Source: an uncultured Verrucomicrobiae bacterium (lineage in GTDB: Bacteria > Verrucomicrobiota > Verrucomicrobiia > Limisphaerales > JAFGQR01). From it: 64,000 nucleotides of DNA. The notes beneath the pieces are model-generated. The model had not been told where the DNA came from and made no database searches. It saw only the letters and a program-made list of their open reading frames with translations. Every line of letters begins with the position of its first letter. The stretch's first letter is position 1. The translations under genes were made by a program, and so were the position numbers. The stretch spans positions 64,001 to 128,000 of the forward strand of contig CAWBHS010000078.1 in NCBI GenBank assembly GCA_963788655.1, given 5' to 3'. Below, piece by piece: positions 1 to 64,000 of the stretch.

Positions 1-213
1 TGGGTCCATTTCCAAATTCGCGCCGGTATCGGCCAGCAATTCGATGGTCACTGGACGCTCACGGTCGCTGCGCCCGGCCAAGCTCCGCGCGAATTCAAGG
101 GCTTGGATTTCCGGAGCTCGAAATTCAAGAAGTTGACCTGGCTCGGTTTCACGAGCAACGCCACGCGGGCGACGGCCTTCTATCTGGACGACTTCACGCT
201 TGATTTGGAATAG
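1..213 (+). CDS. 3' end of a gene that starts before the window (hypothetical, beta-rich C-terminus)
   Basis: Frame +1 is open from base 1 (WVHFQIRAGIG...FYLDDFTLDLE) to TAG at 211-213. Confidence 0.6.
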   Translation, partial: WVHFQIRAGIGQQFDGHWTLTVAAPGQAPREFKGLDFRSSKFKKLTWLGFTSNATRATAFYLDDFTLDLE

Positions 214-252
214 GCGTTGAGCACAGGCATTTCCAGGCCGGAACCCAACCCT

Positions 253-430
253 GGTAGGGCGAGACTCCGTCGAGCTCTGACTGCTCCGAAGCACCTCCGA
301 TAATAACATGACGATGAAGGAAAAACCCTTGGCGCTTGAATACGACAGCCGGCAGACTCCCCGCGATTTCGGTTTTTGGTGTTCGCCGGTGAAGGGGAGA
401 AGTCAGGACTCGACGGAGTCTCGCCCTACC
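253..430. repeat. REP/REPIN-like inverted pair (GTAG-type)
   Basis: 253-282 ggtagggcgagactccgtcgagctctgact matches the reverse complement of 401-430 at 28/30 positions; intergenic. Confidence 0.8.
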
Positions 431-542
431 ATCATGGTGTAGGTTGCGGAACTGCCAATTTTGCTTTTCCCCGTTGCATCCGCTGCCATCCAATTCCCTC
501 CTGTTGGCGTGACATTTGGCGACTTCTTCGATCTAATCACCA

Positions 543-1118
543 ATGTCATCGTTGGCACTCAAAGAACTCGTGGAGACGCCTGAACAAAGACCGCCGCCGG
601 CCCGCACACTGGATTCGCCCCAGTTGGCGGCGATCTACGATGAAAATGCCCAATCGATTTACTACCTCGCGCTGCGTTTGCTCGGCGATCCAACCCAGGC
701 GGAAGACGCCACCCATGACGTGTTCCTGAAGGCCTTTCGCAAACTGGACCAGTTCAAAGGCCGCTCCAGTCTGCGCACCTGGCTCTACCGGATCACCATC
801 AACCATTGCCAAAACCTACTGCAAAACTGGCAGCACCGGCATATTTTCAGCAACGCGGACGAAGCCGTCTGGGAAACCACGGCGGGGCGGGCGGACAGTC
901 CTTTGCGCCTGCTGGAAATCAAGGAACTCGGGCAGCGCATTCAAAAGACTCTCGACGCCCTGCCCGAAGAATATCGGCTGTTGATCCTGCTCGTGGCCGA
1001 CGAAAAACTGAGTTACGAAGAAGTCGGCCATTTGACCCAACAGACCGCGGATGCGGTCCGGGGCAAACTCCATCGTGCTCGCAAAGCCTTTACCGCCATG
1101 TTCAATCAAACCGCCTGA
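543..1118 (+). CDS. ECF-family RNA polymerase sigma-70 factor
   Basis: Region 2 (AEDATHDVFLKAF...LRTWLYRITINHC) and region 4 (LSYEEVG...VRGKLHRARK); 191 aa. Confidence 0.93.
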   Translation: MSSLALKELVETPEQRPPPARTLDSPQLAAIYDENAQSIYYLALRLLGDPTQAEDATHDVFLKAFRKLDQFKGRSSLRTWLYRITINHCQNLLQNWQHRHIFSNADEAVWETTAGRADSPLRLLEIKELGQRIQKTLDALPEEYRLLILLVADEKLSYEEVGHLTQQTADAVRGKLHRARKAFTAMFNQTA

Positions 1119-1121
1119 CGT

Positions 1122-1367
1122 ATGAACGGCAAATCCAAGCTCACCCACCAACAACAAGCACAAACCGACGCTCAGCAGCAGACTTCCCAGCAGCAAGCCG
1201 GGAAGGAATTTGGCAGTGTCGAGGAAATGCTCCGCTTCGATGCCGCGCAGAATCCCGTGCCCGAAAAAGTGGCCGAGCGCCTTCAGGAATCGGTCGCGCA
1301 GGAGCCGACCCCGCCGCTTCAATCCTGGTGGAAACGGTGGTTTGGCAAGTCCTCCGGTAACGATTGA
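1122..1367 (+). CDS. small Gln-rich hypothetical protein (possible anti-sigma or partner)
   Basis: 81-aa ORF starting 3 nt after the sigma stop; ends with an amphipathic SWWKRWF motif. Confidence 0.7.
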   Translation: MNGKSKLTHQQQAQTDAQQQTSQQQAGKEFGSVEEMLRFDAAQNPVPEKVAERLQESVAQEPTPPLQSWWKRWFGKSSGND

Positions 1368-1398
1368 CGCCCCGCCCCACTACTCGCTCCCTTCGCGC

Positions 1399-2922
1399 AT
1401 GATCATGGCCAACGAAATTGAAGTTCTGATTCGCGCCCACTACCCGATCTTGTACCTGGTTACCAGTGAGGAATTGCGGGTCCAGGCGCTGATCGGCGAG
1501 ATCGCCCAGCACCGGCAGAAGAAAGTCTTCGAATGGAGTTACAGCACGGGCATCGTGCCCGCCGGCACGTCGATTCAGTCGCAGAAACACCGCAATCCCG
1601 CCACCAAAGATCCGCTGGCGGCGTTGGATCAGGTCATCGAGCAAGTCGAGCCGGCGATTTTTGTGTTCAAGGATTTTCACCCGTTCCTCAGCCGGAGCAA
1701 CTACGCCGTCATCCGCAAACTCAAAGACATTGCGCTGCACCTCAAGAACAGTTTCAAAACCGTCATCCTGGTTTCCCCGGTGATGGAAATCCCGACCGAA
1801 CTGGAAAAGGAAATCACCGTACTGAATTTTCCGCTGCCCACCCGCGAGGAATTGGGGGAACTCCTCGATCGCATCAGCGCGGAAGTGAAGCAGTTCAAGC
1901 AAGTGACCATCGACTTGGACGAAGCGGGACGCGAACGTCTGCTCCAGGCGGCGTTGGGCCTCACTTTGGGCGAAGCGGAAAATGTGTTCGCCAAAATTAT
2001 CGTCAAGGATCAACGGCTCAGCGGCGAGGACGTGGACGAAGTGTTCGCCCAAAAACAGCAAGTCATCCGCAAGAGCGGGCTGCTGGAATACTATGCTGCG
2101 ACTGAAACCTTCGATCACGTCGGCGGCCTGGCCATGCTCAAGGATTGGCTTACCAAACGCGGCGTGGCGTTCACGGACGAAGCGCGCGCTTTTGGCCTGC
2201 CCGCGCCCAAGGGCATCCTGATGCTGGGCGTGCAAGGTTGCGGGAAAAGCCTGTGTGCCAAAGCCGTCGCCCGCTTGTGGCAAATGCCCTTATTGCGCTT
2301 CGATATTGGCCGGGTGTTCGGCAGCCTGGTCGGCTCGTCCGAAGAAAACATCCGGCGCGCCATCGCCGTCGCGGAATCCGTGGCACCGGCGATTCTTTGG
2401 GTGGATGAAATCGACAAGGCCTTTGCCGGCGCGCGCGGCAGCGGCAGCGCCGACGGTGGCACCACCGCGCGCGTGTTTGGGACGTTTCTGACCTGGATGT
2501 CGGAGAAAAATTCTCCGGTGTTTGTGATGGCCACCGCCAATGACATCAGCGAACTGCCGCCCGAACTGCTGCGCAAAGGCCGGTTCGATGAAATTTTCTT
2601 TGTCGATTTACCGTCCGCGGATGAACGGTCCGCCATCTTTCGCATTCACCTGGAAAAGCGGCAGCGGGCCGCCGAGCAATTCGATCTCAACGCTCTGGCT
2701 GCGGCGAGCAATGATTTCAGCGGGGCCGAGATCGAAGAATCCATCATCAGCGCACTCTTTGACGCTTTTTCTCAGCGCCAGGAATTGACCTCCGAACATG
2801 TGCTGAACGAACTGAGTCAGACTGTGCCTTTGGCCCGGACGATGGATGAACAAATCAACCAGTTGCGACAGTGGGCCAATGGCCGCGCCCGCAACGCCAG
2901 TGTCCCCCGCGGCCTCAAGTAG
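1399..2922 (+). CDS. AAA+ ATPase, Ycf46/SpoVK-like
   Basis: Walker A GVQGCGKS, Walker B WVDE, ATAN sensor, PPELLRKGRFDE; Ycf46-like N-terminus (LIRAHYPILYLVTSEE). Start placed at ATG 1399. Confidence 0.9.
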   Translation: MIMANEIEVLIRAHYPILYLVTSEELRVQALIGEIAQHRQKKVFEWSYSTGIVPAGTSIQSQKHRNPATKDPLAALDQVIEQVEPAIFVFKDFHPFLSRSNYAVIRKLKDIALHLKNSFKTVILVSPVMEIPTELEKEITVLNFPLPTREELGELLDRISAEVKQFKQVTIDLDEAGRERLLQAALGLTLGEAENVFAKIIVKDQRLSGEDVDEVFAQKQQVIRKSGLLEYYAATETFDHVGGLAMLKDWLTKRGVAFTDEARAFGLPAPKGILMLGVQGCGKSLCAKAVARLWQMPLLRFDIGRVFGSLVGSSEENIRRAIAVAESVAPAILWVDEIDKAFAGARGSGSADGGTTARVFGTFLTWMSEKNSPVFVMATANDISELPPELLRKGRFDEIFFVDLPSADERSAIFRIHLEKRQRAAEQFDLNALAAASNDFSGAEIEESIISALFDAFSQRQELTSEHVLNELSQTVPLARTMDEQINQLRQWANGRARNASVPRGLK

Positions 2923-2981
2923 CGCTGCTTCCAAATCTGTAGTCTGGCGGTTGCCGGCGAGCGAACGCCGGGACGGCTGGG

Positions 2982-4484
2982 TTATTCCGCCCGTCCGATC
3001 AACTGCGGCCATTTCGTTGGGCCGAAGCCCACGTTGGCTTCGGAGTTCAACGTCACTTGATTGTCGTTGAACTTCATCGTAAGCAGTGTGTGAAAGGGCG
3101 TCTCGTAGGCGCAGAGCTTGATTACGCAGGTGTCGTCGGTGGACCATGCGAAGGTGCCGGCAGTCGGTTCGTTGGGAAATTGCGCGAGCGGGCCGGCCAG
3201 GAACGGTGCCTGGGTTTTCTTCCATTCATGATAACCGCACGGGACGGTTATGTCCTTGCCATCGAGGCGGGTCGTCAGCGTCAGGGTCGGGTTGGTATCG
3301 GACGATTTGAGCGTCAGGCTTTCGAGCTTCTGAGCGTTGGCAGGAAAGACGAACTTGCGATTCAAAACCTTGACCGCCAGGGGAGACGTTGCCGCGCCGG
3401 GGGCGGGGCGGACTTCGAGATGCGCGAGCTTGTCTTTGAGTTGCTGGTCGGCGGTGCGATTGGCCGGCAAAGTCTGCGTTTGCAGCGCGGGCAGCAACTT
3501 GTCCCAAATCACGTTCAGCGTCGCCTGCATGTCTTTGACGCCGCTGGTGATCGCCACCACCGTATCCTGATCCGGCATGACCAGACAATACTGCCCGAAC
3601 GCGCCGTCCCCGCGAAAGGCATTGTGTCGGCAGCGCCAGAATTGGAAACCGTAACCCTGATTCCAATCGCTTTGCGGATTGTTGCCGTTCGATACCTGTT
3701 TCGCCGTGGCCATTGCCACCCATTCGGCCGCCAGCAATTGCTGGCCCTGCCATCGTCCGTGTTGCCGGTAAAGTTGGCCGAGCTTTGCGATGTCCTCGGT
3801 GCGCACACGTAGGCCGTAACCACCCAGCGAAATGCCCTGGAAGTTCGCATCCCAGACTGGATGTTCGATGCCGAGCGGGGCGAACAATCGGGGCCCTAGA
3901 AAATCGAGCACCGTCTGACCAGAAACCTTTTGGACAATCGCCGACAGCATGAAGGTAGCGGCGGTGTTGTACTTGAAGTAAGTGCCCGGTACGTGCGGAA
4001 CGGGGTGAGCGAGAAACGACCTTGCCGACACGGATTCCGGCGAAACGGACGGCTCATCCTGATGCCCGGTGGACATGGTCAGCAAGTCCCGGACGCGCAT
4101 GGCCTTCAAATGGTCGCTCGGATTCTCCGGGGCATCGTCGGGGAAGAATTTCAGCACCTTGTCGTCGATGTTCAACTTGCCCTCCGCGACCGCGAAGCCC
4201 ACCGCCGTCGAGGTGAAGCTCTTGCTCAAGGAATACAGCACGTGATTGTGTTCCGCGTCGTAGGGCGCCCACCAGCCTTCGGCGATTACCTGGCCGTGGC
4301 GCACGACCATTACGCTGTGCATGCCGTCGATCTGTTGGTCGAGCGCGTTCACGAATTCCAGCAGCGCGGCGGACGAAACATCTTGCGTCTCCGGAGCACT
4401 ACGAGGCAACGCGCCGGCGACTGGCGCCGCGTTCAGCGTTCCGGCCAAAATCAGGACGAAGCAAATTCGGAGTAGATATTTCAT
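2982..4484 (-). CDS. secreted serine hydrolase (class C beta-lactamase-like family)
   Basis: Signal peptide MKYLLRICFVLILAG; SxxK (SLSKS), YxT (FKYNT), GYGFQFW...GDGAFGQ. Confidence 0.88.
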   Translation of the reverse strand: MKYLLRICFVLILAGTLNAAPVAGALPRSAPETQDVSSAALLEFVNALDQQIDGMHSVMVVRHGQVIAEGWWAPYDAEHNHVLYSLSKSFTSTAVGFAVAEGKLNIDDKVLKFFPDDAPENPSDHLKAMRVRDLLTMSTGHQDEPSVSPESVSARSFLAHPVPHVPGTYFKYNTAATFMLSAIVQKVSGQTVLDFLGPRLFAPLGIEHPVWDANFQGISLGGYGLRVRTEDIAKLGQLYRQHGRWQGQQLLAAEWVAMATAKQVSNGNNPQSDWNQGYGFQFWRCRHNAFRGDGAFGQYCLVMPDQDTVVAITSGVKDMQATLNVIWDKLLPALQTQTLPANRTADQQLKDKLAHLEVRPAPGAATSPLAVKVLNRKFVFPANAQKLESLTLKSSDTNPTLTLTTRLDGKDITVPCGYHEWKKTQAPFLAGPLAQFPNEPTAGTFAWSTDDTCVIKLCAYETPFHTLLTMKFNDNQVTLNSEANVGFGPTKWPQLIGRAE

Positions 4485-4537
4485 AGGAAACTTTGGAGTT
4501 GTTACCTGAGTCTGAGTGGGCTGTCCACTTTCTTCCT

Positions 4538-5325
4538 TCAAACGCCCTTTTGCTCCGGCGACCAAATCAGCTTGTGCAGTTGCACCTGAAAGCGCACCGG
4601 CAAGGCGTCGGCAATGATGGCTTCGGCCAATTCCTGGCGTTCGATGGCGGTCTGCCCGGCGGGGACTTGCTTCAAGGACGTGTCTTGCTGGGTCGGTGCC
4701 AATGGGTTGACCCAGGAAATCAGCAATGGGCATAACTCGGCCAATCGGGTACCTGGGCCATTTGCTGTTTGACCCACGCATAGTCCTCGTGCGTGCCGAT
4801 CACAAACTTGATTTCGTCCGTCGGGGTGAGGTGCAGGAGATTGTCCCAACGATTGCGGGCGACTTCACCGCTGCTGGGGCATTTCAAATCCATAATGCGA
4901 TGCACGCGCGGATCGACGGCAGCAATGTCCAGCGCGCCGCTGGTTTCGAGCAGCACGGTGTATCCGTCGTCGCAAAGCGATTTCATGAGCGGCAGGGAAG
5001 GGCGCTGGAGTAGCGGTTCGCCGCCGGTCAATTCGACCAATGGAAGTCGATAGGAACCGTCGCGAACCACCGTGCGGGGATTGTTGCCGAGTGCGACTGG
5101 GCGCTGGCTCGTAGGCGGCGCATACCGAGCGGCCAACCGGTTCACTTCGGCGTGAATCTCTTCCAGCGCCATTGGGTGCCCTTCCTTGAACGCATAGGCG
5201 GTGTCGCAATACGAGCAACGCAGGTTGCACGCGGTCAGCCGCACAAAAACGCACGGCAAGCCGGCGTAGGTGCTTTCGCCCTGCAAGCTCAGGTAGATTT
5301 CGTTGACAACCAATGTTTCAGCCAT
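4538..5325 (-). CDS. queE: 7-carboxy-7-deazaguanine synthase (radical SAM), frameshift near 4755
   Basis: EIYLSLQGES, CNLRCSYCDT (CxxxCxxC), TGGEPLLQ, MDLKCPSSG. The C-terminal RFQVQLHKLIW lies in another frame (4538..4849 ORF). Confidence 0.85.
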
Positions 5326-5414
5326 CTGCGGCACCAATGTAATGGTTGGGCGGAAAATGGGAAATTCGCATTTGGGGCATTCACATTTCGAGCTTCCCCC
5401 GCTACGGTTTCGCC

Positions 5415-6671
5415 GTGACGATTTACGACCATCCGACGTTCCAAATGGCCTGTCAGCAATTTGATCTGGTGGCTGACTACCTCGCGATTCCCGCGTGCGC
5501 TCGTGACCGGCTCAAGTATCCCAAGCGCGCGCTGGTGGTGTCCTTGCCCATTGAGCGGGATGACGGTTGCACGGAGGTGTTCTCGGGCTACCGGGTGCAG
5601 CATCACTTGACGCTCGGACCGACCAAAGGCGGGTTGCGGTATCATCCGGATGTGACCCTCGGCGAAGTGGCGGCCCTGGCGATGTGGATGAGTTGGAAAT
5701 GCGCCCTGACCGGGTTGCCGTACGGCGGCGCCAAGGGCGGCATTGCCTGCGACCCGTTGACGATGTCGCCACCGGAACTGGAACGGTTGACGCGGCGCTT
5801 CATGCAGGAAATGATTCCGTTCATCGGTCCCCAAGTGGACGTGATGGCGCCGGATATGGGCACCAATGAACAGGTCATGGCTTGGCTGATGGACACCTAT
5901 TCGATGAATATCGGCCACACCGTGCCCAGCATTGTCACCGGCAAACCGGTCGGCTTGGGTGGTTCGATGGGCCGCCGCGAAGCCACGGGACGCGGCGTCG
6001 CTTATCTGATCAAGAAGGTCATGGAAACCCTCGGGATCAATCCCGCCCAAGCCACTGCGGTGATTCAGGGATATGGCAATGTCGGTTCGGTCACTGCATC
6101 TTCATTGGCGCAATACGGCGTCAAGATTCTGGCCGTCAGCGACGCCAGCGGGGGCATTTACAATCCCAAAGGGATCGACCTGGCGAAGCTGGACCCCTAC
6201 GTGGCGACGAACAAAACGCTCGTAGGTTTTCCCGAAGCCGATCCGGTGACCAACGTAGAACTGCTCCTCACCCCGTGCGACGTCCTGGTGCCCGCGGCCA
6301 TCGAGCGGCAGATCACCGAGGCGAACGCCGCCAAAATCCAGTGCCGCATCCTGGCCGAAGCGGCCAATGGTCCCACCTCGCCGGAAGCGGACCGGATTCT
6401 GGAGCAGCGGGACGAAATATTTTTGATCCCGGACATTATCTGCAACGCCGGTGGCGTGGTGGTTTCGTATTTCGAATGGGTGCAAGACTTGCAAAGTTTC
6501 TTTTGGGCGGAGTCCGAGGTGGTGGAGAAACTGTTCCACATTCTTGACCGGGCTTTCACGCAGATCCTGCAACGGAGCCAGGAAGACAACATTTCGATGC
6601 GCATGGCCGCCCTCTGCCAGGGCATTGGCCGCCTACATCGCGCCAAACAAACCCGCGGTCTGTATCCCTGA
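5415..6671 (+). CDS. gdhA: Glu/Leu/Phe/Val (glutamate) dehydrogenase
   Basis: GPTKGGLRYHP, GGAKGG, APDMGT, VTGKP, QGYGNVG, NAGGVVVSYFEW. GTG start at 5415 inferred. Confidence 0.92.
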   Translation: MTIYDHPTFQMACQQFDLVADYLAIPACARDRLKYPKRALVVSLPIERDDGCTEVFSGYRVQHHLTLGPTKGGLRYHPDVTLGEVAALAMWMSWKCALTGLPYGGAKGGIACDPLTMSPPELERLTRRFMQEMIPFIGPQVDVMAPDMGTNEQVMAWLMDTYSMNIGHTVPSIVTGKPVGLGGSMGRREATGRGVAYLIKKVMETLGINPAQATAVIQGYGNVGSVTASSLAQYGVKILAVSDASGGIYNPKGIDLAKLDPYVATNKTLVGFPEADPVTNVELLLTPCDVLVPAAIERQITEANAAKIQCRILAEAANGPTSPEADRILEQRDEIFLIPDIICNAGGVVVSYFEWVQDLQSFFWAESEVVEKLFHILDRAFTQILQRSQEDNISMRMAALCQGIGRLHRAKQTRGLYP

Positions 6672-6726
6672 TCCAGTATCTGGCATCCGACATTTAACAA
6701 CCAGAATACGGTATCCGGCATCCAGC
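6671..6726. repeat. degenerate 7-bp tandem repeat (ATCCRGY-like, ~8 units) between convergent genes
   Basis: atccagt atctggc atccgac atttaac aaccaga atacggt atccggc atccagc. Confidence 0.6.
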
Positions 6727-6739
6727 ACCTTGCCCCTCT

Positions 6740-7129
6740 TTACTCCAGCCCTCGCTCCCCCAACTCCTCCTCGTCCAGTCCCAAATAGTGCCCCAGTTCG
6801 TGCAGCAGGGTGGTGCGAACTTCCTCTCGGAACCAGTCGGGATCGCCTTCCACCATGTCCCACAGATTCTCCAGAAACAGAAGGATCTGCGCCGGCATTA
6901 CCGCGTGATTCCCTTCGGCATAGGGGCCGCCAACAAACAGTCCCAGCGTGTCCGGCTCGATGCCGTCGGCGAGCAGCCCGCGATTGGGACGGCGTTCGTA
7001 TGTCACCGGCAGTGCCTGAGCTGCGGTGCGCAGTTTCGTTGGCAGCGACCGCAGCGTGGACGCGACTTCCGCTTGCGCCCAATTGACCAATTCGTCCCAT
7101 GCGGGCTGCTGACCTCTTGAGCGGCTCAT
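6740..7129 (-). CDS. zincin-like metallopeptidase (minimal MMP-like family)
   Basis: LGLFVG, ILLFLENL, TLLHELGHYLGLDE (HExxH). Confidence 0.88.
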   Translation of the reverse strand: MSRSRGQQPAWDELVNWAQAEVASTLRSLPTKLRTAAQALPVTYERRPNRGLLADGIEPDTLGLFVGGPYAEGNHAVMPAQILLFLENLWDMVEGDPDWFREEVRTTLLHELGHYLGLDEEELGERGLE

Positions 7130-7287
7130 GGGACGAACGAGTTAATTGGATGTGAACTAGCAAACACGCAGAGGAAAGTATTGATTTCACGGAACTGATG
7201 CCAGCTAGAACCAAGCTTGGACGGCATCCCCAATTACCCTCGGGAAAATGGTGTCAAAGACCTCGCTAAACCGTTAGTCTTGACCCA

Positions 7288-10200
7288 ATGAACACCGCAC
7301 TGCCGTTTTGCCGAAGGTACTACTTCGCCGTCATTGTTGCCCTATTTGTTTTTGGGTTGGTGTCAATAGTGATTGCCGCGGAACCCGCCGCCATCCGCGT
7401 GCTGATTTTCAGCGGCCAAAACAACCACAACTGGCGCGAAACGGCACCCAAGCTGAAGCAAATTCTTACGGCCAGCGGATGCTTTACCGTGGACGTCACC
7501 GAGCATCCTGAACGAGGCACGGCCGAGCAATTCGCACGGTACGACGTGATCCTCAGCGACTGGAATGCCTGGGGCAACGCGCCGGTCAAAGCTTGGCCGC
7601 CCGCAATGCGGAAGGCGTTCCTGGATTTCGTTCGCCAGGGCGGCGGACACGTGGTGGTGCATGCGGGCGGCGCCAGTTTCCTTGACTGGGAAGATTATCA
7701 AAAACTCATCGGCGGCACGTGGGGCAAGAACACCGGTCACGGCGCAATTCATGAGTTTACGGTAAAAATCGCCGACTCCAATCATCCCATCACACAGGGA
7801 ATGGCCGCCTTCAAGACCACGGATGAACTCTGGCACCGCATGGCGACGCAACCGAATATTCATGTGCTGGCCACCGCCTTTTCCGCGGTGGACAAAGGCG
7901 GATCTGGCAATGATGAACCCATGGCCTTCGTTACCCAATTTGGCCAGGGCCGCTGTTTCAACCTCGTGCTCGGCCACGATGTCCGCGCCATGGAGTCGCC
8001 CGGCTTCCAGGCGCTGTTGCTTCGTGGCACCGAATGGGCCGGCACGGGCAAAGTCACCCTCTCCGCGGCCGCGCTGCCCGCCGAAGGACAAATTGACGCC
8101 ACCTTGAAAGCCATGGCCTCGTATCGCTTCGGCGAGAGTCGGAAGTCTTTGGCTGAGGTTGAGAATCTGGTGAACGCCGCCGCCATCGATTCCACCGCCA
8201 AGCGAAAACTGGCCGCCAAACTTGCCGCGTTGCTTTCCAGCGATGCGACGCTTGATGCGAAACAATTTGTCTGCCGGCAGACTCTCCTTGATCGGTTCCG
8301 CCGCCGAAGTCCCGGCTTTAGCCCGGCTGCTGACCGAACCTGATCTATCCTACTTTGCCCGATTAGCCCTGGAGCGGATTCCTGCTGACGAGGCTGTATC
8401 GCTTTTGCAAAAGGCGTTGCTTTCCACGAAAGGCACAATGCGGATCGGGGTGTTGGATTCGCTCGCCGTGCGGAAGGCCAATCAAGCGGTTCCGGCCATC
8501 GCCGGTTTACTGACTGATGCGGATCGCAACACCGCGGCGGCTGCCATCGATGCGCTGGGTAAAATCGGAAGCGCCGATGCGGCTCACGCATTGCAGTCCG
8601 CCGAAGCTAATTTGCCGGCGGAATTGCGTCCCCGGCTCGCCCTCGCCTTGTTGCGGTGTGGGGAACAGTTGATCGCAGACAACCATGCTCGAACTGCGGC
8701 TCCCCTTGTGAAAGCTCTCTGCGCGTCGAATGAAACCGCGCGCATCCGTGCGGCCGCATTTCCGCTGTATGTGGAAACGCTGGGTGATCAGGCGGGCGAA
8801 GCAGTGCTGGCGGCTTTGTCTGGCAGTGACGCGGTTCTCCAATCGGCAGCGGTGGGTGCGTTGAAACCACGAAACATCTCGGCGTGCTGCAAGCCGCGGC
8901 TGAACAATTGGGTAAACTGCCGGCCGCATTGCAGGTCCAGTTACTGGCGGTGTGCGGTCAGCACGGAGATGTCTCATTGGCCCCAGTCGTCGGTCGGATG
9001 CTTTCCAGCCGGGAACCTTCCGTGCGATTGGCCGCAATCGGCGCGTTGGGCGCGGTCGGAAATGCGACGACTGTTTCCCTGCTTGCCGGTTTGCTCGGCC
9101 CGGCGGACCGCGACGAACAACAAGCAATCGGTGACGCCCTGATTCGGCTGCGGACTGCTGGTGTGGACGAGGCCCTCAGCCAATCGTTGCGGAGTGTGTC
9201 CCCGACGATTCAACCTGCGCTCATCAATGTCCTGGTTGGCCGCGCCGCTCATTCGGCCGTGCCAGTTCTGCTTGAACTTGCGCAAGCCAGTCAGGCGGAA
9301 GTCCACCGCGCGGCCATCGATGCCTTGGGCAAGTTGGGCGATACACGCGCCGCGCAAGCCTTGATCCGGCAACTCGATCAATCCGCTACCCGCGATCAGA
9401 CGGCCATTGAAGGCGCGTTGGTTGAGATTTGTGAACGCGAAAACACCACGGCGCCAGTGATTGAAGCGCTGCCGAGCGCCAGTGCTGCGGCAAAGCTCCC
9501 ACTGATCGGTGTGCTGGGCTCGGTCGGCGGTGATCCAGCACTGGCAGCGCTACGGCGCGAGATCAAAGCGAGCGATGCGGCAGTGCGTCTCGCCGCGGTG
9601 CGAGCCCTGTGCAATTGGCAAACCGCCGCGCCGCTCGATGATCTGGCCGCCGTGGCCGTGGAATCCAGCGAGGCGCAAGTCAAAGCCCTGGCCTTGCGCG
9701 GCGTGGCCCGCATGGCGACCTTGGCTAAGGACCGTCCCGACGAAGCGGCATCGGCCATCAAGCGCGTTCTGCCGGTGGCGAACAACGTCAATGAGCGGAA
9801 AGCTTTGCTGGCGGCATTGGGCAGTGTCGCCAGTGTCATTGCCCTCGAAACCGGAGAGTCACAGTTGGCCCAACCGGAAACCACCAACGAAGCCGCCACC
9901 GCCATTCTGCAGGTGGCAGAAGTCATTTACCCATGGTATCGCGCTGAAGTGCAAAAAGCGGTCGGGCGTGTCAAAGCTGCCAGCACGAGTCCGGTGATCC
10001 TTCAGCGGGCGGATGCGCTGGCGGCCAAACTAAAAGCTCCGGCCAACCTGGCTTTAGGTGGCATCGCAACTAGCCCCGACGACTTAGAAAAAGACGGCGA
10101 TGCCAGCGGCGACCAGGCGGCAATTGATGGCGATCTCAAGACCTATTGGGACGAGGCGAACGGCCAGAAATTGTATCGCTTACGGGTGCAACTGCGGCGG

Positions 10201-10461
10201 CCTTCCACGGTGGGACGGTTGCGGATTGTTGGCTGGCAGCATCAGAGCTATGCGGCGCGGGATTTCGAGGTATTGTGCGACGACCAAGTGGTCAAGACCG
10301 TGAAGAACGCTCGCTATGAGCAGAACGTGCTGAACGTTGAATTTCCGTCAGTAAAGTGCTCCACCGTGGAATTGAAGATCACCGGTTACTACGGACAAAG
10401 TCCCGCCGTTCGTGAACTGGAGATTTATGGGCCGACCGCCAGCGGTTCCGCGGACAAATAG
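7288..10461 (+). CDS. secreted ThuA-like domain + HEAT repeats + C-terminal discoidin (F5/8 type C) protein; two frameshifts (~8280, ~8880)
   Basis: ORFs 7288..8343 (signal peptide, ThuA: SGQNNHNW, DELWH, GRCFNLVLGHD), 8222..9142 and 8884..10461 (HEAT repeats; AIDGDLKTYWD...ELEIYG) join into one protein. Confidence 0.8.
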
Positions 10462-10495
10462 TGTAATGGAACAACGCAACTGAACCAATTGAACG

Positions 10496-12028
10496 ATGAA
10501 AACGAATTACCAACTTCGAAACCAAACGCTCGCCGTTGATCCATTACCCGATGATGCTTTTGACATGGGGAGCACGCCCGCCTCGGGCGCTGCCAACCGG
10601 CGCCCTCGCCGGTTGGCTCAGGAACGTCCAGGCCCGCCATACGGTGAAGGTTTTTATCATACCAAAGACTGGTTGGCGAGGCGCCAACCAGTGCGCCCGG
10701 GGCGGGCGCGCTCCCCAGTTGCACCGGGGCAAATTGAACTTTTTACCACTTCCCGGCGCGCCTTTCTCAAGCGGTCCTTGTTGGCTGCGGGGGCAACGCT
10801 CGCGGTGCCGGCTTTGGTGCCGTCATCCGTTCTCAGCGCAAACGCACCCAGCAACCGGGTGAACCTCGGCCACATTGGCGTGGGCGGGCAGGGGAGTGCC
10901 TTGCTGGGCGGCTTTCTCGGCTTGCCGCAGGGACAAAGTATCGCCATCTGTGATCCGATCAAAGACCGCCGCGAAGGAGCGGCCCGGCGGGTCGAGCAGG
11001 CTTACGCCAAGCAGCGTGACCGCGGCGATTTTTCAGGCTGCCAAACGTACAATGATTTTCGTGACCTGCTGGCGCGCGACGACATCGACGCGGTGGTGGT
11101 GGCCACGCCGGATCATTGGCACGTGCCGATTGCGTTGGCGGCGGTGCGCGCCGGCAAGGATGTTTATGTCGAAAAACCGCTTGGCCTCACCATGGAACAG
11201 GACCAGGCGTTGCGGGAAGCGGTTCACCGTTACGGTGCGATTTTCCAATACGGCACCCAGCAACGCTCGTTCAGCCGGCATTGCGGGTTTGCCTGTGAGT
11301 TGGTTCGCAACGGATACCTTGGCGATCTGAAGGCTATTCATGTCGTGGCCCCCAACGGCGTGACCGGCGGGAAAGCCGTTCCGCAACCCGTGCCCGCGGG
11401 ACTGGATTACGACCTTTGGCTGGGGCCCGCTCCGGTAACGCCTTACACCCATGACCGCGTGTTGGGCGTTGGCCGCTGGCACATTTACGATTACGCACTG
11501 GGCTTCATCGCGGGCTGGGGCGCGCACCCATTGGATATTGCGCATTGGGGCTATCCGCACATTCCTGTGGAATACGAAGGGACGGGGCTTATTCCCACAG
11601 AGGGATTGTTCGACACAATTGTGAATTGGGACGTGCGTGGCCGATACGCCAGTGGCATTGAGTTCACGCTGAAACACGGAGGCGACATGACCACCTTTGT
11701 CGGCACCGAAGGCTGGATCGCCGCTTCGCGCGGTGGCATCTCGGCGCAACCGGAGTCATTGCTGAAAGTGAAGATCAAGCCCGGCGAATTGCATCTCTTG
11801 CAGGACACGCACCATTACCACGATTTCCTGACCGGCGTGCTGACCCGCAAACCGCCCGTCAGCAACATCGATTCCGCCGTCCAATCCGACTTCATGAGTC
11901 ATCTCGGCGACATCTGCATTCGCACCGGGCGGACCATCCGCTGGGATCCGGAAAAGGAAACTATCATGGGCGATGACGCCGCCGCGCGCATGATGCGTCG
12001 TGCGATGCGGGCCCCATGGAGAATTTAA
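10496..12028 (+). CDS. Gfo/Idh/MocA oxidoreductase with Tat signal and N-terminal palindrome insertion
   Basis: TSRRAFLK Tat motif, IGVGGQG, ATPDHWH, VYVEKP, GTQQRS, WGAHPLD. Confidence 0.9.
   Translation: MKTNYQLRNQTLAVDPLPDDAFDMGSTPASGAANRRPRRLAQERPGPPYGEGFYHTKDWLARRQPVRPGRARSPVAPGQIELFTTSRRAFLKRSLLAAGATLAVPALVPSSVLSANAPSNRVNLGHIGVGGQGSALLGGFLGLPQGQSIAICDPIKDRREGAARRVEQAYAKQRDRGDFSGCQTYNDFRDLLARDDIDAVVVATPDHWHVPIALAAVRAGKDVYVEKPLGLTMEQDQALREAVHRYGAIFQYGTQQRSFSRHCGFACELVRNGYLGDLKAIHVVAPNGVTGGKAVPQPVPAGLDYDLWLGPAPVTPYTHDRVLGVGRWHIYDYALGFIAGWGAHPLDIAHWGYPHIPVEYEGTGLIPTEGLFDTIVNWDVRGRYASGIEFTLKHGGDMTTFVGTEGWIAASRGGISAQPESLLKVKIKPGELHLLQDTHHYHDFLTGVLTRKPPVSNIDSAVQSDFMSHLGDICIRTGRTIRWDPEKETIMGDDAAARMMRRAMRAPWRI
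10567..10716. repeat. REPIN-like palindromic element inside a coding region (family B, copy 1)
   Basis: ggggagcacgcccgcctcgggcgc...gcgcccggggcgggcgcgctcccc with internal ccaaccggcg/cgccggttgg and tggttggcgaggcgccaacca hairpins; second copy at 34710-34857. Confidence 0.85.
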
Positions 12029-12101
12029 AGCGGACCTTTCTTTTTTCAGTACTTGCATTGCGGTCCTGGCTTGTGGCAATTTCCCCGCCGGTTTCGTTGA
12101 T

Positions 12102-12177
<76 letters not shown>

Positions 12178-12302
12178 GCTTTTCAACCCTCACTGCCTAA
12201 AGGACTCACGGGATTTTTTTCTGTTCCTTAATTGGTTGTTTTTAGCTCCCCAAGAATCTGTTTATCCCCTTTCGGTCTCTTCTTTCAGGTTTTCAACCGT
12301 GG

Positions 12303-12659
12303 TTACGCCCCTTTGGCTTTGGCTTCTTCGGCCTTGGCCGCGTCGCTGGCGTTTCCAACCTTGGCGGCGAGCTGATCCAAATCTCGATTGATTGCCCCCA
12401 ACTGGCCTTGCATGGTCGCGACGAGTTCAACCTTTTGCGCACAGGCACAGTGCTGCATTGCTTGCGCGGCCTCTTTGGCTTCCTGTGTGACCTCGTCGAA
12501 CTGCGGCACCGTGGCTTCTCCGGTTTTGGTCGCCGAAAATTGCGCCGCCGGTTTACCGCCCACCGCGAAGGCGGTGACGGCTCGGCCTGACTCCGTTCCA
12601 ACTGCCAGCAAGATGCCGGCAGCACGTTCCCCTGTCCTGCCGGGCAATTGGGTGGTCAC
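12303..12659 (-). pseudogene. degenerate helical (coiled-coil) protein remnant
   Basis: Ala/Lys/Glu-rich helical stretch (EAKEAAQAM...AQKVELVATMQGQLGAINRDLDQLAAKV) with no credible start. Confidence 0.35.
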
Positions 12660-12667
12660 TTCCTATA

Positions 12668-12753
12668 GCGCTCAGAAAAATGGAGTCGGGTCTGGTGAGA
12701 TAAGTGGAGCCACCGGCTGAGCGGCAGCGAGCCGAGTTCTTCTTTCCAAGGAG
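12668..12753 (+). repeat. left terminal inverted repeat
   Basis: gcgctcagaaaaatggagtcgggtctggtgagataagtggagccaccggctgagcggcagcgagccgagttcttctttccaaggag. Confidence 0.92.
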
Positions 12754-12963
12754 GCGATCGGGGCTTGGCTGCCCGGTTCCGGTGCTCCAACAAAAATCCC
12801 CGTCCCACCTTCTCGACACACCCGTGCCGATCCGGTAGGACGAGGACATTCATAATAGCGTTAGCATCCTAAGCGAGAGTTTCGCTTTTTTGCAATAACG
12901 ATCGCGGAGCATTTTGAGTTTACTCCAGACTGGTATCGCGGGGCGAAAATCCGGCGGCTGATC

Positions 12964-13485
12964 TTGGATTACTACCAAGTCCTGCGATCGATATTGCGAA
13001 GGCAGCCTCATCGGCGACGGTGCCTGACCCGCTGTCGGCACTGCCGCATCTTTTTTCTCACCGATCCGCGCAATACCGGGCGCAAGGATATGCCCCGAGG
13101 CAAGCGCAAGGACTTGGCCTGTCCCTTGGGTTGCCGTGAAGCCCACCGGAAGCACCAGTCCACATCACGCAGTGTTGCCTACTACCGGACAAAAGAAGGG
13201 CGAAGAAAGAAACGGGACCTGAACCAACGCCGCCCGGCGGCTTGCCGCCGCCCAGCGCCCGCGCCGCCGCCCAACGCCCCGAACGCACCGGCCCAGGCCG
13301 CCCGCGCACCGTGGCCGGAGCCGGTGGTGGAGCATGTCCGGAGGGTCGTCAGCTGGATCGAACACCGGCACATCCGCCGAGCGGAGATCCTGCAGGTGCT
13401 GGCGAAAGTTTTGAGACAACAGGGCATAGGCCGGCGACGCCGGATCGATCACACTGTGGCCTGGCTCAATGAACATCCGCCTTAA
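12964..13485 (+). CDS. basic Cys-rich hypothetical protein (putative Zn-binding); the frame is open further upstream to ~12865
   Basis: CLTRCRHC...CPLGCREAH, Arg-rich; ends 11 nt before the parB-like ATG. Confidence 0.7.
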   Translation: MDYYQVLRSILRRQPHRRRCLTRCRHCRIFFLTDPRNTGRKDMPRGKRKDLACPLGCREAHRKHQSTSRSVAYYRTKEGRRKKRDLNQRRPAACRRPAPAPPPNAPNAPAQAARAPWPEPVVEHVRRVVSWIEHRHIRRAEILQVLAKVLRQQGIGRRRRIDHTVAWLNEHPP

Positions 13486-13496
13486 AGACATCCGGT

Positions 13497-14576
13497 ATGG
13501 CGCACGAGGTTGAACTGTCCGACTTGGACCTGCGGTACGAGGACTATCGCCTCAAACAGGCGGCGGTTGAAGCTCGGCTATTGACCTCGATTGCCCAACG
13601 CGGCATCGAGGAACCCCTGGAAGGCGTCGAGGTCGACCAAACCCAGGTTCTGCTCAATGGATTCAAGCGGTATCGCTGTGCCCGCAAGCTGCGCCTGAAC
13701 ACCGTGCCGTATACCTCCCTCGGCGCCGACGAGGTGAGCGGCATTCTGGGTTTGTTGCGCACGGCCAAGAACAAAAGCCTGAACATTCTGGAGCAAGCCC
13801 GCTTCATCGACGAACTCAAAAACGTGCGTCACCTGAGTGTGGCGGAGATCGCCACGGAACTCTCGGTCAGCAAAGCCTGGGTCAGTATGCGCCTGGGATT
13901 ACTGGGAGAGATGAGCCCCAAGGTACGTCAGCAGCTCTTCAGCGGTGCGTTTCCGGTTTATCCCTACATGTACCTTCTGCGTCAGTTCATGCGTATGAAC
14001 GGTGTCAAGAAGCAGGAGATCGAGCAGTTCGTCCTGGCCGTCAGCGGCAAAGATCTGAGCGTACGGGACATTACGCAATTAGCTCACGGCTGCTTTCGGG
14101 GACCCGCGTCCTTCCGCGAAGAGATTCTCAAGGGCAACGTGGCCCTGCCGTTGCGACAGATGAACCAGGTTCCTCTCGATCCGGAAGGATGCAACGAGTT
14201 CGAGCGGGTTTTGCTGAGCGACCTGGAAGTTCTCCAGAAGTACATGCAGCGCGTCATGGGCAAGAGCCAGGACCAACGCCTCCAGAGCCGGGTGTTCCAT
14301 TCCCAGTCGCATCTTTTAACCGGAGGGATTTTGAGCCGCGGCACGGCCTTCCTCCAAACCTTGAGACAACTCCATGATCGAAACGGACAAGCGCAAGGCG
14401 GTTTACCTACTCCACCAGGAAGGCATGAGCCAGCGGGAGATCGCCCGCCGGCTGGGCCTGGGCCGCAACACGGTGCGACGGATCATCCAGCAGCAGGGCC
14501 AGGTGGTGCACGCCATCCGCAAGGACAAGCAAACGATCGACCCGGATCTGCTCCGGCGCCTGCACCTGGAGTGTGA
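13497..14576 (+). CDS. ParB/Srx-like N-terminal domain + HTH protein
   Basis: SIAQRGIEEPL, LLNGFKRYRCARKL (variant of the ParB GxRR motif), HTH LSVAEIATELSVSKAWVSMRL. The last ~200 nt overlap istA. Confidence 0.8.
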   Translation: MAHEVELSDLDLRYEDYRLKQAAVEARLLTSIAQRGIEEPLEGVEVDQTQVLLNGFKRYRCARKLRLNTVPYTSLGADEVSGILGLLRTAKNKSLNILEQARFIDELKNVRHLSVAEIATELSVSKAWVSMRLGLLGEMSPKVRQQLFSGAFPVYPYMYLLRQFMRMNGVKKQEIEQFVLAVSGKDLSVRDITQLAHGCFRGPASFREEILKGNVALPLRQMNQVPLDPEGCNEFERVLLSDLEVLQKYMQRVMGKSQDQRLQSRVFHSQSHLLTGGILSRGTAFLQTLRQLHDRNGQAQGGLPTPPGRHEPAGDRPPAGPGPQHGATDHPAAGPGGARHPQGQANDRPGSAPAPAPGV

Positions 14577-15895
14577 GGGCCGCGTTCAACGCATGCACGA
14601 GAAGCTGGTGGAGGAGGAAGGGCTCGCCGTGAAGTATTCCACGCTGACCCGCCGGGTGCGGGAGTTGGGCTTGGGCGAACCGCCCCAGGTCCGTTGCCAT
14701 CGCGTGCCCGATGAACCGGGCTTGGAGATGCAGCATGACACCAGCGTTTATCGCGTCGAGCTGGGCGCGCAACGCGTCAAGCTCGTCGCCAGTCTGATCT
14801 ACCTGCGCTACTCCAAACGACGCTACTTGAAGTTCTACCGCCACTTCGACCGCTTCCACATGAAGTGCTTCTTGCATGAAGCCTTGATGTGGTGGGGCTA
14901 CGCGGCTCGCCAGTGCATCATCGACAACACCAACCTGGCGCGACTGCGAGGCACCGGCCGCAACGCGGTCATGGTCCCGGAGATGGCGGTCTTCGGTAAG
15001 CAGTACCGGCTTCGAGTTCTGCTGCCACGAGCTCGGGCACAGTAATCGAAAGGCGGGGGAAGAGCGCAGCTTTTGGACGGTGGAAACCAACTTCCTGCCT
15101 GGCCGCAGCTTTGCGAGCTTGGAGGACCTCAACCAGCAGGCCTTCGCCTGGTCGACCGAGCGCATGGAGCACCGCCCCCAAACCAAGGCGGCCATCATTC
15201 CCGCCAAAGCCTTCGAGCATGAACGCACCTTTCTGCTCCCGCTGGCGCCCCATTTGCCACCGCCCTACAAGGTCCTGCAACGGGGAACCGATGAATACGG
15301 CTACCTCAGCTTCGACGCCAATTACTATTGGGTGCCGGGCACCGATCGCGCTGACGTCACGGTGCTGCGCTACGCCGATCGGTTGAAAATCTACAAGCAA
15401 CGGGAATGTCTGGCCGAATATGGGTTGCCGCCCGACGGGGTCCGCAATGAGCGGTTTAGCCCGGAGGGACTGCCGCCGCCCCCCCACCATCCCAAGAACC
15501 GCCGCCAGCCCACCCAGGAGGAGGAAAAGCGCCTGCGGGCTATCGGAGCACCGGTCAGCGCCTACCTGGATTGGGTCCTCCCCCGCAAAGGTCCGGGGCG
15601 CCATCGTTTTTTAAGAAGCCTGCTGGCGTTGAGCCGGAAAATGTCTCCGGAGTTATTCCGGCAAAGCGTCGAGCGCGCGGCCCAATTCCGGATCGAGGAG
15701 ATCTCCACCCTCGAGCGCATCGCCTTCTTGTATCTGCAGCAAGGGACGGGCGTGCTGCCGGTGCCCCAAGTCGATGAGCAGTTCACGGAGCGCGAGGCCT
15801 ACTTGGAAGGCTCGCTGACCGAAGCCCCTGATTTATCCATTTATCAAGATCCTCCCCAAGACGATCCACCCCCACCACGCTCTGGACATGAATGA
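14374..15895 (+). CDS. istA: IS21-family DDE transposase IstA, +1 frameshift at ~15007
   Basis: N-terminal HTH (MSQREIARRLGLGRNTVRRII), QHD, IIDN. Removing one C at tacc(ggc) restores YGFEFCCHELGHSNRKAGEERSFWTVETNF and joins ORF 15080..15895. Confidence 0.88.
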
Positions 15896-16655
15896 CGAAC
15901 TGACGCAACCACTAAAATATCTGCGCTTGAAAGGGCTGCTGGCCCACTGGGATGAGTATCTCCAGTTGGCGGCCCAAAAGAACTTCTCCCACGATCACCT
16001 CCTCCGGCACGTGGTGCAGGAAGAATACCGGACCAAGCGGGAGAACGCCCGCCAGTTCCGCCTCCGCAAGGCCGCCATCCCCGAACCGCTGGTCATCGAA
16101 ACCTACCCCTTCGCCCGGCAGCCCAAACTGAACAAGAAGAAACTGATGGCGCTGTATGACTCCCTGAACTTCATGCGGAACCACCAGAACATCCTCTGGC
16201 TGGGCCGCACCGGGTGCGGCAAGACCGGATTGGCCACCAGCTTTTTGATCCACGCCATCAATCACGGCTACAACGGACGCTTCGTCTCCTTCGCTGAACT
16301 CATCACCGAGCTGTTCCAATCGGTCGCCGACCACTCCGAACGCAAAGTCATGCGCAAATACCTGGCGTGGGATCCCTTGTTGGTCGACGAGATCGGCTAC
16401 ATTCCCATCGAACCCGTCCAAGCGGGGCTCTTTTTCGATCTGATGCAGCGGCGGCACAAGAAAAAGACCACTCTCATCACCTCCAATCTGGGCTTCAGCG
16501 ACTGGGGTTCCTTTCTCAAAAACGACCACCTCACCGCCGCGCTCATCGACCGCCTGACCGAAACCAGCCATGTCTTCAACATGAGGCAATGCAACGGCAT
16601 CCGTGACCGCCTCAGTTCGGACGATGAACTTCCCGCCGATCCGCCACAGGGCTGA
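15888..16655 (+). CDS. istB: IS21-family helper AAA+ ATPase IstB
   Basis: LKYLRL, GRTGCGKTGLA, LLVDEIGY, ITSNLGFSDWG, AALIDRL; overlaps the istA stop. Confidence 0.93.
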   Translation: MNDELTQPLKYLRLKGLLAHWDEYLQLAAQKNFSHDHLLRHVVQEEYRTKRENARQFRLRKAAIPEPLVIETYPFARQPKLNKKKLMALYDSLNFMRNHQNILWLGRTGCGKTGLATSFLIHAINHGYNGRFVSFAELITELFQSVADHSERKVMRKYLAWDPLLVDEIGYIPIEPVQAGLFFDLMQRRHKKKTTLITSNLGFSDWGSFLKNDHLTAALIDRLTETSHVFNMRQCNGIRDRLSSDDELPADPPQG

Positions 16656-17493
16656 CCCACTGCGGGCCATCCCGTTGACCGCGGTGCTGCGGGCCTGGGG
16701 TGCTCAACCCGATGCCTCGGACCAGCGCAAGTGGCACACGCCTCAGGGTGTCCTTTCGGTCAATGGCGCCAAATTCATCAACTGGAGCCGCGGCGGGGGC
16801 GGCGGCGGCGCCATCGATCTGGTCATCCATTTGAACCGTTGCGGCTTCCGGCAAGCCCTGGACTGGCTGGCCGGCCATTTCCCCTCACCCCCAGCTCAGA
16901 CCGACCTGGGCTTGGCCCAACCCCAGTTCCAACTGCCCGTCCCGGATCCCGCCCAACTCGCCCGCGTCCGCCACTATTTGCTCCAGCAGCGCCGGCTGCT
17001 ACCCGACCTCATTGACCCGCTCATTCAAGCCGGTTCCCTTTACGCCGATCACCGAGCCAATGCCGTCTTCCTACTGCAGGGAGCTAACGACACTCCGGTC
17101 GGCGCCGAACTCCGGGGAACGACGGCCCAGTCCTGGCGGGGCATGGCTCCCGGATCCAAAAAGGATTGGGGCTTCTTCTCTATCCCTCGGGTCCCGTTTC
17201 CTCCCCAAGCCAATACGGGGCCAGGCGGCATCCTGCTGTGTGAATCGGCCATCGACGCCCTCAGCGGCCGCATCCTTCATCCGCAACTGGCGTGCGTCTC
17301 GACCGCGGGTGCTCGGCCCAATCCCCGCTGGCTTGGCCCGCTCCTGGCACAAAGTCGCACCGTCTATTGCGGCTTCGACACCGACACGACCGGTCAGACC
17401 ATGGCCCAGGCCATGATCGCCCTGCATCCGGCGGTCCAGCGCTTGGCGCCGTCGGACCACGATTGGAACGACGTTCTCGGTTTGCAGCCGTAG
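16624..17493 (+). CDS. DUF3991/TOPRIM (primase-like) domain protein
   Basis: GGGAIDLVIHL, ANAVF, GAELRG, TOPRIM motifs LCESAIDALS, GFDTD and DWNDVL; overlaps the istB end. Confidence 0.82.
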   Translation: MNFPPIRHRADPLRAIPLTAVLRAWGAQPDASDQRKWHTPQGVLSVNGAKFINWSRGGGGGGAIDLVIHLNRCGFRQALDWLAGHFPSPPAQTDLGLAQPQFQLPVPDPAQLARVRHYLLQQRRLLPDLIDPLIQAGSLYADHRANAVFLLQGANDTPVGAELRGTTAQSWRGMAPGSKKDWGFFSIPRVPFPPQANTGPGGILLCESAIDALSGRILHPQLACVSTAGARPNPRWLGPLLAQSRTVYCGFDTDTTGQTMAQAMIALHPAVQRLAPSDHDWNDVLGLQP

Positions 17494-17558
17494 CCCTCGC
17501 CGCTTCCGCTTCCTCCTTCGCTCCACTACTCGGAAACTGTTCTACTCGGAAAGCATGG

Positions 17559-17644
17559 CTCCTTGGAAAGAAGAACTCGGCTCGCTGCCGCTCAGCCGGT
17601 GGCTCCACTTATCTCACCAGACCCGGCTCCATTTTGCTAAGCGC
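17559..17644 (-). repeat. right terminal inverted repeat
   Basis: Reverse complement of 12668-12753 with 3 mismatches. Confidence 0.92.
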
Positions 17645-17674
17645 CGTCGAACCCCGCCGGATGAGCATGATGCC

Positions 17675-17770
17675 GCCGAACAAGATCACTGGACCGAACG
17701 CGGGCCGGCCACGGCGGTTGGCAATTCGGATGTCACTGGCCGCCCGCGTCGGTCAGTTCTGACGTTCACC
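17675..17770 (+). other. integron attC recombination site
   Basis: R'' GCCGAAC, L'' CACTGGAC, imperfect palindrome (cgaacgcgggccggcca / tggccgcccgcgtcg), L' GTCAGT, R' GTTCACC. Confidence 0.75.
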
Positions 17771-17772
17771 AG

Positions 17773-18133
17773 TCAAGCGTTGGTGCGGGTGTCGGTGATG
17801 AGGCCGCAGATGACGGCGGCGACGGTAATCATGAGTTCGCAGTCGTTGTAGTGGTCGTCGCGGGCGATCTGTTTCCAGATGTATTTGAAGCGGCCACGGG
17901 GGGCGGTGACTTCTTCGCGGCGGACGGCGGAGAGTTGTTGGAGGTAGTCGCGGGTGACGGCCTGGGGGATGGTCCATTCGCCGACGAGGCCGGTGGTAAA
18001 GTTGGCCATCAGGTCGCGCGTGGCGGGGTTGGCCCAGTTGCACGAATCCCAGGGCATCGCCAGGGGGTTGGCGCGGCAGCGTCTTGGCGTGCGGTAGTCC
18101 TCTGCCGCTATCGAAAGACAGGGGCGCGTGCAA
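17773..18133 (-). pseudogene. fragment resembling the C-terminal nuclease region of a lambda-GpA-type phage terminase large subunit
   Basis: EWTIP..VTRDYLQQLSA.RR...WKQIARDDHYNDCE pattern; a FDSG motif lies upstream in another frame. Confidence 0.5.
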
Positions 18134-18197
18134 ATGCGGCAGAGGACACAGCAGCTAAACGCAACTTTCTGAACCGGTGCTCCGCCGCCGCTGCTTG

Positions 18198-18335
18198 GTG
18201 TTGCACAGAATTATTGTCTGCTGTATCGCCGAGTGGCGCTCGGCAGGACATGCATGGTTACGGCAGTACTAGGAACTGCCAACGCCCGGCGGACGGCAAG
18301 GCCGCGATACAGCCGATTGAAAATCTGCGCTACAC
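18198..18335. repeat. REPIN-like inverted pair (family E)
   Basis: gtgttgcacagaattattgtctgctgtatcgc (18198-18229) versus gcgatacagccgattgaaaatctgcgctacac (18304-18335). Confidence 0.65.
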
Positions 18336-18482
18336 TTGGCGGCGGTCCCCATTGGCCCGTTCAACGGCGAAGATGCGTGTAAGGCACAGGGCGGGCCGGA
18401 CGCTCTCCAATCGCTGGCCTGACTGACAACCTACGGTGCCGGAACAGGCGCTGTTTGCCTACCGTCACCGTGGGAAGTTGCC

Positions 18483-20648
18483 TTATCTCACTTCGTGACG
18501 GATTTGGAACTGCCCGCTATCTCTTCGGACCAAATGGCTGATCTTCGCATCGACAGCGACGCCCGCCACCATCGTCTTCATACCGGCAGGATTCGCCACC
18601 AGGATCTGCTCGCCATGCGCCGTCTTGATGCGTACGGCCGCGACACCAATTTGCTTACCCGACGAGGTGTTCGGCAGTTCCACCGGTTCGGCGGTCAATC
18701 CCAGCGGTTCGTCTGGCGATGCCAAGGAAACGTTCCACAAATAGGTCGTTTCGTTGGTTTTGCGGCGGGCAATGACCAACGGGACGCGGTCTTCGGTGTG
18801 ATGCCCAACGCCGGTACCAATAAGGAAGGTGGTCGGCTGCCCGGACGCCATCGCCCAGCGCACTGACGGGCCGTCACGGTTCCCGAAAACGAGTTGAAGT
18901 CCACGCTCCGTACCGAGGGATTTCACATCTCGCAAATACGAGTATCCGGGCTTCTTCGGCAGTTCGAATGCCTGGGCGCCTTCTGGCGATTGCGCCAGCT
19001 TTCCCAAGTTATGATACGCGAGATCAAAGGTGTGTTCCTTGTCGGCGGTAATCTGATCCAGGAAGACCAACAGTTTGTCGTTTATCAGCGCCACCGTGCG
19101 CGTGAATCGGACTCCAGGATAAATCTTCCCCGCGTCAGCCATCACGGCGCTGAAGCCGTCCGCGGCAAGGAACGCTTCGCACTTGCCCGCGGCAGCTTTT
19201 TGCGAGGATTCGTCCATCGTGAGCGTGTTGTGGGCAATCGTGGTGCGATACCAACCACGCTGAATGGGCACCCCATAATTGGCCGTGCCCGGATCGGGCG
19301 CCAGAATTTGCCCGCGCCCATACAACACAAACCCCAGTTTGTCCGGGTGACCGTGACCGCCGCCGTGGGGACCGTAATCGAGACAAAACCATGTCGCCTG
19401 CTTGCCGTCACCCGCCGCCAAAATGGCATAACCCGAAGCCGGAAAATTGCGACTGAACGGTACAAAACTGGGGGCCGGTCCCTGGATGGGAACGCCGTGC
19501 AACAAGGCCGCATCGGTCTGGCGACTGCCGCGGTCGAGCACCAACCGGTAACGCTCGTCGTGATACCGTGCATAGGCCGTTTCATAAAGACCGGCACTGC
19601 GGGTCAGCGAAACTTCATGCGAGTCATTGAACGCCGGCAATTCCAAGTCCGGCATGGCCATGGCCAACGGCGCGTCAAACATGCCTTTGAATTCCGGGCC
19701 GTACAAATTGATGCCGCAATGGAAGGCGCCTTCGGTCAGATGCGTCACCGCCGACACGGTGTAGAAGTGGTAGCCCCAGGCGCCTTCGTACCACGCGCCG
19801 TCGGGTGTGATCCCTTTGGCCATCTGGTTCAAGTAACCGGAGGGACCGTTCAGCGCTTCGTCCACGAGTTTCATGTCGCCGATGAGCAACCCTGTCAATC
19901 CGACGGCGGAATTCTTCCAGCATTGGATATTGTGAATGCCCAGCTTGTGGCGGCGAATGACGTCCGTGGCGGGATAAAGCAATCCTTCCTTCACTTGTTG
20001 TTGCTCCGCGGCCGATAGCGTGTCCCAAAAACAATCCGCTCCCTCGACCACGTCAATCAACCAGGTGGACTCGTCGAGGGTTTGCGGTCCAACTTTGCCG
20101 CCGCCGGTCTTGGCCTCGCCCTTGGTGTTGTGCAACGGGTAGCTTTGGTATTGGGCCGCATAAGCCAGCAGGATTTCCCGGCCCTTGGCGGCGTAGCGCG
20201 CGTCGTGGGTCAGTTGATAAACAATTCCCAGCACTCGAATGGCCTCGGACAGGCGGTCGTGTTGGACACTGATGACCACGTCGTCATACGGGTAGCCGGT
20301 GAACACTTCGCCGTCCACTGGACACACATGGCGAGTGGGGCTTTCAGTGCGCAGGCGTGCGCCATGTTTCGGGCACGAGTAGTAGTGATACCATTGCCCG
20401 CCGCGATCCGGCAGAGTTACTTCGCGTTTGCGCCAGCCGTCCGCCTTGGCTTTGAGCGAGGCGAACCGGGCTTTGGCCCACGGCTGAGCCGCGATGCGTT
20501 CCTGGATGGCCGGAAGATCTTTGGCGGTGAATAACAGCCGTGGATGCGGCGGCAACTCGGCCGGGAGTTGGACGGCCCCGGACAACATCATCGGCGTCAA
20601 GATGGCGGCAAGCGTGCCCAATCCATTCAACATTGAAAAACTGATCAT
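18483..20648 (-). CDS. heparinase II/III-family / alginate-lyase-domain polysaccharide lyase (PL17-like)
   Basis: QTLDESTW, HNIQCW, DGAWYEGAWGYHFY, PAFNDS, DYGPHGGGHGHPDKL, TIAHNT; N-terminal signal-like segment. Confidence 0.85.
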   Translation of the reverse strand: MISFSMLNGLGTLAAILTPMMLSGAVQLPAELPPHPRLLFTAKDLPAIQERIAAQPWAKARFASLKAKADGWRKREVTLPDRGGQWYHYYSCPKHGARLRTESPTRHVCPVDGEVFTGYPYDDVVISVQHDRLSEAIRVLGIVYQLTHDARYAAKGREILLAYAAQYQSYPLHNTKGEAKTGGGKVGPQTLDESTWLIDVVEGADCFWDTLSAAEQQQVKEGLLYPATDVIRRHKLGIHNIQCWKNSAVGLTGLLIGDMKLVDEALNGPSGYLNQMAKGITPDGAWYEGAWGYHFYTVSAVTHLTEGAFHCGINLYGPEFKGMFDAPLAMAMPDLELPAFNDSHEVSLTRSAGLYETAYARYHDERYRLVLDRGSRQTDAALLHGVPIQGPAPSFVPFSRNFPASGYAILAAGDGKQATWFCLDYGPHGGGHGHPDKLGFVLYGRGQILAPDPGTANYGVPIQRGWYRTTIAHNTLTMDESSQKAAAGKCEAFLAADGFSAVMADAGKIYPGVRFTRTVALINDKLLVFLDQITADKEHTFDLAYHNLGKLAQSPEGAQAFELPKKPGYSYLRDVKSLGTERGLQLVFGNRDGPSVRWAMASGQPTTFLIGTGVGHHTEDRVPLVIARRKTNETTYLWNVSLASPDEPLGLTAEPVELPNTSSGKQIGVAAVRIKTAHGEQILVANPAGMKTMVAGVAVDAKISHLVRRDSGQFQIRHEVR

Positions 20649-20721
20649 AGATAAATGGACCGGATTGGGGAATGAAAATTCAAACGTTGTCTTTCACTCG
20701 CTGACCGTTATTGTCCTCCTC

Positions 20722-21504
20722 ATGAAACTGGTGCCACTCTTCGCTGTCGTTCTGTTCAGCCTCACGTCTTCTTCGATTTCCTTTGCCCAATCGGCATCGT
20801 CCAAAGACCGACTTCCACCGCTGCCTGATGGCCAGCAGTGGAAGCTTATCTGGCATGACGAATTCGACGGCGCCAAACTGGACGAAACGAAATGGAACCG
20901 CCTGGGCGATTGGAAACGCCGGGATGGCTATTGGGTCAAGGACGACGCCTACCTCAGCGGCCAAGGCACCCTGCTGCTGCGCACGCGGAAGGACGGCGAC
21001 CGTTACACGTGCGGGGCCATCAGAACCCAGGGAAAGTTCGAGCACGCCTTTGGCTATTACGTCGCGCGCTGCAAAATGCCGAAGGAACCGGGGCATTGGC
21101 CGGCATTCTGGATGATGTGTCCGGGCGTCGGCAAAGTGGGCAACGGGGGCCGCGACGGCACGGAGATCGACGTTGTGGAGATTCCCTGGCGCACCGGCAA
21201 AGTCACCTTCAACCTGCATTGGGATGGTTACGGCAAGGACCACCGGTCGGCCGGCACGAACACAACCATCGCCGCGTTAACCGAAGGCTTCCATGATTAC
21301 GCGCTGCTCTGGACCCCGGAGGAATATTGCGTCTATGTGGACGGACAAGAAGTTTGGCGCACGAAAGCCGGCGGAGTCTCGCAGGTGCCGGAATACCTCA
21401 AGCTGACGGAGGAAATTGGCAAATGGGGCGGCGACATCACCAAAGCCCGACTGCCGGATTATTTCGAAGTCGATTACGTGCGGGTTTATGAAATGGTCCC
21501 GTAA
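20722..21504 (+). CDS. glycoside hydrolase family 16
   Basis: Signal peptide, WHDEFDG, GHWPAFW, catalytic EIDVVE, VDYVRVY. Confidence 0.92.
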   Translation: MKLVPLFAVVLFSLTSSSISFAQSASSKDRLPPLPDGQQWKLIWHDEFDGAKLDETKWNRLGDWKRRDGYWVKDDAYLSGQGTLLLRTRKDGDRYTCGAIRTQGKFEHAFGYYVARCKMPKEPGHWPAFWMMCPGVGKVGNGGRDGTEIDVVEIPWRTGKVTFNLHWDGYGKDHRSAGTNTTIAALTEGFHDYALLWTPEEYCVYVDGQEVWRTKAGGVSQVPEYLKLTEEIGKWGGDITKARLPDYFEVDYVRVYEMVP

Positions 21505-21548
21505 GGGACGAGAAATCGTTGGAACGAATTGAAGAGCGTTGTAGGAAA

Positions 21549-21809
21549 TTAACGACGATAAATCTCACGCCGATGTCCAAGCGTAACCAGCAAAAGCTCA
21601 TTTCGCTCCACATTGAAAACGTAAATGATGCGGTAGTCCCCGATGCGCAAGCGAAACTCCGAACGGCCCTGCAATCGATGGTGGGGAAAATCTTCTAATC
21701 TGCGCCCCAGCTCCCGAATCCGATTTTCGATGTGGTATTGCACCGACGATGGCAGACCGAAGAAAATCGAATCAAACTCTTGGGAGTAAATTTCCGTAGC
21801 TTGGCTCAC
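21549..21809 (-). CDS. RelE/ParE-family toxin
   Basis: FRLRIGDYRIIY...LGHRREIY. Confidence 0.9.
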   Translation of the reverse strand: MSQATEIYSQEFDSIFFGLPSSVQYHIENRIRELGRRLEDFPHHRLQGRSEFRLRIGDYRIIYVFNVERNELLLVTLGHRREIYRR

Positions 21810-21817
21810 TGAGGACG

Positions 21818-22003
21818 TCAGTTTCGGTGAACGCGCACCCGCCCCTCGCGCAAATCAGCTTGGCCACGTTCGATGCTGGCGACGAATTCAGGGGTGAGTT
21901 CGGCCTCATCTTCGAGATAATCCGCAAGCCAATCCTGAAGTTTTACGGCTTCCTCCGGCGGCAACTTCCGGACCTCGGCTTCGATTGCTTCAAGCTTACT
22001 CAT
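21818..22003 (-). CDS. cognate antitoxin
   Basis: 61-aa acidic ORF directly upstream of the toxin (LTPEFVASIERGQADLREGR). Confidence 0.75.
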   Translation of the reverse strand: MSKLEAIEAEVRKLPPEEAVKLQDWLADYLEDEAELTPEFVASIERGQADLREGRVRVHRN

Positions 22004-22048
22004 TAGCGAACTATATTTGGACGAGATCGCTGGCGTCAAGACTCGCCT

Positions 22049-23165
22049 TCAGGACTGAACCCTGCCATCAGGCAACAAGGGCAACCGCACCGGCTTCCTC
22101 GTCCGGTAGCACCGTTGGATCGCGAAAACGACTTCGTGCGTCTGGATGGCGTCTTCAAGATTGCAGTGCGACTCCACGTCGCGTTGCAGGCATTGCACGA
22201 AGTGGTCCATCTGCGCTTGAAACGGATGATGGGAAACGTCGCTGGAATCCGGCGGCAATCGCTGAGAGAACCTTCCAGCTCTTCTGCCGGGGAAATTGGT
22301 GCGACCAAATCTGGTTGTCGATCACGGTGCCACGGTCGCCAAAGATCCGGATCGGGAAGCGATAAGGCATGACGCAGTCAAAATTGACGCTGACCTTGCC
22401 CAGCACGCCGTTGGCAAATTTGACGAAAGCCATTTCCAGGCCGTCGTATTCCATCGGCGGCGTCCCATCGATGAACGTGTTGGTGAGCGGATTGTATTCG
22501 CGGTTGATTCCCTGGCGATAGCCTCCGGCCACGGCAAACACCTCGACGGGTTGCGCCGTTTCAAACTCTCCCGTAGCCGCGAACCAACGCAGCGCATCAA
22601 TGGCATGACAGCCGGCCACCAGCATGGCGCTGACTCCATTCTTCCGGGTGCAAGTGTCCGCCCATCCCGACCACCAACTGCCGTTGTGGCTCAGATAGTC
22701 GGCTTCGACACAGTAGGGTTGGCCGAAGGCGCCGGCGGCCAGCAGGGACTTGAGTTTGCGAAAGAGCGGATTCCAACGCAGAACAAAACTCACCACCGTT
22801 TTCACGCCGGCTCGACGAACAGCGTCACGCATTCGGCGCAGCTCGACCAGAGAGATCCCCACCGGCTTCTCAATCACCAGGTGCTTGCCGGCTGCCGCTG
22901 CGGCGAGAACATTTGCGCAATGCACGTGCTGCGGCGTGCAGATCGAAACAATATCCACCCCCGGATGCCGCAGTGCTTGCGCCAGGTCGCCGTACGTTGA
23001 CGCGTCGGGCAGGCCGGCTTCACGAGCCAACCGCCGGGCACTGGATTTGCGACGGCTGGAAACGGCTACAATCCGCGTGGCGGGATTGTTTTGAAACGCG
23101 GCGAGGTGTTGGCCAGCCACCCAACCGGCGCCGTGGATCAATACGCCAAAAATCGATTTTCTCAT
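22049..23165 (-). CDS. Gfo/Idh/MocA oxidoreductase, frameshift near 22265
   Basis: IHGAGWVA, ICTPQHVH, VIEKP, GCHAIDA; C-terminus in ORF 22049..22258. Confidence 0.85.
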
Positions 23166-24181
23166 GAGGGCAATCTCAACATGGCGTCCAGGTTTTCAAA
23201 AGGTGTTTCCATTGCCAAGGTGCAACCGGAACTCAACACAAACCGCCGATGGCCGGTCGCCGAAATCTGCGCGATGGCTTCTCTGGAGGCTGCGGTTACG
23301 GCTTGAAGTGTGCCTTGAGCCAATAATCCAACTGGATCCAGATTTCCCCAGATGGCGATGTCCGGTCCGATCACGCGGCCGGCTTCGGTCAAATCGACTT
23401 GCCAATCCAATTCCAACACGTCGGCGCCAGAGGAAGCCATGTCCTCCAGCAGCGGGGTGGTATCGCCACAAATGTGCAAGGAGACGGGCTTGCCCGTGGC
23501 GGCCTGGAGATCCGCGATGACGCGTTGCTCAAAAGGCAACGCTTTTTGGCGATAGGACTGCGGCCCGATCAGTCCCGCCGGTGAATCCCCGCCGCTCAGC
23601 AAGTCGGCGCCGGCCGCCGCCAAGGCTTTCCCGTAAGCTACGGCATACTCTGCTGATCGCACCATCAGCGCTTGCACCAACGGCGGATCGTCCGTGAGTT
23701 TCAACATGAGTTCCTGGATACCCATCAGCGCAGCCGCCAGGGAGAATGGGTATTGGTCGAAACAGGCGACGATAAAGACTTCACTCCCCAGCTCCCGGAC
23801 AAGGTGCGACAAGGCTTCAAGCATCAGCGGGTAACGTCCCTGCCGAGTGACGTCGGGTGGCGGGAGGCGGTCAATGTCCGAAGGCCGTTGCACCACGGGC
23901 GGCCCAAGACCGCCAAACGGCTGGTTGTCACTGGTCGCCCCGACGCGGGCGCCCACGGCTTCGGCGCTGACCCACGTGTCCGCAGACAACCAAACCGCAT
24001 CCGGCCGGAACCGTTCGTAGTATCGCAGGACGCAATCGGCGAGTGTCCGAGCGTTGGTGGAATACTCCCGCAACGTTTTCCCAGCCACGCGCGCACAAAA
24101 ATGAACGGCCAATGGGCCGGTGGCAACACGCGGGATCCCCTGCCCTTGCAACGCGGCACTGACCAATTGCCTCGAGTTCAT
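23162..24181 (-). CDS. UroD/MtaA-CmuA superfamily protein (methylcobalamin:thiol methyltransferase-like)
   Basis: EAVGA, PFSLAAALMG, LHICG (HxC), GNLDP, LSSGC. Confidence 0.85.
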   Translation of the reverse strand: MNSRQLVSAALQGQGIPRVATGPLAVHFCARVAGKTLREYSTNARTLADCVLRYYERFRPDAVWLSADTWVSAEAVGARVGATSDNQPFGGLGPPVVQRPSDIDRLPPPDVTRQGRYPLMLEALSHLVRELGSEVFIVACFDQYPFSLAAALMGIQELMLKLTDDPPLVQALMVRSAEYAVAYGKALAAAGADLLSGGDSPAGLIGPQSYRQKALPFEQRVIADLQAATGKPVSLHICGDTTPLLEDMASSGADVLELDWQVDLTEAGRVIGPDIAIWGNLDPVGLLAQGTLQAVTAASREAIAQISATGHRRFVLSSGCTLAMETPFENLDAMLRLPS

Positions 24182-25672
24182 GGAAGAGACATCGCTCGAT
24201 CAACTGGCCTGGGTTGTTCTGGGGCGCGGTTCCAGGTTCGTTCGATTTCTTCCAAGCTTCGTCCCTTGGTTTCGGGCACGAACTTCCAAAAGAACACGGT
24301 AGCCACCAGACAAATCCCCGCCGCGGTCAGAAAACTGGCGTGCATGCCCAACGCGGCCGCATACCAAGGGGAAAAGCAACGCGCTGGCGGTGTTGGTGCT
24401 CCAATTGGCAAAGGTGGCGATGGAAACCGCCCGGCCGCGGACACGATTCGGAAAGATCTCGGGCGTCAATACCCAGATCACGGCGCAGATTGACAACGCG
24501 ATACACGCCATATAGACGCAGATACTGATCCCGATCCAGAGCCCAACTGTCTTGGAGACAACGACGGCCTCGCCGGCCCCTTGAACGCCCGTAAGAAACA
24601 GGGCGCCGATCACTCCCAGCGCCACGGTGACCACGGCCATCCCACCAATCAACAACGGCCGCCGTCCCCAGCGGTCAATCACGAGCAAGGCCAGGATCGT
24701 GAATATCAAATTGATGAGTCCAAACCCCACCTGGCTCAACAATGCCGCCAAGTCCTGAAAGCCCGCCGCCATGAGGATTTTCGGGCCGTAATAGACGACG
24801 ATGTTGACGCCGGACAATTGCCCAAACACGGAAAGCATCACGCCCACCAACAAGGCTGTGCGCAGACCGGGACGCAGCAGTTCCCGAATGGAACCTTCCT
24901 CGCGAGCCAGCGCGGCTTTGATCTCCGCAGCTTCCCGTTGGGCGACCTCCGGTCCACTGATGCGCGTGAGAATGTCGAGTCCCTCCTGCGAGCGTTCGGC
25001 TTTGATCAGCCAGCGCGGGCTTTCCGGCACGAGAAAGAGCAGCAGGAAGAACAAGACGCACGGCACCATTTCCGCGCCAAACATACCGCGCCAGTACTCA
25101 CTGACGAACACCCGATGCAACCCCCCGCCGTCGCCGAACGCCCCGGCATGGTTCTGGGCAAACCATAGAATCAGCCAGTTGGACAAATACGCCGCCAGAA
25201 TGCCGATCACAATCGACAGTTGGTAGAACGCCACCAACCGCCCGCGCAATGACGGCGGCGCGAATTCAGTGATGTACATGGGGGCCAGCACCGAAGCCAT
25301 ACCCACCCCCACCCCGCCAATGATGCGCGCCACAATCAGTAGTTCGAAACTGGGCGGAATGGCGGAACCCAGCGCTGAGACAAAGAAGAAGACCGCCGAG
25401 ACGATCAATAGCGGTTTGCGTCCGAAACGGTCTCCCAGAAATCCCGCAATGGCAGCGCCGACAATGCAGCCGACCAGCGCCGAACTGGTGAACCAGCCTT
25501 CCATCAAAGTGGTCAAGGCATACTGCTGTTTCACTCGCTCCACCGTGCCGGAGATGACTGCAGTATCAAAACCGAAGAGCAAACCGCCGAGGGAAGCGAC
25601 CAAACAAACCAACGGCAGGTACCAGCCACGGTGTCCGGCGGTCGCAATGGCCGGCGTGACAGATCGTGGCAT
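24178..25672 (-). CDS. MFS sugar porter (XylE/GalP-like), frameshift near 24370
   Basis: GGLLFGFDTAVISG, DRFGRK, PESPRWL, EIFPNRVRG, VPETKGRSLEEIE. Confidence 0.92.
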
Positions 25673-25686
25673 GTAATTGGATCGAC

Positions 25687-26892
25687 TCACGGCTTCCGGT
25701 CCTTTCCGCCCTCCGCGGCGATTTGCTCTTCGAGCCGTTGCCAGCAATACCATTGCATGCGTGGCAGGTGAAACGGGCCTTTCCACATGTTCCCTTTAAG
25801 CCGCGTCGAAACGCTGCCGTCCCGGTGCAGATAGCCAAACCACTCGCCGTGCAACGGATCGGGAAAATGCGCGTAAGCCCAATCGTGAACTGCCTGGTGC
25901 CAGCGAGCGTATTTGGCGTCCCCGGTCAGTTGCCAGGCAAGCAAGGTGCCGATAATGGCCTCGTTGTGCGGCCACCAGAATTTCATGTCATGCCAGTACT
26001 CGGTGGCTGGCCGGCCTTTGGCGTCAGCGTAGTACAGAATCCCGCCATGCTGCCGGTCCCAACCCAATTCGAACGACCAATCGAAAATAGTCGTACCCAG
26101 CTTCACCAGACGAGGATCGCCTTGGCGTTGGCGCGCTTCTTCGAGGATGAACCAACCAACTTCCATCGCATGCCCCGGGCAAATCATGCGTCCCTCGAAC
26201 GTATCCAGGAACTCTCCCTGTCCGCCGACCGTTTCCAGCAAGCAATGGAATTCCGGTTTCAGGAAATCGCGTTCTACCTCGCGGAGACATTGGTCGATCA
26301 CCTCGGCGCAAAGCGGATCGTCGGTCGCCTTGCGGAGTTCCTGCGCGGTCGCCAGCAGAATCATGGGCATGGCCAATCCCTTGAGGGCGCGGGTTTCTGG
26401 GATGACTTTGGGCGGACACAAGCCCGGCGTGGAATGGTAACGCAGCACCAGCCGGAACAAATCAAGCGCTTGTTCGATGTAGCGCGTCTCCCCCGTAGCG
26501 CGTCCGTAGGCGGCCAGCGCAATGATGGCGAACGCTTCGGAAAACAAGTAGCGTCGTTTGCGCAACGGTTTTCCTTCGCAGGTCGTCCAAAAGAACATGC
26601 GCCCATCCGTATCGAAACAATGCCGGTTGATGAAGTCGATACCGGTTCGGGCGCCTTCGAGCCATTCGGCGCGTCGTTCCACCGTGAGATAAAGAGTAGC
26701 CAACATCCAGGCAAAGCGGCCTTGGAACCAGACGGCCTTGTCCGTGCTTAGAATCGTGCCGTCCTGATCGAGCGCGGTGAAGTATCCCCCCTGGTCGTGG
26801 TCGATGGCGTGTGCCATCCAAAACGGCAGGGTGTCGCGCAGCAATCCGTCGCGGTAGATGGCCCGCAAGGAAATGAGACGTTGGAAAGTCAT
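25687..26892 (-). CDS. N-acylglucosamine 2-epimerase (AGE family)
   Basis: TDKAVWFQGR, PGHAMEVGWF, MKFWWPHNE, GEWFGYLHRDG, KGPFHLPR. Confidence 0.92.
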   Translation of the reverse strand: MTFQRLISLRAIYRDGLLRDTLPFWMAHAIDHDQGGYFTALDQDGTILSTDKAVWFQGRFAWMLATLYLTVERRAEWLEGARTGIDFINRHCFDTDGRMFFWTTCEGKPLRKRRYLFSEAFAIIALAAYGRATGETRYIEQALDLFRLVLRYHSTPGLCPPKVIPETRALKGLAMPMILLATAQELRKATDDPLCAEVIDQCLREVERDFLKPEFHCLLETVGGQGEFLDTFEGRMICPGHAMEVGWFILEEARQRQGDPRLVKLGTTIFDWSFELGWDRQHGGILYYADAKGRPATEYWHDMKFWWPHNEAIIGTLLAWQLTGDAKYARWHQAVHDWAYAHFPDPLHGEWFGYLHRDGSVSTRLKGNMWKGPFHLPRMQWYCWQRLEEQIAAEGGKDRKP

Positions 26893-26971
26893 GGAAAATG
26901 GATTTGAAATGCTGGATTGTGCCTGGTTGTGGGGGTGACCTGCGGTAGGGATGGTGCCATTGCATTGGATG

Positions 26972-27119
26972 TCGCGCAGCGTTTGGAGTGCGTGAAGCTT
27001 TCTCCCGCTTTCGGTGGGCGGACGGGGTCAATTACTCCAGGCGGCGGCTTTGGCATTAGGGCACAACTGTTTCCTGCGAAAGCGCCGGCAAGCCGGGCGC
27101 ACTCCAAACGCCGGCGCGA
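26972..27119. repeat. REPIN-like palindrome (family C, copy 1)
   Basis: tcgcgcagcgtttggagtgcg...cgcactccaaacgccggcgcga. Confidence 0.85.
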
Positions 27120-27250
27120 AGAATGACGAGTCCTTCCCCAATCGATGCCGACAAGAAAATGAATGTCCTGGTCAGACTGCATCGGGCACTCCGCTTTGAG
27201 GCTCTTGCAGTTGCTGGCTTGAAAAACACCTTGGGAGTGGTCCTTTAACA

Positions 27251-28540
27251 TTACTTGGTTTCCTTCAGGTATCCGGTCGCTTCAAGAATCGAACGCCATT
27301 TGGCCGCCGTGCGGTCGAGCGCCGTCCGGGGCGTCAAATGGCCGGCGATGGTTTCCGCAATTTGGGTGTCAAGATAGTCGCAGAGTTCTTGCGAAGGCGG
27401 GATGCGGAACCGCGGTTCACTGTGCTCCAATCCTTTGAGCAGTTGCGGCAGATAAAACATCCGTGCCCGGCAGGCGGCATCCTGGTAGGTGGAAAGGCGC
27501 GGCGATCCTTTTCCGTATTGCAGAAACAACCGGCAGGTGTTGGTGGGATTGAGCTGGAACTGAATCCACTGAAAGGCCGCCTCCGGGTCGGGGCAGGCGC
27601 GATTGATGCCCAACGACCAGGCGCTCAGTTGCGGTTTCCCGCCGGGAATGACCGCCGCCGCAATTTGGCCGGAAACCTTGCACAAATTGGTGTCCTGCAT
27701 CTGCGCCCAAATCAGCGTGGGCCAGGTCAGATACATCGCGCCCTTCCCCTGGAGAAACAACGCGTTGGCCTCCTCGATCCCGAGCCGCTGCGAATGGGGC
27801 GGTGCGTAGCGGAACATCTCGACAAATAGTTTCAAGCTGCGCACGCCCGCTTCCGAATTCAGCGTCGGCTGCCACCGATCATCGACCAGGCGCCCCCCCA
27901 GGCCGAAGAGAATGCCCGACCATACAGTGAAGTTCTGTTCCTTCAGGCCCATGATGACGTTGCCGTGCAGCGATTCCGTGTTCAGAAAACGGGCGATCTC
28001 CAGGTATTCATCCCACGTGCGGGGCGGCTCGAGTTGACGGCCCGTTTGGCGTTGGAACTCCTCCGCGCGGGCGGCGAATATATCGGTTCGATAGAGCAGC
28101 GTGATCACGTCGCATGCCAGCGGCAAGGCCCTGGTGTGTCCTTGCCATTCCCCGGCGTTTTGGCGAACGGCGGAAATGAAATCGGATGTCTTCACATCAT
28201 GGCCGGCAAGGAAATCGTCCAACGGACGCAAGTGCGGCATGATTTCGCCGTCCCATTGCTGGGCGACCTGCATCACGTCGTATAAGTCCGTGTCGTTCGC
28301 CAGGTCCGTGATTTCCTTCTCCCGCAGCGTAAGGTACGGGGCGGATACCACCTTGACGCGGATACCCGTTTGATGCTCGAACTCCGTTGCTAGAGCTTGA
28401 GCCGCTTCGGCATAGATGCCGTTCATGTGGAAGGAAGTAATTTCGCGCTCCGGAACGGACAGCTGGCGTCCGCACCCGATAAGCAGCAACGAGCAAGCAA
28501 GTAACAACGCTGCCAAGTTTGGCTGGCGAATCAAAAACAT
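27251..28540 (-). CDS. sugar ABC-type solute-binding lipoprotein
   Basis: Lipobox LLLIGC; LYRTDIF, PRTWDEY, FLQGKGAM, AWSLGI. Confidence 0.88.
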   Translation of the reverse strand: MFLIRQPNLAALLLACSLLLIGCGRQLSVPEREITSFHMNGIYAEAAQALATEFEHQTGIRVKVVSAPYLTLREKEITDLANDTDLYDVMQVAQQWDGEIMPHLRPLDDFLAGHDVKTSDFISAVRQNAGEWQGHTRALPLACDVITLLYRTDIFAARAEEFQRQTGRQLEPPRTWDEYLEIARFLNTESLHGNVIMGLKEQNFTVWSGILFGLGGRLVDDRWQPTLNSEAGVRSLKLFVEMFRYAPPHSQRLGIEEANALFLQGKGAMYLTWPTLIWAQMQDTNLCKVSGQIAAAVIPGGKPQLSAWSLGINRACPDPEAAFQWIQFQLNPTNTCRLFLQYGKGSPRLSTYQDAACRARMFYLPQLLKGLEHSEPRFRIPPSQELCDYLDTQIAETIAGHLTPRTALDRTAAKWRSILEATGYLKETK

Positions 28541-28590
28541 CGTGGCAGCAAAGAAATGGTCAACATTGTGGTTGCTTTGATTTTAGCGTT

Positions 28591-28748
28591 CACCGTCGCG
28601 CAGCGTTTGGAGTGCGCGGAGCTTGCTCCCGCTTTCGTTTGATCCCACATGTTCCCAAAACCAACTCCACGTCCGCACACATTGCCCGCCATGCTCCAGG
28701 CGAAAGCGCCGGCAAGCCAGGCGCACTCCAAACGCTGGCGCGACGGTG
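28591..28748. repeat. REPIN-like palindrome (family C, copy 2)
   Basis: caccgtcgcgcagcgtttggagtgcg...cgcactccaaacgctggcgcgacggtg. Confidence 0.85.
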
Positions 28749-28763
28749 GCACACCATTCCAAT

Positions 28764-28797
28764 TGGGGCGGCAAGCGCTTAAAGCGCTTCCGCCCCA
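28764..28797. terminator. GC-rich hairpin downstream of the LamG-repeat gene
   Basis: tggggcggcaagcgct-taa-agcgcttccgcccca; no clear U-tract. Confidence 0.35.
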
Positions 28798-28835
28798 GCC
28801 TTGGCAGATTCTTCCAGTGACGCAACCAAGAAACC

Positions 28836-31800
28836 TTACGGCTGATTGCGCAGCCGGTAATAGCCGGTGCCCGGGCCCGGCAGCGTAAGGTTCACCGGAC
28901 TGGCGTCGCCGCCGTCCACGTCGGTCCAGCCATCCGGGTTGGTAACGTCATCATTTTCTTGGAGCACATAACCCGCACCAACCCACGAGATGGTCACCTG
29001 ATCCGCCGAGCGCTCGATCGTCAACGAAGGCGGCGGATTCGTTGCCACCAGTAGATGACGCGTCATCAGCTCGTTGGCTTTGGCGGTAACCGCAGCTTCG
29101 TCTGGCAGATCGCTCAAGTCGTAAACGGCCAATTCATCAAGGCGCCCCTGGAAACCGTTTGCGTGGGCGGTGTTGGCGGCGCCGACGACCAGCAAGCTGC
29201 TGACCGTGATGCCCCGCGAAAAGGTGTCGCGGACATTGCCGGAAGCCACCCCATCCAACCAGCATTCCAGGCGATCCGCCACCCCGTTGATGCCATCGCC
29301 GTAAAACACCCACATCACATGGTGCCAGTTACTGTCGTTGAAGGTGGGACCCGCGTCGCTGCGACCCGCAGCCCCACCAAAGGTTTCCAATTGGTCCGGC
29401 TTGAAGTCATAAATAAACGCGGGCGAATTGTCGGGGGCGCCGCCGAAGTTTATCAGATAATTCTGGCGATCTCCGTCATCAGGCGTGTTCGGTCCCAGGG
29501 GCTGCATCCAGAATTCGACGGCCCAAGGGCCTTCCAGTTCGCCCTTGGAAGTCGAAAGCTCGGCAGCCTCGAAGAAATTGCCACCGTTGAAATTGGCCGC
29601 CAATCCCAGTTGGAGACCGCTGCCAATGACGCTGTGTTCCACGCGTCCGGCCCCATTCGGCACGAGCTCATTCTGAGCATTCACCGGAGGTGGCAGCGTA
29701 ATGGGTGCGAGTTGGAGCGCATTGCCATCGACCTCGTCGAAATTCCAATAAAGGACGGGAGAATCCGCCAACACCGTTTCGGCGTAACTTAGACCGCCAC
29801 TGGTCATGGCCGAATTTCGATGGCTGGCCACCATGGCGCTAACTTGCGTTTCGACTTCCTGCTCGGTGACCAGACCGGAGAGGTCATAAACGGCAAGTTC
29901 GTCGAGACGCCCTTCGAATCCGTTCGCCCCATCCGTTGTCGCGGCGCCGACCAGCAGGAGGCTGTTCACGGTAACGCCTGCCGAATAAGTGTCGCGAACA
30001 TTGCCGGAAACCACCCCGTCCAACCAGCATTCCAAGCGATTCGCCACCCCCACGGTACCATCACCGTAGAATACCCACATCACATGGTGCCAATTGCCGT
30101 CGTTGTAGGTCGGGCCCGCCATTGCTCCGACCGGCGGCACCGCCAAAGACTTCCAGTTCATCCGGTTTGAAGTCGTAAATGAACGCCGGCGTGTTGTTCG
30201 GCGAACCGCCAAAGTTGATCAGGTAATCCGCCCGATTATCGGTGTTCGGTCCCCTTCGCCTGCATCCAGAACTCGACCGCCCACGGCGCGCCCACCATGA
30301 CTCGGCCAGTGCGAAGGGCATTGGCTTGGTAAAAGTTGGCTCCGTTGAAGTCGGCCGCGTTGCCCAGTTTATCCAGGCCGCTGCCAATCGCGCTGTGACT
30401 CACCCGTCCGGCGCCAGCCATCGGAACCAAGTCGTTCTCCGAGGTTACTTGCGGCTGGCCCAGCGTAGCCTGTTGCACGGCGTTCCCGACATACTCATCA
30501 AAGGACCAGTACAGGAATGGATCATCGCGCAGCACTTCAAACGCATAACCAGTCTGGGCGGGCGGTTCGGCTGGTTCAGGGACGGTCAGGATCGCATCGT
30601 CGCTTTGCTGCACGGCCGCACCGGACGTCAAGCGGACGCTGTACGAACTGGTGCCGATGTCGGCAACCTGTAAGATGTGGGGTGGTGAAAGAGGGATCGG
30701 TGGCCCCGGCAATGGCCAGTCCATTCTTCAACCACTGGTAGTGCAGAGACTCCGGCGGCGCGTTCAAGACGTTGGCCACCACGCCGAACGAAGCCGTCGT
30801 ATGAATCTCCGCCGTGGTATCCGCCGGTTGTTGCGTAATCACAATCTCAATATTCCCGGGATCGCCAAAACCCGCAGCGTAATGCGTTGGTGCCATGTCC
30901 GAAACCTTGGCCAGCACGTCCGCTTCGGTGCCCAAACCGCTCAGATCGTAAACGGCCAATTCGTCCAGGCGGCCTTCGAAACCACCAGCACCGGTGTCCA
31001 GTGCGGCGCCAAACAGCAGGCTGTTGTTCAGGATGAGAGAACGGGAAAAGTTGTTTCGAACATCGGGCACTACCGCGCCATCGATATAGGCATCGACGCG
31101 GTCAGCCACGCCGTTGGTGCCATCCCCGTAATAGACCCAGAACACATGGTGCCATTGCGTGTCAGACACATGGGGCCCACTACCCGTCCGCCCAAAAACC
31201 TGGGCATACATTTCCAGTTCCTCCGGATTGTAATCATAAATGAAGGCGGTGGCGTTGCCGTCGAAGTTGGCGATGTAATCCTGGCGATCGCCTGCGCCGA
31301 GAGTATTGTCGCCCTGGACCTGCATCCAGAACTCCACCGCCCACGGCGGCCCCAGCGAAGAGCGGCCACTATCAAGTTTCATCGCCTGGAAGAAGTTGGT
31401 GCCGCTCAACTCAGCCGCACCTCCGAGTTCCAAACCGCTGCCAATCGCGCTGTGTTCCGACCCGCATCGCGTCAAACGTTGCCACCAAATCATTGTTCGC
31501 ATTGTCCGGCGGCGGAAGGACCACCGGTGCTAACTGGTGCGCGTTGCCATTCGCTTCATCGAAGTTCCAGTAAAGCATCGGTTCATCCAGGAGTACCACG
31601 TCCGAATAGGTGTTGCCGGTGTCAAAGCTACCTTCAAAATAATGATCGACTGCCATTTGTCCCGCCTTCGCCGCCACGGCGGTTTCATCGGCCAAGCCGC
31701 TGAGATCATAGACTGCCACTTCGTCCAAGCGACCTTCAAAGCCATTCGAACCATCCGGCTTGGCCGCCCCAATGCGGACCACGGTCGCGTTAAGCCGCTT

Positions 31801-32470
31801 GCCAAAGCCGTTGGAGATGTTGTCGCCCACTTGCGTTCCGTCCACATAGGCGTCCACACGCGCGGCAACGCCATCGACCCCGTTGCCGTAATAGACCAAT
31901 AGCACGTGGTGCCAGTCCGAATCGGTGATGGCCGGCCCGAGCGTTCCCGTGCGACCGCCGGTGCCCCCGAACAGTTCGAGCACGTCCGCATTGAAGTCGT
32001 AAATGACCGCCGGCGAGTTGTCGAGGTGTGCCGGCACGGAACCAAAATTGATCAGGTAATCCTGGCGATCGTCGCTGCCGATCGTATTCGGACCCTGCGC
32101 TTGCATCCAAAACTCAATCGCATACGCGCCCTCCAGGCTGGTTTTCGGCAACAGCAGACTGCCATTCTCAAAGGAGTTGGCGCCGTTCAAATCCGCGGCG
32201 TTACCGAGCTTGGGTAGGCCGCCGATGTCCGCTTGACTGACGCGGGTCGCGCCCCCGACCGGGACCAGGTCGTTTTCGGTGGTCACCGTCGGCGTGGTCA
32301 GGGGCATTTGTTGGACGGCATTGCCCGAAGCCTCGTCGAAGTTCCAATAGAGCATCGGGCTGTCGTTGCTGACGACGGTTGAGTAATACGTTTGCGCGGG
32401 GGCCACGCGGGGAAGGCTGAACGCCAGCAAGCCGGCGGCCGCCAGGAGGGAGTGTACTTTGGATTTTCAT
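28836..32470 (-). CDS. large secreted protein with four LamG/ConA-like repeats and an Ig-like domain; several frameshifts
   Basis: ORF pieces 31411..32430, 30576..31502, 30236..30724, 30061..30387 and 28836..30212 repeat LYWNFDE...(W/Y)A(V/I)EFWMQ...WHHV...GFEGRLDE(L/V)AVYDLS; Ig domain ITQQP...YQW. Confidence 0.8.
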
Positions 32471-32713
32471 GATTCGAACGGGTCTTTGGTTTTACATACG
32501 ACTGACTGACCGCTGCTGCCTCCTACCTTTGTCACCCACGCCGAGACGATGTAACGGCTCGAGACGGCGGGATGGCTCGGGCACGGAAGCACTCCGCCAG
32601 CGGAATTAGGCATAAACATTATCACCATTCAACCGCGCGGCGCTATGACGCATTCGCGTCATCTTGGCCGTGTCCATTCGGTAGCTGGAGCAGCGATGAC
32701 GCGATTCGGCACG

Positions 32714-32846
32714 GTAGGACAGGCGTCTCGCCTGTCTCGAATCGCCAAGTGCATCCTCACCTTTTGAGGACTTGGAGCGACTTCCCACGCCGCGGTGCAA
32801 ATCGATCGTTGGTAGTCGTTCGAGACAGGCGGGACGCCTGTCCTAC
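32714..32846. repeat. REPIN-like inverted pair (GTAG-type, family D)
   Basis: gtaggacaggcgtctcgcctgtctcga / tcgagacaggcgggacgcctgtcctac. Confidence 0.85.
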
Positions 32847-32860
32847 TGAATTGTCACGGA

Positions 32861-34941
32861 TTAGGGAGCCGTTGATTTGGTTTCGGGATTCACCATGATT
32901 TCATCGATGAATAGCCATGCTTTCGCGCCGGCGGCTCGGTGCCAGTCAGGAATGGTGCCGACGTTCGTGGCGCGAATTTGCACGAACCGGGCGCGAAGAT
33001 TCAGATTCGTCGCGGTCAGTGCGCGGACCAATGGCCCTTCTTTGCGCAATGGCACGTCGCTATCGACCTTCTGAACTACCCGCATGGAATCGAGATGGTC
33101 TCCCACTGCAAACTCGACGCGGGTCGGCAGGAAAATACCGGCGGGCACGAATTGTAAAAAGCGCGCTTGTAACTCGGTGATCCGGATCGGGTGTCCGAAG
33201 TCTAGCGTCGCCGTCATATCCTGGCCTTCGAAACCAAGCCAAGCCGGCGAACGATAGTCGTCACCGCCCGTTGCGCCGTCCGTCAAACTGGCTGGGCCGT
33301 GCCGGCCAGGGTAGCGGGGCGAAGGCGGTTGCGCCAAGGTCACGGACGCTCCCCGGCCGGCGTGATGCGCTTTCAACGCTGCTTCACCTCCTGCCAGGAA
33401 CCGTCGGTAATCCTCATACAGTTTGACCGACGGCGCGTCGCCCGGCTGGCGCGACATCTCGGGAGCGCTCATTAGACCGGGAAACTCGTAGTGCAGGATT
33501 TTCTCGAAATTTGAAAACCGCGTGAAATCACTGACCAATCCCGCGATAGGACGCGGGTGCAATTCGACGCCGTTGCGAAACACAAAGCTCTCCAAGTCCA
33601 TCCACAGATGACACCCCGCCTGGTCGCACCACGACTGCATCCGCGAGGCCGCCTCTTCCCCGGTCAGATCGCCGGCGGGCATGCGATGGAAACCGAATGG
33701 ACAGATAATGTCCAAGTTCGGCAACAGCTCGCGATACGCTGCTTCCGCACCGCGCAAATGAAAACAATTCGGCGCCAGCATGACTGGTTTATCTGGAGCC
33801 AATCGATGCACGTGCGCCGTGAATTGCCGAAAGAATTCGACGATCTCCCGCCGTTCCTCGGCACTGCCCAAGCTCCCGTCTTTCTCCTCGCTGACATACC
33901 AGCCATAAAACGAGGGATGATGTCCGTAACGTTCCCAGAGTTCGTCGGCCACCTGCTGGTGCCAGCGGAGCGAACCTGGGCCGTAGTCAAAAAACGCATA
34001 CATGCCCACGCCGGGCAGCACATGCATTCCCCATCGGTCGGCTTCGGAGAGAATCGCCTCCAACGGGTCCGCCGAAGCAATGGGCATGCGGCCGGGGAAG
34101 AGTTTGAAGGGTAATAAGCCCGGCCGTGATAACCCCGCGTTTCGATTTGGTGCCGACCGCGATGGGTGAAGTTTTGAAACATCATCGTGATCACCAGGAT
34201 GTCCTGGTCCACCGCATGCATGGCCCGCACCAATTCGGGCCATTGCTGATCGGTCATTCGCGCCAACTCCGCATTGAAGGGCTTTCCTTCCGCTTCATCA
34301 TGATGATAAAGGTCCACCCAGGCGCCGCCCAAACGGCGAGGGGACCGAATGGTCGAAGGCAGAATTTTCACCAGTCGTTCGGTGCGCAGTGTCTGCTCGT
34401 CAGCTTTCGCAACCATGATCAAGCGGTGTTGCCCACCCTTGCCCTTGGTTGGCCAACGGAACTTCTTCCCGCTGACACTTTGGGGTGAAACTTCGATGTC
34501 TTCACGATGCAAGGCTGCCTCAGGCTTCTCCTCGTCGAGATAGACGGTCACGGCAAATGTTTTCACTGAATTGCCGTCATTCCGCACTGCGGTCCGGACA
34601 TCGAGCACGATTTGCTCGGTCACCGGCGAAGGTGGAATCAACGTCAAGGAGACTCGGGGTGGCTCAGCCGCGCCAGCATCGGCTAAGCCGTGTTCATGCA
34701 ATTTTGTTTGGGGAGCGCGTCCGCCTCGGGCGCTACCAACCGGCGCCCTCGCCGGTTGGCCTCGCGCCTGTGCAGTCACTGAATAGTAAGTCACTTGGGA
34801 TGATCGAAAGTGGTTGGCGAGGCGCCAACCACGGCGCCCGGGGCGAGCGCGCTCCCCCTTTGACTGAATTGATACGGCTAAGGCAATAATGGACAACACT
34901 GCCCCCAGAAGAGCAGCACGGGGGAGACGAGTAACGTTCAT
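32861..34941 (-). CDS. secreted DUF4434-like TIM-barrel (putative glycoside hydrolase) + discoidin domain; frameshift near 34115
   Basis: ORFs 33664..34941 and 32861..34243 join: AYYPS, DPLEAILSEADRWGMHV, HHPSFYGWY; C-terminal WLGF...WLFIDEIMV. Confidence 0.75.
34710..34857. repeat. REPIN-like palindromic element inside a coding region (family B, copy 2)
   Basis: Arms near-identical to 10567-10716; different spacer. Confidence 0.85.
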
Positions 34942-37649
34942 TTTCGCTCGGGATTCACCAGGATTTCGTCCGCAAAAAGCCAGGCTCTTCGGCCGGCAGA
35001 CGAATGCCAGGCAGGTATCTTGTTCATGTTGGCGGCGCGGACCTGCACGTAGCGGGCGCGCACGTTGAGATTCTTGGCGACCAACAACTCACGAAATGGG
35101 CCTGGCTGCTTTTCGTCTGCCGATGGGTTGATGGTTTGAAGAAGTGTCAAGGACTTGGAATTGTCGCCGGCCAGGAATTCCACTTTGCGCGGCAGGAAGA
35201 TTCCCAGGCGAACATTTTGCAGGAAGCTGGCGCGCAATTCCTTTACCTCGATCGGCGCCCCGAGATCAATGGTAGCCAACAGGTCGTCCGCATGAAAACC
35301 GAGCCAGGCCGGATCCTGGTGGTCCATTTGTCCGAGGATGCCGTCCGTCAGCGTGGCCGGGCCTTCGCCGGGATACATTTCCGAAGGATCGTGGGCCAGC
35401 GTGACGGGTTTGCCAACCGCCGCGTGCTTAACCTGCTGCTCGACTTGCGCTGCCAGAACGGAATCAGGAATCATCTCCGGCCGCAAGCGCGCCAGGTGGC
35501 GGCCAATCCGGCTGCCGGCGGTCAGTTCCCAAAACGACGTTTTCATTTGGCGTAGCGCGAGCACGGATGCGATCCAACCCTGCGTCCAACCGCTTTCGAT
35601 GGACCACGCGCCCCAGCCCGCATCGGAGTTGCTCGCCCAATAGTCCCACAACCGAAAGTCGAAGGCGCGGAACCATCCCCCGTCCAGTTCCGGGTGACGT
35701 TCAGAGCGGACTTGGATGCGACAGAGAAAATGCGCGAGGCGCTCTTCGGCTTTCGCGTAGAACGGATCACCCGTGGCGGCTGCGGCTTCGTGCAAGCCGA
35801 GGAAGGCGAAATTGGAGGTGTAAAGCAGATCGCAAACGGGATCGCCGTTCTCCTGCAAAAGCGGCGCTTCCCCACTGCCGTACGCAGCGTTCGAAGCGGG
35901 CGGGCGGCATTGCCCATGCCCCAATTCGCCGATTTCTTCGCGGATGGCGCCGCTGGCATCCTGCAAAGCCAACAGGTCTTCGGCCACGCGCCGCAGCCAA
36001 CTGCGGTGCTCGGCCGTATCTTCCAGTCGGATGAGCCACGACAAACAAAGCAACATGCGCGCGCGTTCCTGCTGCAGTCCGTTGGTCCAGCGCCAGCGGT
36101 TCGGGTAGGCGGTCATGGTCAGGCGAATAGCCGACTTGGCGCGTTGGAGGAACAAGTCGAAACCGGTCTTCTGATACGCCCAGAGGTAGCACGCCCAGAG
36201 GTAACTTTCGTAATGCGGGGCGTAGTTCGTAATGCGCCGGTGAAAGTAGTATTCCCAACCATTCTGCGTGAGTTGGGGAACGTCGATGCGGTCGCCGCGA
36301 AAACCGAGCGGACCCGTGGTGCGCAAGTTGGCCAGCAGACAACGCAACATTGCTTCGTCCCAACGATCTTCGCCGAGCAGAGCGGAGGCGGCCATGGTGC
36401 CGAGCAGCAAGCGGGCGTTGTCATCGCCGTAATTGGCCACCAGCCAGGACGGCGTGCCGACGCCCCAGGCGATCAATCCGTAGGCGCCGTTCTTCGGATC
36501 GCCGCGTTCGCCTTTGCGCGCCGGGGAGGTGAAATAGTAGAAGTCGAGCAGGTTGTGAGCGATGTCCGAGTATTGACGATTGTCCAGCACGTTGCCGCCG
36601 AACGCGAAAGCCATCGCGGACTCGGCGTTGCAGTCTCCGCGGATCGAGACGCTTTGTTGTTGGCTCCCATCAGGCTGGATGCGCGAGAAGAAGCCTTCCA
36701 GGAGGCCCAGCGAACCATCGCCAATTGGCGCCTCGGGAGGCGGCACCGGCGCCGTTCCCGCCGAAGCGCGACGCGCAATTTCATTGGTCCGCCAGGGGGC
36801 GAGCAATAGACGGGATTTCACAAACCAGGCGACGCCACGCCGCAAAGCACTTGCTTCGGTGTTGCTGGGTTGCAATTCGTTTTGAGCCATTGCCGGTCCG
36901 ACGGTCGGCTTCCAATGCAGGTCAACTTGGCTTTGCGGCGCCAGCCATTTGAAGATAGAGAGCCAAACGGTTTGCCACGGAGCCACCGGTTCGAAACGGG
37001 CGGTGACGGCTTGACTGAGTTTGGTGGAGGCAACCAGCACCGCACCATGGCCGTCACCCGGTGGCAATTCGAACAGCAGCGGGAACACCTGTTTGGGTAA
37101 CCCATAAGGCGCGTGGTCATAGCCGGCCACACGAGCCAGAACCAGATGCGACGAGGACGTGGTCACCGGCAGAAAGGTGCAATTTTGCGGAGACAGGATG
37201 CGCATTGGGGGCAACGCCGCCCCAAACAGGTCCGAGGTGACAACCCCGCGCTCCAGACCCGCCACTCGCGGCTTGCCCACCGAGATGCCCGGCAGGAATG
37301 CGGGAAACTCAACGTAAAGACGGAGCTTTTTCTTCGCCGCCTGGGTTAAAAGATCGGCGTTGAGTGGTGTGGTTTGGTTCGGATAACCATCGGCCAGCAG
37401 CAGCAGTCCTGAACCTTCAGTTGCCGCAGCCACGACGGCATCGCTGGTGTCGTAACGCGGCGGCGCCTGGCCAATTTCGGCGCTCACCGCGCGATAGATG
37501 TCGTTGTCCGCACGACAGGCGAAATATAGGTCAGGTGAATTGGCGGCCTGGAGGGAGGTGTTGTAAAACAGAGGATGGCGATAGTGATCAACCGAAGAAG
37601 GATCGAGCGGACATTCGGACAAATTGACGAGAAGGTGAATCGGATTCAT
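34938..37649 (-). CDS. uncharacterised (alpha/alpha)-barrel glycoside-hydrolase-like protein + discoidin domain
   Basis: Long intact ORF with Trp/Tyr-rich helical core (YGDDNAR, WTNGLQQERAR, DLLYT, IESGWT); C-terminal discoidin like that of the neighbouring gene. Confidence 0.65.
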   Translation of the reverse strand: MNPIHLLVNLSECPLDPSSVDHYRHPLFYNTSLQAANSPDLYFACRADNDIYRAVSAEIGQAPPRYDTSDAVVAAATEGSGLLLLADGYPNQTTPLNADLLTQAAKKKLRLYVEFPAFLPGISVGKPRVAGLERGVVTSDLFGAALPPMRILSPQNCTFLPVTTSSSHLVLARVAGYDHAPYGLPKQVFPLLFELPPGDGHGAVLVASTKLSQAVTARFEPVAPWQTVWLSIFKWLAPQSQVDLHWKPTVGPAMAQNELQPSNTEASALRRGVAWFVKSRLLLAPWRTNEIARRASAGTAPVPPPEAPIGDGSLGLLEGFFSRIQPDGSQQQSVSIRGDCNAESAMAFAFGGNVLDNRQYSDIAHNLLDFYYFTSPARKGERGDPKNGAYGLIAWGVGTPSWLVANYGDDNARLLLGTMAASALLGEDRWDEAMLRCLLANLRTTGPLGFRGDRIDVPQLTQNGWEYYFHRRITNYAPHYESYLWACYLWAYQKTGFDLFLQRAKSAIRLTMTAYPNRWRWTNGLQQERARMLLCLSWLIRLEDTAEHRSWLRRVAEDLLALQDASGAIREEIGELGHGQCRPPASNAAYGSGEAPLLQENGDPVCDLLYTSNFAFLGLHEAAAATGDPFYAKAEERLAHFLCRIQVRSERHPELDGGWFRAFDFRLWDYWASNSDAGWGAWSIESGWTQGWIASVLALRQMKTSFWELTAGSRIGRHLARLRPEMIPDSVLAAQVEQQVKHAAVGKPVTLAHDPSEMYPGEGPATLTDGILGQMDHQDPAWLGFHADDLLATIDLGAPIEVKELRASFLQNVRLGIFLPRKVEFLAGDNSKSLTLLQTINPSADEKQPGPFRELLVAKNLNVRARYVQVRAANMNKIPAWHSSAGRRAWLFADEILVNPERK

Positions 37650-37732
37650 AGGAATAAGGGCTTTAAGCAATTGATTAATTGGAAAAAAGTTAGTCACTTG
37701 GCAATGCGTTAAATGAAGAGATCATTGGTACA

Positions 37733-37877
37733 TCGCGAAGCGTTTGGAGTGCGCGGAGCTTGCTCCCGCTTTCGTTTGACACAGGACGTCCCCTGACCAA
37801 CACGCCGTCGGTAGCTTTCGACCGCCTCTCCATTCGAAAGCGCCGGCAAGCCGGACGCACTCCAAACGCTGGCGCGA
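37733..37877. repeat. REPIN-like palindrome (family C, copy 3)
   Basis: tcgcgaagcgtttggagtgcg...cgcactccaaacgctggcgcga. Confidence 0.85.
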
Positions 37878-37929
37878 ACTCGCAATGGCGCCGAACCTCA
37901 TCAAGCGTCCTTCGTCATTGCGGGGCAAT

Positions 37930-40900
37930 TCATTGCGGAGCAGGAATGACCAGACGATAAAAGCGGTTGGTGTTTCCAAATTCGTCGGTGGCCTCGAAGA
38001 CGCGATTGGTTGTCTGCGCGGGAACATTGGTGAGCGATTGCCAGGTGCCGTCCAATGAATTCGCCGCCTCCACAACATAGTTCCGGTTCGAGACAGCAAT
38101 GAAGGTGAGCACCGCGCTCCCACCCACGGTCAGCGTGTCAATTTCGAGGTAGCTCAAGGCGTTGGTCGGATTCGTGCCCGCGATGTATTCCGCGCGGTTG
38201 TTCATGCCGTCCCCGTCCGTGTCGTTGCTGGCATCATTGACGGTGTTGGTGTTGAAGCCGTATTGCGCTTCCCAGACATCCGGCAAATGGTCGCCGTCGA
38301 AATCCGCGAGCACAGTGAGGCTGAACAGCGGGACAAACGTCAGACCCGCGGGATTGGTGATGAAGACGGTAAAGCTGCCGGCGTCGGTTGGCTGCACATT
38401 CGTCAGAGTCAGAACGCATTCGTTGCTTTCCACGTTGATGGTTGCCACGGTCGTCGTTCCGCGCCGCCAGCGATACTCGATTGGCACGGAAGCGTCGGAG
38501 TTCAATACCACTCGCAAGCGGACGTCGTCTCCCTGGAGCACAGTCTGACTTTGCGGGTGTTCCAGAACAACCGGCTTGATCAAAACCGTCAAGCGGGCCG
38601 CCTGACTGATGACGGTGCCGTTGTCGTCGCTCACTTGCACGCTATACCAACCGCTGTCACTGGACCCCAGGCTGTCCACAGTAAGATCACTGCCAGTGGC
38701 GCCGGGGATATCCACTCCATTGAACCGCCACTGATAGGTCAGCGGCCCGGTGCCCAACGCGAAAACGGAGAACGTAACGCTGCCGCCAGGATTGGCGGAT
38801 TGGTCGGCAGGTTGCGTGTAGATGACCGGCCCGCGAGTTACTTCAAGCGTTGCCGACACGCTCAGCACTGCACCAGCACCATTGAAAACGAGGACCGCGT
38901 AATTGCCAGCCTGATTCGGTTTGACTTGCGGCAACGTAAGTGTGGCATTGGTTTCCCTCAACAAGGGCAGGCTGTTGAGTTGCCATTGGTATTGCAAAGG
39001 AGGCGCACCGGTCGCTTCCACGGTGAGGGTTGCAGTGCCGTAAGCGGCTACACTTTGGTTGCTTGGATTCGTCACAATCGCCGGTGCGTTCCCGGCGGGT
39101 ATTGCCATGCCGGGTGTCGGCGCCGCTGCCACCCAGTTGGTGGGGTCGCTGCCAAAGGACGTGAGCGAGCGACGGTGCAAGGAAAGTCCGTTACCATCCG
39201 TGGTAGTCGGCCAGGGAGCGGTATCTTGATAGGAAACCGCTTCGACGAGGACAAAAGGAACATTGGTGCCGAGGGAGGATTGAGGCTTCTCCAATTCAAT
39301 GGTTTCCCCGGCGTTGTCGAGCCGTCCCTTCCACGGGCCGAGGATCAACGTGTTGGTATCCAAACCGTAGGCGGCGCGAAACAATTCGAGTGCCTGCGTA
39401 TCCACCGCCGGGTCGAAACCGACGACGAGCAGGGAGTTGCTGGGAGCGAGGATCATATTCGGTGGGAAATCAAAATCCACTGCCTGGTTCAAACGCCAGG
39501 TGTTGGGCGGTGCCGCGGGATCAAACAACGGCACATTGGTGGAAGTGATGTTGTGAACTTCAACATATTCGAATTGATCCTCTGACAACTCGGTGGCGAC
39601 CAGGTAATCCAAGGTCTGGCCAATCGGGGAATGCAGTTTCAATTGTTCCGCTGCCACCGGATGATACATGATCTCCGAAATGACTACCGGTCCGACGCGG
39701 GGCGGGGCATTGCTGCCGGGCAGGGTGGGAACGCTTTGGGCCACGAAAAACTCGTCACTCTGGCTGTTGAGGTAGTGGCCAAAGGAAACATCCCGATCCG
39801 CCGCCCCGAAGCGGTATCCCTGCACATAACCGGTGAGATTGGACGCACCCGCGCCGGAAAAGAGCCAGACTTCATCGCCATCCGATCCCAACGCGAAGCC
39901 AGTGCCGCCAGGATTGAAATCCATTTCGGTGAACAACTGGTAACCGCCGGGATCGATCACTGTCGAATCAGGAATGCGAAACTTCCGTGGCGTGTTAAGG
40001 TCGTCGCTGAGAAACCAACCGCCGACGTCCACGCTCTCCGAAGTGGGATTGAATAACTCGACGGCGTCAAGATTCGGAGGTGTCGAAGCGGTCATGACTT
40101 CGTTGATCAAAATGGGCGGGATGCCGGGCGAGGCGGACTCAGCCGTTCCCGGCGAACCGTCCGGGCTGCCGCTGGGGCGCCAATTCGTTCGGTTATTCCA
40201 GGCGTCCGGCTCGGCCTGCTCATTCACGACGACCAGGGAAAAGCCTTCGCCGTCGGTCGCGGGATACCAATTGTCATTGTAGCTGAAGTCGAGAATTTCC
40301 TCTCCGCTGCCATCAAGCAGTTGCAGCCGTTCGCCATTGTTGTCCAAGGTTCCGGTGTATTGGCCGGCGACCGGCAATCCCGCGCCATAACGCTCATTGA
40401 AGGCGTCCGGATTCTTCACCACGAGCACCCGGGCCCCCGGCGCAAGACTGGTTACGGCACTGCCGGTGAAATCAAACTCAAGGCCGTCGGCGAGCCGCAA
40501 GCCGCTGAGGTCAAGAGTGGTGTCGGTCGAGATGTTGCGCAGTTCGAGGTATTCAAATTCCTCCGCGCTGTTGGTGTTCCCCACGAGCGGTGAGGGATGG
40601 TACATAATTTCAGTGACGCGCAAGAACTGCTGGGCCGGACTCGGGTCGGCCGGGTAATTCGTCGTGGTCAGCAAGCGCCCCAATCCGTCGTACAATTCCA
40701 GCGTCTCACCGCGCGCGGAAAGCTGGCCCTGGAAGTTGCCTTGCACAAAGAGGCCTTCGTCTCCTTTCGGACTGACGGCGCGATTGCGAAAGGCGCGCAC
40801 GTTTCTCGCCACGTATAAACTTCCGCCCGCCGGAATCACGGTGCCGGGCTTAAACGTGAAATCCACGCCCCCCTTCACTGTCCAGCCGGAAATGTCCACA

Positions 40901-43900
40901 GCGTTACTCTCGGGATTGAGGATTTGGAAGAATTCCTCGTCCTGATTTCCGGAGACGGGATTGGCTTCGATGGTGCCAAATGGCAACGCCGGGCTATCGA
41001 TTTGCGCCAAGGGAATCCCGGCGTTGTTGGGATAATCCGGAGTCAACACGCTGTGGTTGGTGAACAAATGCGTGCGCCGTCCCGGCAGATAGATGTTCTT
41101 AATCAAGTCCAGCGCCTGGGCCAGGGTCTGGTTGGCGCCCCAGATCGGCCACTTGGCCTTGTCGAGCGCCGCGTCCGGAGCCAGGGCGGTCTTCCAGTAT
41201 TCGATGCGCGAATCGAAATAACGCTGGTTGGCAGGGGTGTCCGAGGTGTTCAAATATTGGTCCATGAGAGTCCGCAGCCGTCGCAGAAACATTTCGCGAA
41301 ATGCCGGCGTGCTGGTGATCACGTCAATGAGGCGGTTCCACAACGCCGGGTTGCGATAATCCGGCATCGCCTGCGTGGCATAAAACGGATGGGAGGCGCC
41401 GTTGGGTAATCCTGAGTGGTCTGGATTTCGTCCACGCTGTTGTTCACTTGTCCGAGCGACAGGTCCATGTCCCACGGCAACATGCACCATTCGCCCGAGC
41501 CGGGCGTGTCGCGGTAGGGATAGAAGTTCGTCACCTGCCGGTCGCCATCCTGGATGACAACGCACACCGCCATGTAGTTCACCTGGCAAGGCAAATCGAC
41601 GTTATCGAACACAAACCGCGTCAGCGCGTCACCGCTTTGGCCCAATCCCTGCGTGAAGGCGATGATGTCGGAAAAATCCGTGTCGTCAGGTTCCTTTTTC
41701 TCAAAGCCGGTTTCAACGGGTTTATACCCTCCTTGCGCCTGCACCGTGAACCCGTTCAAATCCGCTTTGTAAAGGGCACCGTCCGGATTCAGCCCATTGC
41801 GGCGCAAGTAGTCCTTGTCGGGAATTTCGACGAAGATGGCCACCGAGAAAAAGGCGTTGTTGCGCCGGACGTGCAACGGAAACGCGACCGAGTAGGGCAC
41901 GCCGGCATCGCGGAACAAATCCCAACAAAGCACCTGCCGGACATACGCCTTGTCGCGCCACGTGGTGTTGAGCGCAAACTGCTTCACGCGGGGGTAACCT
42001 TCGGCGTAACGAAAATCATGCGCTGCATTGAAATTGAATTCGTACGGATTCTTGTCAAGGCTGGCCGCCGTGCGCCCGCGCAAATGCACGTTGACGTTGT
42101 CGTAAAATTCACCGTTGAAAAAGACCGAAGCAGCCGTGCCCACTCGGGTGCGCGCCGCCAACTCGGTGCCGGGGGGTAGAAACCATTCGAGGATCGGAAC
42201 GGCGCTGGTGACGGCCGGGTTCAACGCCACAGTTCCGAAGTACTGCGGCGACGCGTTAGTCACGACAAAAGCCGGTGCTCGACCAATCGCCGTGGATGCG
42301 TCTTCCGCCAGCACCGCCCACCGGATCATTTGACCATCCAAGAAAGAGCTGCCAGGGATGGCCGCAGAATAGACACCATCTGCCGCAATGGCATCCGGGG
42401 CCACGCCGTTGTCAAACATCGGCACGCTCAGTTCGGGATCGTACATTACGCGGTAAATGAGCTGCACATTGGTGACCGAAGCCAGTGTTGGCGCCACCCG
42501 GGCGCTAATGACAAGGTCCTGGCCGGGCGCGGGCCGGGGCAGATTTTCGGGCACGTCGGTTACCCGCGGCCCCAGTCGCCGTAGCACCTCCCCGTTGGGC
42601 AGGCCGGGAGTCGGTGTCAGCAGGTACCCGGTGTCCGTGCTGGCTTTCTGTGCCGTGAGTTCCGCACTCAATAGAAAATCCGCATCGCTGGCGGCGGTGT
42701 TGAGCCCTTGCACCGCCAGCACGTTGGTGCCCGTCACCAGCAAGCCCGCAAAGGCGCTCAGGTCGAAAGTTTGGAACGCGTTGGCTTCCCGCGCCGGGCG
42801 ATTGGTGATCGCCGTTGCATCGAAGGCCACGGTTTCCGGCGCGTTGGCCAAGGTGATGCGCATGCCATTCAACCAGGCCACAAAGGCATCGTCATACTTC
42901 ATGCGCAACGTCAGGCGGTTAATTCCCTCTGCATCGTTGATGACGAATTCCTTCCGCACATACAACGAGCTGGACTGGTCGGCCAATTGCCCTTGGAGAT
43001 CGGTGGCGAAGGCAGACCCAAAATTAGTGGTGATCGCCGCTTGATAATGACTCGAGGAAATCGACGCGAGTTTCGCCGTCATGGCGTTGGCGTCCGGCAG
43101 TACCCGCAGATCGTAAACCGCGACTTCATCCATTTGTCCATGCACGTTTTGCACGGCGGAGCCCACGGTGCCGCCAACAGCAATGGCTCCACCGCCGAAG
43201 GGAAGTGGATTGGGAAAATCGTTGGTCTGCGCGCTCACGAGCACTCCATCGATGTAAATGTCATTGCGATTGGCCAGTCCTTCACCTGCCGCGCTGCCGT
43301 AGTAACCGAAAACCAAGTGGTGCCAGCCGGGATCCGTCAGGCTCGGGCCGTCGGCACCGGTCCGACCGCCGGCACCGAAAATTTCGAGGGCGGTGCCGTT
43401 GTATCCCTGGATCAAGCCGGGCGAGTTACTGACTCTGGCCGTGGTGGAGGCAGCGATGAAATAGGTTTGCTTGTTGGGATCGAGGGGCTTGCAGCCAAAA
43501 CTCAACCGCCCACGGCCCGATAATGTCGCTGCCAATCGAAACACTGTCCGCGTAAAAGCGAGTTCCCGTGATCCCATCAAGAACCGCGGCAGAGCCCAAC
43601 GGCAAAGTCGAGTGAGCAGCGCGGGAAGCCCCGCCTTGCGGGGTCAAAGCATCCTGCACAATGTCTGGACTGGCCTGGTTCAGGGCAACGCCCGAGGGTT
43701 CGTCGAAATTCCAGTAATAGAGCGGTTCATCGGCCAGCACCACATCCGCATAAGACCGAAAGGCGCCACCACGGTCGAAGCCCATCGGGGCTGGCGCGTT
43801 GGACCACGGGGAATCATCGAATCCAGGTTGCGTCCAAACGCCATCGACGCTGTTGTTGGTGGGAACGTAGTAACGCAGTGCCATTCCTTCCGTAACCAAC

Positions 43901-44388
43901 TCCATGGTGGCCTCGACCGCGAGACCACGACCATAGCTGATGTCCAAACCTTGCGGTGGAAACTGCGGGGCGTACTCACTGGCCACGGTGAAGTCCGGCC
44001 GGGTGAGCGCCAGGTATTCACCGTCGCCACTGAGCTTGAAGTTGGTGTGCAACTCCTGGCCCGCCACGGCCCGATCCTTGCCGGACGCAAACACGACAAG
44101 ATACTGGCCGGCCGCCAGGGGGGTGTCGGGAAAGGTCCATTTCGCCGGCTGTGTCGCATTGTCGGTCAGGTGCCAGCCGAGCAGATTGACCGCGTTCGTC
44201 GAGTCGTTGAGGATTTCAATCCAATCCGAAGAATCTCCATTTTCATCCCGGAGGGTGGATTGATTCAATGCCGCGAATTCACTGATGATCGGGCCGGTGG
44301 CCTCGGCGCCCCAAAGGGCTGAGGAGCAGATCAACGTGAGCGCGAAGCACCAGCATCTCCAAGATTTGGTATTCTGGTGAGCCATCAT
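37930..44388 (-). CDS. giant secreted lamin-tail-domain / CotH-kinase / Ig-domain protein; frameshifts near 43480 and 41405
   Basis: ORFs 43426..44457, 41319..43580 and 37930..41589: signal peptide, LTD repeats (ISEF...DWIEI; TEIMYHP...EYLEL), CotH core (RGRTA...DGDRQVTNF...LPWDMD), three Ig domains, DxDxDG tail. Confidence 0.82.
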
Positions 44389-44568
44389 GGGCAGGAACGC
44401 ATTCGTGTCGATGCAGCTCCGTGTCAGCGGGGGCACGTCAGTTTCGGGAAACAGCATAACGTGTGCATAATGGACGATTCGGCAACATTTCTCAATGACG
44501 TGTTCACGTCACCGCGCCAATGCGCTTCGGGCTTGTTCGGTTTTATCAGCCAACGGATAATCCAAAAC

Positions 44569-45222
44569 GTGAAAAGCGCAGTCGAAAGAACGAGCGTCTG
44601 GCTGGTCGAGGACCACGAGGACGCCCGGCGCATGGTGGCGCGGGTGATCAGCCGTTCGGCCCACATGCACTGTTCGCACACCTTTGCCACCTGCGAGGCC
44701 GCGCTGGCCGCCCTGGAACACGAACCCGCGCCCCAGGTAATCCTACTCGACGTGGGGCTGCCGGGCATGAACGGCATCGAAGGGGTGCCTGCCATTAAAC
44801 AACTTGCACCGGATACTTACGTCATCATGCTCACGGTGTACGACGATCACGAAAAGGTCTTCAACGCGATTTGCGCCGGCGCTTCTGGTTATCTGCTCAA
44901 GACGGCCGACCAGGAGGCCATTCTTCAGGCGATCGAAGAGGTGCTTCACGGCGGGGCGCCCATGAATCCCCGCGTGGCCCGGCTGGTATTGGACATGTTC
45001 ACGCGGCTGGCGATTCCGCCCAAACACGACTACGGGCTCTCGGGGCGGGAAAAAGAGATTCTCGAATTCATGGTGCGCGGGCTGATCAAAAAGGAAATCG
45101 CCGACCAATTGAACCTCAGCTATCACACCGTGGATAATCACTTGCGCAACATCTACACCAAACTGCACGTCCACACCCGCGGCGGCGCCGTGGCCAAGGC
45201 GCTGCAGGAACGACTGCTCTAG
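44569..45222 (+). CDS. NarL/LuxR-family response regulator
   Basis: LVEDH, LLDVGLPGMNG, GASGYLLK, LSGREKEIL...KEIADQLNLSYHTV; GTG start inferred. Confidence 0.93.
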   Translation: MKSAVERTSVWLVEDHEDARRMVARVISRSAHMHCSHTFATCEAALAALEHEPAPQVILLDVGLPGMNGIEGVPAIKQLAPDTYVIMLTVYDDHEKVFNAICAGASGYLLKTADQEAILQAIEEVLHGGAPMNPRVARLVLDMFTRLAIPPKHDYGLSGREKEILEFMVRGLIKKEIADQLNLSYHTVDNHLRNIYTKLHVHTRGGAVAKALQERLL

Positions 45223-45253
45223 CCGGTTCACCATAGCGACTGCACTTTTGAAC

Positions 45254-46051
45254 ATGGGCCAGAAAGCAAACGATCAGCCATGCCAGCGCAGTCAGGATGG
45301 AGAGAGCATTGCGGAGAAAGCCACCATCAGGCTCACCCCCGAACAGGCACGATTTTTTGAAGCAACCGGTTACCTCCAAATCAACGAATTGCTCTCGGCC
45401 GAGGCCGTCGATTACTTCCGCCGGATCTACGATGATTTCCTGAGCGGGAGAATCGCTACCGGCGCTCAACGCTCGGACCTGAGCGGACGGGGCGGCAACC
45501 AGGAACTCATTACGCAAATCATGCGGCCTTCAAAATTAATGTCCTCCCTGGAGAATTCGATTCTGCACCAAAAAGCCGGCGTCATTGCCCGCCAACTCAT
45601 GGGCGAAGACATGGTCATGGACTTCGACATGCTCATTGACAAAGCGCCGCATACGAACGCCCCGACGCCCTGGCATCAGGATGAAGCCTACTGGATCGAC
45701 ATGCCGGACAAACGGGCAGTTTCCTGTTGGGTTGCTCTCGATCGCGCGACCGTGGCGAACGGTTGCATGTGGTTCGTACCCGGTTCGCACCTTCAGGCGT
45801 TGCGGTCCCACGTCCAAACCGGCCAAGGGGGAGCGCTTCAATGTGGGGCCACGGAACGCGAAGCAGCGGCGGTGGAGTTGCACGCCGGCAGTTGCACATT
45901 CCACCACGGCCGGACTGCGCACTACTCGCGAGGCAACTCCACAAATAATCACCGACGAGCCTTCATCGTGAACTTTCGTCCGGCCACGATGGTGGAATTC
46001 GAACGGAAGCGCGGATTTGATCATCTGGGAAAACGGGCGGTCAGGCAGTAA
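45254..46051 (+). CDS. phytanoyl-CoA dioxygenase (PhyH) family Fe(II)/2OG oxygenase
   Basis: TPWHQDEAYW (HxD), NGCMWFVPGSH, FHHGRTAHYS. Confidence 0.9.
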   Translation: MGQKANDQPCQRSQDGESIAEKATIRLTPEQARFFEATGYLQINELLSAEAVDYFRRIYDDFLSGRIATGAQRSDLSGRGGNQELITQIMRPSKLMSSLENSILHQKAGVIARQLMGEDMVMDFDMLIDKAPHTNAPTPWHQDEAYWIDMPDKRAVSCWVALDRATVANGCMWFVPGSHLQALRSHVQTGQGGALQCGATEREAAAVELHAGSCTFHHGRTAHYSRGNSTNNHRRAFIVNFRPATMVEFERKRGFDHLGKRAVRQ

Positions 46052-46157
46052 GCGGCTGGCACGCACTTTTCACATCCACAATAAGGTGTTGGTTTCACGC
46101 GGAATCTGGGGTTGCCAGTCCCCCCCTAACGCGGCATGGTAGCGGTGGTTCGACAGT

Positions 46158-46745
46158 ATGAGCATGTCATGTGTGCAACGAAAAGTGCTGGTGGTAGTTT
46201 TCATCACAGCGGTAGTGCTGATCGGCGCGTCGGCTATCTTGCCACTTTTGGCACGGACATACAGTTGCGGGGGAAATACGGCAGCGTTGGCAGCGTGTCG
46301 CAGTGTACTCGTATGCCTGGAGTTGATCAGTGCCGAGCGCAGTGACAAGCCTGTTTCGGTGACATCCCTCAGCACCTCAGAGCGCGATTACTTTAGACAG
46401 ATCGCCGGTTTGAGTTGGCTCCCAGGCTCCAGAGTTCTTGTAACGACTTCTGCGGTCAGCATCGCTGCTGAGCGTCTGAGCAACATCGTTGCAGTCTGCG
46501 ATCACTCATTCAACAACGTCCCTCGTCACTTTTTTGGTAAGGCACCGCTTACTCACGCCGTAGCGTACGCAAATGGTCGAACTGGATTACTTCTGCCGGA
46601 GGAGTTTCAGCGATTAGATTTGAGCCAGTTCACTGACGTTGCAACAATTCCTGAAAAGAAAGCTGAACCAAACGATTCACCCAATGACAGCCCCGCAACG
46701 TCAGTTGGAAATTCGGACAGTTTTGGAGGGGACCGTCATCGGTGA
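46158..46745 (+). CDS. hypothetical membrane-anchored protein, probable integron gene cassette
   Basis: GTTCGAC core site 3 nt before the ATG; N-terminal TM segment; runs into an attC-like site; lower GC than neighbours. Confidence 0.6.
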   Translation: MSMSCVQRKVLVVVFITAVVLIGASAILPLLARTYSCGGNTAALAACRSVLVCLELISAERSDKPVSVTSLSTSERDYFRQIAGLSWLPGSRVLVTTSAVSIAAERLSNIVAVCDHSFNNVPRHFFGKAPLTHAVAYANGRTGLLLPEEFQRLDLSQFTDVATIPEKKAEPNDSPNDSPATSVGNSDSFGGDRHR

Positions 46746-46757
46746 TTTTGGCGCTGT
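46662..46757 (+). other. degenerate attC-like site
   Basis: R'' GCTGAAC, ttcacc/ggtga arms, atgacagcccc/ggggaccgtcat stem; shares the gttgg(c/a)aattcgga loop with 17675-17770; R' GTT mutated. Confidence 0.6.
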
Positions 46758-46977
46758 GAGCTATACGGGCAAAGTAAAAAATGGCGTGGTGGTGCTGCCA
46801 CCCGGAGTCACGCTCCCCGAAGGGACAGAGGTGAAGGTGGAGCCGCTCGAACTGCTGCCCGAAAATGATCCGTATATTCAAGCGGTGCTTCGCCTTGCCA
46901 AACCCCGCCCTCATTGGCCAAAAGATTACGCCCTGAACCACGGCCATTACGTCAGTGGCGAACCCATGAAACCGTGA
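46756..46977 (+). CDS. DUF104/AF2212-like antitoxin
   Basis: YTGKVKNGVVVLPPGVTLPEGTEVKVEP...DYALNHGHY. Confidence 0.7.
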   Translation: MSYTGKVKNGVVVLPPGVTLPEGTEVKVEPLELLPENDPYIQAVLRLAKPRPHWPKDYALNHGHYVSGEPMKP

Positions 46978-47015
46978 ATCCGGTCCCCGCCGACACCTTC
47001 TCTTACTTGCTTTAG
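46974..47015 (+). pseudogene. 13-codon stub resembling the start of a PIN/VapC toxin
   Basis: GTGA overlap with the antitoxin stop; reads (M)NPVPADTFSYLL*, similar to the VapC N-terminal xxVFADTxxxxAL. Confidence 0.45.
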
Positions 47016-47016
47016 A

Positions 47017-49950
47017 TCACATCGGCAGGCTGACCACAACCGTAGTGCCTTGGCGCGGTGCCGTTTCAAACTCCACTGAGCCCGCCATTTTTTCAGCCCG
47101 GCGTCGCAAATTCTTCAAGCCATTGCCACTCGGAACCGCACTCGGATCGAAACCAACGCCATCGTCGCGGATAATCAGTCGCCACCGCGTGTCGTGTTCC
47201 TCGACCGCCACTTCCACCCGTGTGGCGCGGGCGTGCTTGGCGATGTTGGTCACGGTTTCCTTGTAAATCAGAAACACGTTCTGCCGAAAATCGAGCGGGA
47301 GTTGCCGCGACAGGTTGACGCCTTCGCTCCGCAGTTGGAAGGTCACTCCCCGCAGCATGGTCCCGGCGAAATCCTTCATCCGCATCACCAAATCCTGGAC
47401 GGTATCGAATGCGGGATTGATCAACCACACAATGTCCCGGACGGCGTTGGCGGTTTGGGTGGCAATGCGATGGATCTCCCGCACATCCCCCCGCTCCTCC
47501 TCCCCCATCGTTCCGTATTTGTGCAACATCTGGCTGAGCAGCGTGATACTCCAGACACTCGAACCGATCTCATCGTGCAAGTCGCTCGCAATGCGCAATC
47601 TTAACCGCTCGATTTCGCGCTGGCGGCTGCGGCGCAATTGCACCAGACCACCTATGGCGCCCGCCACCGCCACCGCCACCGCCACTTTGAACCACACCGT
47701 CTGCCACCAGAACGGCTCCACGATCAGCGCCATACGGGCGCCGGTTTCGTTCCAGACACCATCGTTATTGCAACCCAGCACCTCGAAGTGATACTGGCCC
47801 GGCGACAATTTGGTGTAGCGCGCCATGCGGCTGCTGCCGACGTCAATCCAATCGTTATCAAATCCTTTCAAGCGACAGCGGAAACGAACCTTCTCCGGCG
47901 CGGTAAGGCTCAACGCCGTGTACTGGAACTGAACCTTCTCTTTGCCCGGCCGCACCCGAAGCGGTTCCGCCAGCGGCACCGCTTCGTTTTCCACCAGCGC
48001 CTGTTCCAAGACCACGGACGGCGGGACATTGTTCCATTGCAACTTATCGGGGTCGATCCATACCAGTCCCCGGCTGGTGGGAAACCACAGCCGACCGGTG
48101 TCTCCGCGGATGCGCGTCACTTGGACACCTTGCCGGCACTGCAACTCAGCCAGGCCGTCCCACGGGCCGTAAGGCACTGCATCCACAAACGGCGTCCGGC
48201 CTTCGGCATAGTCGTGCAATTGTTGTTTGCGGAGCCGGTATAGACCGTGGTTCGAGCCGACCCACAGGTTGCCATGGTTGTCATCCTGCACCTGAAAAAT
48301 CGAGTCCTCCGGGATGCCGTCTTTGGTGGTAAACGAGGTAAGCTGTCCCTGCTTGATCCGGGCCAAGCCACCCGCTGTCCCGGCCCACAGCACGCCCTCC
48401 GGATCCGCGTGCAGCGCCTGCACGACGTTATGGGGCAAACCATTGCTGGTCGTATAGGCGAGGAAGGTTCCATTCGACAAACCGAACAAGCCATCCCCCG
48501 TGGTGCCGATCCATAAAATGCCGTCCGAGCCGGCGGTGATTTGGCTGGCGAAATTGCCGGTGAATCCCCACGGCGTGTTGAATCGTTTCACCTGGCCGGC
48601 CTGCAAATAATTCAGACCGCCATTGCGCGTTCCCACCCAGATTCCTCCCTGGTCATCGGCACAAAGCGCTTCAATGGCGCTGTCGGACAATCCTTCCCGT
48701 TGACTCCAGCGCTGCAACCGTTCGTTCCGCCAACAAAACAATCCCTCGCCCAAGGTGCCAATCCACAAGCCGGTCTGCGCGTCTTCGGCCAGCGTGCGCA
48801 CAAAAGCTCCTTCGGGAAACTGCGGGTGCCGAAACGTTTGCCATTTCCCGGCGTGCCAGCCATGGATTCCGCCGGCGCCGAAGGCCAACCAAAGCGCGCC
48901 CGCGTTATTCTCCACCAGCGCCGTCACCTCTTGGGAAGACTGTTCGGCGGGCAGGTTGAGCAAGTGCAGTTGGCGTCGTTTCAACCGGAGCAAGCCATCC
49001 CCCGCCGTACCAATCCAGACATTACCCTCGCGATCTTCACTCAAGGCGGTGATCGCCGCGGGTCGGCGGGTCACTTCCTGCACCACGTTTTCTTCGGCCA
49101 TTGCCGTCAGCCGACAAGCCTTGCCATCCGCGGTGCCAAACCAGATCTCGTTCGCGCTCGGCTCCAAGAGGGACGAGACGTCTCCGGAGTAAACGCACAC
49201 TGCCGCATTGGTGGCTGCCTTCGGATCAATGCGCCAAAGGCCTGCTTCATCCGCCAGCCATAGTCGGCCTTGCGGATCTTGTTGAACTGAATTGACGCGG
49301 TTCCGCGGCAAATCGACTTGCGGCTGAAAGAATCCAAACCGGCCCTGACGCGTTGCCGCCAAACCCCGACCAGTACCGAAGACCACCTGCCCGCGGCGCA
49401 GTAACCGAATGCTCGCCACCCGGTCATCGGGCAACCCATCGATTTGGAAGAACGAGACAAACCGAGTTTGGTCCCACCGGTTGAGACCGGACTGCGTCCC
49501 CACCCACAGTCGGCCGTCGTGATCTTCGCCGATGGACATTACGGGCGCCGCCGATAATCCCTCCCGGCTCGTGTACGGAGTGAACTGGCCGTGATCGTAC
49601 CGCACCACGCCGACCTCGGCGCCAATCCACAAACCGCCGCGTTGATCCTGGTACAGGCTGAGAATCTGGTTACTCTTCAACTCCGGGGTGTCCACGGTGC
49701 GAAACGTTTTGAAGCGGAGGCCGTCAAACCGGGCCAGTCCGTTCGAGGTTCCAATCCATAAATACCCATCGCGCGTCTGCAACACGCTCGTGACGGCGTT
49801 GTTCGGCAGTCCGTTGTCGGATCGCCAAGTATCGATCAAGTATTCGTCCAGCGCTGCGGAATTGGCACTCCCGGCGGCGACCATCCCGGCGGCAAGCAAC
49901 CAGGAGACAGTGCGTGGTGGCAGGTGATGGAGCAACGTTTGCCGACGCAT
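47017..49950 (-). CDS. membrane sensor histidine kinase: two-component-regulator beta-propeller repeats + Y_Y_Y + HisKA_3 + HATPase
   Basis: Repeated GxLWIGT/GLxxxxV units, YTKLSPGQYHF, PFWWQTVWF TM, IASDLHDEIGS, DDGVGFD, GNGLKN. Confidence 0.93.
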   Translation of the reverse strand: MRRQTLLHHLPPRTVSWLLAAGMVAAGSANSAALDEYLIDTWRSDNGLPNNAVTSVLQTRDGYLWIGTSNGLARFDGLRFKTFRTVDTPELKSNQILSLYQDQRGGLWIGAEVGVVRYDHGQFTPYTSREGLSAAPVMSIGEDHDGRLWVGTQSGLNRWDQTRFVSFFQIDGLPDDRVASIRLLRRGQVVFGTGRGLAATRQGRFGFFQPQVDLPRNRVNSVQQDPQGRLWLADEAGLWRIDPKAATNAAVCVYSGDVSSLLEPSANEIWFGTADGKACRLTAMAEENVVQEVTRRPAAITALSEDREGNVWIGTAGDGLLRLKRRQLHLLNLPAEQSSQEVTALVENNAGALWLAFGAGGIHGWHAGKWQTFRHPQFPEGAFVRTLAEDAQTGLWIGTLGEGLFCWRNERLQRWSQREGLSDSAIEALCADDQGGIWVGTRNGGLNYLQAGQVKRFNTPWGFTGNFASQITAGSDGILWIGTTGDGLFGLSNGTFLAYTTSNGLPHNVVQALHADPEGVLWAGTAGGLARIKQGQLTSFTTKDGIPEDSIFQVQDDNHGNLWVGSNHGLYRLRKQQLHDYAEGRTPFVDAVPYGPWDGLAELQCRQGVQVTRIRGDTGRLWFPTSRGLVWIDPDKLQWNNVPPSVVLEQALVENEAVPLAEPLRVRPGKEKVQFQYTALSLTAPEKVRFRCRLKGFDNDWIDVGSSRMARYTKLSPGQYHFEVLGCNNDGVWNETGARMALIVEPFWWQTVWFKVAVAVAVAGAIGGLVQLRRSRQREIERLRLRIASDLHDEIGSSVWSITLLSQMLHKYGTMGEEERGDVREIHRIATQTANAVRDIVWLINPAFDTVQDLVMRMKDFAGTMLRGVTFQLRSEGVNLSRQLPLDFRQNVFLIYKETVTNIAKHARATRVEVAVEEHDTRWRLIIRDDGVGFDPSAVPSGNGLKNLRRRAEKMAGSVEFETAPRQGTTVVVSLPM

Positions 49951-50113
49951 GCGCCCATTGTAGCTGGCGCGCGGCCATTTGAAACGAAAACTCTTCAAGC
50001 CGGGTTCATAATGGACATTGGGGAAGAAGGTGAAGTTCCAATCAAATGCCCCCCGTGATTCAGATGCGGATTTCTATTTGCAGAAAGGGCCTTTTTGAAA
50101 GACTTTATGCGCA

Positions 50114-53100
50114 ATGCCCAACCACCCATGCGCTGGACTTATTGTTTTGTTGACCTGCGTGTTGACTGCCCAAGGCGGCTTGTTGTTTAACAACGGTAGT
50201 TCCTGGAAATACTTCATTGGCACGCAGGAAGCCTCGACCCCGGATACTTCCGCCTGGCGGGCCATTGACTTCAACGACGACAACTGGTCGAGCGGAGCCG
50301 CCCCGGTGGGGTATGGCGAGCCGGATATCCAAACCGTGTTGCCCAGCAGTGCCGCGGGCAATTACTTGAGCGCCTTTTTCCGGAAGACGTTTGTGGTAGC
50401 CGACCCGGCCGACGTCTCCAGTCTCGAACTCGTGATCCGCTTTGACGATGGCATCGTGGTCTGGATCAACGGGGTCGAGATTGGCCGGGACAATGTTCCT
50501 GCCGGAAACCTGGCCTTCAATGCCACGGCCTCGACGGCGCGGGAACCGGAAGTCAGAACCATCACCGTGATCGACAACCTATCCACCCTGCTGCGGACCG
50601 GGGTGAATGTCATTGCCGTCCAAGTGTTCAATGGCAATTCCACGAGCAGCGATTTGTTGCTGGACGCCGCATTGACCAGCACGGAGCCCGATCCGATTCC
50701 CCCCACCGTCCTGAGCTTCAATCCGACGTTCGGAGTGGTCAATGACCTCTCGCAGGTCACCGTAACGTTCAGCGAGAATGTGGCCGGCGTGGATGCCGGC
50801 GATTTACGATTGAACGGTATTCCGGCCATCGCCCTCACACCAGTGGCGGACTACCGCTACCGTTTCACTTTCGAACCGCCGGCGCATGGGACCGTCACGT
50901 TGTCGTGGAACAGTGCTCATGGGATTACCGATTATGGCATCCCGCCAAATGCGTTTAATGCCATGGCCCCGGGGACAACCGGGCAATACACGTTTGTGGA
51001 TAATCTGCCGCCCTTCGTGGAAATCCTGGTTCCGCCGGCCGGCCAGACCGTACGTGATCTTTCTCAAATCGAAGCGTTCTTCAGCGAAGCCGTTACGGGC
51101 GTGGACGCCGATGATTTGCAAATCAACGGCAGCGCGGCGACCAATGTGATTCCCTTGTTGCCCAATCAGTATCTGTTCCAGTTTCCCCAACCGCCCACCG
51201 GCCTGGTGCAAGTGGCCTGGATTACTGGTCATGGAATTCAGGATCTGGCCGCTCCCGCCAACGCCTTCGCGGGCGGCAATTGGATTTACACCTTGGATCC
51301 CAAGGCCGCACCGGAAGTGGTGCTGATCACAGAATTTTCCGCCACCGGAAATACCACCCTCCCGGATGAAGACGGGGAGTATCCGGATTGGATCGAGATC
51401 CACAATGCCGGCAATGTCAGCGTGAATTTGAACGGTTGGTATCTCACCGATGACGACCATGATTTGACGCAATGGCGTTTTCCCGCAACGACCCTGAATC
51501 CGGGCGCGTACCTCGTGGTCTTCGCTTCCGGCAAAGATCGCACGGTCAGCGGCCGGGAACTTCACACGAATTTCCAACTCGATGGCAATGGCGAGTATCT
51601 GGCGTTGGTCCGCCCGGACGGCCGCACGATTGCTCACGACTTTGAGCCCGCCTATCCGGCCCAGCTCTCCGGGCTTTCGTATGGCGTAACGTTTCAGGTG
51701 CAAACCAACACCCTGCTGACCAGCGGTAACGCGGCCAATTGGCACGTGCCAATTTCCGCGGACGATCTGCCGGCCAACTGGACGGCGCCGGACTTTGACG
51801 ATGCGGCCTGGGACCACGGTCAATCCGGCATCGGCTTCTACCGGGGCAGTCCCATCAACAACTACGCATCCCTCATCGCAACCGACCTGGAGTCGCCGAT
51901 GTTTGGTGTCAATGCTTCGGCGTTTATCCGCCTGCCGTTCTATTTTAATGCCGAGGAAACGCCGGTCATCGATGAACTCACGCTGCGGATCAAGTATGAC
52001 GACGGCTTCATCGCTTACTTGAACGGCGTGGAGGTCGCGCGCCGTAACGCTCCCGCGGTGGCTTCCTGGAACGCGGCGGCTACGGCCGAACATGCCTCCC
52101 TGCCAGCGGTGCAATTCGAAGACCTCGACATCACCCCGTTGGTGGGCCTGGTTCGCAATGGGCCAAACGTCCTGAGCCTTCACGGTCTGAACCTGGCTGC
52201 CAGCGACGATGATTTCCTGATGCTGCCGGAATTGGTGGCGCGCGCGGTGGATGTGACACAATACCGTTACTTCCCCAGTGCCTCCCCCGGCGCCGCCAAT
52301 GTAAATTCCTTCCTCGGTTTGGTGGCGGACACCAAGTTCAATCCGGATCGCGGGTTTTACGATACCCCGATGTTGGTGACGGTTTCCAACGCCACTCCCG
52401 GAGTGGAAATTCGTTACACGCTCGACGGCACCCTGCCGACGGAGACACACGGCAGCCTTTACACCGGCGCCATACCGGTCAATCGAACCACGACCTTGCG
52501 CGCCGCGGCTTTCAAGCCGGGCTGGAAGCCGTCCAACGTTGATAGCCATACCTACATTTTCCTGAAAGACGTGGTGCAGCAGACGCAAGCCACGACGCTG
52601 GCGGCAGGCTTTCCGTCCACCTGGGGCGGCACGTCACCGGATTACGGGCTCGACCCGGATGTGGTCGGCCAGGGTAATGACCGGTATGATGGCAAATACA
52701 CCGCCTCAATCAGCAATGACCTGCGCAGCATCCCCACGATGTCCATTGTGATGAACATCGATGACATGTTTGGCGCGAATGGGATTTACACCCATTCGAC
52801 CTCGAGCGGCGTGGCCTGGGAGCGGCCGGCTTCGGTGGAGTTTATTTATCCGGACGGCACGAAAGGTTTCCAGGAGAACTGCGGCATTCGCACCCAGGGA
52901 GGCGCCTTCCGCAATCACAGCTTGACCCTCAAGCACTCCTTGCGGCTCTTGTTCAAGAACATCTATGGCACTTCGAAACTGAACTTCCCGTTGTTCGGGA
53001 ACGACGCCAGTGACAGCCTGGACAGTGTCGTGTTGCGCGCCAACTCGAACGACGGCTGGCAATGGGATGCGGCGGGGTCGAGGCCGCTATATATCCGGGA

Positions 53101-56100
53101 TTCGTTTGCGCGGCACACCATGCTGGACTTTGGTTCAGTCGCGTCCGGCGACACGTTTGTTCATCTTTACATCAATGGGGTGTATTGGGGCCTCTACAAT
53201 CCGGTGGAGCGCCCGGACCATTCGTTCTCCGCCACCTACTACGGCGGGGCCAAGGAGAATTGGGACTTCATCAACACTGGCGGGGCCAACAACGGCGATT
53301 TGAACGCCTGGAACACGATGCTCAACCTGGCCAACCAAGGTCTAGCTTCGACGGCCAGCTATGAGCGCATCCAAGGCAACAATCCCGACGGCACCCCTAA
53401 TCCGGCGTATCCCAACTACCTCGACGTGGACAGCATGATCGATTACATGGTCGTGAACCTTTATGGGGGCAATACCGATTGGCCGCACAACAATTGGGTG
53501 GTGGGACGCGACCGCACCGATGCCAGCACGGGATTCAAATTCTATCTGTGGGACACGGAATGGATCATGGACCTCAATTCCAGTCTGAATCAGGATCTCA
53601 CGGGTGCGAGCGCCGGAGTGGCCCAACCGTATGCTGCGTGCCGGAACAATGCGGAATTTCGCCTGCACTTTGCTGACCGCTTACACCGGTGGTTCTTCAA
53701 CAGGGGCCCGCTTTATGTTGATCCGGAACATCCGCAATGGGATCCCGCATTTCCCGAACACAACCAGCCGGCGGCGCGTTTCAACCTGCTGGCAGACTTT
53801 ATTGATCGCGCGATTGTGGCTGAGTCCGCGCGTTGGGGTGACCAGCACGCCGCGACTCCCTACACCCGGGATGAACATTGGGAACAGGAGCGCGAGTATT
53901 TATTGAACAACTATTTTCCCTACCGATCCGCGATTGTCCTGAACCAGTTTCGCAACGCCGGATTGTATCCCGCCGAAGCCGCGCCAGAATTTAATCAACC
54001 GGGCGGCACCGTGCCCGCCGGTTTCCAGTTGGAAATGACGCACACCAATGCCAGCGGGACGATCTATTTCACCCTGGACGGTTCCGATCCGCGCCTGGCA
54101 GGCGGTGCGCTGGCACCTTCCGCAGTACCCTACAGCGGGCCACTGACGATTGACGGGAACGTGCATGTGCGCGCGCGTACTCGAGTGGGCTCAAACTGGA
54201 GCGCGCTGTGCGAAGCCACGTTCAGCACCGGACACGACTTCGAGGGACTGGTCGTTACCGAGCTGATGTACAATCCACCCAACGTCGGCCCGGTGGACGG
54301 CGATGAATACGAGTTCCTGGAGTTGAAGAACGTTGGCTCCCGGCAACTGGATTTGAGCGGATTGTATTTTTCGGCGGGCATTACGTTTGCCTTTACCAAC
54401 GGCACGCGCCTGGCTCCGGGGCAGTTCCTGGTGCTCGTGCGTAATCCCGAGCAGTTCCAGGCCAAGTATCCCGGCGTCGCCTTACAGGGCGTTTACAGCG
54501 GCCGGTTGGATAACGGTGGCGAAAAGCTGCGCTTGTCCCACAGCATCGCCGGAGACGTGCTCTCGTTGACGTACAACGACAAACTGCCGTGGGCGATGAC
54601 TCCGGATGGGCACGGCTTTTCGCTGGTCCCCGTCGCTCCCAACGTCACGTCGAACCTCGACCAGCCGTCCCATTGGCGCGCCAGCGCCGCGATCGGCGGC
54701 TCGCCCGGAGCCGATGATCCCGCGCCCGGTATTGCGGGAATTGTCATCAACGAAATCATGACGCATCCCACTGCCGGCTTGGATTTCATCGAGCTGTTCA
54801 ATCCCACTGCCAGCCCCGTGGACCTGACGGGTTGGTATCTGTCGGACGATGCCCGTTTTCCAATGAAATATCGAATTCCGGACGACACGTGGATTGAGGG
54901 CGGCGCCTTCGTGGTGTTCGATGAAACCGAATTCAATCCCGCTCCGGGCATTGATCCCAGCTTCTCGCTGAGTTCGGCCGGCGAAGAGGTGCATTTGTTT
55001 TCGGGCAATGCCGGCGGCGAATTGACGGGTTACGATCACGGATTCGAATTTGGCGCGGCGTTGCCGGATGTTTCCTTCGGACGCTACGTGAATCGTGCCG
55101 GCGAAGAAAAATTTCCCGCGCAGCTTGGCCCCACACCCCGGGAGGCGAATGCTGGACCGCGTATTGGTCCCGTGGTCATCAGCGAAATTATGTATCGTCC
55201 GCCGGACTTGCTCACCGGCGACAACAGTCGGGACGAGTTTGTTGAGTTGCTCAACATTTCCTCCGCTCCAGTCGCATTGTTTGATCCGTTGACGCCCACC
55301 AACACTTGGCGGCTGGCGGGCGGCGTGGACTATGACTTTCCGACCAACCGCACCCTGGCGCCCGGCGAATACTTGCTGCTGGTGAATTTTGATCCGCTGT
55401 TGGAGCCGACGGTGTTGACTGCCTTTCGGGCGCAATATGGGGTTGCTTTCAACGTGCAGATCTTCGGATCGTATGCCGGCAAGCTCGATAATTCCGGGGA
55501 AACCGTCTCGCTGAAATTACCCACGCGATTGGTCACGGGAGAAGTGGTTTACGCGGTGGTGGATCAAGTGGCGTATCGCGACTCCGATCCCTGGCCGAGC
55601 GGCGCCGATGGCTATGGCCTGTCCCTGCAACGACTCGATCCGGCAGCGTACGGGGACGATCCGCTCAACTGGGCAGCCTCAATTCCGACCGCCGCGTCGC
55701 CGACGGTGTTGGCCGGCGATTCCCCGATCATCACTGGTCAGCCGCCGAGCCAAGTGACCCCCAACGGCGATGACGTGGAACTGGCCGTCACCGCAACCGG
55801 CAGTCCACCGTTACGCTACCAATGGCGCGCTAACGGTGACACTCTCCCGGGAGAAACCAATTCGGCGCTGCACCTCCACAATGTCCAACAATCCCAAGCC
55901 GGCGATTATCGCGTGCTGGTTTACAACTATGCGGGATCCATCCTCAGCGCCCCGGCCATCCTTACGGTGTTGCGGCCGCCGCAAATTATTGCCCACCCCG
56001 TGCCGGGCACCACGGCCTGGCCAGGCACCAATGTCAGTTTTACCGTGGTCGCCAGCAGTCCAAATTTCATCACCTATCAATGGCGTCATAACGGGACGGA

Positions 56101-56890
56101 CCTTCCGGGCGCCACCCATGCGACCCTCGACCTGACCGACGTTCAATGGGCCGATGATGGGGCCTACACCGCGGCGGTGAGCGATAGCGGTGGCACGGTG
56201 ATCAGTGAACCAGCGATGCTTTATGTGCTGATCAAACCGGTAATTGTGCAACCGCCGCTGACCCAAACGGTGGTCGAAGGCGGGAACGTGACGTTCAGTG
56301 CTTCGATCTCCGGCAATCCGCCACCGTACCTCTTCCAATGGCGTTATGGTTCTCGCATCCTGACCAATTTCATTCTGAATGGAACCACCTGTTTCTTCAC
56401 GTTGACCAATGTCCAACCTGACCAGGACGACACGTTCTATCGCCTCGCCATTACCAATGCGGCGTCGTCGGCCATCACCGGCGTCCATTACGAGTGGAAC
56501 CTGACCGTCCTGCCGGACGCCGATCATGACGGGTTGCCGGATGCGTTTGAAGCCGCCCAGGGGCATCCCGACAATTCCATGGTGGGCGAGCAGGACGACG
56601 ATGGTGATGGGATGACCAACCGGGAGGAATACCAGGCGGGCACGGACGGGCAGGATCCGGACAGTTACCTCCGGGTTGAGCCGCCCGCCACCACCGGCTC
56701 GGCCACGCTGAGTTTTGGCGCCGTGTCCAATCGCACCTACAGCGTGGAATACACGGACTCTTTGACGGGCGGTGCGTGGGTAAAGCTGGAGGACATTTCC
56801 GCCGCCACCTCCAACCACGTGGCGCATGTGTCCGACCCGGCTACCGTTCCCAACCGTTACTATCGCGTGGTCACACCCCGACAACCCTGA
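50114..56890 (+). CDS. giant secreted lamin-tail-domain / CotH-kinase / Ig-domain protein (2258 aa)
   Basis: Intact ORF: LTD repeats, chitobiase-like IRYTLDG domains, CotH core (WERPASVE, YINGVYWGLY, NTDWPHNNW, WDTE), three Ig domains, DxDxDG tail. Confidence 0.88.
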   Translation: MPNHPCAGLIVLLTCVLTAQGGLLFNNGSSWKYFIGTQEASTPDTSAWRAIDFNDDNWSSGAAPVGYGEPDIQTVLPSSAAGNYLSAFFRKTFVVADPADVSSLELVIRFDDGIVVWINGVEIGRDNVPAGNLAFNATASTAREPEVRTITVIDNLSTLLRTGVNVIAVQVFNGNSTSSDLLLDAALTSTEPDPIPPTVLSFNPTFGVVNDLSQVTVTFSENVAGVDAGDLRLNGIPAIALTPVADYRYRFTFEPPAHGTVTLSWNSAHGITDYGIPPNAFNAMAPGTTGQYTFVDNLPPFVEILVPPAGQTVRDLSQIEAFFSEAVTGVDADDLQINGSAATNVIPLLPNQYLFQFPQPPTGLVQVAWITGHGIQDLAAPANAFAGGNWIYTLDPKAAPEVVLITEFSATGNTTLPDEDGEYPDWIEIHNAGNVSVNLNGWYLTDDDHDLTQWRFPATTLNPGAYLVVFASGKDRTVSGRELHTNFQLDGNGEYLALVRPDGRTIAHDFEPAYPAQLSGLSYGVTFQVQTNTLLTSGNAANWHVPISADDLPANWTAPDFDDAAWDHGQSGIGFYRGSPINNYASLIATDLESPMFGVNASAFIRLPFYFNAEETPVIDELTLRIKYDDGFIAYLNGVEVARRNAPAVASWNAAATAEHASLPAVQFEDLDITPLVGLVRNGPNVLSLHGLNLAASDDDFLMLPELVARAVDVTQYRYFPSASPGAANVNSFLGLVADTKFNPDRGFYDTPMLVTVSNATPGVEIRYTLDGTLPTETHGSLYTGAIPVNRTTTLRAAAFKPGWKPSNVDSHTYIFLKDVVQQTQATTLAAGFPSTWGGTSPDYGLDPDVVGQGNDRYDGKYTASISNDLRSIPTMSIVMNIDDMFGANGIYTHSTSSGVAWERPASVEFIYPDGTKGFQENCGIRTQGGAFRNHSLTLKHSLRLLFKNIYGTSKLNFPLFGNDASDSLDSVVLRANSNDGWQWDAAGSRPLYIRDSFARHTMLDFGSVASGDTFVHLYINGVYWGLYNPVERPDHSFSATYYGGAKENWDFINTGGANNGDLNAWNTMLNLANQGLASTASYERIQGNNPDGTPNPAYPNYLDVDSMIDYMVVNLYGGNTDWPHNNWVVGRDRTDASTGFKFYLWDTEWIMDLNSSLNQDLTGASAGVAQPYAACRNNAEFRLHFADRLHRWFFNRGPLYVDPEHPQWDPAFPEHNQPAARFNLLADFIDRAIVAESARWGDQHAATPYTRDEHWEQEREYLLNNYFPYRSAIVLNQFRNAGLYPAEAAPEFNQPGGTVPAGFQLEMTHTNASGTIYFTLDGSDPRLAGGALAPSAVPYSGPLTIDGNVHVRARTRVGSNWSALCEATFSTGHDFEGLVVTELMYNPPNVGPVDGDEYEFLELKNVGSRQLDLSGLYFSAGITFAFTNGTRLAPGQFLVLVRNPEQFQAKYPGVALQGVYSGRLDNGGEKLRLSHSIAGDVLSLTYNDKLPWAMTPDGHGFSLVPVAPNVTSNLDQPSHWRASAAIGGSPGADDPAPGIAGIVINEIMTHPTAGLDFIELFNPTASPVDLTGWYLSDDARFPMKYRIPDDTWIEGGAFVVFDETEFNPAPGIDPSFSLSSAGEEVHLFSGNAGGELTGYDHGFEFGAALPDVSFGRYVNRAGEEKFPAQLGPTPREANAGPRIGPVVISEIMYRPPDLLTGDNSRDEFVELLNISSAPVALFDPLTPTNTWRLAGGVDYDFPTNRTLAPGEYLLLVNFDPLLEPTVLTAFRAQYGVAFNVQIFGSYAGKLDNSGETVSLKLPTRLVTGEVVYAVVDQVAYRDSDPWPSGADGYGLSLQRLDPAAYGDDPLNWAASIPTAASPTVLAGDSPIITGQPPSQVTPNGDDVELAVTATGSPPLRYQWRANGDTLPGETNSALHLHNVQQSQAGDYRVLVYNYAGSILSAPAILTVLRPPQIIAHPVPGTTAWPGTNVSFTVVASSPNFITYQWRHNGTDLPGATHATLDLTDVQWADDGAYTAAVSDSGGTVISEPAMLYVLIKPVIVQPPLTQTVVEGGNVTFSASISGNPPPYLFQWRYGSRILTNFILNGTTCFFTLTNVQPDQDDTFYRLAITNAASSAITGVHYEWNLTVLPDADHDGLPDAFEAAQGHPDNSMVGEQDDDGDGMTNREEYQAGTDGQDPDSYLRVEPPATTGSATLSFGAVSNRTYSVEYTDSLTGGAWVKLEDISAATSNHVAHVSDPATVPNRYYRVVTPRQP

Positions 56891-56949
56891 TGACTCGGTA
56901 ATTCAGAATACTGCCATCACAGAGGCCGAACAACTGATCATAGTGTACT

Positions 56950-59900
56950 TCATGGCAGGTTCACCTCGATGCGGTAGTATTGTGCTGCACCCTCTTCGAC
57001 ATCACTCAAGGTCAATACCCCCCCGTTACCGGGGATGGCTTCCTGGCCGGGAACAACTGTCCAGTTTGGGGGCTGAAGCGTCGTGGTGCGCAGCAGAGTG
57101 TAGGTGCGGTGGATTGAACTGGGGAAGGAGATCATTGCTGGGGAATGCTTGGTGATAGATACAATCTGGAAACGGGAGTCAGCATTAGTCGGATCGGTGT
57201 CCGCCAGCCATTCCTCGAAGGTGTTGAACGGATCGAGGTCGGGATTGGCCCAGACCACTTGAGGATCGGCAGCATCCAGTCCGTGCCCCGTGAGCCAATC
57301 CGGAGGAATCAGCGCCTGGGCATTGAATTCATAAGCCCCCATGTCGAAAGCGGCGACGCCGTCCCCGTCGCCATCGAGCGGACGCGGGTTGCCGTCGAGG
57401 TCGGTGGTGAGGTGGGCGCTGAGATCCGTGCCGGCGTCAATGCCGGGTGAGCCGTAGCGCAGGCGGAGGTCGCTCCAGCCGTTGGTGTTCACAAAAAGCG
57501 GGGCGTTGGTGATGTTGCCGACGCCGCGGGATGGTAGCGGCGTGGCACAGGAATAGTTGTAGGTGATGGGCAAGGTGTCGTCGCCGCCGTAGTTGGCGCC
57601 ATCCGGTGCAGCATTGAAATAGGCGATGCAATAGTTCAGCGTACAGCCATACGCTCCGCCGCCATAGGTACCGTAATTGCCTGTCAGCGTGCAGTGGGAG
57701 AGGGTGGCTCCGTTGACCCCGCCGCCCCACAGAGCGGCCGAGTTGCCCGCCACTACACAGTTAAAGAGCTCGCCTTTGTACACGCCGCCACCCGACTTTG
57801 CGGCCGAGTTGCCGGTCACGGCGCAATTGAAGAGTGTGGCCAACAAGACCCCGCCGCCGGATCCTTCAGTTGAATTGTCCGTTATCGTGCAGTTGTAGTA
57901 CGTGCCATTCCGAGTCCCGCCCCCACCATCGTAAGCTGAATTAGCGATGATCAGACAGTTCGTCAAAATGGCGGATGCGTCGCACAAGGCGCCCCCACCG
58001 CCTCCCGAAGACGCGTAGCCGTTGGTCAGGGTGAATCCGCTCAACCGGGCATTCGCGCCCAGAGAAACGCAGCGAATGGAGCCGAGACCGTCAATGACCG
58101 TGAGCGCCGGTCCGTTGACACTTCGCACGGTGATCGCTTTGGCAATGGCGACCCGATTGTTCCCTGTTTCGCCCGTGGCATAAATACCATTGGTGACGAA
58201 CACGGTGTCTCCGTTGCGGGCAGCGTCCACCGCCTTCTGGATGGAATGCGCCGCGGCATCCCACGTGGCATACGGCGGCGCGGGATTGGGGCTATCCAAC
58301 CAGACGTAGAGGTTGGCAGGAACGTGGAGGGTGGTGAATGTCTGATCCGGGCCGACCGCCACCCCAACACGATTGGAGACCATTAATCGACAATGATACT
58401 CCGTGTCAGGCGACAATCCGGTGACGGGAGTTCGGACGGTGACCGTAGTCCCCATGCTGGCGAGTCGAACCGGAACAGTTCGCTGGGAATAGTCGAGGGT
58501 GGTCCCCCATTCGAACCAGACGTAGCAATCGGCGGCATTGGCGTGGGCGGTGCCATTGAGTTTGGCGCTGAACGGAGTGAGTTCCGTGGCCGGCAGGGTT
58601 TGGACCAGGGCGACCTCGGGAGTTCTAAACAAGAAGTCCTGGCTCATCGACACCATGCCCAGGGTGTTGGAGGTCACCAAGCGGTAGTGGTAGGTGGTGG
58701 CGGGGGCCAAACCGCTGATCTCGGTGCGGACGATGGCGGAAGGGTAGGTGGCATCGAGCTCGGCGGTTACCGTCTGATTTCCATAATTGGCGGTGAGGCC
58801 CCACTCAAACCAGGCCTTGGTATCCACGCCATTCGGTTCCACGGTGGCCTGCACCCGGACGCGATCCGCCGTCAACACCGTTGCCGACGGCCATCCAGCA
58901 AGGTCCTGAGGCACGAACTCATAAGCACCCATGTCCACGGTGCCGCCGAGAATGCGTGGATTGCCGTCCAGGTCGGTGCTGGAGGCAACGAAATCATTAT
59001 TCCCGGCGTCAATGCCCGGAGAATTATAGCGCAGACGGAGGTCGCTCCAGCGGTTCGTGTTTACGAAAAGCGGGGCGTTGGTGATGTTGCCCACGCCGTT
59101 CGTCGGCAGTGGGGTGCTACAGGAGTGGTCCAGACTGATGGTCTTATACGTGTCGCTGTGGTAATTTTCACCCGTTGGTGACGAGTTGAAATAAACCAGG
59201 CAGTTGTAGAAGGTTCCCCCAAATGCCCCTCCCCCGCTTTCAACGGCAGAGTTGCCGGTCAACGTGCAGTTGTAATAGATGCCCCTCCCCACGCCGCCCC
59301 CTTTGAAAGCGGAGTTCCCTTGGAACACGCAACCGACGAAGGTGGACGGGGACGATCCATTCCAAACGGCACCACCCCAACCTATGGTTTCCCCAGACAC
59401 ATCAAAAAAAGCTGCCGAGTTCCCCTTGAACGAGCAATTGGTGAATGTCGCATACGAGGTCGCATACGAGGAGTAGCTGCCGACCGCACCACCCGAAGCC
59501 GCGGAATTGCCCTCAAACGAGCAATGGCTGACGGAGGGTGACGAGGAATCCTTATTGTATAGCGCTCCACCCTCCTGCCCGGTCGAATTACTGATGAAGG
59601 AGCAGTGGGCGATGGCGGGTGAAGATTGACCAGCATTATAGATCGCACCGCCGTAGCTGGATTGGCCAGTCTCTTGGTTGCTGGCATGCCGCCGTCTTTC
59701 CGTTGCTGAGTTCCCGATAAAGGTGCAGTGAGACAACGAGGGCGAGGATCGGATCCAGTTGCACATCGCCCCACCAAAGTTGGTCGCGGAATTGCCCACA
59801 AAGAGACAGTTGGTGAAAAAGGGTGAGGTGTTCTCATGGTAGATCGCCCCGCCGCTATAATATGCTGAGTTATTACGAAACGTGCAGTTGCTGAACGAAT

Positions 59901-61156
59901 GCACAGCGGTCGGGCCAGGGAGGTTGCCCACGGCGTAAATCGCGCCGCCACGGAAGGCGGAATTACCTTCAAAGGAGCAGTCGGTGAGGGAGGGAAAGGA
60001 TCGTTCGTTCCGAATTGCGCCCCCGGATTCTTGACCGAAATTATCCAGAAAACGGCAGTTGACGAGAGTGGGCGAGGAATCGTAATTGGCGATCGCTCCA
60101 CCTCGACCTGTCCTATTGCCTTCAAAGGAGCAATTGACGAGGGTCGGAGCTGCGGACTGGCAGATCAAACCTGCTCCAGTGCCATACAGAAATACCATCA
60201 AACCATATCCGGCTGTGACAGTGAACCCATCCAGAATGGCATTCGTGCCGACGGATGCGTTTGCGGTCAGGACATGGCGGGCGTTGTCCTCGTTGTTGGT
60301 GAAATCGGGGCCATCGTTCTGAAGCAGATCGCCGGACAGAATGGTGGGGTATGCGACGTAATCACGTACGGCAAACGTGCCGTCTCCTCCGCCGGTCGGG
60401 AATCCCCCATAAAGCGCGACGCCATCGATGAGGTTGAATACGGAATCGGGGTCATCGGGCGTGGACGTTCCGCCTTCATCAGGGTAATAGGTGCCCTGGG
60501 CGACCCAGATTTCATCGCCGGAGGTGGCGACAGAAAGGGCATCCTGCAGGTTGGTGGAAGCCGTGGCCCAGGAGGCGCCGTCGTTCGGCGCCAAGCCGAA
60601 AGGATCAACGAAACGAGTGGCGGCGGCTGCCGGCCAGGCGATAAAGAGGGCGATTACTGCGGCAGCGAAAATCCGCAGTCTGAGACCCCATTGTCGAACC
60701 GTAGCAGCCGACGTGAGGAGGCTCTGAGTAAACGCGGAAGATGGCTGGATGGGGTCACAGGACCTCGGATGGAGGTAAGGCGTGGCCGCCGGGCGCGCCG
60801 CGGGTGACTGAGTCGGACGGGTCTCGGTGGTTCGTTCGGTTGGCCCGGCGGTCCAACCCTACCACAGACAGGTTGTTCAATGGGCGGGGCGTTGACAGGG
60901 CACGACCGCCGGGCGCGCCGGTAGCGAGCGGCTGGATTCGCCCCAATAATGAGCGGGTAGGGACGTGTTCCACCGCGTCCGATTTATCTCGACGGCTCGG
61001 CCGAATATCCGGAAGCGGTTGCTGAATAAATACGTGCGCGTCAGGATCTCCCTGATTTCGTATTTGGATGGGCGAACCTGCTCTGGTGAAGCATGGGACG
61101 GAGTGGAATCCGCCCCTACCGTTTAATGGCAGGCTTTGATTTCGGGTTGTTTTCAT
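56950..61156 (-). CDS. secreted right-handed beta-helix (GGA[I/L/V]/FxxN repeat, choice-of-anchor Q-like) protein with two FN3-like domains; probable start MKTTRN at 61156 with a frameshift near 60750
   Basis: ORF 56950..60594 extends upstream in frame through a signal peptide (LRLRIFAAAVIALFIAWPAAAATRFV) with no ATG before the stop at 60859; GDEIWVAQGTY, SPGIDAG...DMGAYEF. Confidence 0.75.
60699..61120. repeat. cluster of several different REP-like palindromes
   Basis: cgtagcagccgacgtgaggaggct (~60700-60723); ggtaaggcgtggccgccgggcgcgccg...cccggcggtccaaccctacc (60774-60863); ggtagggacgtgttccaccgcgtcc...gggacggagtggaatccgcccctacc (60956-61120). Confidence 0.7.
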
Positions 61157-61197
61157 GATTTTGGACATCTTGAGGTGACTTCGATTCTTTAGGGGCA

Positions 61198-62370
61198 TCA
61201 TTCCGGGCGGAAGCGGTAGTAACGTGACGGTTGGTCCGCCGCTTCAGGATCGGTGAATTGGGCTGTGCCCTCGGCATTGCAGATGAGGTTGGTGATCGTG
61301 GTCCAGTCTGGGATTGCCAGATTCGAGCAGGCTTCGATGGCCACGGGAATATCGTTTGTGCCCACGAAGGTGAAACCGAAATGGCCCGCGTGAACGCCAA
61401 ACGTGCCGTCATTGGTCACGATGTGCGGGTTCCAGAGCACCGCCGGACGACCGGCAAACTCCGAGGTCCAACCCGCGGTACCCGGTAGATAATAGAGCGT
61501 GGCTCCTGAAGAGGAGCTAGGTCAAAAGAACGTATCAATCCCCAGGCTCGGAGCGTCTCCCAAGAAATAGACCCGTCGGTCGCCGCTAAAGGCGCCGAAG
61601 GCATAATCCTGGAGATGGGTGACGCTGGCTGGAACCGTGATGCTATCCAATCTGGTGAGGAATAGAATGCGCCGATGCCGATGGTGGTGACACCGTTAGG
61701 AACAGCATAATGCTTTCCCAGTTTTCCCGCCGGGGCATTGAACGAGCGTTGTTTGGTCCATGTTGAACAGCACTCCATCCAGACTGCTGTAAGCGGTGTT
61801 GCCGGCGGCCACGGTGATGTTGGTCAAAGAATCGCAGTCAGCAAATGCTCCTGTGTCGATGAAGGTGACACTGGCTGGAATGACCACGTTCGTCAAACTG
61901 AAGCAGCCGAAAAATGCGTGCTAGCCTATGGAGGTCACGCCATTTCCGAGGGTGAGGCTTTTCATTCCATCGCAGGTAAAGAATGCATGATCGCCGATTG
62001 AGATGACGCTATCCGGGATCGTGACGCTAGTCACAGAAGTCTCGTAATAAAACGCCTCGTCCGCAATGCGAGTCACCGGGAGGCCCTCCAGCGTATCTGG
62101 GATGACCACGCCTCCGCCCGATCCTGTGTAACCCGTGATAGTTCGTGACCTTGGCGCCGTCGTTGGTGTAGAGGAGTATCAAAGTGCGCGGAGCGGCCAT
62201 CGGCACGTCAAGGCCAGCAGCAGGAGTAGCAACAGGCATGGAATCCCTGCGGAGCGCGCGAGTCGGAGTGCGGTAGATAGCCCAGGCAGCTTGGCGACCG
62301 GGGCGGTGGTGGTGGATTTGATTCCCATGTTTAGAAACGTCAGTGCTTTGGATGTATTTGGTGTTTTCAT
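61198..62370 (-). pseudogene. BspA-type leucine-rich-repeat surface protein pseudogene
   Basis: LRR_5 fragments (VTIPDSVISIGDHAF, LTNVVIPASV, SLDGVLFN) spread over five short ORFs; in-frame TAG at 61921-61923 plus several frameshifts. Confidence 0.8.
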
Positions 62371-62534
62371 AATTCGTTCTTCGTTGATTCATCGATTTTC
62401 CGTCTCATCTATCCAATGCGCCGCTTTCCCAGGGTTTGGGCCAAAGAAAATGAAAAAGTTCTGCCGAGGCGGAAGGCTATGAAGGACTGGGACTTAGGCT
62501 GCGAGCCTAAGGATACACCGGCAGAAACCGGCAG

Positions 62535-64000
62535 TTAATTATCGACGTCGTCTCCCTTGATCAACGCCTTGGCCTCGGCGTGAAGGAGCCAGAAGAAGAC
62601 ACCGTCCTGGTTGATGAGAACATCTTCGGTGAGTTGGCCTGCCGGCGGCGGCGAGGCCATGAGCGATTCGCCAGTCTGGAAGCTTTTGCGGGCTTCATCC
62701 GTCCGCCCCAATTGCTGGATCGCCATGGCTTGAATCATCAACGACGGACCTTTGATCAGCGGATCGGAAGCGGTCACGGGCTGGGCCAGTATTTCCAGCG
62801 CTCCGGCGTAGTCCTGCTCCCGGTAACGAGCCAAGCCCAGGTTCATCGGGATCCATTCCCGGAATTCGCCATCCTTCCCGATCCCCCACGCGCGCTCGTC
62901 CAATGAGACCGCCAGCTTCAGCAGGCTCGGATTGGAACCACGAATCAAATAGGCCTTGGCGGCACGCTCAATGGTGGCGTCATTGCTGTTTGTGGCATAG
63001 TCGAGCACCTTCCGGCAGAACGCTTCGTATTCATTGGTCTGGCCGGTCCAGGCCAGGGCAAACGCCAATTGCATCGAACTGAGGGTGTTCTCCGGAGACC
63101 ATTGAGCAAGCTGTCGCTTGAGAAACTCCCCCGGCAGAAATGTCGAAGACGCAACATTTGTATCTGACAAAACAGTGTCGGCTTCTGTCGCGGCTTTTTC
63201 CGTCTGGCCGGTCGCCTGGTAAAACTCTGCCAAACGTTGGAGCGCTTCCTTCAGGCGTCGTTGGCGAACATTGGCAGGTATCTGTTCTTCGCGCTGTATC
63301 ATGCCTTCGTAGCCGGAGAGCAACAGCGGCGCGGCTTCCGCATATTTTTTTTGGCCCAACAAACTGCCGCCCAGCATGGATTGCGCATTGCAGGTGCGCC
63401 AGTCGTCAGGCATCAGCTTTTCGCGCAAGCGCAGACACTCCCGCGCCGGGGATTCGGCTTCGGCAAACTTGACCGCCTGGAGCAACGCAAGAACGTTCTC
63501 CGCCAGTGCGCCGGCGTCACGATACGGGATGGAGGATTCGTAAAGTGACAGGCACTGCGCGTAATATTGGTCGGCGTTTCCCGCGGACAAAAGCTGGATG
63601 ACCTCTTTTTCGGTCGCGACGGCTTGGTCGAATTGTCCCGCTTCGGCGTAAGCCGCCGCCAACGTGTCCAAGTAAGCGACGTTCGTGCGCCCGGTGGTTG
63701 CGACGGCCTTTTCAGCGTCAATCACGGCGGTCGAGCCGTTGCGCAATTCCGTAAATGGAGAGGTTGCCAACGTCCAGGCCACCGCATTGAGCGACGACGC
63801 ATTGAGATGCTGAAGCGCCAGCAGTTTCTCGCGGAGTTTGTTCGCTTCCGCAGAATCACTCTGCTGCACCAGCGATTGAATGCGGTCCAGGTAAAGTCGG
63901 GCGAGCAGGTCAGGGTCGCTGGAATTCCGGGTTTCCAATTGCTCGTAAAAGGTGGCCGCTTTCCGACGACATTCCGCCGCCTCATTCGTCCGGTCTGCCG
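62535..64000 (-). CDS. TPR-repeat protein, 5' end outside the window (possibly the C-terminus of a Ser/Thr kinase-TPR protein)
   Basis: LNAVAWTLAT, YLDTLAAAYAEAGQF, LGGSLLGQKKYAEAAPLLLSGYEG. Confidence 0.75.
   Translation of the reverse strand, partial: ADRTNEAAECRRKAATFYEQLETRNSSDPDLLARLYLDRIQSLVQQSDSAEANKLREKLLALQHLNASSLNAVAWTLATSPFTELRNGSTAVIDAEKAVATTGRTNVAYLDTLAAAYAEAGQFDQAVATEKEVIQLLSAGNADQYYAQCLSLYESSIPYRDAGALAENVLALLQAVKFAEAESPARECLRLREKLMPDDWRTCNAQSMLGGSLLGQKKYAEAAPLLLSGYEGMIQREEQIPANVRQRRLKEALQRLAEFYQATGQTEKAATEADTVLSDTNVASSTFLPGEFLKRQLAQWSPENTLSSMQLAFALAWTGQTNEYEAFCRKVLDYATNSNDATIERAAKAYLIRGSNPSLLKLAVSLDERAWGIGKDGEFREWIPMNLGLARYREQDYAGALEILAQPVTASDPLIKGPSLMIQAMAIQQLGRTDEARKSFQTGESLMASPPPAGQLTEDVLINQDGVFFWLLHAEAKALIKGDDVDN

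Follow-up and report, generated by a model that had tools for sequence, protein, structure and literature searches.

The window, by which we mean the whole 64-kb stretch of DNA analysed, very probably contains a copy of a five-gene transposon whose widespread lineage is placed by sequence comparison as a deep branch within the IS21 family. Members of this lineage span 4.7-5.3 kb, end in inverted repeats of 40-90 nt with two sub-repeats per repeat, and generate target-site duplications (TSDs) of 6-9 bp. Their genes specify, from first to last, a zinc-ribbon-like protein, a ParB/KorB-like protein, IstA (a DDE transposase), IstB (an AAA+ helper) and a DnaG-type primase-like protein. The initial annotation had proposed a distinct mobile element rather than ordinary cargo carried by IS21, and this proposal is borne out by the recurrence of both the five-gene order and the long repeats elsewhere. 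It had also allowed that the architecture might already be catalogued; no published description of the five-gene element was found in the literature searched, and this kind of element is apparently undescribed so far.

The copy in the window

The 86-nt inverted repeat and the five co-oriented genes that it encloses are a real feature of the window (Table 1); the second-longest inverted repeat within positions 11000-19500 measures 31 nt at 71%. On the + strand, the genes for the Cys-rich, ParB-like, IstA, IstB and DUF3991-Toprim proteins follow one another tightly packed or overlapping (istB lies directly downstream of istA, with which it shares its first 8 nt), and the genes that flank the element are ordinary chromosomal genes. 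The initial description of a five-gene operon inside 86-bp repeats identical at 83 of 86 positions was correct in its repeats, gene order and strand, but not in its reading of IstA as a single open reading frame (ORF), which is split at 15006.

Table 1. Features of the five-gene element, with positions in the window
Feature	Position	Strand	Description
Whole element	12664..17649	.	~4986 bp; tips placed, probably, 4-5 nt beyond the alignable inverted repeat
Left terminal inverted repeat	12668..12753	+	86 nt; 97% complementary (83/86) to 17559-17644
Left sub-repeats	12670..12709	+	two direct copies of 16 nt (12670-12685 and 12694-12709) inside the left repeat
Cys-rich protein, 173 aa	12964..13485	+	CxxC...CPFGC putative zinc ribbon, variable linker, conserved C-terminal helical part
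ParB/Noc/KorB-like protein	13497..14576	+	conserved part to ~14396; remainder is read-through overlapping istA
IstA N-terminal part	14374..15045	+	HTH and first two catalytic Asp; ends by frameshift; NF033546 positions 3-221
Extra base in istA	15006..15006	+	+1 frame shift; placed by aligning the frames to intact relatives
IstA C-terminal part	15080..15895	+	catalytic Glu region, Mu-transposase-C-like barrel, C-terminal extension; NF033546 positions 238-293
IstB AAA+ helper ATPase	15888..16655	+	IstB_IS21 1e-50; NF038214 190.7 bits; PDB IS5376 IstB 3.6e-32
DnaG-type primase-like protein	16624..17493	+	zinc-less ZBD-like N-terminus, DUF3991, then Toprim
Right sub-repeats	17603..17642	-	two copies of 16 nt (17603-17618 and 17627-17642) inside the right repeat; R1/R2 type
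Right terminal inverted repeat	17559..17644	-	86 nt; partner of 12668-12753

Since the tips of relatives are fixed by their target duplications, we place the true tips of the window copy at ~12664 and ~17649, probably 4-5 nt outside the alignable repeat. Its left tip motif, CTATAGCGCTCA, is common to the public loci L017, L038, L062, L070 and L078, and its right tip, ...GCGCCGTCG, is similar to the right tips that TSDs define at L039, L041 and L057. The 16-nt sub-repeats are spaced by 24 nt at each end of the element. Their pattern matches six times in the window, four of these at the element ends, against a chance expectation of 0.53, and none of 100 shuffled sequences reaches six matches. 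The left sub-repeats are presumed to be IstA binding sites of the L1/L2 type.

As a whole, istA extends over 14374-15895 in two parts that lie in different frames, with the break between the second catalytic Asp and the Glu. The C-terminal part matches Mu-transpos_C_2 at 3.9e-4. No target-site duplication surrounds the window copy. Because istA is frameshifted and a target duplication is missing, the copy is probably inactive, unless the extra base at 15006 is an assembly error; this base is missing from the contigs of all three runs that cover the place (X1, X3 and X9). Neither the frameshift nor the missing duplication had been recorded in the initial annotation.

Recurrence of the unit and its relation to IS21

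On the evidence of sequence recurrence, the five-gene unit is a real mobile element, with its gene order and terminal repeats found at other loci in the source genome and in many other genomes. The source genome has a second, paralogous five-gene element (50-65% amino-acid identity, order kept, 89-nt inverted repeats), whose left end lies at the end of contig C60 and which has at least two right-end junctions. Its right ends in contigs C65 and C66 diverge 6 bp beyond the repeat, and the 8-bp flank CCAACAAC is common to C60 and C65. Among public loci, which were seeded by the Toprim protein and of which 55 had room upstream, the full ordered array (six hits) is present in 48, a count that cannot exclude lone IstA/B of the clade because of this seeding. 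Three divergent loci, with IstA/B ~30% identical, also have the Cys ORF, ParB, IstA, IstB and Toprim, and one genome holds four 4954-bp copies that are 99.9% identical, each in different flanks. By a crude frame test, IstA is uninterrupted in 38 of the 48 arrays, has a stop within the stretch spanned by its two hits in eight, and is frameshifted in two.

TSDs of 6-9 nt border 10 of 16 insertions, compared with 4 of 240 mismatched control flank pairs at a length of at least 6 nt; the six insertions without a TSD include the window copy. Inverted repeats were detected at 29 of the 52 loci tested (at least 40 nt long in 18 of these); the repeats do bound copies other than the one first described. 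The ends had been said to lack TG/CA, and the TSD-defined tips agree, being CT...AG or CG...CG (CTATAG...CTATAG in L017, CGTTAG...GCGACG in L041, CTATAGG...GCGGTCG in L057-59). The examined insertions are chromosomal. Many relatives sit on contigs of ~5 kb, and 28 of the 32 contigs of 4.6-6.1 kb share a single fixed register, in which the Toprim gene lies at 3.7-4.7 kb. Long contigs with the family are labelled Verrucomicrobiota, Acidobacteriota, Planctomycetota and Desulfobacterales; for 5-kb contigs in metagenome-assembled genomes, such labels are unreliable. The Toprim gene was found in none of 40 relatives of the source genome (one of the same genus, 39 of the same order), and a search of a viral contig collection yielded no relative.

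In the IstB tree, a branch with SH-aLRT 99 separates all 30 five-gene rows from the 12 canonical IS21 IstBs. Identity to canonical IstBs of the same phylum is 22-33%, and a Toprim hit lies downstream of none of 12 such IstBs. The divergence of IstB is correlated with that of Toprim, ParB and the Cys-rich protein (Mantel r 0.85, 0.90 and 0.79, respectively; p 0.001), values that are inflated by near-identical copies (Spearman 0.26-0.76). The initial annotation had considered that homologous istA/istB might normally occur without the parB and Toprim genes; the Toprim-seeded and IstB-tree loci included no close relative that is intact yet devoid of the accessory genes, and the one clade member without Toprim (L130) appears decayed.

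The likeness to IS21 and IS5376 begins with the genes themselves, first istA for a DDE transposase and then istB for an AAA+ helper, whose best database matches are IS21 models over their full length and IS5376 structures (IstA 2e-12, IstB 4e-32). In intact relatives, IstA matches NF033546 over positions 3-294 of 294 (E 1e-32 to 1e-39), and it matches IS5376 IstA (E 2e-12) in an alignment that pairs the D, D and E positions. The two sub-repeats per terminal repeat resemble the L1/L2 and R1/R2 repeats borne by IS21 ends, and, in contrast to the five genes found here, IS21 is defined by two ORFs only (both from the accessible part of PMC10122671). The element also differs in its length (~4986 bp versus about 2-2.6 kb), in its IstA (~500 aa in the lineage versus ~400 aa), in inverted repeats that reach 89 nt, and in an IstB that occupies a separate, well-supported branch. 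Both proteins fall below the NCBI curated cut-offs: for IstA (160 bits), three of three intact relatives score 113-137, and for IstB (200 bits), two relatives score 182-197 and the window copy 190.7. Pfam rve finds no match at E ≤ 1e-3. Target-site duplications of IS21 range from 4 to 8 bp; those at five-gene elements, where present, measure 6-9 nt. The IS21 tips, 5'-TG...CA-3', differ from the TSD-defined tips given above.

Predicted nature of the accessory proteins

Structure models give two of the accessory proteins the folds of a ParB/Noc/KorB-type protein and of a DnaG/T7-type primase, in agreement with the ParB-like and primase assignments of the initial annotation. The ParB-like ORF encodes 359 aa, the final ~60 of which are read-through into istA; most relatives end at ~299 aa. 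Pfam HTH_ParB and KorB score 4e-4 to 6e-4 on this ORF, under the Pfam cut-offs. Its structure model (pLDDT 85.8) has 37 Foldseek matches at E ≤ 1e-3, headed by ParB-CTP, Noc and KorB (5e-8 to 2e-6), and a profile comparison pairs its residues 7-197 with B. subtilis Spo0J (6sdk; E 4e-17). Fold and profile both indicate an N-terminal ParB/Srx domain and, after it, a DNA-binding HTH domain, as in the CTP-switch proteins. Unlike those proteins, it reads GFKRxRCA at the GERRxRA motif, such that the Glu is replaced (G55 and R58 never vary, and F56, K57 and R60 persist in at least 90%), has lost the ENLQR box, and has an additional C-terminal helical part (residues ~230-299, where model confidence is lower). 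No ParA-like ORF was found between the inverted repeats.

The Toprim ORF was called at 16603-17493, and its start was moved to 16624 by alignment with relatives (A1). Pfam matches it to DUF3991 (9.6e-14) and Toprim_2 (8.7e-8). With its model (pLDDT 90.4), all 35 of the Foldseek matches listed at E ≤ 1e-3 are DnaG, T7 gp4, Twinkle and T4 gp61 primases, including Aquifex primase 2au3 (E 3e-8 over 358 columns), the E. coli DnaG core, and T7 gp4 1nui (rmsd 3.7 over 174 columns); Toprim nucleases appear only at E > 0.02. The Toprim residues E207, D211, D252, D254 and D280, which we take to be the equivalents of the DnaG acidic residues, vary little or not at all across 43 sequences. The N-terminus resembles a zinc-binding-domain fold (1d0q, E 0.019, 88 columns), with no conserved Cys among the CHC2 zinc ligands and His38 alone kept. 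The helicase-binding domain of DnaG is absent, the protein stopping ~10 residues past the last Toprim strand. Because it lacks both the zinc ligands and this domain, the protein may not prime as DnaG does. Its closest annotated relatives form the C-terminal portions of MobV relaxases encoded by small plasmids, e.g., Paracoccus pAES1 (33-35% identity over 96% of the protein), which share the DUF3991-Toprim module, whereas here it forms a free-standing 289-aa protein in a transposon that has no relaxase. The joining of a relaxase to a primase in this way is a known arrangement.

The Cys-rich protein matches no family in Pfam, NCBIfam, PHROG or PADLOC, and has relatives in 881 cluster representatives at E ≤ 1e-3. 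C24, C27, C53 and C57 are invariant (alignment A3, 30 sequences). Its ORF in the window contains an in-frame 24-nt tandem duplication at 13080-13119.

A possible role in transposition and its alternatives

Taken as a whole, our preferred explanation, which combines the identity of the element with a mechanism, has in our judgment an even chance of being right. Its mechanistic part, in which IstA/IstB transposition would proceed with the element's own primase priming DNA synthesis, is drawn from sequence and stays tentative, at somewhat less than even. IstA would bind the sub-repeats, bring the ends into synapsis, and then carry out cleavage and strand transfer, while IstB would capture and bend the target, as in IS21/IS5376. 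The pathway would require DNA synthesis across the element, through copy-out or a replicative step, for which the element-encoded primase would provide RNA primers. IS21 is named as one of the families for which copy-out-paste-in is presumed (accessible part of bioRxiv 10.1101/2023.06.07.543989). The ParB-like and zinc-ribbon proteins may bind element DNA, acting as a KorB-like repressor or as organisers of the transposition complex; since the element has no ParA, the ParB-like protein is presumably not a partition protein.

If true, a primase of its own would free the element from reliance on the host primosome, which would fit its spread over many phyla. A broader and rather doubtful reading is that of a widespread, cross-phylum DDE transposon lineage partly freed from host replication, in which IstA/IstB strand transfer would be coupled to the DnaG-type primase, this primase would prime the copy-out or replicative synthesis, and a CTP-switch-like ParB and a new zinc-ribbon protein would organise or control it. 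Such an element would be, within the literature searched, the first of insertion-sequence type to be described as having a primase dedicated to it.

An improbable alternative, although the likeliest of those considered, is the one put forward in the initial annotation: the element would exist, transiently or lastingly, as a free circle, a miniature transposable plasmid with primase-aided replication and a ParB-like clamp for retention or targeting. The plasmid-borne relatives of the primase, the resemblance of the ParB-like fold to CTP-dependent clamps, and the many ~5-kb contigs would suit it, as would the listing of IS21 among families with circular or abutted-end intermediates (same preprint, accessible part). 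However, the element has no ParA, Rep initiator or helicase, the catalytic Glu of the GERR motif is replaced, and viral contigs yielded no relative. The fixed register of the short contigs is moreover a repeat-bounded pattern, unlike that of randomly opened circles, and where contigs include flanks, these reveal insertion into the chromosome with TSDs. No circle junction appeared in contigs, a kind of data that would not reveal one.

We consider it unlikely that the accessory genes aid horizontal spread instead, such that the element would enter single-stranded on conjugative or mobilised DNA and the primase and ParB/KorB-like regulator would help it establish. The fusion of plasmid relatives of the primase to MobV relaxases points in this direction, as do the range of taxon labels on long contigs and the papers mentioning DUF3991, which appear to concern DNA transfer. 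Against this, the element contains no relaxase, oriT-like feature or coupling protein, its examined insertions are chromosomal, and a primase gene on incoming single-stranded DNA could not be expressed before the complementary strand is made, unless the protein itself were transferred.

There is likewise little probability that the three extra genes are cargo acting for or against the host (defence, anti-defence or addiction) with no role in transposition. Toprim and ParB-like domains are known in some defence systems, and the Cys-rich protein has no Pfam or NCBIfam match. But PADLOC gives no meaningful match (best 3e-7 over 44 residues), and the fold matches are primases rather than Toprim nucleases. 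Cargo normally varies among relatives, whereas these three genes keep their order down to ~30% IstA/B identity, overlap the transposition genes, and diverge together with IstB. Finally, it is exceedingly improbable that the genes came to lie between two repeats by chance, or that they are what is left of an ICE or plasmid: conjugative elements often carry ParB-like and DUF3991-Toprim genes, but the window flanks are ordinary chromosomal genes, and the unit recurs, repeats and TSDs included, at unrelated sites of many genomes, which refutes this reading unless these loci are assembly artefacts.

The five-gene element has partial counterparts among other transposons. Mu and Tn7-like elements share the pairing of a DDE transposase with an AAA+ target-capture ATPase (MuA/MuB, TnsB/TnsC), several transposase sites at the ends (putative here), a Mu-transposase-C-like domain, and further DNA-binding regulators beside the transposition genes (predicted here). 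Mu transposition is replicative. Mu uses the host primosome, whereas the five-gene element encodes its own primase-like protein, has no phage genes and has no relative in viral contigs; it differs from Tn7-like elements by having no TnsA, TnsD or TniQ. Self-synthesising transposons (casposons and Polintons) encode part of their own replication machinery, as the five-gene element is predicted to do. Theirs comprises a family B DNA polymerase together with Cas1 or a retroviral-type integrase, whereas the element described here has no polymerase and carries a DnaG-type primase-like protein.

Transposition of the five-gene unit in one piece

The 86-nt inverted repeat that the initial annotation had placed around the element proved real (see the table), the runner-up within 11000-19500 being 31 nt at 71%. 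The co-oriented array of five genes described there held for gene order and orientation and failed for IstA, which is not one ORF but two in different frames. Both repeats carry a pair of 16-nt sub-repeats spaced 24 nt apart; the pattern has six matches in the 64-kb window, four of which are the element ends (0.53 expected), and this arrangement matches the L1/L2 and R1/R2 end organisation described for IS21 (PMC10122671). Between 12500 and 17800, the promoter scan returned no sigma-70-like site, and a single terminator-like site was found, inside istB, where shuffled sequences give more.

Features of the five-gene element in the window
Feature	Position	Strand	Remarks
Left inverted repeat arm	12668-12753		86 nt, 97% complementary to right arm
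Cys-rich ORF	12964-13485	+	No Pfam/NCBIfam match
ParB-like ORF	13497-14576	+	HTH_ParB and KorB matches weak
IstA ORF, first part	14374-15045	+	IS21-transposase profile positions 3-221
IstA ORF, second part	15080-15895	+	IS21-transposase profile positions 238-293, different frame
IstB ORF	15888-16655	+	IstB_IS21 1e-50
DUF3991-Toprim ORF	16603-17493	+	DUF3991 9.6e-14; Toprim_2 8.7e-8
Right inverted repeat arm	17559-17644		86 nt, 97% complementary to left arm

The five-gene order recurs at other loci and in other genomes. A scan of one genome per species gave 416 stretches encoding a Toprim relative, and among the best 80 of these 416 (loci L015-L094), all six window protein pieces were matched in order at 48 of the 55 loci having room upstream. 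Of the other seven, L037 has an interruption of about 3.4 kb, L077 and L087 are truncated copies, and L079 carries a different ORF upstream. L043, L071, and L088 are divergent: their IstA and IstB share only about 30% identity with the window proteins, but IstA is still preceded by a small CxxC...C ORF and a ParB-like gene, and IstB is followed by a Toprim gene. A large protein collection held 4967 Toprim relatives at E<=1e-5 among 8000 candidates scored; the 120 matches listed have 59-94% identity, and many lie on contigs of about 5 kb. No Toprim homologue was found in 40 relatives of the window's genome (one of the same genus, 39 of the same order), and a Toprim alignment search found no relative in viral contigs among 30 pattern matches. 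The long contigs that bear the element are labelled Verrucomicrobiota (Verrucomicrobiales, Pedosphaerales, Limisphaerales), Acidobacteriota (Acidobacteriaceae), Planctomycetota, and Desulfobacterales; taxon labels of 5-kb MAG contigs are not to be trusted.

The whole unit transposes in one piece, leaving short target duplications. Comparison of upstream with downstream flanks by blast detected inverted repeats in 29 of 52 loci (40-87 nt in 18 of them), delimiting units of 4.7-5.3 kb, and one Acidobacteriaceae genome carries four copies of a 4954-bp unit at 99.9% identity with different flanks. When up to 8 nt of non-alignable tip was allowed, a 6-9-nt direct repeat was present at both tips of 10 of the 16 insertions with enough flank, compared with 4 of 240 mismatched flank pairs used as the control. 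The tips fixed by these duplications read CTATAG...CTATAG or CGTTAG...GCGACG, in agreement with the earlier remark that the ends lack TG...CA.

The element could instead be maintained as a circle, which we consider unlikely: in 28 of the 32 contigs of 4.6-6.1 kb, the Toprim gene lies at 3.7-4.7 kb, such that these contigs are repeat-bounded pieces in a single register, not permuted circles. Such elements fragment assemblies into contigs of about 5 kb, and current annotation calls their genes separately, as a transposase and as "ParB N-terminal domain" and "DUF3991 and TOPRIM" proteins.

Several relatives show further rearrangements. The insertion of about 3.4 kb at L037 (1610-4992) lies within istA. 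One of the four 4954-bp copies is adjoined by a 749-bp left-end fragment (L056:1768-2516), directly against the left end of the full copy; it is possibly one copy inserted into another. In the truncated copy on a 2.5-Mb Desulfobacterales contig (L087:6492-9500), the Toprim frame is open over 1002 codons, possibly a fusion or read-through.

Within the assembly from which the window comes (8.96 Mb, 115 contigs), a DNA search detected similar stretches at 64-68% identity; these occupy the end of contig C60 and the beginnings of C65 and C66, and tblastn with the window proteins gives the same gene order at 50-65% amino acid identity. C60 carries the Cys-rich ORF, ParB, and the start of IstA, and C65 and C66 carry the end of ParB, IstA, IstB, and Toprim. 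Since C60 overlaps C65 and C66 alike at 99% identity, and since an 89-nt repeat near C60:404189 is found inverted at C65:3645-3733 and C66:3392-3480, these contigs imply another five-gene element, about 4.9 kb in length and with two or more right-end junctions, so that the five-gene order does recur within this genome. C65 and C66 are 99.5% alike until 6 bp past the repeat and divergent thereafter, and CCAACAAC is common to the left flank of C60 and the right flank of C65. This paralogous element is multi-copy and looks recently active, though C65, one of its two assembled copies, has frame breaks as well. The C66 copy (1-3486) is 91-92% identical in DNA to those at L039 and L041, which sit in a Verrucomicrobiales MAG (160-kb contig) and a MAG labelled Planctomycetales; this identity points to either recent spread or a mis-binned short contig.

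Relation to the IS21 family

IS21 provides a current structural model of how an AAA+ ATPase controls a DDE transposase. The two core genes of the window element are IS21-type. The IstA of intact relatives matches the NCBI IS21 transposase model over its whole length at 113-137 bits (cut-off 160), IstB scores 182-197 bits (cut-off 200), Pfam rve was not detected at E<=1e-3, and the sole solved relatives are the IS5376 proteins (IstA, E 2e-12; IstB, E 4e-32). Whereas IS21 is defined as a two-gene element (PMC10122671), the window lineage always adds primase-like, ParB/KorB-like, and zinc-ribbon (Cys-rich) proteins.

To place this lineage, we made a fast maximum-likelihood tree from 48 IstB sequences, in which 30 five-gene rows, the three divergent ones included, fall on one side of a branch with an SH-aLRT of 99 and a length of 1.0; as these rows were picked via their Toprim gene, the tree shows one deep lineage and not that the lineage always keeps its genes. 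Two metagenome rows fall on the same side, one decayed, with an internally deleted IstA and no Toprim, and the other cut by tyrosine-recombinase genes. They come from an IstB-seeded metagenome scan of at least eight loci, two of which are five-gene elements and the rest decayed, interrupted, or canonical, too few to judge whether IstB of this clade ever stands alone. IstB exceeded the cut-off in 12 of 150 same-phylum genomes (13 of 151 with the window's own); these 12 are 22-33% identical to the window's IstB, and none has a Toprim match in the up to about 1.5 kb of sequence downstream.

The five genes are inherited together. Across 30 elements, pairwise IstB distances track the corresponding Toprim, ParB, and Cys-rich protein distances (Pearson r 0.85, 0.90, and 0.79; Mantel p 0.001), correlations that near-identical copies inflate (Spearman 0.26-0.76). 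In L043, L071, and L088, Toprim is 46-54% identical to the window's and IstA, IstB, and ParB only 21-35%, which hints that the primase module was exchanged between lineages or changes much more slowly.

Altogether, the element belongs to a lineage that derives from IS21 and whose accessory module of three genes is conserved. The "distinct class" of the initial annotation survives as a separate deep lineage, though one whose core genes are still IS21-type. In the literature searched, we found no description of a five-gene IS21-like element with ParB-like and primase genes, and "undescribed" applies to that literature only. An apparent match, PMC12839542, concerns "iSTAND", not IstA.

Accessory proteins and their possible roles

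The model of the Toprim protein, built from 43 sequences (pLDDT 90.4), matches the folds of Aquifex primase (zinc-binding and polymerase domains), the E. coli DnaG core, T7 gp4, Twinkle, and T4 gp61, with Toprim nucleases only above E 0.02, in keeping with the primase originally proposed. These primases emerged by fold search only, the profile having no match at E<=1 in a PDB sequence search. Residues E207, D211, D252, D254, and D280 are fully or almost fully invariant. The zinc-binding-domain fold is present at the N-terminus but conserved Cys are lacking, and the helicase-binding tail is absent.

For the ParB-like protein (33 sequences, pLDDT 85.8), fold matches include ParB bound to CTP analogues, Noc, and KorB (E 5e-8 to 2e-6, 200-235 columns), and residues 7-197 match B. 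subtilis Spo0J by profile (E 4e-17). The fold is thus as the initial annotation had it, but the motifs differ: GFKRxRCA aligns to GERRxRA and the ENLQR box is lost, which makes nucleotide binding at most putative and hydrolysis doubtful. The element contains no ParA gene. In the Cys-rich protein, the CxxC and CPFGC pairs are invariant and the C-terminal part is conserved; Pfam, NCBIfam, PHROGs, and PADLOC offer no family for it. Its relatives number 881 cluster representatives at E<=1e-3 among 1.84 billion (223 at E<=1e-30), and the 30 clusters retrieved from a protein atlas consist of hypothetical proteins, with no Pfam family common within any cluster.

By analogy with IS21 and IS5376, IstA would bind the sub-repeats and join the ends to a target held by IstB. 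IS21 is listed among families presumed to transpose by copy-out-paste-in (bioRxiv 10.1101/2023.06.07.543989), a route that requires replication across the element. The resident primase might then prime element synthesis without the host primosome, and the ParB-like and zinc-ribbon proteins might work on the element's DNA as a KorB-like repressor or organiser. We put this proposal forward tentatively, giving it as a whole somewhat less than an even chance.

Alternatively, the accessory genes could help establishment after conjugative transfer. Toprim relatives occur in 137 plasmid records, all below 60% identity, the best of which, at 33-35% identity across 96% of the protein, correspond to the C-terminal portions of MobV relaxases, such as the 611-aa protein of the 2.9-kb plasmid pAES1, and the two papers found to mention DUF3991 appear to concern DNA transfer; we nevertheless hold this role to be quite improbable. 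That the three genes are cargo is just as improbable, given that PADLOC and PHROGs yielded no defence family (PHROGs returned "ParB-like partition protein" and "transposase" only).

If the primase does act in transposition, DNA synthesis in IS21-type (copy-out or replicative) transposition would become directly testable in a self-contained 5-kb system, a bacterial counterpart to self-synthesising transposons. Being compact and apparently phylum-crossing, the element could also be of interest as an insertion tool that is less host-dependent.

State and surroundings of the window copy

Three-frame translation against intact relatives places the istA break directly after "...GKQY", with one extra base before "GFEF...". 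This base, 15006, is absent from all three public sequencing runs covering the site (X1, X3, and X9, compared as contigs; X2 gives no cover there), which indicates near-identical copies elsewhere with an intact istA. The frameshift is therefore private to the window copy or to its assembly. A programmed frameshift was dropped because relatives are in a single frame at this point and the near-identical contigs lack the base. No public run contained more than 0.44 of the sampled words, and joints in the run contigs (likeness >=90) had short sides and were taken as differences of relatives.

The direct-repeat test, with up to 8 nt of non-alignable tip, found no target duplication at the window copy, and its repeat has three mismatches near the outer end (arm bases 6, 9, and 19), two of them inside the outer sub-repeat. 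This copy, single in its genome, is probably inactive, given its frameshifted istA and missing duplication.

Two further features of its genes were observed. The Cys-rich ORF contains an in-frame 24-nt tandem duplication at 13080-13119 (eight extra residues) against all 29 aligned relatives; a contig of run X2 covers 12899-13134 without a gap, so the duplication is common to near-identical copies elsewhere. The ParB ORF extends at 14397-14576 by about 60 residues beyond the usual stop of most relatives ("...GQA"), overlapping istA in another frame, and similar extensions occur in a few relatives (L032, L046, L049, L051, L057).

The flanking genes are ordinary chromosomal ones (HEAT/F5-F8 protein, GFO_IDH_MocA oxidoreductase, heparinase II/III-like lyase, GH16). 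A tRNA-Phe (GAA) lies at 12102-12177; integration at this gene was dropped because some 490 nt separate it from the left tip downstream and because relatives occupy unrelated sites. Searching the same-genus genome with both flanks found no empty site or synteny: the left flank gave scattered pieces only, the tRNA among them, and the right flank no match. The tRNA-Phe region has a 78-nt match there at 95% identity.

Repeat-rich or decayed mobile DNA may surround the element. Just to its left, at about 12591-12629, is a dispersed repeat of about 37 nt, matched more than 90 times in the contigs of this genome and often in regular arrays (six 121 nt apart on C4, five 229 nt apart on C65). To its right, the 830 nt at 17650-18482 have no Pfam match, and pieces of them are repeated in the genome, at 92-94% identity on C58 and C62 and about 80% on many contigs.
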